Below, piece by piece: positions 1-64,000 of a stretch of 64,000 bases of DNA. The notes under the pieces were generated by a model, which was not told the origin of the DNA, did no database searches, and was given only the letters and a program-made list of their open reading frames with translations. The stretch is from assembly GCA_003229305.1 (NCBI GenBank), contig QIDH01000049.1, positions 7,026 to 71,025 of the forward strand, given 5' to 3'. Origin of the DNA: Acidimicrobiia bacterium (GTDB lineage: Bacteria > Actinomycetota > Acidimicrobiia > Spongiisociales > Spongiisociaceae). Numbering within the stretch: the stretch's first letter is position 1; each line of letters begins with the position of its first letter. The position numbers were made by a program, and so were the translations under genes.

Positions 1-1388
1 GCGACCAGCGGGGCGAGAATGGCAATCTCGCGGGCTCCCAAGTCTCGAACAGCGCGGTTTTCATCCTTCGTGACCGGCCCGGTGAAGACCCTCTCATAGG
101 CCCAAAGGAGATAGATCGCAGCCAAGATCACGCCACTGGCGGCCAAAATCGCATAAACCGGCAAGGTCGAATAGCTGCCGATCAGAATGAGAAACTCGCC
201 AACGAAGCCATTGAGGCCTGGCAGCCCGATCGAAGCGAACGCCATGAAGAGAAACACCCCTGCGAAGATCGGCATCGTATTCGCGAGGCCGCCAAACTCT
301 GATATCTCCTTGGTGTGGCGCCGGTCATAGAGCATCCCGACCAAGAGGAACAGCGCTCCAGTGGTGAGGCCGTGATTCACCATCTGCACGACTCCCCCCT
401 GTAGGCCCTGCTCGGTCAGAGCAAAGATTCCGAGCACGATGAAACCGAGGTGGCTGACCGATGAATACGCGACGAGCCTCTTGAGATCGTGCTGCACGAT
501 CGCCACCGCGGCACCGTAAATGATTCCGACAACGGCCAGCACTGCCATCACGGGTACGAAGTCGACGGTCGCTTGGGAAAACAGCGGCAGATTGAAGCGC
601 AGGAACCCGTATGTGCCCATCTTCAGCAGCACACCTGCCAGGAGCACAGATCCGGCAGTTGGCGCCTGAACGTGGGCGTCAGGCAGCCACGTGTGCAGCG
701 GGAAGATTGGTACTTTGATGGCGAAGGCAAGGGCAAATGCGCCGAACAGCCATCGCTGGGTGGTCAGGCTCAGATCGAGGGCGAGCATGTCAGAGTAGGC
801 AAAACTCAACACTCCGAACTGAGACCGGTGGATGAAGGCAAGGGCGATGATTCCCGCCAACATCAGGGCCGACCCGGACGCGGTGTAGATGAAGAATTTG
901 ACTGCCGCATATACCCGGTTCTCGGATCCCCAGATGCCGATGATGAAGGCCATCGGAACGAGAATCACTTCAAAGAAGACGAAGAACAAGAACAGATCAA
1001 GAGCAACGAACACTCCGATCAGCCCGGCCTCGAGCAGAAGCGTCATGGCGATGAATAACCTCGAGCGGTCGGTAATCGACGTTGAGGCGGCCAGAGCGAT
1101 GGGCACAAGGATGGTGGTGAGAACGATAAGTAGCACTGAAATGCCATCCACTCCGAGAATCCATCCGATTCCGAGTTGAGGGATCCAGGAAGCCCGCTCG
1201 ACGAACTGAAATTCGGAGGTGCCTCTCTCGAATTGATAGAACAACAGGCCGCCGAGGGCCACGGGAGCGAGACTGAGGGCAACGCCGACAGGCAAATGCA
1301 GCTCTTGTCGCTCCTCTGGCAGCAGCATGACGATCACCGCGGCTGCAGCAGGGAGAAGAATCAGCACAGTGAGAATCGGAAAGTCCAT
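1..1388 (-). CDS. nuoM: NADH-quinone oxidoreductase subunit M (partial, 3' end lies beyond window start)
   Basis: Minus frame is open from the ATG at 1386-1388 (GGAGG about 9 nt upstream) to the window edge. N-terminus is MDFPILTVLILLPAAAAVIV. In-frame motif AFAIKVPIFPLHTWLPDAHVQAPTAGSVLLAGVLLKMGTYG is classic NuoM. Absent from the ORF track because it has no stop inside the window. Confidence 0.9.
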   Translation of the reverse strand, partial: MDFPILTVLILLPAAAAVIVMLLPEERQELHLPVGVALSLAPVALGGLLFYQFERGTSEFQFVERASWIPQLGIGWILGVDGISVLLIVLTTILVPIALAASTSITDRSRLFIAMTLLLEAGLIGVFVALDLFLFFVFFEVILVPMAFIIGIWGSENRVYAAVKFFIYTASGSALMLAGIIALAFIHRSQFGVLSFAYSDMLALDLSLTTQRWLFGAFALAFAIKVPIFPLHTWLPDAHVQAPTAGSVLLAGVLLKMGTYGFLRFNLPLFSQATVDFVPVMAVLAVVGIIYGAAVAIVQHDLKRLVAYSSVSHLGFIVLGIFALTEQGLQGGVVQMVNHGLTTGALFLLVGMLYDRRHTKEISEFGGLANTMPIFAGVFLFMAFASIGLPGLNGFVGEFLILIGSYSTLPVYAILAASGVILAAIYLLWAYERVFTGPVTKDENRAVRDLGAREIAILAPLV

Positions 1389-1440
1389 CAGCCGGACCTC
1401 CGCTCAGCCGGCAGATTGGCGGGACTGGCGACCAGTGCCC

Positions 1441-3342
1441 TCATAAGCCCCTCGACATGATCCAGGCGACCAGGGCCACGGCACCGCCTGCCAGCAGTAC
1501 CCCGTATGAGCGCACGAATCCGGTCTGAAGGGGTCTGACCCATCCACCGATTCGTCTAACCGTGCCGCCTACCCCGTTGACCAGACCATCGATAACCACC
1601 TGGTCTACGAACTCCGCCATCCAAACCGCGATTCGTTTCCCCGGCGCGACGACCAGCCGGCCATACACTCGGTCCACCCAGTAGGCGTTCTCCCACACGA
1701 ACATCGGTCGGCGAACCAAACCCAGCATCCTCTGGCGGGTCGTTTCATCCGCCCGCCCATACAGGAGGTAGGCCATCACCAGCCCTGCCACCCCGGCCAG
1801 CACCGAGACGACGGCCAGCAGGGTGATCGAGCCGGCACTTTCAGGACCCTGGGCGATGTTTACCGCCTCGAAGGCAGGTTCGAGGAAGTTCTCAAACGAC
1901 AAGCGGAACGGCGTGTTGATCAGACCGACCAGGACTGTCAGTGCAGCGAGGACGACCAGGGGGTTGGTCATAACCCTTGGCGACTCGTGAGGTTCGACGC
2001 CTTCGTCCCACCTCGCCTTGCCCTCGAAGACCAGGAAATACTGGCGGCCCATGTAGAAGGCTGTCAGGAGAGCGGTAAGCAGGCCGACCGCCCAGAGCAC
2101 CGTGAAATATCCTCCCCGTTCGAAGAGCACAGCCAAGATCTCATCTTTGGACCAGAACCCGGCCAGCGGGGGAATGCCGGCAATCGAGAGCGTCGCGATC
2201 CCCATCGTGATCCAGGTGAGCGGCATCTTCTTGCGCAAACCACCCATCTTCATCATGTCCTGCTCGTCCCCCATGCCGTGGATGACGGCGCCGGCACCTA
2301 GGAAGAGGAGAGCCTTGAACACAGCGTGGGTGACCAGATGAAATACCCCGGCCACGTACCCGCCGACACCTACCGCCATGAACATGTAGCCGAGCTGGCT
2401 GATCGTCGAGTAGGCCAGGACTCGCTTGATGTCACGCTGGGCAATGGCGATTGTCGCCGCCAACAGAGCAGTCAGCGCGCCCACGGTTGCCACCGCACCA
2501 CCGGCCACGGTCGAAAGTTCGAAAATCGAAGCGGTCCTCGCGACGATGTAGACGCCGGCCGTGACCATCGTCGCTGCGTGGATCAGCGCCGAGACAGGCG
2601 TTGGACCCTCCATTGCGTCCGGCAGCCATATGTAGAGCGGAATCTGCGCGGACTTGCCGACAGCTCCGACCAGTAGGAGTAGTCCGATGGCGGTGGCCGT
2701 GCCTACCCCGATCACATCACCTGGGTTCTCCAGAATCGGGCCGTAGGAAAGTGTTCCGAACGAGACGAAGATGATCATCAGGGCGACCATGAACCCAAAG
2801 TCACCGATCCGGTTGACTATGAAGGCCTTCTTGCCTGCTGCGGCTGCGCTTGGCCTCGAGAACCAGAACGAAATCAGCAAGTAGGAGCTGAGGCCCACCA
2901 ACTCCCATCCCACGAACAGGACCGCGAAGTTGTCGGCCAGCACCAGGATCAACATCGAAGCCGCGAAGAAGTTCAGATAGGTAAAGAACCGGCTGAACCG
3001 CTCGTCGCCATGCATGTAGCCGATTGCGTAGATGTGGATGAGCGTGCCGACACCGGTGACCACCATGACCATCGTGGCCGCAAGCGGATCCCACAGCAGT
3101 TCGGCGGTTGCGCCTATTCCCGGAATCCAATCGAACAGGTGAACAGAAGTCACGGCTTCCTCCGCGACATCTCCACCCCGGAAGAATGGGACCGCCGCCA
3201 CGGCTCCATAGACGAAGGCGGAACCGACACCGACGACGGCCAGCCAGCCGGAGCGAGGTTCGCCGATCCGACGACCGACAAAGTGGTTTAGAACGGCGCC
3301 CGCCAGCGGCAAAACAATGATCAGCCAGAGATAATCAGTCAT
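1441..3342 (-). CDS. nuoL: NADH-quinone oxidoreductase subunit L
   Basis: ORF 1441..3378. Motifs WELVGLSSYLLISFW, GKSAQIPLYIWLPDAMEGPTPVSALIHAATMV. Start trimmed to ATG 3342 (MTDYLWLIIVLPLAG), the usual family N-terminus. Confidence 0.93.
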   Translation of the reverse strand: MTDYLWLIIVLPLAGAVLNHFVGRRIGEPRSGWLAVVGVGSAFVYGAVAAVPFFRGGDVAEEAVTSVHLFDWIPGIGATAELLWDPLAATMVMVVTGVGTLIHIYAIGYMHGDERFSRFFTYLNFFAASMLILVLADNFAVLFVGWELVGLSSYLLISFWFSRPSAAAAGKKAFIVNRIGDFGFMVALMIIFVSFGTLSYGPILENPGDVIGVGTATAIGLLLLVGAVGKSAQIPLYIWLPDAMEGPTPVSALIHAATMVTAGVYIVARTASIFELSTVAGGAVATVGALTALLAATIAIAQRDIKRVLAYSTISQLGYMFMAVGVGGYVAGVFHLVTHAVFKALLFLGAGAVIHGMGDEQDMMKMGGLRKKMPLTWITMGIATLSIAGIPPLAGFWSKDEILAVLFERGGYFTVLWAVGLLTALLTAFYMGRQYFLVFEGKARWDEGVEPHESPRVMTNPLVVLAALTVLVGLINTPFRLSFENFLEPAFEAVNIAQGPESAGSITLLAVVSVLAGVAGLVMAYLLYGRADETTRQRMLGLVRRPMFVWENAYWVDRVYGRLVVAPGKRIAVWMAEFVDQVVIDGLVNGVGGTVRRIGGWVRPLQTGFVRSYGVLLAGGAVALVAWIMSRGL

Positions 3343-3406
3343 TGCGTATCCAGCCCGCCGAGTTGAAGGCTGTTGCACATGCGCGGGCTGACCGACGGAT
3401 AGCGGG

Positions 3407-3431
3407 CGGCGGACGGCGGACGGCGGACGGC
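3407..3431. repeat. Heptamer tandem repeat (CGGCGGA x3 plus a partial copy) in the nuoK-nuoL spacer
   Basis: Read directly: cggcgga cggcgga cggcgga cggc at 3407..3431, inside the roughly 96-nt spacer between the nuoL start and the nuoK stop. Confidence 0.8.
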
Positions 3432-3438
3432 TGGGTGG

Positions 3439-3744
3439 TCATCCCTTCAACTCCGCCAAATCGTCCACCGTAGCGGTGGACCTCGATCGGAAGACTGACA
3501 CAATGATCGCCAGGCCGACGGCCACTTCCGCGGCCGCCACGACCAGCACGAAAAACACCGCCATTTGGCCGTCGAGGTTCCCGACCGCCCCTCCGGCAGT
3601 CACGAAGGTCAGGTTGACTGCGTTGAGCATCAGCTCGACAGACATGAACATCATCAGCGCGTTGTTCCGCAGGAGCAACCCGATCGTTCCGATCAGGAAC
3701 AGCACAGCCGCGAGAGTCATATACCAGTCTGGAGTGACAGTCAT
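3439..3744 (-). CDS. nuoK: NADH-quinone oxidoreductase subunit K
   Basis: ORF 3439..3858. Trimmed to ATG 3744 ([19 protein letters not shown]), which overlaps the nuoJ stop as ATGA. Motif [17 protein letters not shown]. Confidence 0.9.
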
Positions 3745-4307
3745 TCTGCGTCGTCCCCAACCGACTGGAGACGCCGTGGCCGATAGAACGCCAGCACGAT
3801 GGCGCCGACCGAAGCGATTATCAACAGCACGGCGGTAGCTTCGAACGGCAACAACCATCGATTGATAAGTGATTCACCAATGGACTCGATCGTTCCGTTG
3901 GGGGGCACAGGGATCTCGATTACCTGGCCACTGAGCGCCACACGATCAGCGGTGATCCACTCCCACCGGCCGCTCAACACCAAGCCTCCAACCATTGCCA
4001 GGATGGCTGCCACGACCCCCAGAACGGCAGGGCGCTGCCAGGCCAGGCCTTCGTCCAAGGATTGGGCCTTGTCCACGCCGATGAACATGATCACGAACAA
4101 GAAAAGGGTCATTACTGCACCTGCGTACACAATCACTTGGACCACCGCGACAAAGTGGGCAAGCTGTATCACGTAGATGACTGCGAGCCCGAAGAGGGTC
4201 GCCAGCATTCCCATCGCGGCGTACACCGGGTTGCGGCCCAAGATCATGGAGAGCGCCCCTCCGATGACGACGGTGGACAAGACGACAAAGAGAATGAGCT
4301 CAACCAT
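3741..4307 (-). CDS. nuoJ: NADH-quinone oxidoreductase subunit J
   Basis: ORF 3741..4379. Trimmed to ATG 4307 ([32 protein letters not shown]). Hydrophobic NuoJ-like protein in nuo gene order. Confidence 0.88.
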
Positions 4308-4986
4308 CGGTCGTACTGTCCTCGTCCTCGGCTTCGGCTTCGGCTTCGTCCTCGGCTTCGAGCGGTTCGGATTGGCCAATCTCTGGCGGCCGAGAACCTA
4401 TGCCGGCAGAGGGAGTCCAGGCAGTTTCGCCCTCGTAGGCAGCCCGCCCGCCAGGCGCCGCAGCCCGCATCCAGCCATCCGCCTTCACCAACTCACCCAG
4501 GTCTGCGTATGGGTCATCGGTGAACATGTGGTTAGGAGTCCCGTCAGGGTTGACCAAAAGTTCGGTTTTGGTATAGATCCCGTCCGCCCGATTGGTTGTA
4601 GACATCTCGAACAACTGAGTCATTGTGATCGCCTCGGTCGGACAGGCCTCGACACAAAGAGCGCAAAAGATGCACCGCAGCAAGTTGATTTCGTAGACAA
4701 AACCGTATCGCTCGCCGGGGCTGACCGGCTCGTCTGGGGGGTTGTCGGTTCCCCGAACATAGATGCAATGAGCAGGACAGGCGCCGGCACATAGCTCACA
4801 GCCAATGCATTTTTCCATGCCGTCCGGGTAACGGTTGAGCACATGGCGTCCGTGGAAGCGCTGAGGCTTGACCCGCATCTCGTCCGGATATCGGATCGTG
4901 ACCTCGCCCTTGCCGCCAAAGAATGCCCGGACAAAGTGTCCGAAAGTAACCTTCATGCCGGCCAGAAACGCTGCTACAGGACCCAC
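4300..4986 (-). CDS. nuoI: NADH-quinone oxidoreductase subunit I (2x[4Fe-4S]) with acidic C-terminal extension
   Basis: Two ferredoxin motifs, [12 protein letters not shown] and [12 protein letters not shown]. About 60 extra C-terminal residues ending [19 protein letters not shown]. Confidence 0.93.
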
Positions 4987-4987
4987 G

Positions 4988-6076
4988 TCAACTCCACGGA
5001 TTTCCGAATTGGCGCCAGGCGAGAACCACGGCGATGATCATGAGCCAGGCGAGTGCTCCTGGTATCAGCCTCTTCCAGCCGAACTCCATGAGCTGGTCGT
5101 AACGAAGTCGAGGCAGGGTGGCCCGCAGCCATACATAGACAAAGAGCAGAACCACAACCTTGGCAAAGAACCAGAACGTAGGCAGCACGCCAGAGATCAG
5201 CGCAGGGAGCACGCCGTCCCAAGTTGGTCCTGACCAGCCGCCCATGAACAAGGTCACGGCGATCGCGGACATCGTGAACATGTTGATGTACTCGGCCAGG
5301 AAAAACAGAGCGAAACGCAGCCCCGAATATTCGGTGTGGAAGCCGCCAACCAACTCCTGTTCGGCCTCGACCAGGTCAAAGGGGGCCCGATTTGTTTCGG
5401 CCACCGCGGCAATGAAGAAGATCACAAACGAAGGAGCCAGCAGGAACAGATTCCAATTGGGGATGAACGGCACGACGTTTCCGAGGAATTGGAGGTTGGC
5501 CCGCTGAAACTCGACTATCTCGGAGAGCTGCACTGAACCCGTGTACATGACCACCGGAATAACGGAGAGCCCGAGGGCCGCCTCATATGAGATCGCCTGA
5601 GCGGTGGCTCTCACCCCACCCAGCAGCGGATACTTCGAGCCAGAGGACCAGCCGGCCAGAACCACTGCGTACACGGCGATTGAGGACATCGAAAGAATGA
5701 ACAGCAGTCCGATGTTGAGATCAGCGCCTTGCAGCAGGATCTCCCTGGGCTCGCCACCGAGGTTGAGGGTGAACGGCCGACCGAACGGGACGGTCATGAA
5801 TATCAAGAAGGCAGGAATGGTGGCCAGGATCGGCGCCGCGATGTAGAGGCCGAACTCGACCTTGCGAGGTGTGATCTGCTCTTTGAAGAAAAGCTTCATG
5901 CCGTCCGCGAGGGTCTGCAGCATTCCCCACGGGCCGGCCCTTGCCGGGCCGATTCGGTCTTGCATGTCCGCGACCACTTTTCGTTCGAACCATACGAGGA
6001 GCAAGGTGGTGATCATCAGCATCACGAAGATCACGACCACCCGAATGACAATCAGTATGAAGTCCCAGCCGTCCAT
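4988..6076 (-). CDS. nuoH: NADH-quinone oxidoreductase subunit H
   Basis: Motifs [26 protein letters not shown] and [27 protein letters not shown]. Confidence 0.95.
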
Positions 6077-8514
6077 CAGCTCGACCCTCCAGCCTTGACC
6101 AACACAGATGCGGCCGCGTCGAGCGTCTCGATCCCAGGCTGATTGAACGGGATCGCGACCGTTTTGTCCGCCAGCGCCCGATCGATCCTGACGGGACAGG
6201 CAAAGGTGACGGACCCGATGGACACCGTCACCAGGTCGCCAGCCTCCACTCCAAGATCGACGGCCTGGTCGGGTGACAGACCAGCGGTCATCCCAGGGGC
6301 GAGCTTGGCGAGAGACAGCGAATGACGGATGGCCGAACCGTCGTCGTACAGCGTCCTGGCGAGATGCAGCGCCAAACCTTTGGTTCTCGCTGGCTGTTCA
6401 GCGTTGACGGCAATATATTCGAGTGGCTGCCTGACATCTCCGATGGGCACGACAGCGCCCTCGCGAGCCTCCCCTTCGAGCAAATCCCAACTAACACCCT
6501 CGTATGCAGTCGCGACCGTGGAGATTTCCTTGGCGATCGCTTCGGAGGACGGCAGCCCGATAGGCGAACCCATCGACTCGGCGATACCGTCGAGGACCGA
6601 CCAGTCTGGCCTGGCCTGACCTGGCCCGGGAACGATCCGGTTGACCTTCTGAACCCTTCCCTCCAAATTGGTGACCGTTCCCTCCTTTTCGGTGAATCCC
6701 TCGGCCGGCAGCACAACGTCGGCCATCGCAGCCGAATCCGTCATGAAGAGGTCGATCGCGACGCTGAAATCCGCCGCCCTGAGGGCATCGGCCGCCTTGG
6801 AACCTGACGGTACGTCGCGCACCGGATCGGCCCCGACCATGATCAGGGCCTCGAGTTCACCTCCCACCAAACCGGCGAGCATCCCGGCCGTGTCCAGGCC
6901 CCGAGTCGCTGGGACTTTGCCCCACAGTTCAATGATGGCTCCGCTCGCTCCCCTGGCGGGGATACGGCCTGGCAGCAGACTTGGGGCGACGCCCATGTCA
7001 AGGGCGCCGAAGGTGTTGGCACGACGAACGATCGGCATGATCGACGCGGCGGGTAGATCGCGAGCGAAGGAAGCGACGGCCTCGGCCAAACCGCCGTCCT
7101 CGGAGAGGCCTGTGCGCCCCAGGATCACAACCACTGGACCGTCCTGAAGTGCGTCGAGGGCTGGTGCGTAGTCTTGCGTTCCGGCAGCCAGATCAGCGAG
7201 CAGATCGGCGCCATCGCCAGGCCGATAGCCAAATTTGTGGTCGGCCAGGTCGTCAAGGCCCGTCCTCGCCGGGTGGACCACTATCAAGGTGGCGTCCAGC
7301 TCCCGCGCGGCGCGGCGCACCCTCAGGTACAGGATCGGGTTTTCCTCTTTGAGGTCAGCGGACCAGACCAGGATCGTCTTGGCGCTCTCGAGATCTTGGA
7401 TCCTTGCCCGAGAGCCGACACCCACGAGGAAGTCAGGGTTCAACCCATCGTCCAACTGCGCGTCGAGGTTGTTGGTCCCGACCGCGACCCGCATGAACTT
7501 GGAAAGAGCGTATGCGTCCTCGTTGGTGCCCTGGGCCCCTCCGATGGCGCCGACCGCGTCCGGGCCTGAACGCTCTACGATTTCTTTGAGCCTTGCTGCC
7601 ACCAGCCCGATGGCCTCGCCCCAAGAGGCCTCCCGAAACTCACCGTCCTCTCGGATCATCGGCATCTTGAGCCGGTCAGGGGATCCGATGAACTCGAAAC
7701 CGAAACGTTCCTTGTCCGACAACCATCCCTGGTTGGTCAGGCCGTTGTCGACGCCCAGGAACCGCAGAACCTGGTTCTGAGAAGCGTGGACTGTGATCCG
7801 ACTGCCCTCGGTGTGAAACGGACTGGTCGACTCGATTGTTAGGAGATCCCATGGCCTGGCCCTGAACCGATACGGCGCGGCCGTCAGGGCCCCAACCGGG
7901 CAAATCTGGACGGTGTTGCCGGAAAAGTACGAGGCGAACGGCTCATCTGGAAAGGTGAAAATTTCTGTCCCGTTTCCCCGATTTTGGAATTCGATCAACG
8001 GGTCGCCAGCAATTTCGTCCGAAAACCGGGTGCACCTGGCACAGAGGATGCAACGCTCTCGATCGAGCAGGACGAGGTCAGAGATTGGCACCGGCTTCTC
8101 GTAATGCCGCTTCTCCTCAACGAACCGGCTCTCACCTGGCCCATACGACATCACCTGATCCTGGAGCGGACACTCTCCGCCCCTGTCACAAATCGGACAA
8201 TCGAGCGGATGGTTGACCAGCAAGAACTCGAGCACACCTTCTTGGGCCTTCAGCGCGACAGGCGAGCCAGTCTCGACCGCCATGCCGTCCGCCACCGGTT
8301 GAACACACGAGGGGACAAGAGCCGTACCCCTGGGGGTCTCGACCTCCACCAGGCACATTCGGCACAGGCCAACTGGCTTCATCCGAGGATGCCAACAGAA
8401 CCTCGGAATATAGGTGCCGTTGTCCTCGGCCACCTTGATGAGCATTTCGCCCGCTGGAGCCTGGATCTCCTCGCCGTTGAGCTTGATCGTCACGAATTCG
8501 GCCGGTTCGCTCAC
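6076..8514 (-). CDS. nuoG: NADH-quinone oxidoreductase subunit G
   Basis: 812 aa. N-terminal 2Fe-2S/4Fe-4S motifs CWHPRMKPVGLCRMCLVEV and HPLDCPICDRGGECPLQD, followed by a molybdopterin-oxidoreductase-like domain. Confidence 0.95.
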   Translation of the reverse strand: MSEPAEFVTIKLNGEEIQAPAGEMLIKVAEDNGTYIPRFCWHPRMKPVGLCRMCLVEVETPRGTALVPSCVQPVADGMAVETGSPVALKAQEGVLEFLLVNHPLDCPICDRGGECPLQDQVMSYGPGESRFVEEKRHYEKPVPISDLVLLDRERCILCARCTRFSDEIAGDPLIEFQNRGNGTEIFTFPDEPFASYFSGNTVQICPVGALTAAPYRFRARPWDLLTIESTSPFHTEGSRITVHASQNQVLRFLGVDNGLTNQGWLSDKERFGFEFIGSPDRLKMPMIREDGEFREASWGEAIGLVAARLKEIVERSGPDAVGAIGGAQGTNEDAYALSKFMRVAVGTNNLDAQLDDGLNPDFLVGVGSRARIQDLESAKTILVWSADLKEENPILYLRVRRAARELDATLIVVHPARTGLDDLADHKFGYRPGDGADLLADLAAGTQDYAPALDALQDGPVVVILGRTGLSEDGGLAEAVASFARDLPAASIMPIVRRANTFGALDMGVAPSLLPGRIPARGASGAIIELWGKVPATRGLDTAGMLAGLVGGELEALIMVGADPVRDVPSGSKAADALRAADFSVAIDLFMTDSAAMADVVLPAEGFTEKEGTVTNLEGRVQKVNRIVPGPGQARPDWSVLDGIAESMGSPIGLPSSEAIAKEISTVATAYEGVSWDLLEGEAREGAVVPIGDVRQPLEYIAVNAEQPARTKGLALHLARTLYDDGSAIRHSLSLAKLAPGMTAGLSPDQAVDLGVEAGDLVTVSIGSVTFACPVRIDRALADKTVAIPFNQPGIETLDAAASVLVKAGGSS

Positions 8515-9827
8515 GAGCGTATCCCGATCGATACAGGGACTTGGGTGCCTCGTTCGACGGCGGCTGCGACCTCTTCCGGAAAATGTTTCAGTAGGGACGC
8601 CACTGGAGATACCGCTGAGGGACCGAGGGGACAGATCGTCGTCATCTTCGGCGGCCAGGTGACTCCTGGCGAAATATTGTCAGACACGTCGTAGAGCACA
8701 TCCGGGTCGCTGGCTCGTCCGTGGCCGGCCAGCATTCGACGCAAGATCATGTCCAGCCAGGTGGTTCCTTCCCTGCATGGGGTGCATAGCCCGCACGATT
8801 CGTGCGCGAAGAATCGCACCAGCCGCTCCGCGGCGGCCACCATGTCGGTGGTGTGATCCATGACTATCACTGCACCTGAGCCGGTCATCGAACCGTTGGA
8901 GTCGATGGCCGCCTTGGTGACTTCGGTGTCGAGGTGCTCGGCCGGCACAAACCAGGGCGCGGACGCGCCTCCTGGAACCCAGGCCTTCAGTTCGTTGCCG
9001 TTCCGAATCCCGCCGGCCACGTCATAGATGAGCTCCCGCCAGGTGATCCCCTCGACGATCTCATAATTCCCAGGCCGGTTGACATGGCCTGAAATTGAAC
9101 ACATTCGCCTGCCAGGGCTGTCCTCGGGGCCGATCGCCGAATAGGCGTTGCCGCCGTTGTTGATGATCCAGGGGATGTTGGAGAGAGTCTCGATGTTATT
9201 GACGATCGTTGGCGCCATGTACAAGCCGCGGACCGCTGGGAAGAAGGGCGGTTTGAGTCTCGGTTCGCCTCTGCGACCTTCGAGGCTATTGAGCAGGGCG
9301 GTCTCTTCTCCGCAGATGTAGGCACCGCCACCCAGGTGAACTGTCAGCTCGAGGTCGTAACCGGAGTCGAGAATGTTGGCGCCCAGATATCCAGCTGCAT
9401 ATGCCTCGTCGACGGCCGCCTGAACCCGCCTGGCCGACTTGGGGTATTCGCCGCGAATATAGATGAACGCGTGATTCACCTCGTTGGCCAGCGAGGAGAT
9501 GATCGTCCCCTCCACCAATTGATGTGGGTCCCGTTCCATGAGCTGGCGATCTTTGAAGGTGCCAGGTTCTGATTCGTCCCCGTTGACAACGAGATAGGCA
9601 GGGCGGGCCGGCGCGAGGAAACCCCACTTCACGCCGGCGGGGAAACCGGCGCCTCCCCTGCCCCGCAGATTGGCTGCCTTGACCTCTTCGACGATTGCGT
9701 CTCTGCCCATGTCCAGGGCAGTTCGCAGTGCCGTGTAACCACCGGTTGCCTCGTATGTGGCAATGGTGTGACTGCTCTCAGGATGAGCGTGCATCCTGGC
9801 TGTGAGAATCAGCGGATGATCGGTCAT
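8511..9827 (-). CDS. nuoF: NADH-quinone oxidoreductase subunit F
   Basis: Motifs GRGGAGFPAGVKW (FMN/NADH site) and ESCGLCTPCREG (4Fe-4S). 4-nt overlaps with nuoG and nuoE. Confidence 0.95.
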   Translation of the reverse strand: MTDHPLILTARMHAHPESSHTIATYEATGGYTALRTALDMGRDAIVEEVKAANLRGRGGAGFPAGVKWGFLAPARPAYLVVNGDESEPGTFKDRQLMERDPHQLVEGTIISSLANEVNHAFIYIRGEYPKSARRVQAAVDEAYAAGYLGANILDSGYDLELTVHLGGGAYICGEETALLNSLEGRRGEPRLKPPFFPAVRGLYMAPTIVNNIETLSNIPWIINNGGNAYSAIGPEDSPGRRMCSISGHVNRPGNYEIVEGITWRELIYDVAGGIRNGNELKAWVPGGASAPWFVPAEHLDTEVTKAAIDSNGSMTGSGAVIVMDHTTDMVAAAERLVRFFAHESCGLCTPCREGTTWLDMILRRMLAGHGRASDPDVLYDVSDNISPGVTWPPKMTTICPLGPSAVSPVASLLKHFPEEVAAAVERGTQVPVSIGIRS

Positions 9828-10456
9828 GAGCGATCCAGAGCAGCGATGGTTCCGTGAGGCTGAAACGCCGGGTATGGGCCAGTGGCATCGTTTGTTTCGT
9901 TGATGGCCCAGTCGAACGAACGCTCCCCACCGAACAACGCTTGCATCTCGTCACCATTGAGCGTCGCGGGTTGGGCGGCGTTGAGCCACTCGACCAGTTC
10001 TGTTGCCTTTTTCGGCGTGAGTCCCTCGATCAGCTCGTAGTTGACCTGGACGGCTGGAGCCCCTCCGCAGGCGCCGATGCACTCGACGTGTTCGGGGCTG
10101 ATGACTCCGCTCTCGTCAGTTTCTCCGCTAGGAACGCCTGCGGAGGCCTCAACGGCCTCGAGCACCTCGTCTCCGCCAAGAAGCCAACAAGATATGGATG
10201 TGCAGACGGATACCAAATACTTTCCGACCGGCTCCAGCTTGTACATCGTGTAGAAGCTGGCAACCGAACTCACCTGGGCGGGTTCGAGATCGACCAGATC
10301 CGCTACTCGCCGCATTCCGGCCTCGGAGAGATAACCGTCCTCTCGCATCGCGATGTACAGCAACGGCATGAGGGCAGAGCGTTTCTGCGGATATTTCGCC
10401 ATGACGGACTCCGCCAATGCCTCGGACTCCTCTGACCAACGTGCGGTGTCAGTCAT
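9824..10456 (-). CDS. nuoE: NADH-quinone oxidoreductase subunit E
   Basis: Motifs SVCTSISCWLLGGD and CIGACGGAP (2Fe-2S). First ATG at 10456 (MTDTARW); the track start at 10465 is a TTG. Confidence 0.92.
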   Translation of the reverse strand: MTDTARWSEESEALAESVMAKYPQKRSALMPLLYIAMREDGYLSEAGMRRVADLVDLEPAQVSSVASFYTMYKLEPVGKYLVSVCTSISCWLLGGDEVLEAVEASAGVPSGETDESGVISPEHVECIGACGGAPAVQVNYELIEGLTPKKATELVEWLNAAQPATLNGDEMQALFGGERSFDWAINETNDATGPYPAFQPHGTIAALDRS

Positions 10457-10466
10457 ACGAACCAAT

Positions 10467-10529
10467 GGCCTTCCGCTCTCGGTAGAAGGCCATCCGCTCT
10501 CGGTAGAAGGCCTTCCGCTCTCGGCATGA
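10467..10529. repeat. 3 x 21-bp tandem repeat (GGCCTTCCGCTCTCGGTAGAA-like) just upstream of nuoE in mRNA sense
   Basis: Copies at 10467-10487, 10488-10508 and 10509-10529 differ at 1-3 positions. In mRNA sense each carries an SD-like GCGGAAGG or GCGGATGG. Confidence 0.85.
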
Positions 10530-10878
10530 CACGGATTGATCCCACATACTGCTGGTAGTCACTCGTCAGTTGCTTCGTGCCGAACGAAACAAAGGGCTCC
10601 ACACCCCGAAGGCGCCGCTCAACCACCTTCCGCTCTCCGCCTACCGCCCTCTGCATAACACGGATTGATCCCACATACTGGTGGTAGTCACTCGTCAGTT
10701 GCTTCGTGCCGTACCGAACAAAGCGCTCCACACCCCGGAGGCGCCGCTCAGCCATCCGCTCTCCGCCTACCGCCCTCCGCATGACCTGGATTGATCCCAC
10801 ATACTGCTGGTCGTCACTCGTCAGTTGCTTCGTGCCGCACCAAACAAAGCACTCCACCCCCTGGTGGCGCCGCTCAAC
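10525..10878. repeat. About 2.8 tandem copies of a 126/129-bp unit in the nuoD-nuoE spacer
   Basis: Units at 10525-10653 (129 bp), 10654-10779 (126 bp) and 10780-~10878 (truncated). All begin CAT(G/A)AC..GGATTGATCCCACATACTG.TGGT.GTCACTCGTCAGTTGCTTCGTGCC. Roughly 90 % identity by eye. Confidence 0.85.
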
Positions 10879-10897
10879 GCACAATGGCGTTCGGAGA

Positions 10898-10950
10898 GCG
10901 GATCGCGGACAGCGGATCGCGGACAGCGGATCGCGGATCGCGGACAGCGG
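10898..10950. repeat. 14-mer tandem repeat GCGGATCGCGGACA (3-4 copies) just downstream of the nuoD stop
   Basis: Read directly at 10898-10911 and 10912-10925, followed by a copy with an internal 7-nt duplication. Confidence 0.8.
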
Positions 10951-10962
10951 AAGGTGAATCGG

Positions 10963-12321
10963 TCATCGATCTACGTCTCCCATTACGGGGTCTATCGAGG
11001 CGATGGCTGCGATGGTGTCCGCCAACATGCCGTCGGTCATCATGATCGGTAGCGCTTGAAGGTTGGCGAATGACGGTGCCCTGATGTGCATGCGGAGCGG
11101 TTTCGACCCACCGTCGGACACCAGATAGCAGCCCAACTCGCCCCTCGGCGACTCGATCGCGACGTAGGTCTCACCTTCCGGCACTTTGAAACCCTCTGTA
11201 TAGATCTTGAAGTGGTGGATCAAGGCTTCCATCGACTCGTTGATCCGCTTGCGAGGGGGCGGGACCACCTTTGCGTCTTCAGCCTTGTAGTCGCCTGGCG
11301 GCATCGTGTTGGCGACCTGTTCGATGATTCTCAACGATTGGGCGATCTCGTCCATGCGGACCCTGTAACGGTCGTAGGCGTCACCGTTGGAACCCGTCGC
11401 GATGTCGAACTCGTATTGTTCGATGCCGCTGTAAGGCTCGGACTTGCGGAGATCCCATTCGCATCCGGTAGCGCGCAGAGAAGGGCCGGTGATGCCATAG
11501 GCGAGCGCTTCTTGCTTGGTGATGATCGCAACGTCGACCGTGCGGCCTCGCCAAATGCTGTTGTAGCGAAGCATCTGGTCGTACTCGACCAGGGCGTGTG
11601 GCATGCGATCGAGAATACCGGCGATGTCGTCCTGCCAACCGTCTGGCAGGTCGGCGGCCACCCCGCCAGGTCGAATGTAGTTGTGGTTCATTCTCAGACC
11701 GGTCGTCTTTTCGAGAAAGGCGAGAATCAGCTCTCGCTCTCTCACGCCGTAGAACATCATCGAGATGGCACCAATGTCGAGGCCGTTCGTGGCGGCGGCA
11801 ACGAGGTGCGAAGAGATTCTGTTCAACTCGGTCATCATGACCCTGATCGCCTGAGCGCGAGGGGGCATCTCAATGCCCAGCAACCTCTCCACGGCGAGCG
11901 AGAAGACCAGCTCATTGTGAAGCGGGGCCAGGTAGTCCATTCTGGTTACGTTGGTTGGACCCTGAAGGAACGTCAGTTGTTCGGCCGTCTTCTCCATGCC
12001 GGTGTGCAGGTAGCCGATTATCGGCTTGACCTTGCGCACGATCTCTCCCTCGAGCTCGAGGTGAAGGCGGAGCACCCCATGGGTCGAAGGATGCTGAGGA
12101 CCCATATTGACGACCATGCGCTCATCGCCATCGATTGAGTCGTCAATGACGAAATCGTCGATGACCCTGGTGCCACGTTGTTCGATGGTTCGCTCAGCGG
12201 TCTCGTCCCGTTGCATCTGCTGGGCGCCTTCGTCGGTCCCAGCCACCAGCCAGTCCGGCTCCTCGGTTCCAGAAACCCAGAGTTCCGTGGTGCCCTGTTC
12301 GGTGCGTTTGTCGCCCATCAC
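10963..12321 (-). CDS. nuoD: NADH-quinone oxidoreductase subunit D
   Basis: 452 aa. Motif VVNMGPQHPSTHGVLRL. C-terminal IRAPSFANLQALP...DPVMGDVDR. 4-nt overlap with nuoC. Confidence 0.95.
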   Translation of the reverse strand: MMGDKRTEQGTTELWVSGTEEPDWLVAGTDEGAQQMQRDETAERTIEQRGTRVIDDFVIDDSIDGDERMVVNMGPQHPSTHGVLRLHLELEGEIVRKVKPIIGYLHTGMEKTAEQLTFLQGPTNVTRMDYLAPLHNELVFSLAVERLLGIEMPPRAQAIRVMMTELNRISSHLVAAATNGLDIGAISMMFYGVRERELILAFLEKTTGLRMNHNYIRPGGVAADLPDGWQDDIAGILDRMPHALVEYDQMLRYNSIWRGRTVDVAIITKQEALAYGITGPSLRATGCEWDLRKSEPYSGIEQYEFDIATGSNGDAYDRYRVRMDEIAQSLRIIEQVANTMPPGDYKAEDAKVVPPPRKRINESMEALIHHFKIYTEGFKVPEGETYVAIESPRGELGCYLVSDGGSKPLRMHIRAPSFANLQALPIMMTDGMLADTIAAIASIDPVMGDVDR

Positions 12322-12866
12322 GTCACCCGATGAGATTCTTTGAACTGAACTGGCACCGACCCGACGCCGAAGTCCTTGCGCAGCGGATGACCCTGCCAGT
12401 CGTCTGGCATGAGAATCCTGGTCATGTCCGGATGGTCATCAAACGAGATGCCGAACATGTCGAAGACTTCGCGCTCAAAAAAATTCGCACCCGGATACAC
12501 CGACACCAACGACGGCACTGTTGGGTCCTCTGCGGGTACAGCCAGGCGCAGGCGCAGGCGCTCGCCGTGGCGCATCGAGACGAGGTTGACTACCAACTCG
12601 AAACGATCACTCCGAGCCCTCTGATAGTCCACAGCAGTCACATCCACGCACATTTCGAATCCGGCTGCCTTGGCGGCAGCGGCGAAATCGAGGAGCTGGG
12701 CCCTGGGTAGGAGGACCACGTCCTGTCCGGATGACAATTCCCAAGCTGCGTCAGCGAAGGGCTCGATGAGATTTGCCAAAACGCCAGCTTCTGGGAGCGG
12801 CCTCGGAATAGCGACGGGCGCGTGATCCACGCCGCTGCGTTCCCGGTCCTCGGCATTGTCGCTCAT
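12318..12866 (-). CDS. nuoC: NADH-quinone oxidoreductase subunit C
   Basis: ORF 12318..12944 trimmed to ATG 12866 ([10 protein letters not shown]), an ATGA overlap with the nuoB stop. C-terminal [29 protein letters not shown] is NuoC-typical. Confidence 0.9.
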
Positions 12867-13333
12867 CTTGCGAGTGCCCCATCGACGATCTGGCTCTGCA
12901 GGGTGAGGATGCCGTGGATGAGAGATTGAGGGCCAGGCGGGCAACCGGGGATGTATACGTCAACAGGAACGACGTGGTCGACCCCCTGGACAAGGGCGTA
13001 GTTGTTGAACATGCCGCCAGTGGATGCACAGGCACCCATCGAGATGACCCACTTGGGGTCGGCCATCTGGTCGTAGACCTGACGCAGGACAGGGGCCATC
13101 TTCTGAGAGACTCGACCTGCGACGATCATCAGATCCGCCTGGCGAGGTGAGGCTCGGAAGACTTCCATTCCGAACCTGGCGATATCGTTGTGGGCGGCTC
13201 CTGTCGACATCATCTCGATTGCGCAGCAAGCGAGGCCGAAAGTCGCAGGCCACATCGACTGGGTCTGGGCCCAGCGAATTGCAGCACCAAAGGTCGTCGT
13301 CAACAGGTTGGGTGGCGTCGTCAGCCGCGCCAT
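12863..13333 (-). CDS. nuoB: NADH-quinone oxidoreductase subunit B
   Basis: ORF 12863..13621 trimmed to ATG 13333 ([11 protein letters not shown]), an ATGA overlap with the nuoA stop. Motifs [23 protein letters not shown]. Confidence 0.92.
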
Positions 13334-13752
13334 CAGGCCGCTTCCTCGACGGAACCAGCCACGGGATCGGTCCGGTACCTGGCCCGGCGAGGCACGTTCC
13401 AATCCAGCGCCCCCCGTTTCCAGACGTAGCTGAGAGTCTCGGCAATGAGCAGCGTGAATATGCCAACGGCGCCGACGCCAAGCCAGCCGAGTTGGTCGAA
13501 GCGGGTCGCCCAGGCGAACAAGAAGATGATCTCGACATCGAAGATCACGAAGAGGATGGCAACGAGATAGAACTTCACTGGGAAACGGTTGACCGCGTCT
13601 TCTTCGGTGACTATCCCGCACTCGTAAGGCGCGAGTTTTTCGGGCGTGGGGCGCTTGTAGGAGAGCAAGTTCGATACAACCAATGACACGCCTGCAAACG
13701 CACCTGCAAGCACCATCATCACCAAGATGGGGAGGTAGTCCCCGAGCTCCAA
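13333..13752 (-). CDS. nuoA: NADH-quinone oxidoreductase subunit A
   Basis: ORF 13333..13848. Motif LAPYECGIV. Preferred start is TTG 13752 (GAAAGGA about 8 nt upstream, giving [17 protein letters not shown]). The longer form would overlap the upstream reductase gene. Confidence 0.85.
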
Positions 13753-13837
13753 AACGACCGTCCTTTCGACTTCGGCAGAATAGGGACGCAGGTACCGGAG
13801 TGACAAAACCCCTATCGCAGGTGCGGTGCCCTCCGGC

Positions 13838-15088
13838 TCAGTTGGCAAGCCTATCTGGAGCTACCTTGACCAGCCGTTCGAGTGCCCTATACGCCCGCTC
13901 TCCGAATGCTTTGTCCTCCGGCTCCAGGACATTCACCATGACCTTGAGCGTCCAAGCCATCAGGCTCTCGGATCGGATACCGGTGCGCGCCAGGGTGCGC
14001 ATGATTGCCGGCCGACCTATCGCCTTCACGAAGACCCTGGCAGTCCTGTAGTACAACCCGAATGTGTCCTCGAGCTCCTGGGGGTAGCGCTGCAGAATGC
14101 CGAGGTCGTCAGCCCCCAAAGCGGCTGAGATGTGTCTGGCCGCGATCCGACCGGTCTCGTATGCGTATGAGATGCCCTCCCCGTTCCAAGGGTTGATCGA
14201 GCCGGCGGCGTCTCCGACCACAACGAAGTTCGAACCTACTCGCGGACCAACTGAGAACGACATCGAGAGCTTCCCGCCCCTTGGCTCCGTCAGCTTCGAA
14301 TGCTCGGACAGCCCCCAATAGCCAGGGGCGGTCTCGGCGTATTTGTTCATCACGTCCGTTGTGTTGATCTCTTTCCAATGCGAAAACGTGGAAAGAATAC
14401 CGACTCCGACATTGACGGTGCCATCACCGAGCGGAAACACCCAACCGTATCCGGGCATCGATGCTCCGGATGCGTCCCGCATGTCGAGCTGACTCTCGAG
14501 AAAATCTGCCTTTGACATCGGACTCGAGTAGTAGCCGCGCGCCGCCAACCCCATCGGGTAGGCCTTGTCTCGGCTGGTACCCAACGCCCTGCCGAAGCGC
14601 GACAGTGAACCGTCCGCCACTACCACTGCTCTCGGACTCAAACGCTGCGTCTCTCCATCTTTCACCAGATCGATCGCAGCCAGACGCCCATCGACCATCA
14701 CTGCTTTGGCCTCGACCTTCTCCCGGACGTCAACACCTTGTTTGCGGGTCAGGGCCGCCACCTGCTGATCGAGCTCAGAACGCCTGATCACGCCACCCCA
14801 GTTCGGGAAAACTGAGTGCTCGGGCCACTGAAGTTCTACCTGCAACTCGTCTCCTGCGTACGACCTGAGCCCACTGACCTTGTGAAAACTCGGGACGTCA
14901 AAATCGAACCCGAGCTTCATCAGCTCGAATATCGCTCTCGGGGTGAGGCCATCGCCGCAGGTCTTTTCCCGCGGGTACTCCTTCTTTTCGGCCAGGACGA
15001 CATCGTGGCCCGCCTTGGCGAGCCAAAACGCGGCGGCCGATCCGGCTGGGCCGCCTCCGACGACGACTACCTCTGGGGTGTTGGTCAT
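13838..15088 (-). CDS. Geranylgeranyl reductase family flavoprotein (MenJ-like prenyl/menaquinone side-chain reductase)
   Basis: N-terminal FAD fold VVVVGGGPAGSAAAFWLAKAGHDVVLAEKK..EKTCGDGLTPRA. Sits upstream of nuoA as in many actinobacteria. Confidence 0.85.
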   Translation of the reverse strand: MTNTPEVVVVGGGPAGSAAAFWLAKAGHDVVLAEKKEYPREKTCGDGLTPRAIFELMKLGFDFDVPSFHKVSGLRSYAGDELQVELQWPEHSVFPNWGGVIRRSELDQQVAALTRKQGVDVREKVEAKAVMVDGRLAAIDLVKDGETQRLSPRAVVVADGSLSRFGRALGTSRDKAYPMGLAARGYYSSPMSKADFLESQLDMRDASGASMPGYGWVFPLGDGTVNVGVGILSTFSHWKEINTTDVMNKYAETAPGYWGLSEHSKLTEPRGGKLSMSFSVGPRVGSNFVVVGDAAGSINPWNGEGISYAYETGRIAARHISAALGADDLGILQRYPQELEDTFGLYYRTARVFVKAIGRPAIMRTLARTGIRSESLMAWTLKVMVNVLEPEDKAFGERAYRALERLVKVAPDRLAN

Positions 15089-15172
15089 GGTGCCAGGCTA
15101 GGACGGTTCTGGCACGTCGCCGCCACTACACGACAAACTGACGCCTTCCCCAGCGGATCTAGGCTTGCCGAC

Positions 15173-15832
15173 GTGTCGAACGAAATCCCAAGGGCGACTG
15201 TGGAGCGCCTGCCCCGCTACCTCAAATGCCTCGAACAACTGATTCAGCACAAAAGAACGATCTCGTCGACTGAGCTCGCCCATTTGGCGAATCTGTCACC
15301 CGCCCAGCTGCGCAAGGATCTTTCCCAGCTCGGATCGTACGGAATCAGGGGGGTCGGCTACGACGTGGAACAACTCCAGGGCGAGATCCGCAGGGAGCTA
15401 GGTCTGACGCGAGATTGGCCGGTGATCGTCGTCGGCGTCGGCAACCTGGGGTCAGCTCTCGCTGCGTACGGAGGGTTCGGGAATCGAGGTTTCGAGATCG
15501 CAGGCCTATATGATGTCGACCCTGATCGAATCGGAGACAACATCCAGGGGATCGAGATCAGGTCGCTCGATCGGGTCGGCCGGGACGTTGCCGCCAGGCG
15601 GGTGGCAATAGGAATAATCACGACTCCGGCCGTTGCCGCCCAGTCGACCGCCGACGTCTTGGTGGCAGCGGGGATCTCGTCGATCCTCAACTTCGCCCCC
15701 GCGGTCATCAGCGTGCCATCCCACGTAGAGCTGCGCCAGGTAGACCTCTCGACCGAACTTCAGATCCTGGCGTTCTATCTTCAGTCGCGAAGCGGAGAGT
15801 CCGCGCCAAGGCCGCGCGACGATGAGCCGTAA
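15173..15832 (+). CDS. rex: Redox-sensing transcriptional repressor Rex
   Basis: IPRATVERLPRYLKCLEQL (winged helix) and VVGVGNLGSALAAY (Rossmann). In-frame GTG at 15173 chosen; the track start at 14816 would run antisense through the reductase gene. Confidence 0.9.
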   Translation: MSNEIPRATVERLPRYLKCLEQLIQHKRTISSTELAHLANLSPAQLRKDLSQLGSYGIRGVGYDVEQLQGEIRRELGLTRDWPVIVVGVGNLGSALAAYGGFGNRGFEIAGLYDVDPDRIGDNIQGIEIRSLDRVGRDVAARRVAIGIITTPAVAAQSTADVLVAAGISSILNFAPAVISVPSHVELRQVDLSTELQILAFYLQSRSGESAPRPRDDEP

Positions 15833-15843
15833 GGCGAAGAGCA

Positions 15844-15872
15844 ATAGGCACTGGTCTCAGAGTGGTGCCTAT
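15844..15872. terminator. Hairpin between convergent rex and the respiratory operon (candidate bidirectional terminator)
   Basis: ATAGGCAC (15844-15851) and GTGCCTAT (15865-15872) form a perfect 8-bp stem with a 13-nt loop. No U-tract. Confidence 0.35.
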
Positions 15873-15889
15873 CGGCGTCCGCTACGCCG

Positions 15890-16021
15890 CTAGAAGCCGA
15901 CTGTGCGGAGCAGTACCGCCAACGAGGCCAATACGCTCCCGGCGACGACAGCAATCAGAGGGGCCTGGCGCGCAATGAATCGGGGTCTTACCGGCTGCAT
16001 AAGAGCAAACTCGGCTGACAT
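15890..16021 (-). CDS. Possible 43-aa single-TM peptide at the 3' end of the Rieske/b6 operon
   Basis: ATG 16021 gives MSAEFALMQPVRPRFIARQAPLIAVVAGSVLASLAVLLRTVGF, 20 nt downstream of the preceding stop. Basic N-terminus followed by one TM helix. No clear SD. Confidence 0.3.
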   Translation of the reverse strand: MSAEFALMQPVRPRFIARQAPLIAVVAGSVLASLAVLLRTVGF

Positions 16022-16041
16022 GAGCCCAAACTGAGGGTTGG

Positions 16042-16401
16042 TCAGGTCTCGGCGTGTTCTTGGTCGGTCTCGTAGCGGTGGAGCGCCACGAGGAACATCG
16101 TGAAGAGAATCGCGGACGCGATTGCGAAGGCGCCTGGCACGATCCTGATCTCGAACGCGTTGAGTCCGTCGATGTTCACCGGACGTGGCCCTCTGGGGGC
16201 ATACATGACAAAGAGGATCGAGTTGATGGTCATCCATCCAAACGTTCCGGCTCCCACGACCAGGATGCCCAACCGCTTGCCGAGGTTCGTATAGGTGAGT
16301 AGATAGATCGTGCCGTAGAAGGTGAGCACCGCTGCGATCGTGATGACGATGCCGGTGAACAGCAGATTGGCCGAAAGAATCGCCCTGAAGAACTCACGCA
16401 T
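16042..16401 (-). CDS. Small integral membrane protein (3 TM), last clear gene of the Rieske/b6 operon
   Basis: 119 aa, hydrophobic (LFTGIVITIAAVLTFYGTIYLL...). Its start overlaps the cytochrome c stop by 1 nt (TAATG). Confidence 0.7.
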   Translation of the reverse strand: MREFFRAILSANLLFTGIVITIAAVLTFYGTIYLLTYTNLGKRLGILVVGAGTFGWMTINSILFVMYAPRGPRPVNIDGLNAFEIRIVPGAFAIASAILFTMFLVALHRYETDQEHAET

Positions 16402-17855
16402 TAGCCCTCCTCGCTTTCAACGCCAATTCCATCGAGCGTCTGACCCCTCAAGTACTGCACGATGAGCTCGATGTCACGCTGAGACAGCACCGTCCCAAAA
16501 CCTGGCATGCGCCCAGAGCCAACTCCGTTGGCTCCGTATCCAGCGCCGTTTTCCGATCCCTTGATGAGGAACTCGATCATATCGGCTGTGACCAAGAACT
16601 GAGTGTTGGCCCTGCCATCCCGCAACGAAGGTCCCAATCCCCCAGCGGCCGGCTGCTGCTGAAAGGCGATGCCGGCCGAATAGCCGGATGTATGACACCT
16701 GGCGCAATATCCGTTGAACAAACCGATGGCCCTACGGGCATCTTCGAGGTTGCCCCCAAACGTGAGCGCGGCCACCACTGGGAAATCAACGGCCCAGCGC
16801 TTGGCAATGGCGGCCTCTTGGAGGGCGGCCAGGCCGGAATCGGCTTGGGCGCTTATCGAATCTGCGCTGGAAACGATTAGATCGAGCTCTGCGGCCCTTG
16901 ACTCAACCTGCGAGACGAGCGTGCGAGCCGCTCTACCGTCCGAGGTACCGATGCTCGACTCTACGTTGGTCGGATCGAGCGTCGGGGCCTGGTCAATGAG
17001 TTCGGCCGCCACCGCCAGGATGCCGATTTCCGTCAGAGCCTGCTCGGCAGAGTCGCTCAGGCCGTCACCGTCTGTGTCGAGGCCCTGTCCCGCGAGCCGC
17101 AGCTCCCTCGCTGCCTCTTCCGCCAGCCCTTCGGCAATCGGAAGCAGGGTCGGTGCAAAATCGACTGAAGCAATCAGCTCTTCTTGGGCAGAAATCTGGT
17201 TTGCGACCGCCTCGTCCGCGCCGTCGAGGCGGGCGAGAGCTCCGCTGACGTTTCCCTCGATATTGATCAGGGCCTCAGTCTGGGAAAGCTGGAATGTTCC
17301 GAGATAGTTCAGCAAATCGTCAACTTGCTGCTCGTTGAGCGGTCCACCGCCCTCCAGGCCCCAGGCCGGCATCGGTGTGCCCGCCCGACCAAAAACAATC
17401 CAGAACTTCGTTTCATCACGCTCGTACCGGAAAAAGACGTCATTCAGCGAGGGGGCCGCCCATGAGTCGACCTTTACCTGGGAGCGGGGCTCGAGGAACG
17501 ACACGCCACCACCGACGCCCCCTGCCCCGTGACATGCGGCGCATCCAAACTCGTCCCAGACTTCAAGGCCCCGCTCAACTGAGGCCTCGTCGAACTCTTC
17601 AACAAAGCCAAGTTGACGGTCGTTCTCGCCGAGGTAGTAGACCGGGAGGGCCAACGCCAGGAACGCGGAGGAGATGACGGCGGCTATCAGCGCTCGATCG
17701 AGCCGGGTGGTCTCCAGCTCGTCGTCAGTTGCAGCGGCGGACAGATTGGCCGGCACCTCGTCGCGACCGCCGCGGCGAGAGCCGGATCCGACCAGGAAGG
17801 CAAACCAGCCAATCGCGCCGAGGGCGACCAGGGTGATTACAAGACTGTTGAGCAT
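16401..17855 (-). CDS. Membrane-anchored dihaem cytochrome c (QcrC-like) with a roughly 170-190-aa insertion between the haem domains
   Basis: CAACH (aa 105-109, with MPAWG) and CARCH (aa 384-388, with RMPGFG). N-terminal TM helix. The helical insert contains DTDGDG (aa 260-265). Confidence 0.88.
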   Translation of the reverse strand: MLNSLVITLVALGAIGWFAFLVGSGSRRGGRDEVPANLSAAATDDELETTRLDRALIAAVISSAFLALALPVYYLGENDRQLGFVEEFDEASVERGLEVWDEFGCAACHGAGGVGGGVSFLEPRSQVKVDSWAAPSLNDVFFRYERDETKFWIVFGRAGTPMPAWGLEGGGPLNEQQVDDLLNYLGTFQLSQTEALINIEGNVSGALARLDGADEAVANQISAQEELIASVDFAPTLLPIAEGLAEEAARELRLAGQGLDTDGDGLSDSAEQALTEIGILAVAAELIDQAPTLDPTNVESSIGTSDGRAARTLVSQVESRAAELDLIVSSADSISAQADSGLAALQEAAIAKRWAVDFPVVAALTFGGNLEDARRAIGLFNGYCARCHTSGYSAGIAFQQQPAAGGLGPSLRDGRANTQFLVTADMIEFLIKGSENGAGYGANGVGSGRMPGFGTVLSQRDIELIVQYLRGQTLDGIGVESEEG

Positions 17856-17861
17856 CGCCGC

Positions 17862-18749
17862 CTAAACCTCCGGGGCCGCGGAGAGGCTGATACAGGACGG
17901 CCCCAGGGGATATTCGACTGTAAATACAGGCGCCCGAGGAGTCTGGATGATGTTGGCCGTCTTGACGATCATCCTGTCGCCCTGCAACTCGACTTCGAAG
18001 CGGTCGAGGTTGCGAGGCGCAGGGCCGGCTTGATATTCGCCGACCGAATTGTATTTCGATCCGTGACACGGGCACTCAAAACCCTGTGAGGACGCGCACC
18101 ACGGCACCCGACATCCGAGATGAACACACCGCTGCCACAGGGCGGTCAGCTCGCCAACCACCAACGCCTCGCTGAACTGCGAACCGCTGATGTCGGCGTT
18201 GGCGAACGGGACAATGTAGGCGCGGGCCTCGGGCACGAAGGCGGGGATGATGGATCCATCTGGCTGAATTATCTGATTCCGGAGATCGGCGATCGCCCCA
18301 ACGTCGATTGCGGAGCCGAACCCGCCGGACAGGCGGGGCCAAAGGAAGCCGAGGTAGGCCACGCCGTTCAGAGCCAGGAAGGCCCCGAAGGTTGCGCCTA
18401 GTGCCCTGGTAAGGAAGGCTCGTCGATTTACCCCCGCCTCCTCAGGCGACAGCTCTTCGACCTTCAAGACCTCTACGGCATGCACTGCCGCCGGTTCGAC
18501 GACTTCGGGGTCCGGTGCGGATTCGGCGACCACCCCTTCGATCGGTAACTCTGCCGCGCCAGCTCCCGCCATGACCGATACTGGCTCATTCAATTCGGAT
18601 CGATCGGCCTTGGCTGTAGCCCGATCGATGTCTTGCCTCCAATCGGAACTGGGATCGGAACCGCGCTTGAACGCGATAACGAAGGCTCCGAGGACGGCGA
18701 AGACGCCGACCGCCGCGACCCCGACGATGAGAATCTGTGACGTCGTCAT
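17862..18749 (-). CDS. Rieske [2Fe-2S] iron-sulfur subunit (QcrA-like)
   Basis: CVHLGCRVPWC ... CPCHGSKY. Internal twin-arginine-like NRRAFLTRALG before TM2. Start trimmed to ATG 18749 (MTTSQILIV), an ATGA overlap with the upstream stop. Confidence 0.9.
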   Translation of the reverse strand: MTTSQILIVGVAAVGVFAVLGAFVIAFKRGSDPSSDWRQDIDRATAKADRSELNEPVSVMAGAGAAELPIEGVVAESAPDPEVVEPAAVHAVEVLKVEELSPEEAGVNRRAFLTRALGATFGAFLALNGVAYLGFLWPRLSGGFGSAIDVGAIADLRNQIIQPDGSIIPAFVPEARAYIVPFANADISGSQFSEALVVGELTALWQRCVHLGCRVPWCASSQGFECPCHGSKYNSVGEYQAGPAPRNLDRFEVELQGDRMIVKTANIIQTPRAPVFTVEYPLGPSCISLSAAPEV

Positions 18750-19696
18750 CCGAAATCCACCCAATCCTTGAGGTCGTCGAAAAAGATCCCGTCTGCCCAC
18801 GGGTAGGTGAAGTTGAATCCCGGACCGCGGAACAGGGTTCCCAGCATGGTCAGGGTGGCCGATCCGGCAAGGAAGAAGGTGAACAACAAGATCGCAAACT
18901 TACGATCAGACGGCTTCGTTGAGGGGTTGCGATCTATATAGGGAATGGCCATGAATCCGACCAGGCCGGAAATGCCAGGAACTATGACACCGGCAATCTG
19001 GGGGTCGTAGTAGGACAGCAACTCTTGGAGACCGAGAAAGTACCAAGGCGCTTTGGAAGGGTTGGGGGTCGCGTTGAAGTTGGCCAACTCGAGCAAGGGT
19101 GCCTGGAGGATAACGGAGAGGATTATCAGGAAACCTGTCATGACGAGCAGAGCGGTGAACTCGGCAATCATGAGATGGGGCCAGGTATTGACTTTGTCGG
19201 CTGGTGACGACTTGACCTGCTGAATCGCCCTTGCCTTGACGACGGTGAGGAGCCGCTGGGTTCTGACCCCTTCAGGTATTGCCTCCGGCTGGGCTACGGG
19301 GCGTGGAGAAACCGAAGCGGCCAAAGGAGCATCTCCGCCGCTGACAGGGCTCGGAGGGCTCGCGACTTCTGGCGACGCCTCGGCCGGAGCTGCCACCGGA
19401 GCCAGGGATCCTTGCGGAGCCTCCGGTTCCGGGGTTTCCACAGGCCCGACGACCTCTGTTTCGACGACTTTGGTCTCGACAGCTGGAGTTTGCTCGGCCG
19501 TGGCGTCTGGGTCGCCAGGAGCAGGGGCTTCGACAACCGCCGCCGTTTCAGGCGGCGTTGGCGCCTCGGCAGGGGCAGAGGGCGCCGGTGGCGCTTCGCC
19601 CCTCATCTCGGCGAGCACCTGTTCGACCGGCACGCCGAGCGCCTTGGCTCTGGCCTCGGCTGAGCGCTGGAGAAGATGTTCTGGGATGTCAACCAT
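18746..19696 (-). CDS. Cytochrome b C-terminal half (b6f subunit IV-like) with a roughly 150-aa N-terminal extension
   Basis: C-terminal PNPSKAPWYFLGLQELL (PEWY-box variant) plus 3 TM helices. N-terminus MVDIPEHLLQRSAEARAKALGVPVEQVLAEM followed by a Pro/Ala/Glu-rich linker. AAGGAG about 8 nt before the ATG. Confidence 0.85.
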   Translation of the reverse strand: MVDIPEHLLQRSAEARAKALGVPVEQVLAEMRGEAPPAPSAPAEAPTPPETAAVVEAPAPGDPDATAEQTPAVETKVVETEVVGPVETPEPEAPQGSLAPVAAPAEASPEVASPPSPVSGGDAPLAASVSPRPVAQPEAIPEGVRTQRLLTVVKARAIQQVKSSPADKVNTWPHLMIAEFTALLVMTGFLIILSVILQAPLLELANFNATPNPSKAPWYFLGLQELLSYYDPQIAGVIVPGISGLVGFMAIPYIDRNPSTKPSDRKFAILLFTFFLAGSATLTMLGTLFRGPGFNFTYPWADGIFFDDLKDWVDFG

Positions 19697-19710
19697 CGAA
19701 CATTCTCCTT

Positions 19711-20487
19711 CTACAGCGGACCCGATATTCCGCCGTCTTTACGGACCCGCCAGAAATGCACGGCCATGAAGATGACGATGACGAATGGTAAGAAAAGTAC
19801 GTGAAGCACGTAGAAACGCAGCAGAGTGTTGCCGGTGACTTCGATTCCGCCGAGTAAGGCGAACTTCACCCCCGGACCGAAGATTGGCGTGAAACCTCCC
19901 ATGTTCGTCCCGACGGTCACAGCCCACAATGCCAGTTGGTCCCATGGGAGCAGGTAGCCGGTGAAGGAAAGCAGCAACGTGAGGAGCAACAACACCACGC
20001 CAACCACCCAGTTAAATTCACGTGGCGGCTTGTACGCGCCGTGATAGAACACCCGAGACATATGGAGGAACACGGTCAGCACCATCAGGTGTGCGCCCCA
20101 GCGGTGCATGTTGCGCACCAGTGAACCAAACGCAACCGAGGTGGAGAGGGCTTCGACATCGAGGTAAGCCGCCTCTGCCGTTGGCCGGTAGTAGAACATC
20201 AGGAATATTCCGGTGATGGTGAGCAGAATGAAAAGGAAGAAACTGAGCCCACCAAGGCAAAGGGTGTAGGAAAGACGCACCCCGTGACGCTTCACCTTGA
20301 CTGGATGCAGGTGGTACAAGACGCTGTTCATGATCACGTACGACCGGTTCCTGGGGCTGTCCGAATACCCCTTCTTGAGAGGAGAGCCAGGTCGGAACAT
20401 CGATTCCCAAACTGAGCCGCCTCGCACGCGGGTAGCCATCTCCCCGATCCGCTCACCCAATCGCAACCCGCCGTTGCCGTCTGCCAC
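19711..20487 (-). CDS. Cytochrome b6-type subunit (N-terminal, 4-helix, bis-haem half of cytochrome b)
   Basis: [19 protein letters not shown] and [22 protein letters not shown] supply the four haem-b histidines. GTG start preceded by GGAGGA. Confidence 0.9.
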
Positions 20488-20513
20488 TTACCTCTTCCTC
20501 CGTTGCCTGAGAA

Positions 20514-20969
20514 TTACCAGCGCACGCCGTAGGCGTAGCCGTTCTTGAAATCTCGTTGTCCCGTGTCGATCTCCCACGGCACCTTGTCACTCAAACTCGA
20601 CTGCATCGCCACGTCGGACACGGAGCCGGTGAACTTGCCGAGTGTGATGACGTTGGTCGGGCATCTGTCGATGCACAATTGGCACCTGGTGCACTCCGCT
20701 TCGTCGACGACAAAAAACCCTCCGTTGTCTTCGCTGGCACCAGGGTGATCCACGTTGATGGCCTCGTCGATTGCGTCAAGTGAAAGGAAGTGGATGCACT
20801 TCCACGGGCAAATATCGACGCAGCCCTCGCAGATGATGCATTCTGCCTGGTTGATATGGAGAAACTGTTTCGGTTTGACAGTGCTCTGCACATACGAGGG
20901 GTCAACCAATGCCAACTGGTAGTCATCCCGCATCGGAGGCGTTTCAAACCAGACCTCGCTCTTGGCCAT
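20514..20969 (-). CDS. 2x[4Fe-4S] ferredoxin-domain protein encoded within the Rieske/b6 operon
   Basis: CIICEGCVDICP and CTRCQLCIDRCP. 151 aa with no TM helix. 1-nt overlap with the upstream gene. Confidence 0.85.
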   Translation of the reverse strand: MAKSEVWFETPPMRDDYQLALVDPSYVQSTVKPKQFLHINQAECIICEGCVDICPWKCIHFLSLDAIDEAINVDHPGASEDNGGFFVVDEAECTRCQLCIDRCPTNVITLGKFTGSVSDVAMQSSLSDKVPWEIDTGQRDFKNGYAYGVRW

Positions 20970-21886
20970 CAGTCGACCGCCTTGACGAGTGGACGTCCGT
21001 ATGGCGAAAGCGGCGTTTCGGCAGGTGGCTCATCCTCGAGCGGTTTGCCCCAGTCTTGGATCTTCCAGGAAAAGACCATGATCGTGGTCAGAAATCCGAG
21101 GTTGAGGTTGACCGAAATGAAGTCTTTGATCACGCCCCAGCTGATGCTGATGTCGTTGTTCAACATCAACCATTTCCAACCAGTAGCGATCCACCTTGGG
21201 TGGTTCTCACGAGGAAACGCGATGCTCTGCTCCGTCCAAGCCAGTGGACCCTGAGCAAGGTTCAGCCACTCGGACGGGACCGTACCCAACCAAATCACGA
21301 GCTCGAAGAACGCGAGGAAAGCGGCGAAGGCGGCCAATGCCCAGGTCATCTTCCTGCCGAGAATGAGGGCAATGGCCAAACCGCCCACAATCATCTGGGA
21401 CCCGATCAGGGCGACGATGTGACCAACCGTAAACCAGGGGATGCACCACTCCGCTCCTGTCACACCAATGATGGGATTGGTCGAAACGAGGCTGCTGTTG
21501 TTCCCCACCAGACAGCCCCGAGGAACCCATCCGAAATAGTCGACGTCGACTATGACGTCGACAGATATCTCGTCGGATCCGGCTTCGGGTACTGGAGTGA
21601 CTTTGAGGACACGCATCTCGCCATCGCCGACGTCAACCAGATCGCCTGCGACGGACCCAACGACGTCTTCGGTGTTGAGGTTTGCTCTCTCGGTGGCAGG
21701 AAAATTCGAATAGTGGGCGAACCAGATACCGACGACGAGGACCAAGAGGCCACCGAGGACTAGGCGTACGCCGAGCCCCGAACGCTGAGAAGCGTCGAGC
21801 CGGCGGAGCTTGGTCTGCAGCATCGGTTGGGTATTCCCCTCATGTCGCTTGGGTCGCAGTGAAAACGACCCGCCCTTGTTCATCAT
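20969..21886 (-). CDS. Trp-rich polytopic membrane protein of unknown function, first gene of the Rieske/b6 operon
   Basis: 305-aa ORF: N-terminal TM helix, a roughly 100-aa soluble segment, then 4-5 TM helices. No family recognised. The start may be internal (MLQTKLRR at 21823). Confidence 0.65.
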   Translation of the reverse strand: MMNKGGSFSLRPKRHEGNTQPMLQTKLRRLDASQRSGLGVRLVLGGLLVLVVGIWFAHYSNFPATERANLNTEDVVGSVAGDLVDVGDGEMRVLKVTPVPEAGSDEISVDVIVDVDYFGWVPRGCLVGNNSSLVSTNPIIGVTGAEWCIPWFTVGHIVALIGSQMIVGGLAIALILGRKMTWALAAFAAFLAFFELVIWLGTVPSEWLNLAQGPLAWTEQSIAFPRENHPRWIATGWKWLMLNNDISISWGVIKDFISVNLNLGFLTTIMVFSWKIQDWGKPLEDEPPAETPLSPYGRPLVKAVD

Positions 21887-22359
21887 GTCCGGCCGGTGTG
21901 TCAGGCGCCGGACGCATTCGCGAGCTGCGCAGGTGGATCACGACCAAGAGCAGTTTTAGCAGAAACGAGGTGCAGTTCTAAACCCATCGCGGCAATTGCG
22001 ACGATCTCGGGGGCAGGCCCTCGAGATGATTCGGGATGGACGCAGCGACAGACCCGCACTCCTTCGATGGCGCGCCAAAGGTGCGGCCTCTTCGGCCCTC
22101 TGACCACACTGTCCTCGACCGGTCAATTGCCCGCGGTCGAACAGAAGGCAGAGCCAGGACTGGATTCAAGGTCAGACCAACGCCGCTTTGACGACATCAA
22201 CCCTGAAGGCGAAACTGCACCAGGCCACGCCGGGTCGCGAGATGGGTCCTGGCCTCGTGAGGACACATCTTCGGATCCGATCGACGAATCCGGTAGCCTC
22301 GGAGCCGCCGGTCGGTTGGGCCGAGTATTCAGAACCATCAGGAAAGAGGAGCCAACGCC

Positions 22360-23784
22360 TTGGCGGCAGCCAACAGCGGACGCAATGTATTGACCGGAGT
22401 CCTTTCGACAAACGCGGATTCAGCGGCCAGAAGGGCCATGCTGGCCTCGTTGGTTTTCGCCGTGATCGGAGCGGCAGCAACGGTTCTCATGCTCATCAAG
22501 GTGTCCGTCCCTGGACTCTTCGACACTGCCTCGATCGCCGGGTACGGGCGCATGCGGGCGATCGCGCTCAATTCTTTTGTCTACGGGTTCGGCGGCCTGG
22601 CGTCGACCGGTCTCGCCTACTACATGACCCCTCGCTTGGCCGGAGCTGCCCTGGCAAGACAACGGCTGGCCAATCTCGGGGCAGCCGGCCACACGTTCGT
22701 CGTCACGATCGGGCTGGCTTCGATTGCGTTGGGAATCACAGATCCCCTCGAGCTCGCCGAGTTCCCGCTGCTAGTCGATTTGGGTCTCTTCTCATCGATG
22801 GTGATCCCGGCTCTCATCGTGACTGCCACGGTCAGGGCCCGCACAGAGCGAACGATCTATGTGTCGCTCTGGTACGTACTGGCCGGCGTGTGGTGGCTGC
22901 CGGCGTTGTATTTTGTCGGAAACGTTCCCGGCACAACCGGACTCGGAACACAACTACAGAGCTCATTCATGGTTGGCGGTCTGATCGGTGCGTGGCTGCC
23001 CATGGTTGGCATCGGGGCCGCGTACTACGTAATCCCTCGCGCCACCGATCGTGCTCTGTTCTCCCGCCCGCTAGCCCAGGCGGGGTTTTGGAGTCTCGCA
23101 GGAACCGGCCTCTTCGCGTCTGTCACACGGTACGGGAGTGGCGCGGCACCCGACTGGTTGGAGACGACCGGAACCGTGTTTTCGCTTGGGCTGATCGTCG
23201 CGGCCGTTGCCACACTTGCCAACCTCGCTGGCACTGCCAACGGCGCGTATGGAGAAATCCGGGAATCGACCCCACTCCGCATGATTGGAGGCGGACTGGT
23301 CGTATACGTGGCGATCGCCGCCCTTCTCTCGGTACAGGGCTTCCGGTCCATCGATGCGGTCGTCGGCCTCACAAGCTGGTACGAAGGTTTGATTCTGGCA
23401 ACGGTGCTGGCCGCTGCCCCTCTGCTGTTGATCGGCGCGATGGCCTACGCCCTTCCCCAAATTGCAGGGCGACGCCTCGTCGACGGCCTGGCCAAACGCG
23501 GCATCAGCGCAACGCTCTGGGGTGGGTCCGTCACCGGCCTACTACTCGTGATCTCTGGGCTCGTGACCGGGCTCGGATGGAACACAGGAGCAGTTCCGAA
23601 TTCTGGCGAAGAGTACGTGCGCACGACCGGGCTGATCGACACCTACCAACTGCTGGCGATCCTCAGCGCCCTCGTGGCAGCCGCCGGCATTGCCATGTTG
23701 ACCCTGGTGATCCTCCGCACATACACGTCAGGCGAAGCGATCGCCTCAGAGGTCCTCGTCTGGGTAGGTGAAGACGATGAGTGA
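22360..23784 (+). CDS. Haem-copper oxidase subunit I (CcoN)-like membrane protein lacking all metal-ligand histidines
   Basis: 474 aa, about 12 TM helices. TTG start 8 nt after GGAAAGAGGAG. CcoN-like blocks [33 protein letters not shown]...FWSL and APDWLE. The whole protein has only one His (GAAGHTF). Confidence 0.8.
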   Translation: [474 protein letters not shown]

Positions 23785-24580
23785 GCTCCTCGCCACAGCC
23801 GCAACCGCAATGGGCACCCCCCAAGATCTGGTCGAACGATCAGCAAGGGCAAGGGCGGCAGCCCAAGGAACCACGTATGAAGGTGTCATTTCTGCCTGGG
23901 CGGGTGGCCAATCGTCGGCTGCGGCGGCCGATCCAAGCCAGGCCCCTGCCGCCGATCCCCAGCCAGAACCGGACCCGAAACCTGAGTCGAATCCAGAACC
24001 AGTCGCCGAGCCAGTCACCCAATCCGAACCGCCGCTTTCTGCACAGGCTCAGGTGACCGCCGTCGCGGTCATTGATCTACCGACAGGTGCACCACTTCTG
24101 GAGGGAAAACACGAGAGCTTCGCCGGGCTGTTGACAGGCATCCTCGCCTTGTTGGCCGCCGCGATCCTGTTGGTCGTGGTAATACCGGCCAACAGCCAGG
24201 GCGACGATCGGCACATCGTCGGAGACGCCAGCCTCAGCGCGCTGGAGGACACGGGTCGGGACGTCTACCTCCAGCAAGGATGCCAGTACTGCCACACACA
24301 GAATGTGCGCCCTGTCGTGGCGGACGTTGGCCTTGGGGCCATAACCGAGACGGGAGCCCGTTCGTTGGCCGATCCTGCCACATTTGGCTTCCAACGCATC
24401 GGCCCTGACCTGGCCCGCGTAGCCGGCCGATTGCCTGAGGACCTAGACGCCGCCGAATATGTTCGTGAGTTCCTTACACATCCGACCGAGGTCGTGGAAG
24501 GTTCAGCACAGCCGCCGTATGCGCACCTGTCGGACGACGACATGGCCGCCCTGGTCGCATATGTTCTGGCGTTGAGATGA
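23777..24580 (+). CDS. CcoO (cbb3 subunit II)-like monohaem cytochrome c with N-terminal cytoplasmic module
   Basis: GRDVYLQQGCQYCHTQNVRP, FQRIGPDLARVAGR and HPTEVVEGSAQPPYAHL align with CcoO. One TM helix. N-terminus MSELLATAATAMGTPQDLVERSARARAAAQG followed by a Pro/Ala linker. Confidence 0.85.
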   Translation: MSELLATAATAMGTPQDLVERSARARAAAQGTTYEGVISAWAGGQSSAAAADPSQAPAADPQPEPDPKPESNPEPVAEPVTQSEPPLSAQAQVTAVAVIDLPTGAPLLEGKHESFAGLLTGILALLAAAILLVVVIPANSQGDDRHIVGDASLSALEDTGRDVYLQQGCQYCHTQNVRPVVADVGLGAITETGARSLADPATFGFQRIGPDLARVAGRLPEDLDAAEYVREFLTHPTEVVEGSAQPPYAHLSDDDMAALVAYVLALR

Positions 24581-24590
24581 CGGAGTGACG

Positions 24591-25562
24591 ATGACTGAAC
24601 AACTCTCAGCGGCAGCGGCCGCTATGGGCACTCCTGAAGAACTGGTCGAACGGGCAGCAAGGGCCAGAGCAAACGCCAAGGGCAACAGCTACGAGGAAGT
24701 CATCGCCGCTTGGGCCGGCGAAGCCCCAACCCCAACTGCCGCAGTCGAAGACACTCCATCTGCTCCAGAGCCTGCGCCAGCAGAAGAGGTCGAGACCCCG
24801 ATCGATACTTCGAGTGGGGAGTCTGACCCCGTGACTCAAGCACTCGCCACGTCCCCGGCCGTCAGTGCAGTGACGGCTCCTTCCATCCCCGAGACGGTTT
24901 CGGTCCGCGAGGCGGCCAGGTACGCAGAGGTCACGACAGTGTCGACTGTCGGCATCAAGGAAAGAACTAGAACAAAGACGCCCGGCTGGCTCACCGGACT
25001 CTTCGTGATGCTTCCGGTTGCGGCCATCGTCTATTTCATTTCGTTTCCGGGGGGCCCGAACTGCGGTGTCGGCGGCCAGCTTTCGGTTGATCGCCAGACC
25101 GGATCAGCCGTCAACTGCGACGGGAGCGAGTATCAGGCAGGCGGGGCAATCGGCGGTGTAGACGCCAGGGCGGTGGTGGCCAGCGGCGGTCTGGTCTACT
25201 CGCAGAGCTGCGCCTCGTGTCACGGTGCAAACGGCGGTGGGGGCACCGGACCTCAGCTGGCCGGAGGAGCCGTAACGGCCACCTTCGCCGGATGTGGTGA
25301 CCACCTTGAGTGGGTCAATCTCGGCTCCAGAGGTTTCCAGAACGCAGGCCGCAGCACGTACGGAGATTCGGACAAACCGATCAGTGGTGTCATGCCAGGC
25401 TTCGCTGGCACCCTTTCCCCCGCTGACCTATCGGCCGTCGTCTTCTTCGAACGAGTCAACTTCGGTGGACAAGACGCAGAAGAGGCCCTCGTCGACTGCG
25501 GTTTTGTGACCGAGGATGGCGAAGGCGCTCCGGACGGTGAAGACGTCGAGGCGATGGGCTGA
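24591..25562 (+). CDS. Membrane-anchored monohaem class I cytochrome c with the same N-terminal module
   Basis: CASCHGANGGG and VMPGFAG. TM helix WLTGLFVMLPVAAIVYFISF. N-terminus MTEQLSAAAAAMGTPEELVERAARARANAKG. GGAG 7 nt before ATG 24591 (the track start at 24585 is a GTG). Confidence 0.88.
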   Translation: MTEQLSAAAAAMGTPEELVERAARARANAKGNSYEEVIAAWAGEAPTPTAAVEDTPSAPEPAPAEEVETPIDTSSGESDPVTQALATSPAVSAVTAPSIPETVSVREAARYAEVTTVSTVGIKERTRTKTPGWLTGLFVMLPVAAIVYFISFPGGPNCGVGGQLSVDRQTGSAVNCDGSEYQAGGAIGGVDARAVVASGGLVYSQSCASCHGANGGGGTGPQLAGGAVTATFAGCGDHLEWVNLGSRGFQNAGRSTYGDSDKPISGVMPGFAGTLSPADLSAVVFFERVNFGGQDAEEALVDCGFVTEDGEGAPDGEDVEAMG

Positions 25563-25821
25563 GCGGACACCCGTCGATATTGGGGAAGGCTGGCCACCCA
25601 GCCGACAGAACCCCCTCTGAAGATTTCTGCGAATATTTGGGAACATGCTCAAGTTCCTCCAGGGTCCCGCCGATTAAACTTTGAAGCAACGGAGCCATGC
25701 TCCGCTACGAGGGATCTAGCGGCAACCATCGGATCACCGTTGGGCACGTTCAGTCCAAGGTGTCAAAGGAAAGCCTCCCAGCCCGCCCCTAACGATGGCT
25801 GGCCGACAGATCCCTTCAGAT

Positions 25822-25847
25822 GAAGCCCCCGCGGCCACGGGGGCTTC
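25822..25847. terminator. Strong GC hairpin in the convergent spacer (candidate terminator or RNA element)
   Basis: GAAGCCCCC (25822-25830) and GGGGGCTTC (25839-25847) form a perfect 9-bp stem with an 8-nt loop. No U-tract. Confidence 0.35.
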
Positions 25848-25970
25848 GTCGCGTTCGGATCTCGATCCGCCCAACGGCCGGATTCTCGGGATCGTTTCGG
25901 ATTGGTGCAATGCGAGCATGGACCGCTCGCCCGACCATGCGTTGCGACACACCACTAGTGTGCTCGCCGG

Positions 25971-26066
25971 ATGCGTCCCGGTACCACCTTCGCGATTTTG
26001 ATCCTGCTCGGCCTGATAGCCGTAGCCGGAATCGTATTCACGTTTCAACTTCTCTCGCTCGACTGA
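25971..26066 (+). CDS. Possible 31-aa single-TM peptide
   Basis: ATG 25971 gives MRPGTTFAILILLGLIAVAGIVFTFQLLSLD, then a stop. Below the track length cutoff. No convincing SD. Confidence 0.25.
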   Translation: MRPGTTFAILILLGLIAVAGIVFTFQLLSLD

Positions 26067-26118
26067 GGAACTCGAACGGGCGTCCTGTTCGGTTCCAAGT
26101 ACAGGACCTAAGCGCCCT

Positions 26119-26955
26119 CTAGGCCACCGGAATCGATCGGCGAGATCGCCCGGTTCCGAACACAACTGGCAGACCCTCGGCGACCCCAAGGGCTTCGTCC
26201 GCCCTACCTCCCCTCACCGCCAAGGCGATCAAACCAGATGAATCGACGTGGACCAGTGGGTCGCCTTCGCCGACCTCGCCGTAGGCGAATACCCACGGAA
26301 TCGAATGGACCAAAGATCCGATGCGAACTTCGACCATTTGCCCAGGGACCGCGCCAATCGACTTCAAGTCCTCTGGGGAAACGTTGGTCTGGGCATTCCC
26401 GAAACGGTCCACCCACCAAACCTGAGCGGTCACCGACGTTTCCTCCACCTCACAGAGTGGAAGCAAGAGGGGCGTCAGAGAGTCAGGATCAACCGCAGGC
26501 CCGAGGTCGGCCAATTCGGCCTCCCCTGCGGCCAATACCGCCGCCGCTGGAGCAAAAAGATCACGACCGTCGAAAGTCGCCCCGTGCGTCGGAAGCATGA
26601 CATCTGGGTTCTCGATCGATACCACGCTACTGGCTCCTCCGATGAGGGCTACAGCAGGAGACAGGAGCCCGTTGTCAGGGCCAACAAAGTGTCCCCACGG
26701 GGTTTGTGCGGCTATCGCCCGACGATCGGTTCCTACGCCAGGGTCGACGACAGCCACGACCACGCCATTGGGTAGATACTGCACAGACCTCATCAGGGCC
26801 AGGGCACCCGCCCTGACATTCCCGCGTTCCACATTGTGGGCAATATCGATGACGCGGCTATCTGGCGCGATCGTCGCAAGGACACCGTGAATCACCCCAA
26901 CAAACTCATCGTCCAACCCGAAATCGGTAAGCACGGAAATAGGCGCAGTCGGCAT
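26119..26955 (-). CDS. SAM hydroxide adenosyltransferase family protein (DUF62, chlorinase/fluorinase-like)
   Basis: N-terminus MPTAPISVLTDFGLDDEFVGVIHGV is the family signature. ORF 26119..27009 trimmed to ATG 26955. Confidence 0.8.
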   Translation of the reverse strand: MPTAPISVLTDFGLDDEFVGVIHGVLATIAPDSRVIDIAHNVERGNVRAGALALMRSVQYLPNGVVVAVVDPGVGTDRRAIAAQTPWGHFVGPDNGLLSPAVALIGGASSVVSIENPDVMLPTHGATFDGRDLFAPAAAVLAAGEAELADLGPAVDPDSLTPLLLPLCEVEETSVTAQVWWVDRFGNAQTNVSPEDLKSIGAVPGQMVEVRIGSLVHSIPWVFAYGEVGEGDPLVHVDSSGLIALAVRGGRADEALGVAEGLPVVFGTGRSRRSIPVA

Positions 26956-27027
26956 CGACTCAGGATAGGTCCCGGTCTTGGCCAGATCATCGCCTGACGA
27001 TCTGGTCACTACCAGTACGATGCTCGG

Positions 27028-27912
27028 ATGACTGATATCTATGAGCAGATCATCGATCGCCTCGTCGCAGAGGGCGGAGTCGTGATGTTGGTCGGCGCCC
27101 CAGACACCGGAAAGTCGACGCTCGCCAAACTGATCATGACAGCCGGTCTTGAGAAGGGTCTGGCCGTCTCATATGTCGACGCAGATATCGCCCAGACGAC
27201 GGTTGGGCCACCGACTTGCATCGGCCTACGGCGCCTGTCGACCGTGGCAGATCTCGATGACCTTGCCAGCAGCGACGATCTCCGCTTCGTCGGCTCAATT
27301 GATCCCGAGCGCCTCCGTCTCCAACAGGTGATCGGTACTGCTTCGCTGGTAGAGGCGGCCAGAAACGACTCGGCCCTGATCGTCATAGACACCACAGGCT
27401 CGGTTTCGGGTGTCGTCGGGCAAACCCTCAAATACCACAAGGTCGAGCTCTGCCGTCCAGACTCTGTGGTGGCGTTGCAACGAGGGGCCGAGATGGAGCC
27501 AATCGTCGGGCTACTTCGGCGATTCTTCTCCGTCCAGGTAGACACCGTTCCGGTCCATCCAGGAGTGGTTGCCAGTTCCCCTGGCGAACGGGCTAGCGCC
27601 AGAGCAGAACAGTTCGCCAATGCTCTGAGCGGGGAGCAGCAGAAATGGCGAGTCAAGCCGACAGTGTTCGCCCCGACCCTTCCAACCGGTCTCGACCTCG
27701 CACGCTTGGACGGAATGCTGGTCGGAGTTCACGACCGAGGAGGCCGCTGCCTCGGCTTAGGGGTTCTCGAGTACGACGCTGACGCTCTGAGAGTCGTGAC
27801 GGCGGTTGGAGAAGGCATGGCCGGCCTGCGGCTCGGCTCGTTGAGACTCGACCAGGTCACCCACCAGACGTCAGGTGTGAACCTGAGAGAGGTCATGTTC
27901 GGGCTGGAATGA
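27028..27912 (+). CDS. Clp1/Grc3-type P-loop protein (putative polynucleotide 5'-hydroxyl kinase)
   Basis: VMLVGAPDTGKSTLAKLIMTAGLEKGLAVSYVDADIAQTTVGPPTCIGL plus LIVIDTTGSVSG resembles the Clp1 P-loop domain layout. Confidence 0.65.
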   Translation: MTDIYEQIIDRLVAEGGVVMLVGAPDTGKSTLAKLIMTAGLEKGLAVSYVDADIAQTTVGPPTCIGLRRLSTVADLDDLASSDDLRFVGSIDPERLRLQQVIGTASLVEAARNDSALIVIDTTGSVSGVVGQTLKYHKVELCRPDSVVALQRGAEMEPIVGLLRRFFSVQVDTVPVHPGVVASSPGERASARAEQFANALSGEQQKWRVKPTVFAPTLPTGLDLARLDGMLVGVHDRGGRCLGLGVLEYDADALRVVTAVGEGMAGLRLGSLRLDQVTHQTSGVNLREVMFGLE

Positions 27913-27944
27913 TGTCGAGCACCTAGGTCCGACTCGTTGGCCTT

Positions 27945-28454
27945 TTAGCGCCTGCTCATCACCGCCAGGTTGGTCGGTCCTATGGACAAGATCTCACGAC
28001 CGGCTTGGATAGCCTTGTGAGGGCCGGAAACCTCCCATCCCACCGAGGTCCAGGTCTGCGCGATGTACTCGAGGGGCTGGTCGGTCTCGAGGGCCAGCCC
28101 CCAAAGCAAGACATCAGGCTGGTCGACTTCCACCACTTCGATGACGGGTCCGCACAGAAAAAAGGCAGCTCTGCGACCGCGAGCTGTACCCATCCGGCGA
28201 AGATCGGCGCCCCCCGCCTCAAGCAACGTCACAGTCGCGTCGAGGTCTGGGGTGGTGACGACGACGTGGTCAACTCCCCACCCTGCAACCTCCACAGCTG
28301 CGGGTGCAGCTACCAGATCGATCGGCAGAAGGGGATCGTCACCGTCCCACTGCCATCCAACAGAACCTCGCCAGACCGAGACACCACCGAACAGTCCGAC
28401 CGGAGGAAGGCCGACTTCGCTGAGGTCAACCGGAAATCGAATACCGATCAGCAT
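27945..28454 (-). CDS. Glyoxalase-like (VOC superfamily) domain protein
   Basis: 169-aa ORF. VDHVVVTTPDLDATVTLLEAGGADLRR ... FFLCGPVIEVVE is typical of the glyoxalase-like fold. Weak call. Confidence 0.55.
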   Translation of the reverse strand: MLIGIRFPVDLSEVGLPPVGLFGGVSVWRGSVGWQWDGDDPLLPIDLVAAPAAVEVAGWGVDHVVVTTPDLDATVTLLEAGGADLRRMGTARGRRAAFFLCGPVIEVVEVDQPDVLLWGLALETDQPLEYIAQTWTSVGWEVSGPHKAIQAGREILSIGPTNLAVMSRR

Positions 28455-28816
28455 GACGGTGAACGGGTCCGGCGCTCACTCGAAGCGCCGTCGGCCGGCA
28501 AGAGACGCATCAGCCCGAGGAACCTTGACCGATTTCGTCCGCACTTCCCCTGACGAACTCCACCGGGTCCAGCACCTCGGGCCCATGCGATGGCGAAAAT
28601 GTACGTGATCGGGACCGCAAGGTCAAGACTCCCGTTAACGGCTCTCCACACACGACGACTTCGTTTACCCAACGTACATTCGAACCTGTTTCGGCGATCT
28701 CCACAGTTTCAACAGGGGGTTGTGCACAAGAGCTGGGGAGAAGTTTCTTACAGCAGTTTTTCGCGGACGAACCGAGGACCTCGAGTCGATGCACGGCCTC
28801 AACAAACACCGAACCC

Positions 28817-29251
28817 CTACCCATCCTGTGCACTGAACCCGAGGCCAAGGAGAGGGCGAAAAGCTACATCGATCAGCTCGGTGATCTCGGCAAAAACCGA
28901 TTGCAGAGTGTCAGGATCGATCCAATCCACTGCCAGCCTCGACCTCAGATAGATCTCCCCATCCTGATCGGTCGAAAAATGGACGAAGCGCGTCCGATCG
29001 TTTCTGACAAGAAGTTGACGGTGGACGTCGGCGATATTCTGCCTCGGCGCTGGGAGGAAATACGCCTCAAAAGACACCGTCCTATCCCCGATGTTGATCC
29101 AAACGGTTGTCGAGTCACGGCTCGCTTGGACGATCCGGACCGCCAACCTTTCTTCCACCCACTCGCAAGACTCTGCCGGGAATTGCGGATCCCCCACCCA
29201 GCCTTCGACAACGGCAGCTATCCGCTCCGACAGATGTGAGCGCTCAACCAC
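28817..29251 (-). CDS. YbjN-like domain protein (conserved partner downstream of mshA)
   Basis: ORF 28817..29335 trimmed to GTG 29251 (GAAGGA 7 nt upstream), overlapping the mshA stop by 8 nt. Position downstream of mshA matches mycobacterial synteny. Confidence 0.6.
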   Translation of the reverse strand: MVERSHLSERIAAVVEGWVGDPQFPAESCEWVEERLAVRIVQASRDSTTVWINIGDRTVSFEAYFLPAPRQNIADVHRQLLVRNDRTRFVHFSTDQDGEIYLRSRLAVDWIDPDTLQSVFAEITELIDVAFRPLLGLGFSAQDG

Positions 29252-30464
29252 CGATAATTCCTTCGTAGAGTTCGGAGAGACGGTTTGCGGTCCTCTCCCA
29301 GGAAAAACGTCTGGAGTGCTCAACCGCCGTGGCACTCATCCTGGCCGCGAGAGCATCATCGCCTAGGATCTCCAACGCAGCCCCTGCGTAATCGACCGGA
29401 TCCCATCCGTCGATCAGGATGCCGGACTTGCCGTCGGCCACCACCTCGGCGAGACCACCGACCCTGGCAGAAACCACCGGCGTCCCTGACGCCTGCGCCT
29501 CGGCGGCAACCAGCCCGAAGGACTCAGAACGAGAAGGCACCAAGACCACGTTGGCCGCCCGGTAAAAGGTCGGCATCTGGGCGTGAGGCTGGGCCGGCCA
29601 GAAGCGCACATTGCCACCTAGGCCAAGCTCCTCCACATGGGCTTGGACCTTCTCCAGCTCCGCCGAGCCAAGCGGTCCGCTGGCCCCGCCTACCAACACC
29701 AGCTTGGCATCTCGTCTTGTCTGATGGATGATGTCGAACGCGTTGACGACCGTGTCTACACCCTTCAGCGGCTGAATCCGTCCTGCGAACAGCACGACAG
29801 GGTCGTCCTCGGCGATCCCGAGCGCCCGCTTGGCTTCACGCCGATCGCCTGGCGCGAACAGATCGTGATCGACCCCAGGAGGGTTGACACACATTTTGGC
29901 GGGGTGGGCCCCATATCGCACCGTCAATTCATGCGACTCGTCTTCAGTCGACGCTATCAAGCAATCCGACTCGGCGATAACCTCGTGCTCGGCTGCGATC
30001 CTGAGCAGCGAAGCAGGAGAATCGTCACTCCTCCGGCTCGCATCCTTGACTCGACCGAGAGTGTGGAACGAATTGGCCAGCGGCAGCCCCAACCGCTGTT
30101 TGAGTAGAAGGCCCGCCCATCCCGACAGCCAGTAGTGGCTGTGAATGAGGTCGAACGGTCCTTTGGCTCGGTCCCAGGCAAGCACACCGTCGGCGAAGTT
30201 GCCGACATAGGCAGGCAGCATCGACACCGGAATGTGGAAGGGCGGGCCGGCATCGAGATGTACGACCGTGTAGCCCGGCTCAACCACCACCTCGTCTGGT
30301 TGGTTTGCCTCGGTCCTTTTGGTGAAAACCACGGCCTCGAGACCGCGCCTCGCCATGGTTTTGGCCAATTCGTCGATGTAGACATTCATGCCACCCGCGT
30401 CTCCTACGCCAGGGGTCTCCAGCGGACAGGTATGCATCGACAGGTACGCTATGCGTTTGATCAC
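29244..30464 (-). CDS. mshA: D-inositol-3-phosphate glycosyltransferase (mycothiol biosynthesis)
   Basis: RIAYLSMHTCPLETPGVGDAGGMNVYIDELAKTMARRG is the MshA N-terminal signature. GT4 C-terminal domain (VPSRSESFGLVAAEAQASGTPVV). Confidence 0.88.
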   Translation of the reverse strand: MIKRIAYLSMHTCPLETPGVGDAGGMNVYIDELAKTMARRGLEAVVFTKRTEANQPDEVVVEPGYTVVHLDAGPPFHIPVSMLPAYVGNFADGVLAWDRAKGPFDLIHSHYWLSGWAGLLLKQRLGLPLANSFHTLGRVKDASRRSDDSPASLLRIAAEHEVIAESDCLIASTEDESHELTVRYGAHPAKMCVNPPGVDHDLFAPGDRREAKRALGIAEDDPVVLFAGRIQPLKGVDTVVNAFDIIHQTRRDAKLVLVGGASGPLGSAELEKVQAHVEELGLGGNVRFWPAQPHAQMPTFYRAANVVLVPSRSESFGLVAAEAQASGTPVVSARVGGLAEVVADGKSGILIDGWDPVDYAGAALEILGDDALAARMSATAVEHSRRFSWERTANRLSELYEGIIGG

Positions 30465-31363
30465 AACACGACCTCCATCTCGAACAGCGGCCTGGGTTCT
30501 GCTCCCATCCGATATTTGTATGTCTCGTCACCCTTGAGGAAATCGAAAACGTGGTGCCCAGCATCGATCGAACGCTCGATCAAGCGGTTGAGCAGGACCA
30601 GACCAGGAGCCAGGCGATGAAGCCGAGTTTCATAGGCGCTGTTGTAGAGGTAGAAACCGTCACTGTCTGTATAACCAAATACCGCCGCCAACATCTGGCC
30701 TTGCCCCCCGCGCAGAGCGTCGAGCTGCCAGCCCGGCATTTTCAACAGTTCTGAAAAAAACGCCACCATCTGTGAGGTCATGAAAGTCCCTTTGTTTCCG
30801 GCGGCCTGTTGATGCAACCGGAAGAAATCGACGAGGGCAGGGCCCGGAAGGTCAGAGCTCACCACGGCCAGCTCTCCAGACTCTTCGCTCAACCGGCGGC
30901 CCTTACGACGAATTTCGTGCCGCTCCTTCTTGCCGATCGCAGCCATGTAGTCGTCGAAAGTGGCAGGCAGGTGCAGCACCGCGGCACTTTCGTGCTCCTT
31001 CGGTTCCGCATCGATCCCGACCGAACCGAGTGCACGAACGAAGACGCCGACGGCCTCGATGGGGAGAGAATCGAGCCTGATGGCGGTTCCACTGTGAGTC
31101 TGCTCGAACATTTCGACCAGGGACGACGATACGTTGCCGACCGGAGAGCGGTAGTCGACGAGGTTTTCGGGACCCGACAGCGTCAGTCCCTCGTCTAACC
31201 GTTCGAATGCCACCGCTCCTGACCGGGTGCCCACGATGTGCCGAATTGCCTTGGGGTTGGCACTGTGGCGCTCCAGCAGCGATAGGAACGGGCTCCTGAC
31301 GAACGGCCCAACAAGGGGTGCTAGCGGCATCGCCGAGTCGAGCAGGCTCCAATCTGGATTCAC
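30461..31363 (-). CDS. GNAT-fold acetyltransferase, CelD/BioF2-like (FemAB-related)
   Basis: 300 aa. C-terminal LAPGLVLLNRLIERSIDAGHHVFDFLKGDETYKYRMGA matches the acetyltransferase family often annotated as CelD. Confidence 0.6.
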   Translation of the reverse strand: MNPDWSLLDSAMPLAPLVGPFVRSPFLSLLERHSANPKAIRHIVGTRSGAVAFERLDEGLTLSGPENLVDYRSPVGNVSSSLVEMFEQTHSGTAIRLDSLPIEAVGVFVRALGSVGIDAEPKEHESAAVLHLPATFDDYMAAIGKKERHEIRRKGRRLSEESGELAVVSSDLPGPALVDFFRLHQQAAGNKGTFMTSQMVAFFSELLKMPGWQLDALRGGQGQMLAAVFGYTDSDGFYLYNSAYETRLHRLAPGLVLLNRLIERSIDAGHHVFDFLKGDETYKYRMGAEPRPLFEMEVVL

Positions 31364-32301
31364 GTCAGCATCACCGCAGGCGACACAGAGCCGACAGTTT
31401 CGCCCCCACCCCTAACCGGTTGGTCAAGGCGCCCGGCGCCATACCGCCTTGTGAGTGATGGCGTGAGGCCAAGCTGATCGAATGAAGCAAGAACCGCGGG
31501 ACCCAGCGGACGCATCGAACCGTCTCGACTCTTGATGGCGATTCCGAGATCGGACCTGGTCGCGATCCCGATCAAACCTTCTGCGCCGCCCTTGCCGGCG
31601 ACGTCGACCCACTGCGAAACAGCGGCCGGGACCGCTTCCCAGTCGCTGGTCAGCGCGCCGAACCGGTGCATCGCCTGCCATATTTGTGCGTAATCCGGAT
31701 CCGAGCCGAGGCGAGCGTAGGCTCTGGCGAGACCGGCGGTGCTGACCGAGAACACCGGGACCCCACATCCGTCGATCGCGGGCTCGCCAGCAGGCTCGCC
31801 AGACACCCGCTCGAATTCGGCCCGGTTGGCCTCCTGAAGGGGGTGGGAGGGAGACATGTAACTCTCGATCGGCCACCCCATGGCAACGCAGGCCCTCAAC
31901 ATCGCTGCGTGTTTTCCGGAACAGTTGTGGAACAGAGGTCGAGCCTTGACATGGCCGAGCGACCTGAGCCTCGCATGGGCAGCTTCCATGTACGGCCAAT
32001 CCGGCGGGCATTGGAGCGCCCCCTCGTCCAGGTCGACTTCGCCCAGCATCGCCTTCACGTAGGCGACATGGATCGGTTGGCCGCCATGGCTGGCCGTACC
32101 GATCGCAAGCTGCTCCCGAGCCAAGCCGGCCCCGTACGTCTGGGCAACCTTCAATTGAAACGGCTTGGCGGCCGATCGAGCCAGGTAGCGGTATTCGACA
32201 TCACCATCGTTTGCAACCACAGTTCCATCGGAGCGTACGGCCGCCACCGATCCGCCATGGACTGCTTCAACCACCCCGCATCTCTCGACGTGGGCGAGCA
32301 T
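31360..32301 (-). CDS. Asparaginase II family protein
   Basis: ARSAAKPFQ, TASHGGQ and NCSGKHAAMLRAC match the Asparaginase_II family layout. Confidence 0.75.
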   Translation of the reverse strand: MLAHVERCGVVEAVHGGSVAAVRSDGTVVANDGDVEYRYLARSAAKPFQLKVAQTYGAGLAREQLAIGTASHGGQPIHVAYVKAMLGEVDLDEGALQCPPDWPYMEAAHARLRSLGHVKARPLFHNCSGKHAAMLRACVAMGWPIESYMSPSHPLQEANRAEFERVSGEPAGEPAIDGCGVPVFSVSTAGLARAYARLGSDPDYAQIWQAMHRFGALTSDWEAVPAAVSQWVDVAGKGGAEGLIGIATRSDLGIAIKSRDGSMRPLGPAVLASFDQLGLTPSLTRRYGAGRLDQPVRGGGETVGSVSPAVMLT

Positions 32302-32306
32302 TGGGA

Positions 32307-32858
32307 TCAGACGTCCAGCAGACCTGATTGATCTGCGGTCCCGTCCTTGTACCTGGCGAGGATGTCCGCCTGGATTCCGTCAAAGGCAACCTGGGCAGAT
32401 TTGCGTTGCGAGGAGACCTCTCGCTCTGCGTCGACCAGCATCGCTTGCACTTCTTCCAGATCGTGGTCGGACATGGAAGGAAGGCGAGCGAGAAAATCAT
32501 CCGCAAGAATCCGGTCAACTGGGCGGCGAGGGGAGTCTGGCAGCTCCGGCATCACCGCAGGAGTGGGGCGTCCACCGGTACCGCTGGCAGTCTCTCCTCC
32601 GCCGAGGATCTCAGGGAGCGCTTCGATCAAAGACCTCGTCTCCTCACCGGAGCGCCTGCGCAGCTCGAACGCCAACAAGTCCATCCGTCCGTGGAGAAGC
32701 CTTCTGTAGTAGGACAGCTCGGTCTCCACGGAGTCAGCCATCTCCCGCCTGGAGCGAAGTTCGTCGATGTGTAACCCTGGCAACCCGGCAAGGAATTCTG
32801 GGTCGCTGATGATGTCGATTCTGCGTCGGTTTTCAGTCTGCACGTTGTCCATTATCAC
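32307..32858 (-). CDS. RsiG-like protein with two E-x3-S-x2-R-x3-(Q/H)-x3-D c-di-GMP-binding signatures (putative anti-sigma factor)
   Basis: aa 45-60 ETELSYYRRLLHGRMD and aa 145-160 EREVSSQRKSAQVAFD. Internal duplication (DPEFLAGLPGLHIDEL / DDFLARLPSMSDHDLEE). Start is GTG 32858 or ATG 32852. Confidence 0.65.
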   Translation of the reverse strand: MIMDNVQTENRRRIDIISDPEFLAGLPGLHIDELRSRREMADSVETELSYYRRLLHGRMDLLAFELRRRSGEETRSLIEALPEILGGGETASGTGGRPTPAVMPELPDSPRRPVDRILADDFLARLPSMSDHDLEEVQAMLVDAEREVSSQRKSAQVAFDGIQADILARYKDGTADQSGLLDV

Positions 32859-33965
32859 CTAACAAGAGCGAGATAGGGTCGGGTATGGGTTGACGTCGGT
32901 GCCCGATCTGCCACCGGGCCGGATCTGGAAGTGTATATGGGGTGGTGTACCCCTTGCGTTGCCGCTGTTCCCGTTGTACCCAATGAGCTGTCCCTTCGAG
33001 ACTCGCTGGCCGCTAGACACGTTCGCAAACCCTTCCAGGTGGGCGTAGTAGAAGGCCACGCCGTAATCGGCAGTCAGCCAGATAGTAATCCCGCCGAGCC
33101 CGCCGTTCCCGAGAGAGACGGTGCCATCGGCGACCGCGTAGACAGCTTGATTCCTGGGAGCGAAGATGTCCGTTCCTTTGTGGGTTCGACCACCGCTCCT
33201 TGGGTTGCCCCAATCGTTGCTGAACGAGTTGGCCCATGGGTCCATCGGGCAAACGAACCCAGGAGTGGCTTCTGCGCTCAAGCCGCCTGCGCCCCCGCCG
33301 CGCCTCGCCGCCTCTCTCGCCCTCGCCGCCGCGAGCTCACTTTGGCGTTTCGCAAACAGGGCTTGGCAATCGCCTTCGAGACTCTGGTAGGTGTCTCGCG
33401 CCACCTGCGCCGAGTTCTCCAGCGTCGTGGTCAACACCAATTGCTCCGCCTCCAGGTCAAGCAACTGTTGGCGCTTGACGGTGAGATCGGACCGCATGAC
33501 TTCCATCTCGGCTCTAACCACTGAGAGCAGATCGGCTGACGCGAGGTCGCTCGAGGTCACGGCCTCCAGGAACTCTTGACCAGCGAGGAGCTGATCGACA
33601 GAGTCGACTCCGAATATCAGTTCGGCCAACTCGGACCCGCCGCTCATATAGATGTCGACGGCCCGCTCGACCACCCTTCGGCGGACGTCATTGGTCGTGT
33701 CTTGCCGATCCTGGATCTGATCAACCAGACGCAATTCGAGATAGGCCGTTTCTTCTCGTTCGGAGATGATCTCTGCGGCGCGAACCTGAGCGGCGTTGCG
33801 TTCCGCGCGGGCGTCCAACAGCAGCTCGTATGCGCCTTTGGAACTGGCGCAGGCGGCATCAACCTCGGCCTGGGTGACCGAGGAGGCGGGCGACGCCTGT
33901 ACGGCGAGCAATGTAAGGAAGATGACCGGGAGGGCCTGCGCAATCCGGCGCGTGAGCTTGGACAT
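32859..33965 (-). CDS. Secreted M23 family metallopeptidase with N-terminal coiled-coil domain
   Basis: HKGTDIFAPRNQAVYAVADGTV, YYAHL and GNSGNARGTPPHIHFQI. Signal-like MSKLTRRIAQALPVIFLTLLAVQASPA from ATG 33965. Confidence 0.88.
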   Translation of the reverse strand: MSKLTRRIAQALPVIFLTLLAVQASPASSVTQAEVDAACASSKGAYELLLDARAERNAAQVRAAEIISEREETAYLELRLVDQIQDRQDTTNDVRRRVVERAVDIYMSGGSELAELIFGVDSVDQLLAGQEFLEAVTSSDLASADLLSVVRAEMEVMRSDLTVKRQQLLDLEAEQLVLTTTLENSAQVARDTYQSLEGDCQALFAKRQSELAAARAREAARRGGGAGGLSAEATPGFVCPMDPWANSFSNDWGNPRSGGRTHKGTDIFAPRNQAVYAVADGTVSLGNGGLGGITIWLTADYGVAFYYAHLEGFANVSSGQRVSKGQLIGYNGNSGNARGTPPHIHFQIRPGGRSGTDVNPYPTLSRSC

Positions 33966-34159
33966 CAAGCAACAGGATACCGACCCACTGGGCGATACCA
34001 AAGTCATAGGTCAACCTCGGGTCATTTCGTCAACGCCCGGCACTGACTCTGACGGAAGCGCAGAGCGCGATAATCGACCTAGTTGGCTTGGCTGACAGGC
34101 ATTGCAGAAGGCCCCCAAACTGGGCTGAGATATATTCGCAGATCCCGACGCATTGACCC

Positions 34160-35152
34160 CTAAAGGATCAAGCGGATTGCCGGCAGGAACACCACAGCGG
34201 CCAACATCGGGCCGTCCAATGCAGCCATGCTGCCTAGGCCTGGATCACCCAACACGATTTCGCCGGTCCTGAAGGCGCTGCCGATGGCTCTGCCGGCGAT
34301 CAGAGACACCGAAACGATCAGCCCGATCAAGAGCCAGCTGAGCACCGAACCGCCATTCACCTGAGCCGCTATGACACCGGCGCCGATGGCAGCCACCGCA
34401 CCGGCCGAGAACTGATCCATGATCGGGCGAGTCATCTTGCCCACCAACCACGCGACCGCTGCGGCGGCCAAAGCCATCATCAGGAAGGACCCGACCTTGT
34501 CGTTGCCATCGGTAGACAGCCTTGCCAGAATCAAAGATCCGACCGAAAGCGCGCCGATGATGCAAGCCAGCGTCAGCGCCACGATCGTGTTCAGCTCGCG
34601 AGCACTGTCGTGGATCACGGGCCAACTGATGGACACGACGATGGCCAGAGTCACGCCAATTCCAAGCCCGGCGAGTCCGAATCCGGCGGCCCCTATGACT
34701 CCGGCCGTTATGGAGGCGAGAATCGGAGCCAGGTCGACCGGCAGGCCACGGTTGGTGGCAACGTAGCTGATGTCGACGGCCCATATGGAGGCTACTGCCA
34801 CAACCGTCGCGGCGAAGACGGCGCTTCCGGCGAGTGCATTCGCGCCCAATAGGGCGAGCGTCGCCAGACCCAACACCAGGGGCTCGAAGGTCTCCGGCGC
34901 CTCTACCGTTGGTTGAGCTCCGCCAGACACCGGAGGGATGATGGCGACCTCATCCTGGTCCACAACCGGATCGGATGTCTGGGCCTCCTCACCGTTCTTC
35001 CAGATCCTGGCGTGGCCAAGGCCCGAAACAAAAGTGGTACCGAATCGAGAGCCGAGTTCATCCAACACGGCACCGATCGTGTCTGCGTCGACCTCGACCG
35101 ACGAGGTGCCTGCTATCTCGCGGAGGTTGGCGAACAGCCTTACTCTTGGCAT
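34160..35152 (-). CDS. MoaD/ThiS-like ubiquitin-fold domain (ending PPVSGG) fused to a roughly 7-TM membrane domain
   Basis: From ATG 35152: MPRVRLFANLREIAGTSSVEVDADTIGAVLDEL...DEVAIIPPVSGG, then a Gly/Ala-rich polytopic segment. The track start at 35251 is further upstream. Confidence 0.7.
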   Translation of the reverse strand: MPRVRLFANLREIAGTSSVEVDADTIGAVLDELGSRFGTTFVSGLGHARIWKNGEEAQTSDPVVDQDEVAIIPPVSGGAQPTVEAPETFEPLVLGLATLALLGANALAGSAVFAATVVAVASIWAVDISYVATNRGLPVDLAPILASITAGVIGAAGFGLAGLGIGVTLAIVVSISWPVIHDSARELNTIVALTLACIIGALSVGSLILARLSTDGNDKVGSFLMMALAAAAVAWLVGKMTRPIMDQFSAGAVAAIGAGVIAAQVNGGSVLSWLLIGLIVSVSLIAGRAIGSAFRTGEIVLGDPGLGSMAALDGPMLAAVVFLPAIRLIL

Positions 35153-35247
35153 GGGATATGAGCGTAACGCGCCAGGAGCAAGATCAGTGACCAGTCGGAA
35201 CGCACCAGCACCTGCGCATTGACCGTGCGCCGAACGGCTTCGCGGCA

Positions 35248-35994
35248 TCAAGCACCCCCAGAGGAGCGTGCCAGGCCGGCGTCATCCATATCGTCTGTGC
35301 CCCGAATCCGGGCGACTCCACTCCATCCAAGGTCACCCAAAAGGGCAAGGCCGCCCCCGACCAACGGCCCGGCGGCCATCCACGCGACGATCGAGACGAC
35401 TGACATCGAAGGCCAGCTCGGAAAGAACAGCACAGCGACAAGAGGAGGGAGAATCCGAGCCAACAGTCTGCCTGGATGCTCTACAGGGATCGCCACAGAC
35501 CACCCGACTGCCAGTGGAAGCATGGCGATCGCCGTCGACTGAACCCTCCACATCAACAGGGCCCCAAGTACCAATCCAGTGGCTCCTGCCGAGGCCGTCA
35601 GCACTGACTGGCTCCTCGTCGACGCAAAGGCCACGGCCCATACCGAAGCGGCCGCTGCACCCACCAAGGCGACCCAAGCCATGAAGGAAGTCGGACCTCG
35701 CACAACCTCCAAATCAAACGCCCGGTTGGCGAAATCGACCAGGTAAACGGTCGCGGCTACAGCCAAAGCCACCAGCGTCGCAAGAGCAACCATGACGACG
35801 GCGGCCAGACCCGCCACGTACGCCCAGGTGATGCCGATCCCGATGCCTCGCCGAACCGCGCTGGGATCTGGCTCGTGTAACCAACGTTGGAGTTGACTAT
35901 CTGGCGAATCGGCCATGTCAGACATCACTGTAGGAACGTCACAGGCCCGCCGGATCGTGCCCGCCGTCCGAGATCCGCCGTCCTCAATCGACAA
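35248..35994 (-). CDS. Polytopic membrane protein of unknown function
   Basis: 248-aa ORF with 5-6 hydrophobic helices. The start is uncertain; internal ATGs give MSDMADSPD or MADSPD. Confidence 0.55.
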   Translation of the reverse strand: MSIEDGGSRTAGTIRRACDVPTVMSDMADSPDSQLQRWLHEPDPSAVRRGIGIGITWAYVAGLAAVVMVALATLVALAVAATVYLVDFANRAFDLEVVRGPTSFMAWVALVGAAAASVWAVAFASTRSQSVLTASAGATGLVLGALLMWRVQSTAIAMLPLAVGWSVAIPVEHPGRLLARILPPLVAVLFFPSWPSMSVVSIVAWMAAGPLVGGGLALLGDLGWSGVARIRGTDDMDDAGLARSSGGA

Positions 35995-36045
35995 ATCGGT
36001 CCAACGGGCGGGCGATAAGGGTTTACGCTCGGATCACTCTGGTGA

Positions 36046-36858
36046 TTGGTGTTAGGGGTGAGGTACGGACTCGACTTTCCTCCGTTCGGGAATCTGGCGG
36101 ACCCTCGAGTCATTGTGGAGATCGCCACCACTGCGGAAGAGACCGGGTGGGATGGAGTTTTCCTGTGGGACCATCTTGCGTACCGACCCCCGGTTTCGGA
36201 CATCGCGGATCCTTGGATCGGACTCGCCGCCATTGCCCAGGCGACCGAGCGAATCAAGGTGGGGCCAATGGTCACACCGATCGCCAGGCGACGTCCCCAC
36301 ATCCTGGCTCGTCAGACAGCGAGCCTGGACCAGCTCAGCGGAGGTAGGTTGATCTTCGGTGTCGGTCTCGGACTGGACGGATTCGGCAGGGAGTTGTCAG
36401 CCTTTGGCGACGAACTAGACGACCGGGTGCGAGCAGAGATGTTGGACGAGGGACTCGGCCTGATCGACGCTCTGTGGTCAGGCGATCGGGTCGTCCACAG
36501 GGGCCGCCACTATGCCGCAAACGATGTGCGTTTCTTGCCGAAGCCGGTCGCCAAGCCGAGACCGCCCATATGGGTAGCAGGCAGCTGGCCGTACCGGCGA
36601 CCTCTGAGGCGGGCGGCAGGTTGGGACGGATTGTTCTTGATCGGCCAACAGACTCCAGACCAGCTTGTGGAAGCAGCTTCCGTGATCAACGAGGCGAGGG
36701 GCGGCCTCGAAGATTTCGACATCGTGGTCAACACCCCGTACGGCAGCGATACGAAACCGTGGAGAGAGGCTGGAGCGACCTGGTGGCTAACAGAGACCAG
36801 GCACGACACGACACTCGACTCGGTGATGGCCGCGGCCAGGGGAGGTCCGCCTCGATAG
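36046..36858 (+). CDS. LLM-class (luciferase-like) flavin/F420-dependent oxidoreductase
   Basis: RYGLDFPPFG...ETGWDGVFLWDHL...ERIKVGPMVTPIARRRPHILARQTASLDQLSGGRLIFGVGLG is a typical LLM TIM barrel. Confidence 0.75.
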   Translation: MVLGVRYGLDFPPFGNLADPRVIVEIATTAEETGWDGVFLWDHLAYRPPVSDIADPWIGLAAIAQATERIKVGPMVTPIARRRPHILARQTASLDQLSGGRLIFGVGLGLDGFGRELSAFGDELDDRVRAEMLDEGLGLIDALWSGDRVVHRGRHYAANDVRFLPKPVAKPRPPIWVAGSWPYRRPLRRAAGWDGLFLIGQQTPDQLVEAASVINEARGGLEDFDIVVNTPYGSDTKPWREAGATWWLTETRHDTTLDSVMAAARGGPPR

Positions 36859-36870
36859 GCGGCAGCCAAA

Positions 36871-38001
36871 CTAGCTCGAAAGGGCTTGCTCGAGGTCGGC
36901 GATCAGCTCTTCGACTGGCTCGATGCCGATCGAGAGTCTCAGCAAGTCTTCAGGTACGATCGATTCCGGCGGTTCCACCGCCGCACGATGTTCGATCAGG
37001 CTCTCAACCCCACCAAGAGACGTAGCCGGAACGAATACCTTCGTCGAAGTGGCGACCTGGCGGGCCGAGTCATGGCCGCCTTTCACCCTCAACGACATCA
37101 TCCCACCGAACCCCCTATCCATCTGCGCTCTGGCGGTGGCGTGGCCATCATGGCTCTCCAGGCCTGGATAGAGGACTGCAATCAGCCGTGGATGGCCCTC
37201 GAAATGTCTCGCGATCGCCGATGCGCTTTCAGATGACCGCTCCACCCGAAGATGCAGCGTCCTCATTCCCCTGAGCAGCAACCATGCCTCGAACGGGCCC
37301 ATGATCGCCCCGGACGCAGAGCGAACGGCTGCGATCTCTTCCCATCTCTCGTCTTCGGAAGCCGTGACCAACAGGCCACCGCTGACGTCCGAATGGCCGT
37401 TGTAGTACTTCGTCACGGCATGGAAGACGAGGTCGGCTCCCAACTCGATCGGCCTGGTTGTGACGGGACTGGCAGTTGCATCAACACCGAGGAATGCACC
37501 CGCTTGATGAGCGAGCGAAGCCGCAGCCCTGATATCCGTGACGTCCCAAGTGGGATTGGCCGGCGTCTCCACCCACACCAGCTCGGTCTCCCCTGGCCTG
37601 ATGGTCGACCCGATCGCATTCGGATCGTGCTGGTCGAAGAGGGTGAGGTCGATGTCTCCCCTTTCATTCAGCCGTCGCAACCAACTTTGCGCCCCGTAGT
37701 ACATCACTTGGGGAGCAACGACGTGGCTGTGCCTGTTCAGCGATTCACACATCGCGCTGAATGCGGCCATGCCAGAAGCGAACAACCTCGCTCCTGCTCC
37801 ACGATCCAGGCGGGCCGCCAGCGCCTCAACAGGATCGAAGGTCGGCAGTCCATCACGAATGTAGGTGTGATCTCCGAGCGGTTCGTATTCGCCGTCCCTT
37901 GCGTAGGTCGTGCTCGTGTGGATTGGGGGGACTATCGCCCCGGTTTCGGGGTCGATGTAGTGACCTGCCTGTACGGCGTCTGTGTCAGGGCTGCGGTCCA
38001 T
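36871..38001 (-). CDS. PLP-dependent transsulfuration enzyme (cystathionine gamma-synthase/lyase family)
   Basis: PPIHTSTTYAR and the PLP-lysine motif HAVTKYYNGHSDV. Trimmed to ATG 38001 (MDRSPDTDAVQAGH), 5 nt after the upstream stop. Confidence 0.85.
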   Translation of the reverse strand: MDRSPDTDAVQAGHYIDPETGAIVPPIHTSTTYARDGEYEPLGDHTYIRDGLPTFDPVEALAARLDRGAGARLFASGMAAFSAMCESLNRHSHVVAPQVMYYGAQSWLRRLNERGDIDLTLFDQHDPNAIGSTIRPGETELVWVETPANPTWDVTDIRAAASLAHQAGAFLGVDATASPVTTRPIELGADLVFHAVTKYYNGHSDVSGGLLVTASEDERWEEIAAVRSASGAIMGPFEAWLLLRGMRTLHLRVERSSESASAIARHFEGHPRLIAVLYPGLESHDGHATARAQMDRGFGGMMSLRVKGGHDSARQVATSTKVFVPATSLGGVESLIEHRAAVEPPESIVPEDLLRLSIGIEPVEELIADLEQALSS

Positions 38002-38006
38002 CTCGC

Positions 38007-41415
<3,409 letters not shown>

Positions 41416-41557
41416 CCGCTGAGCGTACCCTGGACAATCGCGACAAGTTGGAACGGTGCACAGGGGCGGTCCGCCATCGGCCTTCCGCCATCTCATCCGA
41501 GTGGAAGCCCGGCAAGCACTCGACAGGCTTGGCCAATTCGGCTCGCCTCAACTCAGC

Positions 41558-41827
41558 TCATGTCCAGGGATCGGGCCCGAGTGTGCGTTCCGTGAGGTCC
41601 AGCTCGAAGCCGGTTGGCCGAGAGCGCTCCTCCGAACGACCGGCGTCCGCAGATGTCCGACCGTCACCGCCAGATGAAGACATCGTCTGCCGCATGGGCG
41701 CAGCCTCAGAGGTCAGCGAATCGGGCAGCGCTACGGTTCGGCGCCGTTTTCGAGCCCAGAACAACAAGAGCGCCACGCCTACGGCGACACCAACGAGAAT
41801 GACAGTGCCTGAAGTTGTAAGCGGCAT
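41558..41827 (-). CDS. Possible 89-aa single-TM protein filling the 474-nt gap
   Basis: ATG 41827 gives MPLTTSGTVILVGVAVGVALLLFWARKRRRTVALPD... Same strand as both neighbours. TM helix followed by a basic stop-transfer. Weak SD. Confidence 0.3.
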   Translation of the reverse strand: MPLTTSGTVILVGVAVGVALLLFWARKRRRTVALPDSLTSEAAPMRQTMSSSGGDGRTSADAGRSEERSRPTGFELDLTERTLGPDPWT

Positions 41828-41889
41828 AGCGCTACATCGGCCCATCGCCTCCAACCTTGAGAGCCGCCGCCCACCCCTGGCAAGAACGA

Positions 41890-42645
41890 CTACTCGCCGG
41901 CCGCGGCCACAAACTCTCTGGCGCGGTTTTCGTTGCGCCTTCTGATCATGACGAACGCAATAGCAAATATTCCGATGGCTGCGCCGATGCCTCCGATCAG
42001 AGCGAAGCTCTGCCCACTCCCGGCCACCTCTGAGGTCGCTGTGAGGGTCGCGCCCGAAGTGTCGAGGTCGAGCGTCCAAGAAACAGTGGACCCGTCGAGC
42101 CCATCACCGTTGTGTTCGACGACCTCGCCTGGCAGCGTGACGATCAGTTCGAGGTTGAGGATGGAGTCGAACAGGCCGGCAACGTCTATCCCTTCGAGTG
42201 CACCGCCGCCGAGCGCTCCGGCAAACGAACCAGAAACATCACCAATGGTCGCCGAAAACACGAAACGGTCGCCATCGCGGGCCAACTCAAGGTCGAGGAG
42301 GAAATCTGTGACGTTGACCTGCCCAGCGAAATCAGACCTGGCCAGATCGTCGATAGAAGTCTGAAGTTCTTCAAATGACCCGAACGGCATTGACGCCCTG
42401 ACCCCCTCGAAGTCGCCTTCGACGAACGATTCCGTGGTCCATCCAGCTGGAAGATCGCCGAGCTGGGCCGCCAGATCCAGCTCCTGACCCTGCTGGGCGA
42501 GCAGGTCACGGAGTTCTTCGTCCAACGAGGCCTCGAACCCGAACGTCCCCGTCTGATCCTCGTTGACCGTGAGAGAGGCATCGGCCCTCAACTCGCACGC
42601 CCCAACGACGAGGAAGAGCGCAAACAATGGGATGAATCTCTTCAC
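41890..42645 (-). CDS. LppM-like (DUF3153-type) lipoprotein with C-terminal TM anchor
   Basis: GTG 42645 (GGAGGA upstream) gives VKRFIPLFALFLVVGAC (lipobox). C-terminal FALIGGIGAAIGIFAIAFVMIRRR. Confidence 0.55.
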   Translation of the reverse strand: MKRFIPLFALFLVVGACELRADASLTVNEDQTGTFGFEASLDEELRDLLAQQGQELDLAAQLGDLPAGWTTESFVEGDFEGVRASMPFGSFEELQTSIDDLARSDFAGQVNVTDFLLDLELARDGDRFVFSATIGDVSGSFAGALGGGALEGIDVAGLFDSILNLELIVTLPGEVVEHNGDGLDGSTVSWTLDLDTSGATLTATSEVAGSGQSFALIGGIGAAIGIFAIAFVMIRRRNENRAREFVAAAGE

Positions 42646-42925
42646 GATGTCCCTTTCCTCCTGAAGCGGTCGCCGAGAAAGGCACACGCGCCTGGCTGAC
42701 ATTCACAGCTCTTTGCGTGAGACTCAATCGCCGCCGAATCCGACCATGTCACTGCGCTCGTACCTAATAGGCAACGTAGGCACCCGACCTCAGGTTCCAC
42801 ATGCGATGACAAGAACAGGTCGGTGCGGATTGGCGAACTCTTCGTGCTACCAGCCGAACCGGCGCGCATCCAGGCACGGTCGAGACGCTTCGTCGCCCTC
42901 ACGTGCAGCCTAACTCGGCTGAAGT

Positions 42926-44053
42926 CTACAAAGACTGCACCGTGACCATGTGGGCGATCCGGGTCGGTACGCCGTCCGGATCTTGCATTTCGAACGATCG
43001 TCCCCACGGCTGGTCGGCCAGGCCCTCCGAGATCTTGAGCCCTAGGGACTCGATCCTTGCGTGCCAGGCCTCGACATCATCGACGACGAAAACCAGCTCG
43101 ACACCGCTCGGTGAAGCTTGTTCGGTTGCGGTGGACTGCAGAAGTTCAAGAAGTTGTCCATCTGCGGCCTCCAGCAGCGTGCCGGCATTGTCCTCCTCAT
43201 CCCACGTAGACAGGACTCTGCAACCGAGTGCGTACTCGTAATACTCGGAGCTGGCCGAGAGATCGGAAACATGCAACACCGTTCGCATCTGACGAATTCG
43301 CCTCGGCGTTGCAACGTCAACGCCAGTCAACAAGGCCTGAGCCTGTTCGACGTCAAAACGGCCCTCGGTGACCTCCCTGCCGACCACGAGGCCTTGGAGC
43401 ACATTGCCACCGGAGTTGAGGGCCATCAACCGTCGAATGTCGTCCAGATGGCGAACCCCTCCAGAGGCGATAACCGGCTCAGGCGCATACCCGAGGGCGG
43501 CCTCCAATATGTCAAAGCTAGGTGGTTCGGTGAGTACGTCACGCCCTGCATGCGCGATGAAGAATCCGGCAACACCGGCAGATGACATCTCCACCATTAC
43601 CTCTTCGAGGAACCGACCGGAATGGGCCGTCCAACCCTTGACCACCAGCTCTTCCGTGGCCAGTACGTCGAGTGACACGAGCATGCGTCCGGGATATTCG
43701 CGGCACAGATCCCAAACCATATTCTGGCTCTCGATGGCCGCGGTCCCCATGACAATGTGCCAGGCACCGTTTTCTATGAGCCTGGCGGCCTCGATATGGG
43801 ACCGTACACCGCCGGCCACCACCACCGGTACCTCGAGATCGGAGAGCATTTCGTCGATCAATGGTCGGTTGTCGAAATTGCCGTAGGCCGCCGCGTCAAG
43901 GTCGACAACCAACAGGTAGTCGACCCCCTTTTCGGTCCATCCTCTGGCTCTGGCGAGCGGATCATCGTCGAGCACCATCGCGTTTTCAAGGTGCCCGCGC
44001 TCCAACCGAACCGACTGGCCACCAAGAATATTTACTCGCGCATAGAGATCCAC
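42926..44053 (-). CDS. HisA/PriA-like (beta/alpha)8 barrel fused to a C-terminal VOC (glyoxalase/bleomycin-resistance) domain
   Basis: LLVVDLDAA, VVVAGGVRS, LVSLDV, IASGGVRH and VVGRE match HisA blocks. The C-terminal 120 aa (LHVSDLSASSEYY...VELVFVVDDVEAWHARI...PWGRSFEMQDPDG) form a VOC fold. GTG start. Confidence 0.75.
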   Translation of the reverse strand: MDLYARVNILGGQSVRLERGHLENAMVLDDDPLARARGWTEKGVDYLLVVDLDAAAYGNFDNRPLIDEMLSDLEVPVVVAGGVRSHIEAARLIENGAWHIVMGTAAIESQNMVWDLCREYPGRMLVSLDVLATEELVVKGWTAHSGRFLEEVMVEMSSAGVAGFFIAHAGRDVLTEPPSFDILEAALGYAPEPVIASGGVRHLDDIRRLMALNSGGNVLQGLVVGREVTEGRFDVEQAQALLTGVDVATPRRIRQMRTVLHVSDLSASSEYYEYALGCRVLSTWDEEDNAGTLLEAADGQLLELLQSTATEQASPSGVELVFVVDDVEAWHARIESLGLKISEGLADQPWGRSFEMQDPDGVPTRIAHMVTVQSL

Positions 44054-44134
44054 GCCCCCAAATCTAGGGGACTCAGACGGTCAATGGAACATCGGGTCGC
44101 CAAAGTACAAGATTCTGGCCCATTCCATCCACCG

Positions 44135-44169
44135 ATTCCCGGGCGATGCGGCCCCACACGCCCGGGAAT
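44135..44169 (-). terminator. Hairpin 15 nt downstream of the protease stop codon (candidate intrinsic terminator)
   Basis: ATTCCCGGGCG (44135-44145) and CGCCCGGGAAT (44159-44169) form a perfect 11-bp stem with a 13-nt loop. No U-tract. Confidence 0.45.
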
Positions 44170-44183
44170 TCACACCGTCTGCC

Positions 44184-45773
44184 TCAGAAATTCTCGTCTA
44201 CGACAAAAGAACTCAGGATCCGATCGATTGCCTCGTAGTCGGCGTCGGTCAGCACTTGAACGAGAACCTCGACCACGAAATCGCCAGATGCTGGCGAAGA
44301 GGCTACAAAGAGCAATCCGGTAGTGGTTCCCCCGCAGTCGATGAAGAACTGCCAGCGTCCCGCGTAGAGAGCATCCTCGTAGTTGTCTCGATCTGACGAG
44401 GAATCGCAATCGGCCGACGCAGCAAAATCGTCCATCAGTGCTTCGATATCGGCCGCTCCCATAGTCCTGGTGGCATACACCTCGACACCAGGAACATCCC
44501 AGGTGTTGAAGAACCCTTCGACCGAGGTTGAAGCGGCGATGCTCGGACCATCGGGACGAGGTAGACCGTTGAGATCGGTCCAGGCGGCAGGAACGTCGAC
44601 CGTCACGGCGCCGGAGTCATCCGTAACTGTGACGTAGTCCACGTAGGTCGCCGCGGTTGGAACATCTTCATCGGCCTCGACTGGCAGCGAGAAGACAAGT
44701 TCGAGGGGCGAATCATTTATGCGTCCCTCGTAGTACTCCTCTGTAGAGCTTCGGAGAACCTCGACGGAGAGCACATCGCCCGGATTGTTGGAGCGCAGGA
44801 TGTCGCAATAGTCGGCCATTGTGCCGTCTGTGCCCAACACCAGGCCCTGAAGGGACGTAACCACGTCGCCAGGTTCGATGCCGACCGAATCAGCGGGAGA
44901 ACCGGGATCGACGTTCGAAACCCAGACTCCATAGACCCCGTCAGCGTCTGAAGCTACGGCCTGGCCGTTGATTCCGAGCGAAGTCACGTCGTTGCCGTTG
45001 GACAAATCTTCGATGATCGGCAGCGCCTCGTCTCTGGTGATCGCAAAGTATTGGCCAGTGCTGTCGATGCCCGCGTAGTTGATTCCCACAACTTCGCCGT
45101 CTGCCGTGACCAACGGTCCACCGGAATTGCCGGGGTTGATGGTCGCGTCGTGCTCAATTACCGAATCGACCGAGGCCCAATTGCTCTCTCCGTCTGCCGA
45201 GGCCTTGGAGATGATGCCCTTGGTCAAGGTGAACTCTGGATCGCCGAGGGGATAGCCTGCGGTGAATACGTCAGTGCCGACGCTCATGTCGCCCTCGAAC
45301 CAGTTGAGATACTTGTAGCCGCCGCCGTCGATATCTATCACTGCCAGGTCCGAACATTCGGACACGCCCAGAATTCGGGCGTTGCGAGGCTCGGATTCGC
45401 CGCCGACATATACCTCCAGGAAGGCCGCACCTGTCACGACGTGGTTGTTGGTAACGGCCAGACCGTCCTCGGAGATGATGAATCCTGAACCGCTGCCGGC
45501 CACATTGAACTGTGCACCGAATTCGGGATCGACGAAAGATCCCTCGGCAACGATCCTCACCACAGCCGTTCCAACCTCGTCAAGGCTGGTTACAGCCAGC
45601 GACGGTTGGGTCGTTGTGGTCACCCCGGTCGTTGCTGTCGTTGTCGCGGCTGTTGATGCTCTTGTCGTCGCCTGGCTGGTGGAGGCTTCACTACCACCAC
45701 CGCATGCCACAGCGATCAACGAAAACCCGAGCAGCACGACGACAGCACGGCGCGCGTTAATAGTACGAAACAA
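44184..45773 (-). CDS. Trypsin-like serine protease (S1C/HtrA-like) lipoprotein with PDZ domain and extra C-terminal domain
   Basis: Lipobox LIAVACGG. Catalytic-triad context VTNNHVV, DLAVIDI and NPGNSGGPLV. PDZ-like GVWVSNVDPGSPADSVGIEPGDVV. Confidence 0.88.
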   Translation of the reverse strand: MFRTINARRAVVVLLGFSLIAVACGGGSEASTSQATTRASTAATTTATTGVTTTTQPSLAVTSLDEVGTAVVRIVAEGSFVDPEFGAQFNVAGSGSGFIISEDGLAVTNNHVVTGAAFLEVYVGGESEPRNARILGVSECSDLAVIDIDGGGYKYLNWFEGDMSVGTDVFTAGYPLGDPEFTLTKGIISKASADGESNWASVDSVIEHDATINPGNSGGPLVTADGEVVGINYAGIDSTGQYFAITRDEALPIIEDLSNGNDVTSLGINGQAVASDADGVYGVWVSNVDPGSPADSVGIEPGDVVTSLQGLVLGTDGTMADYCDILRSNNPGDVLSVEVLRSSTEEYYEGRINDSPLELVFSLPVEADEDVPTAATYVDYVTVTDDSGAVTVDVPAAWTDLNGLPRPDGPSIAASTSVEGFFNTWDVPGVEVYATRTMGAADIEALMDDFAASADCDSSSDRDNYEDALYAGRWQFFIDCGGTTTGLLFVASSPASGDFVVEVLVQVLTDADYEAIDRILSSFVVDENF

Positions 45774-45913
45774 TTCTGGTCCCTCTCGTTCCTGATAGCG
45801 GGCCCGTAACCCGCATTATCAGAGTATGTCACGATTTGTTCACCCGAGCGGGAATGCAGCGTCACATTCTTGGCCATCTCCGTTGTGCTCAAAACGGCTA
45901 GCCGACAGGTGCC

Positions 45914-46867
45914 TTAACTGTTGGGTAGCCGGAAGATCGAGGGATTTCGTCCTTCGGAAACCGTGAAGAGGTCGTCCGTCTGGCCGAAAGCAATCGATTC
46001 TCCCTGGCGTTCAGATGGGGCTTCGAGTTCGCAGGGGGTTTGGGCAAAAACCTCGCCGAGATCCAGCGACGAGCGGCTCCACATCCAGATGTGGTCGTAG
46101 CCTCTCAAGACCAGCCTGTCGCCGCTTGGCGAAATGTCTGCGCCCGTCACACGACCGCTGAGATCGAGTGTGGCGATTTCGACGAGGGAAACGGTGCCTG
46201 TGTCTATCAGGTCGGAGGCGGCACCCCACAGGACGGTGGCGGGACGATCTTCGACCTTGGTGATCACGATGATCGCACCCGTAACCGGATCAACCGCCAA
46301 CGCCTCTGCATTCACAGGACCGCCAGGGTAGACGAGGTCTATGCGCTCGACGGGTCCGATCTCGGTTCCGGCCGGGTCAGGTTCTGGAAATCGATAGACG
46401 CTCACCACCGGTCGAAAGTTGAAGTTGTCACCGATGTCGGCGAAATACAGATAGTCGGCGTCGCCTGGCCCAGGCCCGATCGCGAGATCCTCGGCATCGA
46501 GAGTGAGCACGCCGAGGTTGAATGCAGCGACCGTCCTGCCTTCACCGTCAACCGCGTAAAGCACCGCTCCATCGCCAGAATCGTTGTGCATCCACGTGAT
46601 CGACTCGTAGCGCCTGGACCGCACAATGCCTGACACCTCCAGGAGCCGCCCATCTTCCACCGTTGCGGACACCACCGGTGACCCATATGCCTGGCACAGG
46701 TTCTCCGGCGGCGGCCGCAATGTCGCGGCTGTCTCGGCAAAGGGACCATCGCTATCGGCGGCAGAAGCAGTCGGGGCATTGACCTCAGACCGAGAATCAG
46801 AGACGGCCGGAGTACTGCCGCCACAGGCAGCGATAGCGATGATGGCGAGCAATAGGAGGTGACGCAT
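45914..46867 (-). CDS. Secreted lipoprotein, probable beta-propeller fold, unknown function
   Basis: ATG 46867 gives MRHLLLLAIIAIAACGG (lipobox). The remainder is beta-strand-rich with no family recognised. Confidence 0.55.
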   Translation of the reverse strand: MRHLLLLAIIAIAACGGSTPAVSDSRSEVNAPTASAADSDGPFAETAATLRPPPENLCQAYGSPVVSATVEDGRLLEVSGIVRSRRYESITWMHNDSGDGAVLYAVDGEGRTVAAFNLGVLTLDAEDLAIGPGPGDADYLYFADIGDNFNFRPVVSVYRFPEPDPAGTEIGPVERIDLVYPGGPVNAEALAVDPVTGAIIVITKVEDRPATVLWGAASDLIDTGTVSLVEIATLDLSGRVTGADISPSGDRLVLRGYDHIWMWSRSSLDLGEVFAQTPCELEAPSERQGESIAFGQTDDLFTVSEGRNPSIFRLPNS

Positions 46868-46908
46868 TCCCGGCGAGTGTTGCAGCCGCCAGAGCCAACG
46901 AGAACCAT

Positions 46909-47427
46909 TCAACGAGCGATGGCGGACACTTCTGCGGCCGTGATCCTTATGTAATCAGAAGGGCCCAGGAAGATCTGCACGCCGATCGCACCACCTGAGA
47001 CACCGATCTGATCGCATATCTCGGCGGTTTCGTCAACGAAAACACGATAGGCCCGCTTCGCCGCAAGTACCGTCACGCATCCCCTGACGTAGCCCGTGAG
47101 CTTCTCGATCTCCGCCTTTTCGACCATCACCATGCTTCGGTTGCCGCTCACCCTGGCAAGCGCCTTGAGGTCGAGCCCGCTGTCGCTTGGGATCACTGCA
47201 AACACAGGGCCTGACCGATCGCCGGTCACCAGCAGTGTCTTGAAGACGAGGCCGGCGTCCACCCCGAGTTCTTCGGCCACCCTGGCGGCCGAGAAATCTG
47301 ACATGTCCAACTCGTAGGTTGCCATCTCGTAGACAATGCCGCCCCCATCGAGGATGCGCGCCGCATTCGTCTTGGGGGCCTTCACGGCAGTCCGTTTGCT
47401 AACCGAAGGTGTCGCATTGGTTCGCAT
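46909..47427 (-). CDS. ybaK: Cys-tRNA(Pro)/Cys-tRNA(Cys) deacylase YbaK/EbsC family
   Basis: KTNAARILDGGGIVYEM..., VFKTLLV and LTGYVRGCVTVLA are YbaK-like. The start is ambiguous: ATG 47427 overlaps the upstream gene, and GTG 47385 is the alternative. Confidence 0.8.
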   Translation of the reverse strand: MRTNATPSVSKRTAVKAPKTNAARILDGGGIVYEMATYELDMSDFSAARVAEELGVDAGLVFKTLLVTGDRSGPVFAVIPSDSGLDLKALARVSGNRSMVMVEKAEIEKLTGYVRGCVTVLAAKRAYRVFVDETAEICDQIGVSGGAIGVQIFLGPSDYIRITAAEVSAIAR

Positions 47428-48244
47428 CTCCGGTCGTGTAACCAGCGCTGAACCAGTCGACCCTCTGCTCGGAGGATCCATGCGTCCACGTCTCCGGATC
47501 GATGCGACCGTTGACGGAAGATTGAATTCGGTCATCGCCTACGGCAGCCGCCGCGCTCAGGGCTTCCTCGATGTCTCCGGGTTCGAGGACGTCACCCCTC
47601 TGGAACATCGAATTTGCCCATACCCCCGCGAAACAATCTGCCTGAAGCTCGAGACTGACCGACAACTTGTTGCGTTCACCCGGGTCTTGTTGGCTGAGGT
47701 TTTGAACCTGGCCGGAGATTCCGAGTACGTTCAGCATGTGATGGGCGAACTCGTGGGAGATCACGTAGGCCTGAGCGAAATCGCCGCTTGCTCCAAAACG
47801 AGTTTGCAGCTCGTCGAAGAACCCGAGGTCGATATAGATCGTTTCGTCCAGCGAGCAGTAGTGAGGCCCGACCTGGGATGTGGCACCTCCGCAACCCGAT
47901 TGGGTGGAGCCGGAAAACAGCACGAGCTGGGCATCACGATATTGCAGGCCACCGCTGGCGAGGATTCCTTCCCATAGAGTCTCGTTGGTCCCCAGGACTG
48001 CCCCGACGAATTCGAAGGCGTCGTCGCCGGGCCCATCCGGGATCGTCTGGGCGATCGTCGATTGAGGCGCAGCCAGGCTTTCTAGGGCGGCACCGAGGCC
48101 GCCGCCTTCGCCCCCTCCGAAGAACAGGGCTATGAGGATCCCGATGATCCCCAGCCCACCGGCTCCGGTGGCTGCTCGTCCGCGTGACATGCCTCGCCGG
48201 TCCTGCACATTCGAGCTACTTTCCAGTCCCCGCCAACGCATCAA
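47399..48244 (-). CDS. Neutral zinc metallopeptidase, YpfJ family
   Basis: N-terminus MRWRGLESSSNVQDRRG and the HExxH motif in YVISHEFAHHMLN. Confidence 0.85.
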   Translation of the reverse strand: MMRWRGLESSSNVQDRRGMSRGRAATGAGGLGIIGILIALFFGGGEGGGLGAALESLAAPQSTIAQTIPDGPGDDAFEFVGAVLGTNETLWEGILASGGLQYRDAQLVLFSGSTQSGCGGATSQVGPHYCSLDETIYIDLGFFDELQTRFGASGDFAQAYVISHEFAHHMLNVLGISGQVQNLSQQDPGERNKLSVSLELQADCFAGVWANSMFQRGDVLEPGDIEEALSAAAAVGDDRIQSSVNGRIDPETWTHGSSEQRVDWFSAGYTTGDANQCDTFG

Positions 48245-48349
48245 GCCTCCCTCGCCGCCTCGGCAGAGCGAGCCTAAAGGGGCGATGGCATCGGCGGTTG
48301 CCTATCCAACCGGATTCTTCCAGATCTTCCAGTTCCGATTTTATGAGTT

Positions 48350-48781
48350 TCACCTCTTGCGTCTGTGCAGCTCCTCGTCGAGTGCTGCGGCATCGTAGGC
48401 CATCAAGGCGGGGTCCCACGGACGCCCCGAAACGATCGGGTCTTCGTCGAGCATCTCGACCACCTTGTCTCGCAGGGTACGGGCCCACGCTCGGCCCTTG
48501 GCAGAACTCTCCTCAGAAACGGTGCCGTCAGAGTTCGCCCTGAAGACTCCGGCGTGAGGGGTCGGGCTGGCCCGTGAGCCTCGCTCCCCGTAAACGAGCA
48601 ACACCGATCCGGCCGGCACATCCTGCACGCCTCCAGCCGCGATGAAGTCGCCCTCGAATGCCCAGCCGGTGTCGCGACTCACGTCCACAGAGTGCACGAC
48701 CTTTGCCCAGCTCTTGTGACGATCGTCGCCGAGCTGTGGCACATCAACGGCAATGATCACGTCATCGTCCATATGCGGCAC
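48350..48781 (-). CDS. Hypothetical protein
   Basis: 143-aa ORF with no recognisable motif. Its composition is compatible with coding sequence. Confidence 0.45.
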   Translation of the reverse strand: MPHMDDDVIIAVDVPQLGDDRHKSWAKVVHSVDVSRDTGWAFEGDFIAAGGVQDVPAGSVLLVYGERGSRASPTPHAGVFRANSDGTVSEESSAKGRAWARTLRDKVVEMLDEDPIVSGRPWDPALMAYDAAALDEELHRRKR

Positions 48782-48863
48782 TGTAGGCGAGCAGGGGCAT
48801 CACGACCAGCCATGCAAATCTGGCCCAGCTGAGCGTTTCGGTCTGCTGGCTAGGGTCTCGCCC

Positions 48864-49265
48864 ATGGACAATTTCGTACACTGGGTTCATCTGTTGGCCG
48901 CCGCGGTATGGACAGGAGGGCTCATTACTTTGGGGGCGCTCATACCGACGCTGCGCAAGGCAGGAGCAGACCGTCAGATGCTCCAGGCGGTCGCCAGACA
49001 GTTCGCCAGAGTGTCCTGGACGGCCATGGGGGTCGCGGTGGCGACCGGCGTCATCCAGGTCTTCCAACTCGATGTCGCCGCCGGTCTCAGAGACGAATTC
49101 GGCGGCCGCCTGTTCGTGAAGTTGCTGGCAGTTGGCCTGGCCGCCGGCTTGGCGCTGGCTCACCAATTGACCGCCAAGAACTCCACGCCCGCGGTCAGGG
49201 GTGCGATGCAAGGAGCGATCCTGCTGGCGAGTCTGGGGATCTTCGCAGCAGCCGTTGCCCTTTGA
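48864..49265 (+). CDS. CopD-like small membrane protein
   Basis: ATG 48864 gives MDNFVHWVHLLAAAVWTGGLITLGALIP. 4 TM helices. Resembles the copper-resistance D domain. Weak call. Confidence 0.45.
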   Translation: MDNFVHWVHLLAAAVWTGGLITLGALIPTLRKAGADRQMLQAVARQFARVSWTAMGVAVATGVIQVFQLDVAAGLRDEFGGRLFVKLLAVGLAAGLALAHQLTAKNSTPAVRGAMQGAILLASLGIFAAAVAL

Positions 49266-49336
49266 CACGAACCGTTCACTATGTCCGACGATCTCGGCGG
49301 GACGTGAGGAACCTTGCACTACCGTTCTCACTACAC

Positions 49337-49409
49337 GCCCGCGTAGCTCAGGGGATAGAGCGACCGCCTCCTAAGCGGTAGGTCGCAGGTTCGAATCCTG
49401 CCGCGGGCG
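49337..49409 (+). tRNA. tRNA-Arg (anticodon CCU)
   Basis: Manual cloverleaf: GCCCGCG/CGCGGGC acceptor, GCTC-AGGGGATA-GAGC D-arm, ACCGC-CTCCTAA-GCGGT anticodon arm, GCAGG-TTCGAAT-CCTGC T-arm. CCA is not encoded. Confidence 0.93.
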
Positions 49410-49468
49410 CGCAATATCGCAGCCGCCACAACAGCCTTTGTCTGGGCCCATCTGACCTGGAGTGTCAT

Positions 49469-50998
49469 ATGTCAAAAAGCTACGAGCGCCTCTCGTCGCT
49501 CGATGCGTCGTTTCTGGCGCTCGAAACGCACACCACTCACATGCATGTCGCAGGAGTCTCGATCTTCGATGCCAAGAATCTTCAGCAAGGCGACGGCGGG
49601 CTGGACATAGATCGGATTCGTGCCTTCATCAGTTCGCGCTTTCAGTATCTTCCGAGGTACCGACAGCGGATCGCCTGGGTTCCGGTCGAACGGGCCCCTA
49701 TCTGGGTCGACGACGAACACTTCAACATCGATTTCCATGTCCGCCACGCGAGCTTGCCCAAACCGGGGACAGACGAGCAGCTCAAGAAGATGGCCGGGCG
49801 AATCTTGTCGCAGCAGCTCGATCGGGCCAAACCTCTGTGGGAGATGTGGATAATCGAAGGGCTCGAGAGTGATCGAATGGCAATGGTCACGAAAATTCAT
49901 CACTGCATGGTCGACGGCGTCGCCAGCACCGGGATAATGGGCGCCTTACTCAACGTGATCCCGACTTCTGAAGTCGAGGAATCACCCGAATGGACCCCAA
50001 CCGCAGCACCCAACGGGGTGGAGATCGTCGCAGGAGAGCTGAACCGTAGGTTCAAGCAGAACGCGTCGCGCATCGCAGACGCACGCACCGCCCTCAGCGA
50101 TAGCCAGGCCTATGCGTTCAACGTGGCCCGCAAGGCGCGGGCGAGCTGGTATTCGTTGACCAGTGGCTGGTTGTCGACTGCCCCGATCACTCCACTCAAC
50201 GGGCGGATCGGTCCGAACCGCCGCTACGACTGGGTCGAGATCGGTCTCGATCGCATCAAGTCGGTTCGCAAGGACGCAGGCGGAACGGTCAACGACGTCG
50301 TCCTGGCGACCATGGCAGGGGCAGTCCGAGCCCTGTTCTTGGACCATCCAGACGTCGAGGACCTCGACATGGATTTCCGGGTACTTGCCCCGGTCAGTGT
50401 CAGGACCGGCAAGGCCTCGGACCTTGGCAACCAGGTGGCCATGTGGCTGGTGCCTCTTCCTCTCGCCAACCCTGACCCCCTTTCGCGCCTCTCCTCGATC
50501 AAGATCGAGACCGAGCACCTCAAGAACACCGAACAGGCATTGGGGGCATCGACCCTCGTGAGCGCCTCCAGCGGGGCGCCTCACCAGCTGGTGTCTCTTG
50601 GAGCCCGCCTCGCCACAGGGGTGCGTCCGTTCAACATGACGGTCACCAACGTGCCTGGTCCACAGTTTGCGATGTACCTGCTCGATTCTGAGCTCCTCCA
50701 CCAATACCCGGTGGTACCGCTGTGGCACGGGCACGGGGTAGGGGTCGCACTCTTTTCCTACAACGGCCAGGTCGCGTGGGGAATCAACGCCGACTGGGAC
50801 ATCCTTCCAGATACCAAGGCGTTCGGTCAAGCGATCCTCGACGCTTTCCAGGAACTGTCAGATGCTGCCTCAGCCAAAGCTGCGAAGAAGGAGGCTGCCA
50901 AGCAAAAGCCGGCCACCAAGAAGCGGGCGCCCAAGAAGCCCGTCGCCAAGAAATCGCCTGGGAAGAAGAAGGCAGCGGCCGGGACCAAGGGCCTCTGA
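49469..50998 (+). CDS. Wax ester synthase/diacylglycerol acyltransferase (WS/DGAT) with Lys/Ala/Pro-rich C-terminal tail
   Basis: Active-site HHCMVDGVAS (HHxxxDG). N-terminus LSSLDASFLALE. The last roughly 45 aa are AKAAKKEAAKQKPATKKRAPKKPVAKKSPGKKKAAAGTKGL. Confidence 0.9.
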   Translation: MSKSYERLSSLDASFLALETHTTHMHVAGVSIFDAKNLQQGDGGLDIDRIRAFISSRFQYLPRYRQRIAWVPVERAPIWVDDEHFNIDFHVRHASLPKPGTDEQLKKMAGRILSQQLDRAKPLWEMWIIEGLESDRMAMVTKIHHCMVDGVASTGIMGALLNVIPTSEVEESPEWTPTAAPNGVEIVAGELNRRFKQNASRIADARTALSDSQAYAFNVARKARASWYSLTSGWLSTAPITPLNGRIGPNRRYDWVEIGLDRIKSVRKDAGGTVNDVVLATMAGAVRALFLDHPDVEDLDMDFRVLAPVSVRTGKASDLGNQVAMWLVPLPLANPDPLSRLSSIKIETEHLKNTEQALGASTLVSASSGAPHQLVSLGARLATGVRPFNMTVTNVPGPQFAMYLLDSELLHQYPVVPLWHGHGVGVALFSYNGQVAWGINADWDILPDTKAFGQAILDAFQELSDAASAKAAKKEAAKQKPATKKRAPKKPVAKKSPGKKKAAAGTKGL

Positions 50999-51067
50999 TC
51001 CAGACTCCGTATCGCCGACTGCCGGAGTCCTTGCAAAGAAAGGCCGATATCTGGAAGTCAGCAGCGC

Positions 51068-51457
51068 TCAACCCCGCAGAGCCGTGAGACATTCGATCGC
51101 CTCTGCAACTCGATCGGCTTGAACCAAAATATGGTCGTGATAGAAGCCCGCGAGGACGTTGCATGAGATACCACTGCGAGCCAGCGCCGTAGCAACCGCG
51201 GCAGTGAGCCCGACGGCTTCCAGCGAACTGTGCACATCCAGGGTCAACCAGGCCGCTTCAAACCCGACTGCCCAGCCGTGTCGCTTGGCAGCCTCAACCG
51301 TCGCGATAACCGTAAGCCCCTCGTCTTCGACGAGCAATGCCTCCACGCCATCGCCGAGTTCGAGCGGCCGTGAGACCGAGACTACGGTGAATGTCCCTTG
51401 CCTGACCGTGACCGACAGGTTGGCGAGCATCTTGGCGAGATCGGTTTGGCCAGACAT
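51068..51457 (-). CDS. ACT-domain protein
   Basis: 129 aa. LTLDVHSSLEAVGLTAAVATALARSGISCNVLAGFYHDHILV resembles a small stand-alone ACT domain. Confidence 0.6.
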   Translation of the reverse strand: MSGQTDLAKMLANLSVTVRQGTFTVVSVSRPLELGDGVEALLVEDEGLTVIATVEAAKRHGWAVGFEAAWLTLDVHSSLEAVGLTAAVATALARSGISCNVLAGFYHDHILVQADRVAEAIECLTALRG

Positions 51458-51519
51458 GCTCGAATCGTAGGGTGATTCTGGTTGGCCTCACGCATGGACC
51501 GATCGCCGCAGACACCTCC

Positions 51520-52251
51520 CTACATGATCTCCGGCAGGAACTCTCGCAATCTACGGAAAACAGTCGAACGAGGTACCGCCTCCTTCGCCCCGAGCGTCCT
51601 CGCTCTCACCATCGAGAAATCGTCTACATGGGGACCAAAGGCGATGACGCTGGCTCCTGCCTCGGCCAACAACACGATCGCCTCATCGGCGCGAGAAGCT
51701 TGCAGGTCGACGAAACAGACAGGTGGGGGATCAGCGATATCCGCGACGGCTCTCCAGTTGACTACCTCCCAATTGGGCAGAGTCGTCTCGAACTTCGATC
51801 GGTCCATCAGATTCGAAGAGAAGACGCCGAACACCGGCCTTGGCACGGCCTGCATAGCGGCGGCCTTGGCTGCTCCCCACTCCAGGTGGGCCCTCCACGC
51901 CTTTTCTCCAAGCTGATGGCTGGAGGCAGGGGCCAATCCATAGACATCACCAGGAAGGGCAGCGGCGGTCACCGAGTCTCTGGCAATCCGGCGAACGCCT
52001 AGGTCTGCCAATGCCTCCGTAGGAAAGCGCATCGCCTCCTGCAACAACTCGAGCGGGCTCCTCCGCTGCTCGGCGAAGGGCGCCCGCATCAGTTGCTCGA
52101 GCTCTGAGCGCAACCACTCCTCGCCCTGCATCAGAGATTCATCAACCGCTCCGGCCTTGACCCCGAGTTCCGCCAGCCGAGTCGCGACCCGCGGGCGGAT
52201 CGCAGCGACAAACTCATCGATGATCGCCTGATGCTCACTGGGATCACTCAT
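51520..52251 (-). CDS. Hypothetical protein
   Basis: 243-aa ORF. Its start overlaps the stop of the upstream CvpA-CAP gene by 4 nt. No family recognised. Confidence 0.55.
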   Translation of the reverse strand: MSDPSEHQAIIDEFVAAIRPRVATRLAELGVKAGAVDESLMQGEEWLRSELEQLMRAPFAEQRRSPLELLQEAMRFPTEALADLGVRRIARDSVTAAALPGDVYGLAPASSHQLGEKAWRAHLEWGAAKAAAMQAVPRPVFGVFSSNLMDRSKFETTLPNWEVVNWRAVADIADPPPVCFVDLQASRADEAIVLLAEAGASVIAFGPHVDDFSMVRARTLGAKEAVPRSTVFRRLREFLPEIM

Positions 52252-53204
52252 CCCGTGAACACTTGAACGACCATGAGCCCGAGCGGGCCGGAGACAGCCC
52301 CAATCCCGACCCGGCGGTAGCGGGTGTCCAACAAGTTCGTACGGTGTCCAGGGCTGGCCATGAGACCTTCATGCACAGACGCCGCAGTCGGCGCCAGGGC
52401 CAGATTCTCCCCGACAATCACAAACGGGATCCTCGCAGCGCCGACCCGATCCAATACGGTGCCGGTGATCGGCGACACATGCGAGAAGTAGCCATCCACG
52501 TACATCTCCCTTGCGTGGCTCTCTGCCAGAGTCGCCAACGTCGCGGAAAAGGCAAGAGGTTCCGTCCCTGCCTCAACCCTGGCCCGGTTCAGCAATCCGA
52601 ACACCTCACGAGCTTCCGCGGGCGCAGAGTCAACGTCCGCAGAAGCAGTGATGGCCACAACCTCGTCTCCCTGGATGATGACCTGGCGATCACCCACAAG
52701 CTGATCGAGGTTGACCAGGGCCTCCAGCACCCGATCCCCCGCCATCGTGTTGACAACGCTGCCAGCCGCGGACCCCTCACCCGCCAACCACCCGGCGATG
52801 GTCGAGTCGTCCATCGCCTGATCGGCTCCTTCATTGAGCGGAAGCGCAGTCAGGATGTAGAACGTGAGGGTCAGCGTTCCAACCAGCCACAACAACGAGA
52901 CGGCCGCCCCACCAAGCTGGTCGCCGCGCTCCACCGCTGCCCTTGGAGTCGTGACCCTCCCGACCAACCAGACCGCCGCGCTCATCAAACCGACCGAGAG
53001 GATCGACACCGCCACGAAGCGGGCGGCCAAGGAAGACACCCCTGCCCAGGACTCGATGATGGCCCCAAAACTAGGCCCAAGCCGGAACGAAACAACCGCA
53101 ACCATGACGAGCATGACCAGGGAGATGAGCTCGCGCACCACCCCACGCTGCCATCCTCTGAACACGGTCAAAGCGGCGAGGACCCCTATTGCGAAGTCGA
53201 TCAC
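52248..53204 (-). CDS. CvpA-family membrane domain fused to an extracytoplasmic CAP (SCP/PR-1, YkwD-like) domain
   Basis: GTG 53204 gives (M)IDFAIGVLAALTVFRGWQRGVVRE, a typical CvpA N-terminus. C-terminal HAREMYVDGYFSHVSP...GENLA...MASPGHRTNLLDTRYRRVGIG is a CAP domain. Confidence 0.75.
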   Translation of the reverse strand: MIDFAIGVLAALTVFRGWQRGVVRELISLVMLVMVAVVSFRLGPSFGAIIESWAGVSSLAARFVAVSILSVGLMSAAVWLVGRVTTPRAAVERGDQLGGAAVSLLWLVGTLTLTFYILTALPLNEGADQAMDDSTIAGWLAGEGSAAGSVVNTMAGDRVLEALVNLDQLVGDRQVIIQGDEVVAITASADVDSAPAEAREVFGLLNRARVEAGTEPLAFSATLATLAESHAREMYVDGYFSHVSPITGTVLDRVGAARIPFVIVGENLALAPTAASVHEGLMASPGHRTNLLDTRYRRVGIGAVSGPLGLMVVQVFTG

Positions 53205-53217
53205 GCCTGTGTTGAGA

Positions 53218-54462
53218 TCAAGACTCGTCGTCCGGCGATGACCTATCACCCTCCGTCGTCTTGGTCCCCCTGGCCGATTCGTCAACGGCCAACTCGTCGC
53301 CCGCCGTGGTCCGGCGGAGTCGCTCACCGATGCGCTCCGGCTCATGCTCCACGATCATCGCCTCTGCTGCTTCGTCCCACGACTCGTCCAACACCCTTGT
53401 TCTCCAAATGTGGCCGGCGATGATCTTGATGACTGCCAAGGCCGGCACCGCGACGAGCACACCAAAAAGCCCGGCAAGGGAGCCTCCCGTCAGCAAAGCC
53501 AAGATGATCACCACAGGGTGCAACTTCACAGTAACCCTGAGCACCATCGGACTAATCAGGTGGTTGTCCAGCTGCTGAATGGCGAGGAAGATCACTATTA
53601 CCCAGACCGCCTTCGATCCGTCCCCGGAAATCAGCGCAGATGCGAGCCCCAAGGCTCCACCGACCCACGGCCCGATGAACGGGATGATATTGAGGAAACC
53701 AGCGGTCATCCCGACAACCAGCCAGAACGGCAGATCGAGGATGTACAGGCTCACGCTGGAGAGCACACCGACGATGAACGCCACCAGCAGCTGTCCCCTC
53801 ACGAACCCGCCGACCGCCCTGGCAACCTGGCGACCGACATGAGCGACCTCGTCTGCCAACGCAGGAGGCACCATACGCTGAGCGGACTCCTTCAGCGCTG
53901 GCGCATCCATCAGAATGTAGAAGGCCAGAACCGGAGCCAGCAAGACAATCAGCAGCAGCTCTGCCACGCCGAGAGCGATTTCGCCGGCCCGGCCAAGTGT
54001 CCCAAGGATGACCTCCTGATTGGCCGGGTCTGCGAACCAATCGCGGATGGTCTCGGTCGTCTCGTCAAGTCTCGGACGGACATCAACGCCAAGCCCGATG
54101 TTGTCTGCCAATCGACTCAGCCAATCCGCAGCCGATTCGATGACCTCGGGAAACCGCTCCACCAGCTCGCGACCCTGGTCGGCGATCTCAGGCAAAACCA
54201 GAAACCCGAACAAGACCAGCAACCCACCAAAGGCAACGTAGGAAAGGCAACCGCCAACGAGCCTCGGCAGACCCCGAGTGGCCAGCCAGTCGACGAACGG
54301 TTTGAACACGTACACGAGAATGACTGCGAGGATCAGGGGCGGCCAGATGATCTGGACCTTTATGATCAGCCACACGAACATCGCGATGAGAATCGCGGTA
54401 CCGACCAGGCTCCAGGCGCCGACTCCCAGACGCCTGATCCGCTCGTATGTGGGTTCAGACAT
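53218..54462 (-). CDS. AI-2E family transporter (PerM-like)
   Basis: Polytopic protein. LNIIPFIGPWVGGALGL and HPVVIILALLTGGSLAGLFGVLVAVP are typical of the family. Trimmed to ATG 54462. Confidence 0.8.
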   Translation of the reverse strand: MSEPTYERIRRLGVGAWSLVGTAILIAMFVWLIIKVQIIWPPLILAVILVYVFKPFVDWLATRGLPRLVGGCLSYVAFGGLLVLFGFLVLPEIADQGRELVERFPEVIESAADWLSRLADNIGLGVDVRPRLDETTETIRDWFADPANQEVILGTLGRAGEIALGVAELLLIVLLAPVLAFYILMDAPALKESAQRMVPPALADEVAHVGRQVARAVGGFVRGQLLVAFIVGVLSSVSLYILDLPFWLVVGMTAGFLNIIPFIGPWVGGALGLASALISGDGSKAVWVIVIFLAIQQLDNHLISPMVLRVTVKLHPVVIILALLTGGSLAGLFGVLVAVPALAVIKIIAGHIWRTRVLDESWDEAAEAMIVEHEPERIGERLRRTTAGDELAVDESARGTKTTEGDRSSPDDES

Positions 54463-54596
54463 TCGTGACTCCGAGGACGTCTGGTCGGCGAGCCAGTGTA
54501 CCCAGGGCGACAATGGAAGGCACCAAGCTCGCTCGCACTTTCAAGCGGGCACGCCCACCGTCGGATTTGGCCTGCTTGGCAAGTCGCGAAGGAGCG

Positions 54597-55472
54597 TCAT
54601 GGGTTCACGATCTCGATCGCGCCCGTACCAGACGCCGTAATGCGAATGAGCGGCCCGCCGGCCTCGAATCTCGCCCCCGATTCTGTACGTTCCCAATTCG
54701 ACGGAATCGACGCCGCGCCCTCCAGTTCAATCGCAGTGTCAGCGGGGACTACGACTCGCAGGTCTCCTGCCAGCCGCACTTCGGAATCATCGGCTGGTGT
54801 GCCCAACCAGATCGTGCCTGTCCCTTCGACAGCGAGATCGATGACCACCAGCCCTCGTAAATCGACATCGACCTCTTCGGCGACGATGTCGAGCCGCCAG
54901 GCGGGCGAACGTGACAGATCCAGTCGCCAGCCTGCGGAGGCGAACCATCCGGCTTCGGCCCGCTCGCGGAGCTCGACCGTCGCCAATCCATCCGCCACAC
55001 GTTCGAGGGCTTCGGCCGGGGCGACGTCTCCACCCCTCCGCAGCAACCGGATTTCATACAGGCTGTCAGCGTCGTTACCCACTTCCACCAGCCCGCCGAC
55101 CAGCAGAGACATCTCCGAAGATGGAACGTCCGTTGAAGGGCCGGAGAAATCTGCGCTCGCGGATGGCAACACCTCCCAAGCCTGCAGGTGGAGGCTGACC
55201 GCGACCGCGACCCATGAGAAGAGCAATAGCGGCAGTACGGCTCCTATTCGAACAACGCCCTTTCGTCTCAGTGGCCAGAGTGCCATCGAAATCAGCAAGG
55301 CGAGAACCCAGGCGGGCCAGAAAGAGACCACGTCGAGAATTGCCGCCCTCATCAGTACCCCGAGTAGCACAGCTATGACCAACGTCATGGTGACGATGGC
55401 AAACAGAATCCAGCCAAGCCTCGGCCAGAACCCTGACCGGTGCTCGTCGTTTGGTTTTCCTTCGTTACTCAC
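54597..55472 (-). CDS. Membrane protein with C-terminal beta-strand repeat domain (LiaF/DUF4097-like)
   Basis: 4 N-terminal TM helices. The C-terminus has repetitive short beta-strands (LDIVAEEVDVDLRGLVVIDLAVEGTGTIWLG...LRVVVPADTAIELEG). Weak family call. Confidence 0.5.
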   Translation of the reverse strand: MSNEGKPNDEHRSGFWPRLGWILFAIVTMTLVIAVLLGVLMRAAILDVVSFWPAWVLALLISMALWPLRRKGVVRIGAVLPLLLFSWVAVAVSLHLQAWEVLPSASADFSGPSTDVPSSEMSLLVGGLVEVGNDADSLYEIRLLRRGGDVAPAEALERVADGLATVELRERAEAGWFASAGWRLDLSRSPAWRLDIVAEEVDVDLRGLVVIDLAVEGTGTIWLGTPADDSEVRLAGDLRVVVPADTAIELEGAASIPSNWERTESGARFEAGGPLIRITASGTGAIEIVNP

Positions 55473-56092
55473 TCCGTGAATGATGCCCCAAGTACGACCG
55501 TCACGGGCGAACTAGGGCTTTCGATCTGAGTCAGTTCGACCAATGCGTCCGGCACGACCAATGCGACCGCTTCAGCCTCGAGGCGGAATCCTTCTACGTA
55601 CCAAACTCTCGACTGGTCGAGCGGTGTCTGGTAATTGGTCGGCTCTGGAGTCTGGTATCCGAGGGCATCCAGCGATTGGACCAGGCGAGCCGCGAGGCCT
55701 GACCGGCTGGTCGAGTTCAATACGAGAACCGAAACCTCCGAGGGATCCAACGCGACGGGAGGCTCCGCCACCGCGGATGTGGCTGTGGTCGAAGGCGTCG
55801 TCGCGGACGTCGTCTCAGTCGTCGTCGTAGCAGTCGACGTCGTGGTTGAAGTCTGAACGGTCGGCTGAGGGGCGGACGTCTGGGGAGCCACCGTAGGCGT
55901 CGCAGTGGTGGCGGCACCACTCGTGGAAGACACGTTCGTCGCCTCGAGGTCACCCCCTGAGCCCATCAAATTGGTGAGCACTCGTGATCCCCCAATCAGG
56001 ACGACGGCAAGAATCGCCAACAAAACGGCAAACCTGAAGAGGTCGCTTCCGACACTACTCCTGGCCGGATCGGTGTGACGACCAGGCATCAT
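55469..56092 (-). CDS. LytR_C-domain membrane-anchored protein with Thr/Ser-rich linker
   Basis: TM helix FRFAVLLAILAVVLIGG, a T/S/A-rich linker, then VSVLVLNSTSRSGLAARLVQSLDALGY (LytR C-terminal domain). Confidence 0.7.
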   Translation of the reverse strand: MMPGRHTDPARSSVGSDLFRFAVLLAILAVVLIGGSRVLTNLMGSGGDLEATNVSSTSGAATTATPTVAPQTSAPQPTVQTSTTTSTATTTTETTSATTPSTTATSAVAEPPVALDPSEVSVLVLNSTSRSGLAARLVQSLDALGYQTPEPTNYQTPLDQSRVWYVEGFRLEAEAVALVVPDALVELTQIESPSSPVTVVLGASFTE

Positions 56093-56328
56093 CCGTCCGA
56101 TTGCTCGCGGCGCGTGAGTTCGGCGGCGGCCCTAACGCGCCGAGAACGCAGGACCGTCATCGGGTCGTAGGAAAGAGCCGTTGGTTTGTCGATGGCTGTT
56201 CTGAGCACTTGGTAGTAGAGGGTCGCGCTGAACCCGAGTTGGTCGCGGATGTCCCTGTCCTTAGGTCCAGGGAACTGCCACCACGACCGCTCGAAGTCGA
56301 GCACCAGACGCTCACGAGGTGTCAACAT
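56089..56328 (-). CDS. DUF3263-family small protein
   Basis: ATG 56328 gives MLTPRERLVLDFERSWWQFPGPKDRDIRDQLGFSATLYYQVL, the family signature. Confidence 0.7.
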   Translation of the reverse strand: MLTPRERLVLDFERSWWQFPGPKDRDIRDQLGFSATLYYQVLRTAIDKPTALSYDPMTVLRSRRVRAAAELTRREQSDG

Positions 56329-56546
56329 GGTGTGAAACAGGGTAAGGCGAGTGTCCGCAGGCAAGGTGGATTTACACCCAGAAATCTCCTCAGCCGGCAC
56401 CATCGTGTTCCTCTTCGCTTTTGCTCACGCTGTGCCACTGACCGCGGCGCCATCCCCTTCAGGAGCGGGCTGGACGATTCAACTTTGCGCCACAACCCGC
56501 CACCGATCGACATGACCCGGTTGGCGCCGGGGCGACGGCAGGTTAT

Positions 56547-56622
56547 TGGAGCTGGCGGAGGGAATCGAACCCTCGACCTGCCGCTTACAAGGCGGCTGCT
56601 CTTCCGACTGAGCTACGCCAGC
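56547..56622 (-). tRNA. tRNA-Thr (anticodon UGU), CCA encoded
   Basis: The reverse complement folds as GCTGGCG acceptor, GCTC-AGTCGGAA-GAGC, GCCGC-CTTGTAA-GCGGC, GAGGG-TTCGATT-CCCTC, CGCCAGC-T-CCA. Confidence 0.93.
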
Positions 56623-56753
56623 ATCGGCGCAAGACTAATGGACCCGAGGACGGCGGATCCTTCACCGGGCCGCGCCCCCCATACCAAGCCAGGTCCTCCA
56701 CCAGGGCGTTACTCCACCTCTCCGAGGTAGGCGGTACGCCAATATTTACCAGT

Positions 56754-57494
56754 TCATATGTGTGGAGCGGTGGCCCTCACACGCTGAACCTCGAAAGAGA
56801 CCAGCGCAGCGGCGACGGAAGCATTCAGCGATTCCATTCGACCGGACATCGGAATGGTGGCAGTCATGTCAACCCGATCTCGAACCAATCGGCCAAGCCC
56901 AGCGCCCTCGGCGCCGATGACAATTGCCACAGGTTCAGATAGAAGTTGTAGGCCAAAGATGGTCTGTTCGGAACCTGCGTCCAGTCCGATCGTCCACACG
57001 TTCTTGCGTTTCAGGCGGTCGATCGCGTCTGCCAGTGACGACACGACGGAGATGGGTATGTGTTCGAGAGCGCCTGCGGCGGCCTTGAATGCAACCGCCC
57101 CAAGGGGCGCGCCCCGTCGTTCAGGGACGATCAATCCGGACATTCCGGCGGCCAACGCGGAACGAGCAGCCGCTCCCACGTTGTGCGGGTCCTCGAGATG
57201 ATCGAGGATCAACAGTGAAGCGGAGCGGCCGACAAGATCCTCGACGGCCAAAGGCTCGATCGGGGAGGCATTGGCGACAAGACCCTGGGGAGCTTGCGTC
57301 CTCGCCATCGCCTTCACGGACCGAACCATCTCGATCTTGATCCCACGGCCGACCGCCATGTCCAACAAAGCCCCGAAATCCTTGCGCTTGGCTCGACCCT
57401 TTTCGACGAAGAGTTCGTACACCCTGCCCGCATCGATCGCCGCAGCGACGGCATGGAACCCCTCGACCCTATCGCCGATGCCAGCGGGTGCCAT
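56754..57494 (-). CDS. rlmB: TrmH-family 23S rRNA 2'-O-methyltransferase (RlmB-like)
   Basis: VEGFHAVAAAI, DHLEDPHNVGAAARSA and IPMSGRMESLNASVAAA (SpoU motifs). Trimmed to ATG 57494. Downstream of cysS as in actinobacterial synteny. Confidence 0.85.
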   Translation of the reverse strand: MAPAGIGDRVEGFHAVAAAIDAGRVYELFVEKGRAKRKDFGALLDMAVGRGIKIEMVRSVKAMARTQAPQGLVANASPIEPLAVEDLVGRSASLLILDHLEDPHNVGAAARSALAAGMSGLIVPERRGAPLGAVAFKAAAGALEHIPISVVSSLADAIDRLKRKNVWTIGLDAGSEQTIFGLQLLSEPVAIVIGAEGAGLGRLVRDRVDMTATIPMSGRMESLNASVAAALVSFEVQRVRATAPHI

Positions 57495-58881
57495 CAGCCG
57501 AATCCTCGATTGCAATTCCCAATCCTGCCAACCCGTCACGAACCACGTCGGCCGCCGCCCAATCTCGCTCGGCTCTGGCCACCTCCCGCGCCTCGAGCAT
57601 CGCCCGAACCGTGGCGTCTTCGCCTGAACCGTTCACGCCCAACCTTGCCGCCAGGTCCTCTAGTTCTTCAGCGATGTCTGCCAAGCCTCCCTCCGTGAGG
57701 TCAAGACCCAGCGCTCCGACGATCGTGTCGAAAGAGGCAGCCAGGTCCAACACGTCCTCATCCCGATCGAGCGCCGTGTTGCCCTGTCTGACGATGTCGA
57801 ACAGGACGGCGAGCGCTTCAGGGGTACCGAAATCATCGTCCATCGCCGCCCTGAATTTGTTGACGGCGTCAGTGGCCGATACCGCGTCTTGGCCGGATTC
57901 TGAGGCGCCTGATCGCCGATTGAACGCCTTGAGCCGGTCCAAACCCGCGACCGCATCATCGAGAAGTTCCTCGGAAAACTCGAGCGGAGAGCGATAGTGA
58001 GCTCGTAGGTAGAACAGGCGGACTGCGGGGCCACCGTATTGCGCGATCGCTCCGGCCAGGTCGATGATGTGTCCCGTCGACTTGGCCATCTTCTCCCCAC
58101 CAAGGTTGACCATTCCGTTGTGGAGCCAATATTTGGCGAAGGTCTTCCCGGTTGCACCTTCAGATTGAGCCAGCTCATTCTCGTGGTGGGGAAATATCAG
58201 ATCGCTGCCCCCGCCATGAATATCGAACGAATTGCCCAGGTATTTCATGGACATGGCAGAGCACTCGATATGCCATCCTGGGCGGCCTTCACCCCATGGA
58301 GACTCCCAAGAAGGTTCGCCTGGTTTGGCCGCTTTCCAAAGAGCGAAGTCAAGCGGATCCTCTTTGTGTTCCGTGGGGTCGACCCGCGCCCCAGCCACGA
58401 GATCGTCCAAGACATGTCCGGACAGCTTCGCATAACCGTCCGACGCCCTGACCCTGAAATAGACGTCGCCCCCCGCTGGGTAGGCGAGACCTTTTCCGAT
58501 CAGGGCATCAATGAGCCCGATCATCTCATCGACGTGGTGAGTCGCCTTCGGTTCGATGTCTGGACGCAGAATATTGAGGGCGTCGTAGGCGGCCTGATAC
58601 TTTGCCTGCATCTCCTCGGCCAACGTCGCCATATCGACGCCTTGCGCGCCTGCCGCCGCAATGATCTTGTCTTCGACATCGGTGATGTTCTGCACATAGG
58701 TGACGTCGTAGCCCCGCCAGATGAGATACCGACGTATCGCGTCGAACGCAACCGCAAACCGACCATGTCCCAGATGGGGTTCGGACTGCACCGTCGGCCC
58801 GCACACATACATGCCGACCTTGCCATCCACCAGCGGTTCGAATCGTTGAGTCTGTCGCCCGAGAGTGTTGAAAACCTTCAT
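57469..58881 (-). CDS. cysS: Cysteine--tRNA ligase
   Basis: MYVCGPTVQSEPHLGHGR (HIGH motif) and KMAKSTG (KMSKS motif). 470 aa. Confidence 0.95.
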   Translation of the reverse strand: MKVFNTLGRQTQRFEPLVDGKVGMYVCGPTVQSEPHLGHGRFAVAFDAIRRYLIWRGYDVTYVQNITDVEDKIIAAAGAQGVDMATLAEEMQAKYQAAYDALNILRPDIEPKATHHVDEMIGLIDALIGKGLAYPAGGDVYFRVRASDGYAKLSGHVLDDLVAGARVDPTEHKEDPLDFALWKAAKPGEPSWESPWGEGRPGWHIECSAMSMKYLGNSFDIHGGGSDLIFPHHENELAQSEGATGKTFAKYWLHNGMVNLGGEKMAKSTGHIIDLAGAIAQYGGPAVRLFYLRAHYRSPLEFSEELLDDAVAGLDRLKAFNRRSGASESGQDAVSATDAVNKFRAAMDDDFGTPEALAVLFDIVRQGNTALDRDEDVLDLAASFDTIVGALGLDLTEGGLADIAEELEDLAARLGVNGSGEDATVRAMLEAREVARAERDWAAADVVRDGLAGLGIAIEDSADGTRWHRR

Positions 58882-58922
58882 AGACCATTCAGGTTAACGA
58901 CGAGCGGAGCCCATCCCGCCGG

Positions 58923-59402
58923 CTAATCCCCTCGGCTTTCGAGCGTTGCCACAGCCAGGGCGGCGATGCCCTCATCTCTGCCCAGAAAGCCCATCTCGTC
59001 TGTCGTGGTGGCCTTCACGGATACCTGGCCAAGGGCCACTCCAAGTACGATCGCCAGGGTCGCCCGAATGGCACCACGGTGGCCGGCGATCCGCACGCTC
59101 TGGGAGATCACCGTTGTGTCGACTGACACGATGTCGTAGCCAGCCTCCTGCACGAGTCCGACCGTATGTCTCAACAGGTCGAGACTGTCCGCTCCCTGCC
59201 ATTTCGGATCGCTTCCGGGGAAATGTTCTCCAAGGTCGCCGAGCGCCGCCGCCCCCAGTAGGGCATCAGCTAGTGCATGGCACAACACATCGGCGTCCGA
59301 AGTGCCAACGAGTCCCCTCTCGGCGTCCACCTCGACTCCGCCGAGCAAGACGGGAGGAGGACCGCCGAACTGGTGGGCGTCTATCCCCCAGCCAACTCTC
59401 AT
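58923..59402 (-). CDS. ispF: 2-C-methyl-D-erythritol 2,4-cyclodiphosphate synthase
   Basis: GIDAHQF...GTSDADVLCHALADALLGAAALGDLGEHFP is the IspF signature. Confidence 0.93.
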   Translation of the reverse strand: MRVGWGIDAHQFGGPPPVLLGGVEVDAERGLVGTSDADVLCHALADALLGAAALGDLGEHFPGSDPKWQGADSLDLLRHTVGLVQEAGYDIVSVDTTVISQSVRIAGHRGAIRATLAIVLGVALGQVSVKATTTDEMGFLGRDEGIAALAVATLESRGD

Positions 59403-60043
59403 CGCCTCGACTCCTCGGTCAGCAACGATTCGGCCATCGCCAAATCGGCGGCGAATGTCACTTTGATGTTGCTGGGTTCGCCATCGATCACCGTCACGCT
59501 TCCACCGATCGCCTCCACCATGGCCGCGTCGTCAGTCACATCCGAAGTTATCTGCAAATGGGCGGTCCGCAGCATTTTGCCCCTGAATGCCTGCGGCGTC
59601 TGAACTGCGACGAGCTCGCTGCGGTCGATCGTTTCTTCGATTCTGTGACCATGAACCCTCTTGATCGTATCTCTGAGGGGTACCGCGGGAACTGCCCCGT
59701 CCACATTATCTGCGGCGACCGCTTCGAGCAGACGACGAACCAGGCCAGCAGACGCGAGTGGCCTCGCCGCGTCGTGAACCAGGATGATTTCGGCCGAATC
59801 CGGTATCGCAGCCAACCCGGCCGCCACAGAATCCTGACGGCGCACACCCCCTTGGATTCCGCCAGGCACGTCTCCTACAACAACAACGCCGTCGAGCCCG
59901 ACGTCAGTGAACAGCCGGTCGGCCCATCGCCAGAGCGATATCCCCCCGAGGGTCGCCATGTGTTTGTCGCCGCCGAAGCGCGTGCCGCTACCCGCTGCAA
60001 CCACGATGCCCCAGGCGCTCAAGGATCGATCTGCAATTTCCAT
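59399..60043 (-). CDS. ispD: 2-C-methyl-D-erythritol 4-phosphate cytidylyltransferase
   Basis: ATG 60043 gives MEIADRSLSAWGIVVAAGSGTRFGG. 4-nt overlap with ispF. Confidence 0.9.
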   Translation of the reverse strand: MEIADRSLSAWGIVVAAGSGTRFGGDKHMATLGGISLWRWADRLFTDVGLDGVVVVGDVPGGIQGGVRRQDSVAAGLAAIPDSAEIILVHDAARPLASAGLVRRLLEAVAADNVDGAVPAVPLRDTIKRVHGHRIEETIDRSELVAVQTPQAFRGKMLRTAHLQITSDVTDDAAMVEAIGGSVTVIDGEPSNIKVTFAADLAMAESLLTEESRR

Positions 60044-60053
60044 CGGGTGATTG

Positions 60054-61115
60054 TCACACAGGAAGGCGGGCGAAGAGCATTCGGCCAACGGATGTTCGGG
60101 TCGTGGAGGTGATTTCAATTTCGAGTTCTTCGCCGAGGCTGGCGGCGGCGCCTTCGATCACAACCATCGTGCCGTCGTCCAGATACCCGACCCCTTGGCC
60201 AGGCTCTGACCCCTTCCGGCTGACCGGCACCCGCATGAGCTGGCCCACTTCGACCGTTGCCTTGACAGCTTCGGCCACCACGTTGGGATTGAGGATGAGC
60301 ACACCTCGCAGTTCTGCGGCCTTGGCGAGGTTGTGGTCGGTGGTTACCAGCCGGCTGGAGGAGCGTTCGCAAAGGGCGATCAGTTTGGCATCCACCTCGG
60401 CCATTTCCGGAACCGTATCTTCCAGTACCGAGACGTCGACCAGCGGTTCATCTTGGAGCGCCGCTATGACGTCGAGACCGCGCCGTCCCCGCCTGCGAGT
60501 GGTTTGGTTTCCCGAATCCGCCAGGCCCTGCAATTCGTCGAGTACGACGCCTGGAATCCAGGTCTGACCTTCGACGAGTCCAGAGCGCACCAGATCGAGG
60601 ATCCGGCCATCGATCGCGGCCGAGGAATCGAGCAGATACGACCGGTCCGATCCGCCAAGGCTGCGGCTGACAAGTGGACTTCGTGGTTTCAACCCGACTG
60701 CGCCGATGAGATCGTCTGCTCGATAGGCGAAAAGTCTGGCTCCGACCGCGGCGAGGATGAACACAACCAGTCCTGCCAAAGGCAGCCCAACGACGGCCGG
60801 TAGCAACAGGACGGCTGGTAGGGCCAGAACCGCACCAACCACTATTCCAAAAATGACTCCGAACGCCCCGGTGAACAACTCGGCGCCTGACAAGTCTGGT
60901 GCCACACTGCGGGGAGCCTTTTCGAGCCCAACCCGCAGTTGGCGTCCGACGATGCCACCGAGCACATAACCGACTCCCGCGCCTATGACGGCGCCAACCA
61001 CTCCAGCAGACTCCGCTTGCTCCGGCAATGCACCGGAGAGAACGCTAGGGGCAAGGCGAAAACCAATCGCGGTGAAGATGAGCGTGATCAGCAACCGGAC
61101 TGATTCAACGACCAC
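60054..61115 (-). CDS. PIN/TRAM-domain membrane protein (YacL-like)
   Basis: 4 N-terminal TM helices, a PIN-like YLLDSSAAIDGRI, and a C-terminal TRAM-like domain. Conserved position between carD and ispD. Confidence 0.8.
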   Translation of the reverse strand: MVVESVRLLITLIFTAIGFRLAPSVLSGALPEQAESAGVVGAVIGAGVGYVLGGIVGRQLRVGLEKAPRSVAPDLSGAELFTGAFGVIFGIVVGAVLALPAVLLLPAVVGLPLAGLVVFILAAVGARLFAYRADDLIGAVGLKPRSPLVSRSLGGSDRSYLLDSSAAIDGRILDLVRSGLVEGQTWIPGVVLDELQGLADSGNQTTRRRGRRGLDVIAALQDEPLVDVSVLEDTVPEMAEVDAKLIALCERSSSRLVTTDHNLAKAAELRGVLILNPNVVAEAVKATVEVGQLMRVPVSRKGSEPGQGVGYLDDGTMVVIEGAAASLGEELEIEITSTTRTSVGRMLFARLPV

Positions 61116-61132
61116 ATCTACCCCTTCTTTGG

Positions 61133-61645
61133 CTATTCCTCTTCAGGGGCCTTCGGTAGTGCGCGCTCGAGACGTTTGGTGGCTTCTTCCTCGTTGACCT
61201 GGAGCGCAAACCCGAGCTCGCTGATCAAGGTGATCCGAGCTCGAGACAACATTCGTTTCAACGCAGGCGAGATGCCTTTCGTCTGCTGGGCAAAGGTAAG
61301 GTCGCGCACAACCTCGGCCACCTGATATATGTCGCCAGAGGTCATCTTCTCATTGAGGACTTTGTACCACCGGGACCAGTTGTTGCCCGCCTCTGAGGGT
61401 TCGTCCTTGAACAGGGCAAACACTTTGCGAGCCGCAGTCTTGGAGATAACAGGCCGGATCGCTTCGGTGATCGTATCGACAGGGACGAACACGGTCAGCT
61501 GATCGGTTGCGATCTCGAGCTGAAAATAGTCCCGCTTTTCACCCGCGATCTCTTGTTTCACCTTCTTCTTGATAATCGCGGCGCCATGATGCGGGTGGAC
61601 GACCTTGTCCCCGACGGCAAATGGCAATTTCTTGGCTGGACTCAT
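61133..61645 (-). CDS. carD: CarD-family RNA polymerase-binding transcription regulator
   Basis: FAVGDKVVHPHHGAAIIKKKVKQEIAGEKRDYFQLE is the CarD/CdnL/TRCF RID domain. Confidence 0.92.
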   Translation of the reverse strand: MSPAKKLPFAVGDKVVHPHHGAAIIKKKVKQEIAGEKRDYFQLEIATDQLTVFVPVDTITEAIRPVISKTAARKVFALFKDEPSEAGNNWSRWYKVLNEKMTSGDIYQVAEVVRDLTFAQQTKGISPALKRMLSRARITLISELGFALQVNEEEATKRLERALPKAPEEE

Positions 61646-61720
61646 GATTGACCTGATTCTGGTCGCGGCTGTGCCCTAAAAAAGGGGCCGAAGAGACCTC
61701 AGCTTACCTGCTCCAGCAGG

Positions 61721-61752
61721 AGCCACAGCCACAGCCACAGCCACAGCTACAG
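61721..61752. repeat. Hexanucleotide microsatellite (AGCCAC)4-AGCTAC-AG upstream of carD
   Basis: Read directly at 61721..61752. A shorter related block, AGCTACAGCCACAGCCG, lies at 61866..61882 in the same orientation. Confidence 0.85.
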
Positions 61753-62099
61753 ACGATTGTGCCCTTGTACACAGTGCGCAACGCCCGAGAGTTGCGAAGC
61801 AACTCTGTTAGGGCTTCGGCCGCCATGCCGAAACCGGCACTCTGTCAGCGAGCGAAGCGAACGGCAGCTACAGCCACAGCCGATCGTGTTCGTCGGCGTG
61901 GTGCACAATTCGACATCGCGCGCGACATGCCCCAACCATCTCCTCCCCCGCCGCCGAAGGAGGCCTCTGGGGGAGGTGGCTCGGACAACTCCGTTGGTCG
62001 AGACGGAGAGGGACGCACCCACCAAGAGAACGTGACCCAAGCCCGAACGAACCAGCCAGGGTTCGGCGAGGTCGGCCGAGTCGAGGCGTTGGGCGCGTT

Positions 62100-63161
62100 C
62101 TAGAGGCCATCCAGGTTCGAAAGGGCCGATCTCTCACGCTGGAGGTCGAAATAGTGTCGCAGCTCGAGCGCTCTCGCTCCACCGACACCCGCGACCTCGT
62201 CCAGCTCGGCGACCGTCGCTACAACCATCTTCTGAATGTCCTTGAAATGTTTGACCAGGGCCGCCTGCACCGTAGCCGGCAGGCGGGGGACGTTACTGAG
62301 CATGCGGTAGCCGAATGGTCTGGCAGTCGAATCCGGATGTTCGAAACCCAACGCCGTTGCTACTTTTTCCGGCGAATACAGTTCGTCTCGGTCGATTGCT
62401 TCGAGATTGGAGATGGCGGCGGGCACCTTGCGCACCCCCTTTACATAGTCCCTCACTACCAGGTCGCGGAGAGTGTCTGCACCTTGTACGAGGTCGGTGT
62501 GCTGCAGGCTGACCATTCCGCCTTCCTGACCGAGGCCAAGCGAATCCTCGGCGACCTGGTCGCCGATGCGCCTGACCAGTTCAGCCCTTTGCACCAAAGA
62601 AACCACTCCACGAACGGTCACCAGATCGGCGACCTCGAGGCGGGTGAGCGTCTGTTCCGCCTCGTCTAGGCGGTGTCTGAAACGCTCGAGAGTCTGGAGC
62701 TGCTGATTGATCTTGGCCGTCAGCTCCCTTGGACTCTCCAGCTCACGCTTCAGATCACCCATGAACAGGGTCACAACGTGGCGTTCCTCGGAAACAGCCA
62801 CGACCGGTTTGCCCGTCTGGCGAGCCACTCGTTCCGCCGTCCGGTAGCGGGCGCCCGTCTCAGACGTCGGAACGTCTGCATCAGGCAGAAGGTGGGTATT
62901 CGCCCTGAGGATGTGCGTGCACGCATTGTCCAGCACGATCGCCCCATCCATCTTGGCGAGTTCGGCCAATTTGGCGGCAGTGAACACCGCGTCCTTCAAC
63001 TTGAAGCCACCGGTCGAGATGGATTCGACGGAACTGTCGGTCCCGAGGACGACAAGGGCCCCGTTGCCATGCTGGACGATCCGCTGCATGGCGCTGCGCA
63101 ATGCATTGCCAGGAGCTAGCCGCTCGATTACTTCCAGAAATTCGGGCGAGGTTTGACTCAT
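62100..63161 (-). CDS. disA: DNA integrity scanning protein DisA (diadenylate cyclase)
   Basis: DAC domain (GALVVLG...DGAIVLD...RYRTAERVARQTG) and a C-terminal HhH (LDEVAGVGGARALEL). Adjacent to radA. Confidence 0.92.
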   Translation of the reverse strand: MSQTSPEFLEVIERLAPGNALRSAMQRIVQHGNGALVVLGTDSSVESISTGGFKLKDAVFTAAKLAELAKMDGAIVLDNACTHILRANTHLLPDADVPTSETGARYRTAERVARQTGKPVVAVSEERHVVTLFMGDLKRELESPRELTAKINQQLQTLERFRHRLDEAEQTLTRLEVADLVTVRGVVSLVQRAELVRRIGDQVAEDSLGLGQEGGMVSLQHTDLVQGADTLRDLVVRDYVKGVRKVPAAISNLEAIDRDELYSPEKVATALGFEHPDSTARPFGYRMLSNVPRLPATVQAALVKHFKDIQKMVVATVAELDEVAGVGGARALELRHYFDLQRERSALSNLDGL

Positions 63162-63227
63162 TTCGAAAGCGGAGGCTACTACACCGACAGGTCCTGGGCC
63201 GACTAGAAGATCAACTTGGCTGGACGA

Positions 63228-64000
63228 TCAGTCAGGAATAAGCCCGGCGGACGTCAACGCATCGATGAGCAGGCCAGGGCTTGCGTCGCCGTTGGTGGCG
63301 ATCACCCGATCGATGCCGAGACGTTGAGCTTCTTCGAGGCGTCGTTTACTCATCGGTACACTTCGGAGCTCTCCGGTCAATCCGACCTCTCCCCAGGCCG
63401 CCAGCGGCCCGAGAGGCGTCGAAACCGCCGAGGAGACCACGGCCAGGGCCACCGCCAGGTCGGCGGCGGGTTCGACCACCCTCATACCACCCACAACGTT
63501 GACGTAGACCTCGAGACCGGCAACACCGAGGTCGGTGTGGCGATCCAGCACGGCCAGCAGTTGGTGAACCCTGGGTGGCTCAACTCCGCGAAACGACCGG
63601 CGCGGATGGGGAAGCGTGGTAGGCGCCACCAGGGCTTGGACTTCAACAAGCACCGGACGACGACCCTCCACCGTTGGAAAGACGACCGTCCCAGGCACAG
63701 ACCCCCTCCAACCATCGATCAGAGCTGCCGAGGGATCCGCCACTTCGGCCAAACCTTCTTGGCGCATCTCGAACAATCCGGCAACGTGGGTAGGACCGAA
63801 ACGATTCTTCATGCTCCGCAGCGTCCTGAGCCCGTGATCAGGATCACCTTCGAGCGACAGAACCACATCCACCATATGTTCAAGAAGCTTTGGCCCGGCG
63901 ATACCTCCCTCTTTGGTGACGTGCCCGACTAGGACAACCGCCACCCCGGTATTCTTGGCAAACCGAATCGCACGCGCCGCGGCCTCTCGCACCTGCGATA
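63228..64000 (-). CDS. radA: DNA repair protein RadA (partial, 5' end beyond window end)
   Basis: VLVGHVTKEGGIAGPKLLEHMVDVVL, LRSMKNRFG and the Lon-like C-terminus GEVGLTGELR. The frame stays open to position 64000. Confidence 0.92.
   Translation of the reverse strand, partial: SQVREAAARAIRFAKNTGVAVVLVGHVTKEGGIAGPKLLEHMVDVVLSLEGDPDHGLRTLRSMKNRFGPTHVAGLFEMRQEGLAEVADPSAALIDGWRGSVPGTVVFPTVEGRRPVLVEVQALVAPTTLPHPRRSFRGVEPPRVHQLLAVLDRHTDLGVAGLEVYVNVVGGMRVVEPAADLAVALAVVSSAVSTPLGPLAAWGEVGLTGELRSVPMSKRRLEEAQRLGIDRVIATNGDASPGLLIDALTSAGLIPD

Follow-up and report, generated by a model that had tools for sequence, protein, structure and literature searches.

The window analysed here, a stretch of 64,000 nucleotides from an Acidimicrobiia bacterium, carries a respiratory operon in which a membrane protein (X) and a soluble dicluster ferredoxin (Fd) are encoded ahead of a split cytochrome b6 and subunit IV (SUIV). 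The question raised by this locus is whether Fd and X belong to the enzyme encoded beside them and, if so, what they would do there. The operon-borne Fd and X hint that a central respiratory enzyme may exchange electrons through a port on its cytoplasmic side. The best overall explanation, with a probability of roughly 0.5, was a b6-type complex III with an n-side electron port based on Fd and X.

Organization of the operon and its surroundings

Seven genes formed one conserved operon for a split b6/SUIV complex III, and followed one another on the minus strand in the order X, Fd, cytochrome b6, SUIV, Rieske protein, dihaem cytochrome c and a 119-aa membrane protein (Table 1). All seven had been proposed at these places in the original prediction, as a single translationally coupled unit, and the junctions bore this out by overlaps or spacers resembling Shine–Dalgarno (SD) sequences. 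The genes overlapped by 1 nt at X/Fd and at cytochrome c/119-aa protein, the latter with GAGGAGGG, and SUIV/Rieske shared an ATGA. Gaps of 26 nt with GGAGGAAGAGG, 14 nt with GAAGGAGAA and 6 nt with GGAGG were found at Fd/b6, b6/SUIV and Rieske/cytochrome c, respectively. Of 101 loci, 84 had the Fd start between −8 and +5 nt from the X stop. For the Rieske protein, a start at 18800 was rejected in favour of 18749, at the overlap with SUIV, which gives 295 aa; the 4-nt overlap start recurs in relatives. A 43-aa peptide, suggested earlier as a possible eighth gene, was not retained, as it lacked an SD sequence and had a homologue in 0 of 56 orthologous loci.

Table 1. Position of the operon genes and neighbouring features in the window.
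Feature	Position	Strand	Basis or context
rex, redox-sensing repressor	15143..15832 (start approximate)	+	Pfam Put_DNA-bind_N and CoA_binding
Hairpin ATAGGCAC-N13-GTGCCTAT	15844..15872		Between convergent rex and operon end; read from sequence
43-aa ORF, probably no gene, within operon 3' untranslated region	15890..16021	−	No SD, no homologue
119-aa, 3-TM membrane protein; final operon gene	16042..16401	−	ORF; conserved
Membrane-anchored dihaem cytochrome c, 484 aa	16401..17855	−	Pfam Cytochrom_C and Cytochrome_CBB3
Rieske [2Fe-2S] protein, 295 aa	17862..18749	−	Pfam Rieske and motifs
SUIV (subunit IV), 316 aa	18746..19696	−	Pfam Cytochrom_B_C, residues 205-289
Cytochrome b6, 258 aa	19711..20487	−	Pfam Cytochrome_B, E 4e-47
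Fd, 2x[4Fe-4S] dicluster ferredoxin, 151 aa	20514..20969	−	Pfam Fer4_21, Fer4 and related families
X, Trp-rich membrane protein	20969..21886	−	ORF; likely start 21823
Divergent intergenic region, 473 bp	21887..22359		Between b6 operon and CcoN-like operon
Divergent (CcoN-like) operon	22360..25562	+	Pfam COX1, FixO, Cytochrome_CBB3

The cassette adjoined nuo and rex, a respiratory context. The convergent rex was adjoining in 33 of 54 loci, and this was seen in other classes too. The hairpin between rex and the operon end is a possible shared terminator, and was not called by a consensus terminator scan. On the other side, the intergenic region presumably holds the promoters of both divergent operons; no sigma-70-like or Rex-operator-like site was detected in it. 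The products of the divergent operon are a cofactor-less CcoN-like protein (one His among 474 aa) and two monohaem cytochromes c, one of them CcoO-like and the other of 325 aa. In this order it keeps synteny with the b6 operon, and the divergent arrangement held in 54 of 57 loci.

Distribution and role as principal complex III

Conservation was followed in 80 species-level genomes, in which the cassette was strictly syntenic; a locus entered the counts if its flanking sequence was long enough. X was kept in 73 of 75 loci, b6 in 72/73, SUIV in 65/67, the Rieske protein in 64/65, cytochrome c in 57/58 and the 119-aa protein in 54 of the 56 orthologous loci. Accordingly, the co-conservation of Fd and the 305-aa membrane protein (X) with the b6 and Rieske genes held across the sampled genomes. 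Fd homologues occurred in 157 of 401 sampled Actinomycetota genomes, and Fd lay immediately upstream of b6 in each of 19 loci sampled from other Actinomycetota families. The synteny was also seen in three distant genomes. Cultured carriers included Ilumatobacter coccineus, IMCC26256, Euzebya pacifica, Egicoccus halophilus and Nitriliruptor alkaliphilus, and the full cluster was kept in Ca. Actinomarina genomes. The arrangement had been called atypical, which is true against the class Actinomycetes, but it is the norm in Acidimicrobiia and widespread in the phylum. On the evidence of the tree, the conservation is taken to reflect a single ancestral operon inherited vertically within one phylum, and not many independent associations, which weighs against the port reading.

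Of 21 near-complete Acidimicrobiia genomes with Fd, 14 had no Cytochrome_B match other than the operon-type b6, and an aa3-type (A-type) oxidase was found in all 17 genomes checked. Therefore, the cassette is regarded as the main complex III and not an accessory one. Two class members without Fd had the long QcrB only. The operon very probably encodes a menaquinol:cytochrome c oxidoreductase that serves as principal complex III of Acidimicrobiia and several other deep-branching Actinomycetota lineages. A search of the same genome for a canonical qcrCAB, as had been suggested, located one on another contig. The host genome also has a paralogous operon linked to a GltD flavoprotein (L004), with an anammox-like architecture.

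Features of the b6, SUIV, Rieske and cytochrome c subunits

Cytochrome b6 contained the four canonical His and the haem-cn motif C77-L-G-G (20248-20259). In addition, it had a basic segment on the cytoplasmic side, Y-H59-L-H61-PVKVKR-H68 (20284-20316). CxGG and the three His were invariant across 95 b6 sequences, in which the segment had a net charge of +6 to +8. The score against NCBIfam ExtP was 302.9 (cut-off 290), compared with 105.9 against the unsplit QcrB family NF050120 (cut-off 500), and the closest PDB relatives were the b6 subunits of b6f complexes (E 7e-47). SUIV matched NCBIfam ExtQ (E 5e-14) and carried the Qo motif APWY at residues 216-219 (19040-19051). Both the APWY box and an N-terminal extension had been predicted; the extension, put at about 150 aa, proved to be about 170 aa and lineage-specific. 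It carries a module that recurs on the other side of the divergent promoter, in the CcoO-like gene and the cytochrome c gene there (tblastn cross-hits, residues 2-47).

The Rieske protein had the boxes CVHLGC and CPCHGSKY, a RRAFL Tat-like motif/anchor and an additional N-terminal TM helix. Cytochrome c matched Cytochrom_C (93-187) and Cytochrome_CBB3 (373-469), and its haem motifs, CAACH and CARCH, were separated by an insert of about 180 aa. The predicted dihaem protein with a DTDGDG-bearing insert was confirmed. The motif resembled TSP3, with a weak TSP3_bac Pfam match, and the insert was lineage-specific: it was not found outside the order, where tblastn hits broke at about residues 190 and 370.

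Features of Fd, X and the 119-aa protein

Fd is a soluble protein with two CxxCxxCxxxCP motifs, and had neither a signal peptide nor a TM segment. The Cys motifs and a CPW-x-C signature were invariant in the family, which had a net charge of about −10 throughout. Conserved N- and C-terminal extensions lay outside the ferredoxin core, and Fd ranked second in conservation among the operon proteins, above the Rieske and cytochrome c subunits. An assignment as NuoI was rejected, since Fd scored 38 bits where the cut-off is 113; the genuine NuoI was located elsewhere. In the paralogous operon, the GltD-like subunit has a C-terminal FeS domain to which Fd is homologous (E 3e-13). In this sister-clade (type-2) operon, the NAD(P)/FAD subunit includes the Fd-like domain covalently.

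From the likely start, X is 284 aa long, which matches its nearest homologues, and it has 14 Trp and four TM helices, with a beta-rich insert on the p-side; the C-terminal tail reads SPYGRPLV. The AF2 model also had four TM helices (pLDDT 85, pTM 0.75), and no PDB fold matched it (best E 0.56). X was not the orphan that had been supposed. The family comprised 181 homologues, and membrane proteins of 115-190 aa homologous to X preceded Fd in all sampled loci; X is an enlarged form of this family of small membrane subunits. Apparent X-Fd fusion proteins in metagenomes resembled frameshifted assemblies. The 119-aa protein had no family match in Pfam or NCBIfam, and weaker matches to it were found in other classes. 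Both X and the 119-aa protein were restricted to Cys-bearing Fd-type operons and were missing from type-2 operons.

Proposed electron route and alternative explanations

In the proposed route, quinol would be oxidised at the APWY Qo site. One electron would pass to a Ser/Tyr-type Rieske centre, probably of high potential, from which the membrane-anchored dihaem cytochrome c would relay it to an aa3-type oxidase; the c-type cytochromes scaffolded by the CcoN-like neighbour may take part in this route in members of this order. The second electron would traverse the membrane by way of haems bL and bH to haem cn, covalently bound at Cys77. The acidic Fd may dock onto the basic cytoplasmic face of b6, where X, with its gene translationally coupled to that of Fd, would retain it. 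Basic n-side loops are expected anyway from the positive-inside rule, which weighs against the docking argument. Fd would then be an FeS wire linking the n-side haems to the cytoplasm. An additional haem on the invariant N-terminal His59 may form part of it, an idea based on another group's computational model of anammox complexes (PMC12954380). Electrons could move in either direction: a low-potential donor might feed the quinone-reduction site, or Qo bifurcation might drive electrons out to a low-potential acceptor. There is about an even chance that Fd and X are physical parts of the complex. An n-side FeS link seems a reasonable reading of Fd and a bound n-side wire a plausible one, the ferredoxin-linked or cyclic route of the original prediction is an inference, and a working port is proposed tentatively, at slightly less than even odds.

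Alternatively, Fd might be a free cytoplasmic ferredoxin that is merely co-expressed and serves or regulates another redox enzyme, with the complex an ordinary b6c-type quinol:cytochrome c reductase. Such a carrier would be small, soluble, acidic and without a TM segment, as Fd is; the isolated Fd folded poorly in AF2 (pLDDT 47), and one Fd homologue (L110) preceded an unrelated 511-aa protein, not b6. However, this explanation was considered rather unlikely in view of the near-universal position of Fd between the membrane gene and b6, the tight X/Fd coupling, the high conservation of Fd, the conserved extensions flanking its core and the homologous domain built into the n-side subunit of the sister operon type.

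It is less probable still that X and the 119-aa protein, perhaps together with Fd, act in biogenesis, for instance in the n-side covalent attachment of haem cn, and are not subunits of the mature complex. No known fold matches X, which, like the 119-aa protein, accompanies only b6 with the CxGG Cys and is absent from Cys-less type-2 operons, and the haem-cn insertion system outside cyanobacteria was noted as unknown (PMC5600118). Yet the same pattern would be expected if X serves to anchor Fd, since type-2 operons have no Fd that stands alone. Furthermore, no recognisable haem-handling motif (WWD, conserved His) was found in X; its alignment has one invariant His only (His37 in the numbering of the 284-aa form), at an N-terminal position that the short forms do not reach. 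The match of the 119-aa protein to CcmF/NrfE was insignificant (E 0.005, far short of the cut-off), and tight translational coupling suggests stoichiometric production.

Operation mainly in reverse, from cytochrome c to the quinone pool, as proposed by Kao & Hunte (PMC4122944) for complexes with the APWY Qo motif, is very improbable here, because a sole cytochrome b in many near-complete genomes of aerobic heterotrophs, including Ilumatobacter, together with aa3-type oxidases in every genome checked, calls for a forward complex III; the full cluster in Ca. Actinomarina and the position beside nuo and rex also argue against it.

Comparison with known systems

The operon was compared with related complexes. 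QcrCAB of Mycobacterium and Corynebacterium, from the same phylum, also has a dihaem cytochrome c, and in both systems electrons probably reach aa3 without a soluble cytochrome c. Unlike in the operon, QcrB is unsplit, and haem cn, Fd and X are absent. Bacillus QcrABC and Heliobacterium PetABCD share with the operon a non-photosynthetic, menaquinol-oxidising complex of b6 type, with haem ci and a c-type cytochrome in place of f. According to the literature (PMC4122944), however, SUIV is fused to cytochrome c in Bacillus, the firmicute and heliobacterial Qo motif is PDWY/PEWY, and these complexes have neither a ferredoxin gene nor an X gene.

Cytochrome b6f of cyanobacteria and chloroplasts shares the split b6/SUIV, the haem-cn CxGG Cys and the Rieske CPCHGS-x-Y box. 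In b6f, proposals of long standing make this haem a point of ferredoxin entry in cyclic electron flow (PMC5600118). In contrast, the operon lacks cytochrome f and PetG/L/M/N, has APWY instead of PEWY, carries an N-terminal b6 extension of about 45 residues with three invariant His, and adds the Fd gene and X.

Phylogenetic work has already placed the b6 itself in an uncharacterised clade, named APWY clade (Kao & Hunte 2014, PMC4122944) or subfamily G (Dibrova et al. 2013/2017, PMC5600118); among its members are the Geobacter ExtO/P/Q module and the split cytochrome b that Ilumatobacter coccineus carries. The operon shares with it the split b6 and SUIV, the APWY Qo motif and the CxGG haem-cn motif, in the form (L/Y/F)CLGG instead of the typical WCMGG, and the I. 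coccineus locus was syntenic (b6 identity 75.6%). The literature on this clade covers cytochrome b and Rieske phylogeny only and leaves the stand-alone Fd, X and the 119-aa protein unmentioned; no paper was found that describes Fd or X. It also proposes reverse operation, whereas the complex here is often the sole complex III of aerobes.

The anammox complexes of Kuenenia stuttgartiensis, Kuste4569-4574 and Kustd1480-1485 (Kartal 2013; de Almeida 2016; Hauser 2025, PMC12954380), share a b6-type core with haem cn, a Ser/Tyr-type Rieske protein and a conserved N-terminal b6 His. A large FeS subunit is reported within the expressed complexes in the passage of PMC5600118 that cites de Almeida 2016, and in AlphaFold3 models this subunit sits at the n-side, behind a further haem carried by an N-terminal His of each b6 (PMC12954380). 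Its dicluster domain is homologous to Fd, as shown via the actinobacterial GltD-like paralogue. The operon differs in having the 151-aa dicluster protein only, with no NAD(P)/FAD domain, a dihaem c in place of hexa- or octahaem cytochromes, and three SUIV TM helices against five. Moreover, it adds X and the 119-aa protein, and its hosts are aerobic heterotrophs.

Gene Content of the Operon

The operon was read from the ORF list as seven consecutive minus-strand genes spanning 16042-21886, and their positions are collected in the table with those of neighboring features. X denotes the Trp-rich membrane protein, Fd the ferredoxin, b6 the cytochrome b6 and SUIV the subunit IV. The predicted seven-gene unit was thereby retained, and its possible extra member, a 43-aa peptide, was ruled out as a gene, since it had no Shine–Dalgarno (SD) sequence and a homologue in 0 of 56 orthologous loci; that stretch is probably a 3' untranslated region. 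The junctions were as first described: X/Fd, SUIV/Rieske and cytochrome c/119-aa protein overlapped by 1 or 4 nt, and the remaining three gaps of 6-26 nt carried GGAGG-type SD sequences. The start of the Rieske gene was corrected to give an ATGA overlap, matching the arrangement in relatives. Judging from the closest homologues, the true start of X is probably 21823, which would give a protein of 284 aa rather than the 305 aa of the ORF.

The b6 possessed the four ligands of a four-helix cytochrome b (His128, His142, His229 and His244, spaced by 14 and 15 residues), which were invariant in 95 b6 sequences, and the motif Cys77-L-G-G was read in the window sequence. The CxHxGC and CxCH boxes of a Rieske [2Fe-2S] protein were present, and the Qo motif of the PxWY type was APWY, on SUIV. 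The 119-aa protein showed some similarity to CcmF/NrfE (E 0.005), but this was far under the cut-off and was rejected.

Features of the operon and its surroundings (window positions)
Feature	Position	Strand	Basis or remark
X	20969-21886	-	First gene of operon; no family match (Pfam and NCBIfam searches)
Fd (151 aa, 2x[4Fe-4S])	20514-20969	-	Pfam Fer4_21, Fer4 and related families
Cytochrome b6	19711-20487	-	Pfam Cytochrome_B, E 4e-47; NCBIfam ExtP, 302.9 bits
SUIV	18746-19696	-	Pfam Cytochrom_B_C, residues 205-289; APWY at residues 216-219
Rieske protein	start 18749	-	Pfam Rieske; CVHLGC and CPCHGSKY boxes; RRAFL Tat-like anchor
Two-domain class-I cytochrome c (dihaem)	16401-17855	-	CAACH, then insert with DTDGDG, then CARCH
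119-aa protein	16042-16401	-	Last gene of operon; no family match (Pfam and NCBIfam searches)
Shared ~45-residue module	19556-19696; 23768-23900; 24585-24720		tblastn
CcoN-like protein	22360-23784		Pfam COX1, 105 bits
NuoI	4558-4911		In nuo operon; 131.6 bits
rex	15143-15832		Convergent with operon
8-bp inverted repeat	15844-15872		Perfect; 11 nt past rex stop, downstream of operon
Inverted repeat	21887-21913		About 65-90 nt upstream of probable X start

Conservation and Distribution

The operon was found widely within one phylum. At a threshold of E <= 1e-10, Fd homologues were detected in 157 of 401 genomes spread across the Actinomycetota. Fd lay directly upstream of b6 in all 19 loci fetched from different families, where b6 was 67-76% identical to that of the window (83% in the single same-order locus), and SUIV, Rieske and a cytochrome c came next wherever the contig extended. 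A profile scan across GTDB confirmed at least 583 Fd loci, from the best 80 of which the neighbors were counted; these 80 were all Acidimicrobiia, with Ca. Actinomarina and Spongiisociaceae among them. Over the loci with enough contig to show the gene in question, Fd was accompanied by X in 73/75, b6 in 72/73 and Rieske in 64/65, which bore out the predicted co-occurrence, as well as by SUIV (65/67), cytochrome c (57/58), the 119-aa protein (54/56), a divergent CcoN-like gene (54/57) and rex (33/54). All labelled Fd representatives were Actinomycetota, as were the best 80 of the at least 583 loci.

The 305-aa ORF of X had 181 homologues, every labelled one from Acidimicrobiia. Around each of three distant homologues (35-48% identity) the same order was present, namely the seven-gene operon and a divergent CcoN-like/FixO-like/cytochrome c operon, often with rex and nuo next door. 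Cultured carriers of Fd were Ilumatobacter coccineus, strain IMCC26256, Euzebya pacifica, Egicoccus halophilus and Nitriliruptor alkaliphilus. The sole exception to Fd-b6 adjacency among the loci examined was L110:672-2784, where a divergent full-length Fd homologue (P0257) was followed by a 511-aa protein without a Pfam match instead of b6.

Characteristics of Fd and X

Fd was uniformly acidic across its family (net charge about -10), had no signal peptide and ranked second in the operon in conservation, after b6. It is not NuoI: it scored 38.3 bits against the TIGR01971 cut-off of 113 and lay outside the nuo operon, in which the genuine NuoI is encoded. In public records of cultured carriers, Fd is named '4Fe-4S binding protein' or, wrongly, 'NADH-quinone oxidoreductase subunit I'. 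Furthermore, homologues in Egicoccus halophilus, Nitriliruptor alkaliphilus and many MAGs are called 'NuoI', 'PreA subunit' or 'formate hydrogenlyase subunit 6'. Both the scores and the gene context show these labels to be wrong; they span hundreds of database records and call for correction.

The isolated AF2 model of Fd (pLDDT 47) was too poor for a fold search, and the conserved N- and C-terminal extensions were disordered in it. When the Fd profile was run against 1.84 billion representatives, the C-termini of GltD-like proteins of about 600 aa and polyferredoxin modules ranked just below the true family. Apparent X-Fd and Fd-b6 'Rosetta-stone' fusion proteins among these representatives were discarded because they contained garbled segments typical of frameshifted long-read assemblies.

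X had been regarded as an orphan membrane subunit, and this view could not be maintained. At every sampled locus a gene for a membrane protein of 115-190 aa with 2-3 TM helices ended just before Fd, and all-against-all phmmer joined these proteins and the 305-aa X of the window into one family. Its members shared the motifs TW..A, (I/V)PS.W and RD, and their C-terminal tail, usually basic, ended in GGY[KR] or YGRPLV. In 84 of 101 loci the Fd start lay between -8 and +5 nt from the X stop, a spacing suggestive of synthesis that is coupled and stoichiometric. Two additions enlarged the X of the window: one further TM helix at the N-terminus and a beta-rich insert about 90 aa long. Its confident AF2 model (pLDDT 85, pTM 0.75) displayed four TM helices and the insert, which should face the p-side. 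Foldseek matched this model to no PDB structure (best E 0.56). PF23600 (CdpA_N), a weak match on one homologue and absent from the window protein, was rejected for X.

Role in the Respiratory Chain

Three cytochrome b loci were present in the window's own assembly, which is 72% complete: the window operon, a canonical qcrC-A-B and a second, paralogous b6 operon. The canonical qcrCAB, for which a search had been proposed, was found at L005:5760-8819 (contig C26); its QcrB (562 aa) was fused to a C-terminal cytochrome c domain. Just upstream of it were two large c-type cytochromes, one of which (2894-4084) ended in a long poly-Asp/Gly tail.

The second b6 operon (L004:5214-9349, contig C5) was anammox-like and encoded a GltD-like flavoprotein, b6, SUIV, Rieske and a monohaem cytochrome c. 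It is termed type-2 here, and the Fd-linked operon type-1. The GltD-like protein was a 600-aa NAD(P)/FAD flavoprotein with Pyr_redox_2, Fer4_20 and a C-terminal 2x[4Fe-4S] domain (Fer4). The same architecture was observed at all six further second b6 loci in other Actinomycetota genomes (L112-L117). In a b6 tree, type-1 and type-2 formed sister clades (support 87/55 and 91/82), and the type-1 branching followed taxonomy broadly. Type-2 b6 lacked the CxGG cysteine, and type-2 operons lacked X and the 119-aa protein.

In 14 of 21 near-complete Acidimicrobiia genomes with Fd, among them those of Ilumatobacter and IMCC26256, Cytochrome_B matched nothing but the type-1 b6, and the same held for three genomes outside this class; the two Acidimicrobiia without Fd had only a long QcrB. 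In addition, an A-type haem-copper oxidase was present in 17 of 17 genomes checked. Because its b6 is often the only cytochrome b and such an oxidase is always at hand in the genomes checked, the cassette is the principal complex III of these aerobes. The conserved operon thus encodes a Rieske/cytochrome b complex of the b6 type that serves as main complex III. The arrangement is the norm in Acidimicrobiia, with Fd in 157 of 401 genomes of the phylum, and is atypical only in comparison with class Actinomycetes.

Order-Specific Features and the CcoN-like Operon

Some features were specific to the order: the N-terminal extension of SUIV, the dihaem c insert of about 180 aa, the enlarged X and the divergent CcoN-like operon. 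Full-length matches to them occurred only in the window locus, L006-L008, L022 and L029 onward. The CcoN-like protein had a single His in 474 residues, and therefore it is unable to ligate haems or CuB. Its gene was followed by those of a CcoO-like monohaem c (CQYCH) and a 325-aa monohaem c (CASCH), and in 54 of 57 relatives this trio and the b6 operon were divergently oriented. The CcoO-like protein and the 325-aa cytochrome c repeated, at their N-termini, the first ~45 residues of SUIV, with tblastn cross-hits of 42-58% identity in L006 and L007; these residues are a common cytoplasmic module on subunits of two divergent operons. Taken from sequence, the order-specific features suggest a supercomplex-like association.

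In five genomes of other Acidimicrobiia families (G105, G186, G390, G062 and G302), a weak CcoN-like COX1 homologue was located about 4-5 kb from an aa3-type ctaD and not beside the b6 operon. The genomic partner of the CcoN-like gene therefore varies between lineages.

Flanking Elements and Regulation

A perfect inverted repeat, ATAGGCAC-N13-GTGCCTAT, lay between rex and the operon. This hairpin could be a bidirectional terminator; a consensus terminator scan gave no call there. Another inverted repeat, GTCCGGCC GGTGTGTCAG GCGCCGGAC, preceded X and could be an operator or a 5'-UTR hairpin. A promoter scan of the operon promoter region of the window found nothing. Matches to the Rex operator TGTGAA-N6-TTCACA, with at most 3 mismatches allowed, were fewer than expected by chance in the window and numbered 0 in the promoter region, and a relaxed scan gave 1 site among 70 orthologous intergenic regions. 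Among Acidimicrobiia, 33 of 54 loci had rex next to the operon, as did several loci from other classes. Despite this conserved adjacency, Rex control is not claimed, because the operator scans were nearly empty.

Possible Mechanism and Alternatives

The cytoplasmic N-terminal segment of type-1 b6 was almost invariant in the 95 sequences (RPGS...D.PRNR...MNNVLY-H59-L-H61-PVKVKR-H68...Y-T-x-C77-L-G-G). It carried a net charge of +6 to +8 and three invariant His besides the four canonical ligands; type-2 b6 kept only the first of these three, within FLH(I/V)YPVK. Ser and Tyr in the Rieske box are associated with high potential, and the window protein (CPCHGSKY) is accordingly predicted from its box to be high-potential.

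We propose that Fd and X are physical subunits of the complex, with a probability of roughly one half. X and the basic segment of b6 would hold Fd on the cytoplasmic side, and an FeS path would lead from Fd to haem cn/bH, possibly through a His59-ligated haem. A forward Q-cycle would send electrons out via Rieske and the dihaem c to aa3. The FeS wire might serve as an input from low-potential donors, as an output driven by Qo bifurcation, or as an electron buffer. That Fd and X form a working n-side port in this way is put forward more tentatively. Alternatively, Fd may be a free carrier merely co-expressed with complex III, which we consider somewhat unlikely. It is distinctly improbable that the accessory proteins are haem-cn biogenesis factors rather than subunits: X and the 119-aa protein are indeed restricted to Cys-bearing operons, but an anchoring role would also account for this restriction. 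Mainly reverse operation, as proposed for APWY complexes (PMC4122944), is very improbable because the cassette is the main complex III of aerobes.

In its fullest form, the proposal that Fd and X are subunits leads to an unlikely picture. The main complex III of much of the Actinomycetota would be a three-port machine. Its permanently bound 2x[4Fe-4S] subunit would connect to the b-haem chain by way of haem cn and perhaps of one more haem, His-ligated and situated on the dimer axis. If so, a cytoplasmic acceptor at the ferredoxin level would be reduced through bifurcation of menaquinol at Qo, for which a high-potential Rieske centre and O2 would supply the pull. In the other direction, reduced donors in the cytoplasm would deliver electrons to the quinone-reduction site; this second route would be the respiratory equivalent of the ferredoxin:plastoquinone pathway through b6f that has long been debated. 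Ca. Actinomarina, abundant in the sea, and uncultured lineages from soil belong to this part of the phylum.

Few energy-converting enzymes have been studied as thoroughly as the Rieske/cytochrome b complexes. The role of haem cn, and whether ferredoxin-level carriers trade electrons with the n-side of b6-type complexes, are still under debate. In the present family, the operon for the sole complex III of aerobic bacteria has a dedicated FeS protein and a new membrane subunit built into it. Since some carriers (Ilumatobacter, Euzebya and Nitriliruptor) are cultivable, the n-side question becomes directly testable without photosynthesis or anammox physiology. Moreover, marine and soil Actinomycetota of high ecological abundance have a respiratory chain that is defined by this cassette family.

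Comparison with Known Systems

The full-text literature search found no paper that mentions the stand-alone ferredoxin, the X family or the 119-aa protein of these operons, or that reports the cassette as sole complex III of many aerobic Actinomycetota, and no member was found in the PDB. The architecture thus appears new in Fd, X, the 119-aa protein and the sole-complex-III role; the b6/SUIV/Rieske core is known, its clade being already catalogued (PMC4122944, PMC5600118). From its sequence, this core appears to belong to the APWY clade, or subfamily G, of which split b, APWY and CxGG are all present. The b6 exceeded the cut-off of 290 bits of the ExtP model (Geobacter), and the Ilumatobacter coccineus locus was syntenic with the window operon, with 75.6% identity in b6. 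Kao and Hunte named the split cytochrome b of Ilumatobacter and stated that no member had been characterised (PMC4122944), and Dibrova et al. reported that subfamily G co-occurs with large NAD(P)/FeS proteins (PMC5600118).

The actinobacterial QcrCAB (bcc) has an unsplit QcrB, and the window proteins were far from it: b6 scored 105.9 bits against the NF050120 cut-off of 500, and the Rieske protein 22.1 bits on the QcrA model against 275. Compared with cytochrome b6f, the operon lacked cytochrome f and PetG/L/M/N, the c subunit being a class-I dihaem cytochrome, and b6 reached 212.5 on the NCBIfam model for cytochrome b6, whose cut-off is 325. In b6f a covalent haem cn is carried on the CxGG Cys; Cys77-L-G-G was invariant in the 95 sequences of type-1 b6, which may carry such a haem.

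For the anammox-type complex of Kuenenia, a passage in PMC5600118, citing de Almeida 2016, describes the large FeS subunit as part of expressed complexes. Its Rieske centres titrate above +300 mV, and in AlphaFold3 models the reductase sits on the n-side with an additional b haem in front of it, to which each b6 monomer contributes an N-terminal His as ligand (PMC12954380). The large n-side NAD(P)/FAD and FeS subunit of this type was encoded by the type-2 operon of the same genome, whereas the window operon had only the 151-aa dicluster Fd. The two-cluster core and inter-cluster insert of Fd aligned to the C-terminus of the GltD-like subunit (31% identity, E 3e-13), through which Fd is homologous to the anammox-type n-side FeS module.

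Follow-up and report, generated by a model that had tools for sequence, protein, structure and literature searches.

The 64,000-nucleotide stretch of Acidimicrobiia DNA analysed here (the window) encodes a member of the haem-copper oxidase (HCO) superfamily that has lost every ligand of its haem and copper centres. On sequence comparison, the nearest relative of this protein is CcoN of the cbb3 oxidases, and its gene has the hallmarks of a pseudoenzyme, in that the catalytic residues are lost and the gene is intact, conserved and under purifying selection. The gene opens a three-gene module that it shares with two c-type cytochromes, and the module is transcribed divergently from an operon for a Rieske/b6-type complex (Table 1).

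Table 1. Features of the ligand-less module and of the divergent Rieske/b6 operon in the window.
Feature	Position	Strand	Description
119-aa membrane protein	16042..16401	-	Last gene of the operon; conserved in synteny, with a 118-aa counterpart in L002/L003
Dihaem cytochrome c of the b6c complex	16401..17855	-	PF13442/PF00034; CAACH, CARCH
Rieske [2Fe-2S] protein	17862..18800	-	PF00355, NF045928; twin-arginine motif; CxH...CxxH box
Subunit IV (PetD-like)	18746..19696	-	PF00032; N-terminal module as in two cytochromes c
Cytochrome b6 (split type)	19711..20487	-	PF00033 E=4e-47; NF040969 303 bits
2x[4Fe-4S] ferredoxin-like subunit	20514..20969	-	Fer4 families; two CxxCxxCxxxCP motifs; conserved in synteny
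Membrane protein	20969..21886	-	First gene of the Rieske/b6 operon; conserved 2-TM C-terminal core; invariant S-x-Y-G-R-P tail
Divergent intergenic region	21887..22359	.	473 bp; presumed promoters of both operons
Ligand-less CcoN-like protein	22360..23784	+	474 aa; TTG start; 12 TM helices; HCO fold; 1 His, 0 Cys
CcoO/FixO-like monohaem cytochrome c	23777..24580	+	N-terminal cytoplasmic module; Pro/Ala-rich linker; one TM helix; CQYCH; distal Met column Gln
Membrane-anchored monohaem cytochrome c, CcoP-like	24585..25562	+	CASCH; PF13442/PF00034; weak FixP_N match; one membrane anchor

Ligand columns were read from a HMMER alignment and from an independent MAFFT L-INS-i alignment, with P. stutzeri CcoN providing the reference numbering. 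In the CcoN-like protein, the axial ligands of the low-spin haem b (H60 and H347) are replaced by A69 and L346, the proximal ligand of the high-spin haem b3 (H345) by L344, the CuB ligands (H207, H257 and H258) by G206 or a gap, T256 and R257, and the cross-linked tyrosine (Y251) by G250. A previous reading of the same DNA, made from the letters alone (the sequence-only reading), had given the replacements as A, Y, G or S; it was right that none of them is a histidine, but the residues at the six ligand columns are in fact A, G, T, R, L and L. Its count of a single histidine in the whole protein, within GAAGHTF, is exact (H111), and the profile alignment that it had proposed as a check upholds membership of the HCO family and places no histidine at any ligand column. 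The histidines of haems b and b3, and the three histidines and the glutamate of FeB, on which the NorB subunit of cNOR depends, are likewise not supplied by these His-free columns. Across the ligand-less family the same columns are variable, so that no replacement ligand is conserved. We infer from these alignments that the CcoN-like protein binds no haem b, haem b3 or CuB, in which case the reduction of O2 or NO would be impossible.

The loss of ligands is set in a protein that is otherwise recognizable as CcoN over its whole length. A Shine-Dalgarno sequence, AAGAGGAG, lies 8 nt 5' of the TTG start, and the translated product matches almost the whole profile of the Pfam COX1 family (PF00115; E=5e-30; positions 3-434 of 436). 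Its best PDB match in a phmmer search is P. stutzeri CcoN (3mk7_A, E=1.2e-24, query residues 22-407), in which the four CcoN sequence blocks singled out by the sequence-only reading align as quoted. The TIGR00780 ccoN model also recognizes it, with 120.6 bits, below the equivalog cut-off of 583, and the original assignment to CcoN is borne out. The AlphaFold2 model (pTM 0.83) adopts the CcoN fold, as the same reading had proposed to verify, superposing on cbb3 CcoN with a Foldseek TM-score of 0.82 and an rmsd of 3.4 Å, and NOR structures appear only as distant fold matches (TM-score 0.68-0.73). Structural Gly, Pro, Trp and Arg positions common to canonical CcoN are kept throughout the ligand-less family. 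Such closeness to holo-CcoN, which reaches a TMt of 0.90 in the model of a natural CcoN-CcoO fusion, would be compatible with a vacated pocket that binds a haem through Met, Tyr or Lys, a quinone or a carotenoid, and supports a new catalytic or electron-transfer activity. The 10 Met residues of the window protein, and the frequent presence of a MenJ-like geranylgeranyl-reductase gene and a nuo operon next to the module, speak for such a cofactor. We regard it as unlikely, since across the ligand-less family conservation is lacking both at the six ligand columns and at every other Met, Cys, Lys or Tyr of the TM core except Y222/Y223, a pair that is also found in canonical CcoN without serving there as ligands, and the window protein has no Cys at all.

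The ligand-less state is the property of a large family under selection. A whole-database profile search yielded 122 full-length representatives of 50%-identity clusters, and 82 of them retain none of the six ligands. Ligand-less members occur in independent assemblies as intact ORFs with conserved synteny, at identities from 88% down to 31%. Against the 88%-identical ortholog, the CcoN-like gene shows a dN/dS of 0.093, and the corresponding values for the CcoO-like and third cytochrome c genes are 0.11 and 0.15. The ortholog survey and the selection test that had been suggested as checks thus both point to a conserved loss of ligands under purifying selection. The view that the gene is a pseudogene in decay, or a normal ccoN distorted by a sequencing error or frameshift, has only the missing catalytic residues in its favour, and is refuted by the intact ORFs, by the dN/dS and by the 82 ligand-less cluster representatives; it is further contradicted by the translational coupling of the gene to that of the CcoO-like protein, whose ATG at 23777 overlaps the CcoN-like stop codon (23782-84). 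Together with the predicted fold, ligand loss and dN/dS support the central proposal of the sequence-only reading, a cofactor-less pseudo-oxidase of conserved fold that has kept its c-type cytochrome partners. Purifying selection over the entire 12-TM protein, and its constant association with energy-coupling complexes, could also be taken as signs of an ion-moving module, that is, a proton or sodium channel or pump driven conformationally by the Rieske/b6c complex or by Alternative Complex III (ACIII), in the manner of the antiporter-like subunits of complex I. This is an improbable reading: the columns that in cbb3 hold the proton path and the Ca site (T215, S240/H243, Y317 and E122) are variable in the ligand-less set, and no charged residue is conserved family-wide inside the predicted TM helices. 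Conserved polar residues lie instead at helix ends and in loops, with E134, D140, P264, W266, R329 and T338 falling in predicted periplasmic loops, and this distribution argues against the ion-conducting role that had been raised as an option for the protein. The periplasmic face of cbb3 CcoN is the one that carries CcoO (3MK7).

Every ligand-less CcoN-like protein is paired with, or fused to, a CcoO-type monohaem cytochrome c or a cupredoxin. In the window, the CcoO-like protein exceeds the gathering cut-off of PF02433 (FixO; E=1.7e-20, 73.9 bits against 29.6), falls short of the TIGR00781 equivalog cut-off (72 against 200.65) and aligns to 6xkw_o and 3mk7_B, with an N-terminal TM anchor and its CQYCH motif at residue 169. 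The homology to CcoO and the preserved CxxCH had both been recognized from the sequence, as had the altered distal-Met motif. CxxCH is kept throughout the family, and the distal Met is retained in the fused and ACIII-linked members, most of the family carrying S-x-M-P-x-Y. In the family alignment, the motif reads SAQPPY in the window and L001, and SLHPTY in L003, so that in the subclade of the window, where Gln or, in L003, His takes the place of Met, the haem may have unusual ligation and potential. The third gene, whose likely start is the ATG at 24591, encodes the singly anchored monohaem cytochrome c that had been predicted. Some family members are natural CcoN-CcoO fusions, one of which is modelled confidently as a single unit (pLDDT 85, pTM 0.90), and in two representatives a cupredoxin is fused to the CcoN-like protein in place of CcoO. 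Furthermore, a class-specific N-terminal module of about 40 aa is common to the CcoO-like protein, the third cytochrome c (E=7e-26) and subunit IV of the b6 complex (E=2e-6), and is present in four tandem copies in subunit IV of L004 and L005.

The association with a Rieske/b6 complex, which had been noted in the window from the divergent orientation of the two operons, holds beyond it: in the Acidimicrobiia the module is divergent from a ferredoxin/b6/subunit IV/Rieske/cytochrome c operon, an arrangement that recurs in seven independent loci. Throughout the family, the genes around the module are respiratory ones. The intergenic region of the window yielded no identifiable element, with no Rfam family and no Rex-operator match. 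The first gene of the operon encodes a product without Pfam or NCBIfam matches, is conserved in all Rieske/b6-linked loci and has a dN/dS of 0.065; the product of the last gene has no family match either. The ferredoxin-like subunit lacks a signal peptide and is therefore predicted to be cytoplasmic, and cytochrome b6 has a single Cys, within YTLCLGG, which we take to be the haem ci/cn position by reference to b6f. In the Verrucomicrobiota, the module lies directly 3' of the ACIII genes, a placement seen in three loci. COX2 follows the module directly in L011, L010 and L008; in L011 and L010 it is succeeded by a bona fide A-family COX1, after which L011 also has CtaA and CtaB. This presence beside ACIII and aa3-oxidase genes indicates that the partner of the family is more broadly a quinol:cytochrome c module, probably joined by a real oxidase.

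The retention of cytochrome c partners beside complex III genes leads us to consider it on balance probable that the CcoN-like protein is a redox-dead membrane scaffold for c-type haems that relay electrons from a quinol-oxidising complex to a real oxidase. In this scaffold model, a descendant of a cbb3-type catalytic subunit would have preserved both the fold of 12 helices and the periplasmic surface on which CcoO sits, and would serve as a large anchor in the membrane to which partners dock. The parts left active would be the c-type haems of the CcoO-like and CcoP-like proteins, replaced in some relatives by a cupredoxin. One-electron carriers would thereby be held at the outer face of the membrane beside the quinol-oxidising complex (Rieske/b6c here, ACIII in the Verrucomicrobiota), from which electrons would pass sideways through the c-haems to an aa3-type terminal oxidase or another periplasmic acceptor, the module standing in for soluble cytochrome c, probably inside a supercomplex. 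The physical association of the module with these complexes, the direction in which electrons flow and the acceptor that they reach are all inferred. Several observations count against the scaffold model: no aa3 genes are found in the neighbourhoods of the window and L002-L006, the L012 module has no adjacent Rieske/b6 or ACIII operon, the b6c complex already has a dihaem cytochrome c of its own and might not need two further c-haems, the CcoO-like haem in the subclade of the window may be unusually ligated, and a dN/dS of 0.09 is tight for a membrane protein of 474 aa that is a mere anchor. A role as an assembly or maturation factor, such as an oxidase-derived template or chaperone for c-type cytochromes or the aa3 oxidase, would fit the loci in which the gene lies 3' of and in the same orientation as thioredoxin-ResB-CcsA, the system II cytochrome c biogenesis genes (L006/L007, L010 and L013), and L011, where it forms one string with CtaA and CtaB. 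It is nevertheless very unlikely, because no biogenesis genes adjoin the module in the window, L002 or L003, and because the protein is in every case paired with or fused to a cupredoxin or a haem-binding CcoO domain, which suggests a partner in fixed stoichiometry and not a factor that acts transiently. As a tentative extension of the scaffold model, the dead CcoN might physically bridge the quinol-oxidising complex (Rieske/b6c in the Acidimicrobiia, ACIII in the Verrucomicrobiota) and the aa3 oxidase, holding the c-haems or cupredoxin that wire them as the core of a new kind of supercomplex, with ligands lost on more than one occasion.

Dead enzymes are known as respiratory subunits from the core 1/2 proteins of mitochondrial bc1, which descend from MPP peptidases, and from the gamma-carbonic-anhydrase-like subunits of plant complex I. 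In both, as in the CcoN-like protein, an enzyme fold has remained under selection in the respiratory chain after loss of its catalytic residues, but those are peripheral soluble domains, whereas the CcoN-like protein is a homolog of an integral-membrane redox subunit with a putative role in a complex. Actinobacteria have an obligate bcc-aa3 supercomplex (7QHM, 8OVC) in which the dihaem QcrC is a built-in cytochrome c. The lineage is the same Gram-positive actinobacterial one, and membrane-bound c-haems there take over from soluble cytochrome c in linking complex III to aa3; unlike that system, complex III of the window has a split b6/subunit IV, a haem-ci Cys and a ferredoxin-like subunit, and the extra c-haems would sit on a dead oxidase instead of on QcrC. 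With the cbb3 CcoNOP oxidases (P. stutzeri 3MK7, R. capsulatus 6XKW, P. aeruginosa 8SMR), the module shares the operon order of N, O and a further cytochrome c, the 12-TM fold (TM-score 0.82-0.90) and a monohaem subunit of CcoO type held by one TM anchor. It departs from them in the absence of ligands for haem b, haem b3 and CuB and of the cross-linked Tyr, in the lack of conservation of the Ca-site Glu and proton-path residues across the family, in the failure of the window proteins to reach the TIGR00780 and TIGR00781 equivalog cut-offs, in its monohaem (rather than dihaem) third subunit and in the Gln or His at the CcoO distal Met of the window's clade. Supercomplexes in which cbb3 docks onto bc1 are known (6xkw, 8smr). 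In ACIII-caa3/aa3 systems (Rhodothermus marinus and Flavobacterium johnsoniae), ACIII genes are followed by oxidase gene clusters and a membrane-bound cytochrome c donates directly to the oxidase (PMC5928083); in L009, L011 and L008, by contrast, a ligand-less CcoN/CcoO/cytochrome c module stands between the act and cox genes, an arrangement for which no description was found in the accessible literature on ACIII supercomplexes.

Within the HCO superfamily, eNOR, sNOR, gNOR, nNOR, NOD and a putative N2O reductase likewise no longer carry the active-site Tyr, and O2 is not reduced by them (PMC11214002). These divergent families retain both haems and a metal site, whereas the CcoN-like protein has lost all six ligands. 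Active-site histidines were considered fully conserved in all HCO families but one, gNOR being the first found to replace even one of them (Murali et al., 2024; PMC11214002). This picture of near-complete conservation is altered by a large family, under selection, that has no active-site histidine, and that offers a clear example of how an integral-membrane redox enzyme is exapted as a non-catalytic part. The sequence-only reading knew of no characterised example, and the literature searched likewise yielded no prior description of such a family, its named database members all being labelled 'cbb3-type cytochrome c oxidase subunit I'. Since metagenome studies routinely take ccoN as the marker of high-affinity respiration at low oxygen, that label may wrongly credit the Acidimicrobiia, which are abundant in seawater, sediments and sludge, and some Verrucomicrobiota with microaerobic capacity. 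The module also points to an undescribed link between complexes III and IV in a major actinobacterial class, including a b6-type complex with a ferredoxin-like subunit. If the bridging supercomplex were to prove true, the haem-copper oxidase superfamily would have in the CcoN-like protein its first member without any metal centre, and 'cbb3 oxidase' calls would be wrong in at least two phyla.

The CcoN-like ORF, whose TTG start lies 8 nt downstream of the Shine-Dalgarno sequence AAGAGGAG, encodes a 474-aa protein that matches Pfam COX1 (PF00115) end-to-end (E=5e-30, profile positions 3-434 of 436) and has TIGR00780 (ccoN) as its top NCBIfam model, scoring 120.6 bits where the equivalog cut-off is 583. 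These are the two profile comparisons proposed in the sequence-only reading, and its block-by-block match to CcoN is borne out by alignment to 3mk7_A (E=1.2e-24, query residues 22-407), one of the cbb3 CcoN chains that rank first in a PDB-wide sequence search. Ligand columns were read both from this alignment and from a second, independent alignment (MAFFT L-INS-i) with canonical CcoN as anchor, and in both a histidine occupies none (0/6) of the haem and CuB columns, as had been claimed; the replacements are A, G, T, R, L and L, slightly different from the A, Y, G or S first reported. The single histidine noted earlier is H111, and there is no cysteine. The ligand columns were also the ground for rejecting a nitric oxide reductase (NOR) identity. 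Homology and operon form make the CcoN-like protein a derivative of cbb3 (C-family) oxidases; none of the catalytic criteria that can be read from its sequence places it within that family.

Coordinates of the features discussed (window positions unless another locus is named; ligand columns numbered as in P. stutzeri CcoN, 3mk7_A)
Feature	Position	Strand	Remark
nuo (complex I) operon and flavoprotein	1441-15088	-	
Geranylgeranyl-reductase-family flavoprotein	13838-15088	-	
Rex-like redox regulator	~15180-15832	+	
Thrombospondin type-3 repeat, dihaem cytochrome c	17040-17080		residues ~260-271
N-terminal module, b6 subunit IV	19580-19696	-	equivalents in L001-L005
Split cytochrome b6	19711-20487	-	sole Cys in YTLCLGG
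2x[4Fe-4S] ferredoxin-like protein	20514-20969	-	no signal peptide; directly 5' of cytochrome b6
First b6c-operon gene, membrane protein	20969-21886	-	no family match
CcoN-like ORF	22360-23784	+	
Ligand column H60	A69		CcoN-like residue
Ligand column H207	G206/gap		CcoN-like residue
Ligand column H257	T256		CcoN-like residue
Ligand column H258	R257		CcoN-like residue
Ligand column H345	L344		CcoN-like residue
Ligand column H347	L346		CcoN-like residue
Cross-linked Tyr column Y251	G250		CcoN-like residue
N-terminal module, CcoO-like	23777-23910	+	equivalents in L001-L005
Distal-Met site, CcoO-like	24480-24520		residues ~235-250
N-terminal module, third cytochrome c	24591-24725	+	equivalents in L001-L005
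SAM hydroxide adenosyltransferase	26119-27009	-	syntenic with ligand-less gene set in L002-L004
CLP1_P P-loop protein	27028-27912	+	syntenic with ligand-less gene set in L002-L004
GT4 glycosyltransferase (MshA-like)	29244-30464	-	
WS/DGAT wax-ester synthase	49469-50998	+	
Ligand-less CcoN, ACIII-linked	L009 9001-10629; L011 9001-10485; L008 9001-10473		Verrucomicrobiota MAGs
Ligand-less CcoN-cupredoxin fusion P0037	L010 5020-7104		

The closest relative of the CcoN-like protein (88 % identity) is encoded on an uncultured Acidimicrobiia MAG contig (locus L001), and Nei-Gojobori dN/dS between the two loci is 0.093 for the CcoN-like gene, 0.11 for the CcoO-like gene and 0.15 for the third cytochrome c, with cytochrome b6 at 0.015 for comparison. 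A locus search with the single protein returned one genome only, that of L001, and a word-index homolog search returned 8-9 relatives, down to 31 % identity, with the ligands absent in all. The extent of the family is visible because a profile of these relatives was run with HMMER exhaustively against 1.84 billion cluster representatives, yielding 1942 matches at E<=1e-3 and 272 at E<=1e-30. Among the best 150 matches, 122 are full-length, 82 of them with no ligand histidine, 21 with all six and 19 partial, a ligand-less share (82/122) that is biased upward since the search started from a profile of ligand-less sequences. The orthologs and the purifying dN/dS show conserved ligand loss and no decaying pseudogene, the check set out in the sequence-only reading; on the same two grounds a pseudogene or frameshift artefact of ccoN was rejected, and we give that explanation practically no credence. 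On this sequence evidence, the CcoN-like gene is a real, selected member of a large family.

Partial-loss forms retain one to four of the six histidines (cluster representatives P0048, P0061, P0066, P0101, P0124, P0141, P0143, P0145 and P0152). A separate set (P0099, P0125, P0153, P0157) carries Met in the H347 column (HHHHHM); the low-spin haem of these forms would then have His/Met ligation. In a neighbour-joining tree without support values, the canonical six-His P0100 and P0127 adjoin the ligand-less group linked to Alternative Complex III (ACIII), a placement that hints at independent ligand loss in that group.

The six ligand columns vary across the ligand-less set: in one of them Ala leads with 66 %, and in each of the others the most frequent residue stays below 35 %. 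What is conserved are Gly, Pro, Trp and Arg positions that canonical CcoN also has, so nothing points to other residues having taken over as ligands. With no conserved ligand, a new cofactor in the emptied pocket is unlikely. The Ca-site column E122 and the proton-path columns T215 and Y317, conserved in canonical CcoN, are likewise variable, and conformationally driven ion translocation is to be doubted to the same degree, given that channel residues are not conserved. The fold itself is predicted to persist. An AlphaFold2 model from an 8-sequence alignment has 12 long TM helices (pLDDT 74, pTM 0.83), and in a Foldseek search of the PDB it retrieves cbb3 CcoN chains first (TM-score 0.82, 22 % identity), with NOR and A/B-family subunits far behind. 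A natural ligand-less CcoN-CcoO fusion (P0038), modelled as one unit, reaches pLDDT 85 and pTM 0.90, and its N part can be superposed on 3mk7 (TMt 0.90, rmsd 2.5 A). Model and family alignment together place the conserved polar residues of the CcoN-like protein in predicted periplasmic loops; in cbb3, the periplasmic face carries CcoO.

The CcoO-like ATG at 23777 overlaps the CcoN-like TGA. Both partner assignments made earlier held, that of a CcoO homolog keeping CxxCH with its distal Met lost (PF02433, E=1.7e-20; haem motif CQYCH; Gln at the Met column) and that of a membrane-anchored monohaem cytochrome c as third gene (CASCH, single anchor). CxxCH is kept by the CcoO-like protein in all 13 loci compared. 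Replacement of the distal Met is confined to the window's subclade (Gln in the window and L001, His in L003, an ambiguous residue in L002), where the haem may have unusual ligation or potential, and S-x-M-P-x-Y is retained in fused, ACIII-linked and short-FixO members. In P0037 and P0109, a C-terminal cupredoxin (plastocyanin/azurin-like) on the ligand-less CcoN replaces CcoO.

Divergent from the CcoN-like gene, the b6c operon encodes in order a membrane protein, a ferredoxin, cytochrome b6, subunit IV, a Rieske protein, a dihaem cytochrome c and a 119-aa membrane protein. In the first of these proteins (98-305 aa in the window, L001-L004, L006 and L010), the 2-TM core is conserved and the C-terminal tail, S-x-Y-G-R-P-[LM], is invariant. 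The cysteine of the window cytochrome b6 is at what we take to be the haem ci/cn position, as in b6f. From its gene content, the operon seems to encode a b6c complex that includes a cytoplasmic Fe-S subunit, an arrangement found in 7/7 Rieske-linked loci. Between its haem domains, the 484-aa dihaem cytochrome c carries a bacterial thrombospondin type-3 repeat (Ca-binding, DTDGDGLSD). The nuo genes, the flavoprotein, which may be a MenJ-like menaquinone saturase, and the Rex-like regulator flank the b6c operon in the window, and these genes reappear as neighbours in L003, L004, L006, L012 and L013. Scanning the window for Rex operators yielded one match (1.26 expected), which lies outside the intergenic region, an Rfam scan found two tRNAs only, and no canonical terminal oxidase was found within the 64 kb.

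The 13 loci fall into overlapping groups (L008, L010 and L011 are each in two). Seven independent loci are Rieske/b6-linked (window, L001, L002, L003, L004/L005, L006/L007 and L010), and their divergent pairing with a ferredoxin/b6/subunit IV/Rieske/cytochrome c operon persists where identity has fallen to 31-43 % and also in the CcoN-CcoO fusion forms; nuo, Rex or thioredoxin-ResB-CcsA genes often adjoin them. In the three ACIII-linked loci (L009, L011, L008), ligand-less CcoN, FixO and cytochrome c lie directly 3' of ActB-F or ActE-F. Furthermore, aa3 genes lie 3' of the ligand-less gene set in three loci: COX2, A-family COX1, CtaA and CtaB in L011, where COX1 is bona fide (1m56_A, E=2.5e-143, every ligand motif present); COX2 in L008; and, after the cupredoxin fusion, caa3-type COX2 and COX1 in L010. 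A further group (L012, L013) has a short FixO and adjoins flavoprotein and nuo genes. The ResB/CcsA and CtaA/B neighbours would suit an assembly factor, a role that the covalent fusions make, in our estimate, somewhat less probable even than a new cofactor or ion translocation. Named database members come from the Acidimicrobiia and Verrucomicrobiota, all of them annotated as cbb3-type cytochrome c oxidase subunit I.

The two operons also have a ~40-aa N-terminal module in common, found on the CcoO-like protein, the third cytochrome c and b6 subunit IV (consensus G-x-P-E-x-L-V-x-R-S-A-E-A-R-A-x-A-x-G-x-S-x-E-E-V-L-A-x-W-x-G). A Pro/Ala-rich linker and then a TM helix come after it, which predicts a cytoplasmic location for the module. 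All three subunits carry it in the window, L001, L002 and L003, and subunit IV of L004/L005 has four tandem copies. No Pfam family was found for it, and a profile search of 5.8 billion proteins, which matched mostly short contig-end fragments, placed it apparently in the Acidimicrobiia only, including Ca. Actinomarina, and revealed no further carriers, such as aa3 subunits. As judged from sequence, the module is a tie between proteins of both operons and a common partner or assembly.

Being apparently devoid of haem b, haem b3 and CuB, the CcoN-like protein should, by the established mechanism of haem-copper oxidases (HCOs), be unable to take CcoO electrons into the membrane or to reduce O2 or NO. 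The redox-active parts left would be the c-haems of the CcoO-like protein and third cytochrome and, in two fusions, the cupredoxin. The dead subunit would then serve as a docking platform that keeps one-electron carriers beside the quinol-oxidising complex, from which electrons would pass to a true oxidase, the whole replacing soluble cytochrome c, probably inside a supercomplex. We favour this docking role, with slightly better than even confidence, because of the neighbourhood evidence, the remaining c-haems and cupredoxin, and the periplasmic position of the conserved polar residues. Two points tell against it, namely that the b6c complex already owns a dihaem cytochrome c and that Gln or His replaces the CcoO Met in the window's clade. 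Dead-enzyme subunits exist in respiratory complexes, as in the bc1 core proteins, and the actinobacterial bcc-aa3 supercomplex has a built-in cytochrome c; by analogy, these would be the two nearest functional parallels.

In their list of divergent HCO families, Murali et al. (2024; PMC11214002) describe gNOR as the first in which one active-site His has been replaced, whereas the CcoN-like family lacks all six ligands. Our literature search found no description of such a family; a possible earlier mention is the 'unknown group' that, by a caption in PMC5492636, Muntyan et al. (2015) had in their COX1 tree. In metagenome studies the ccoN gene serves as the marker of high-affinity respiration. 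Ligand-less homologs score as COX1 in Pfam, and both JGI and NCBI give them the name ccoN. Calls of high-affinity respiration based on ccoN in the Acidimicrobiia and some Verrucomicrobiota therefore need their ligand columns checked.
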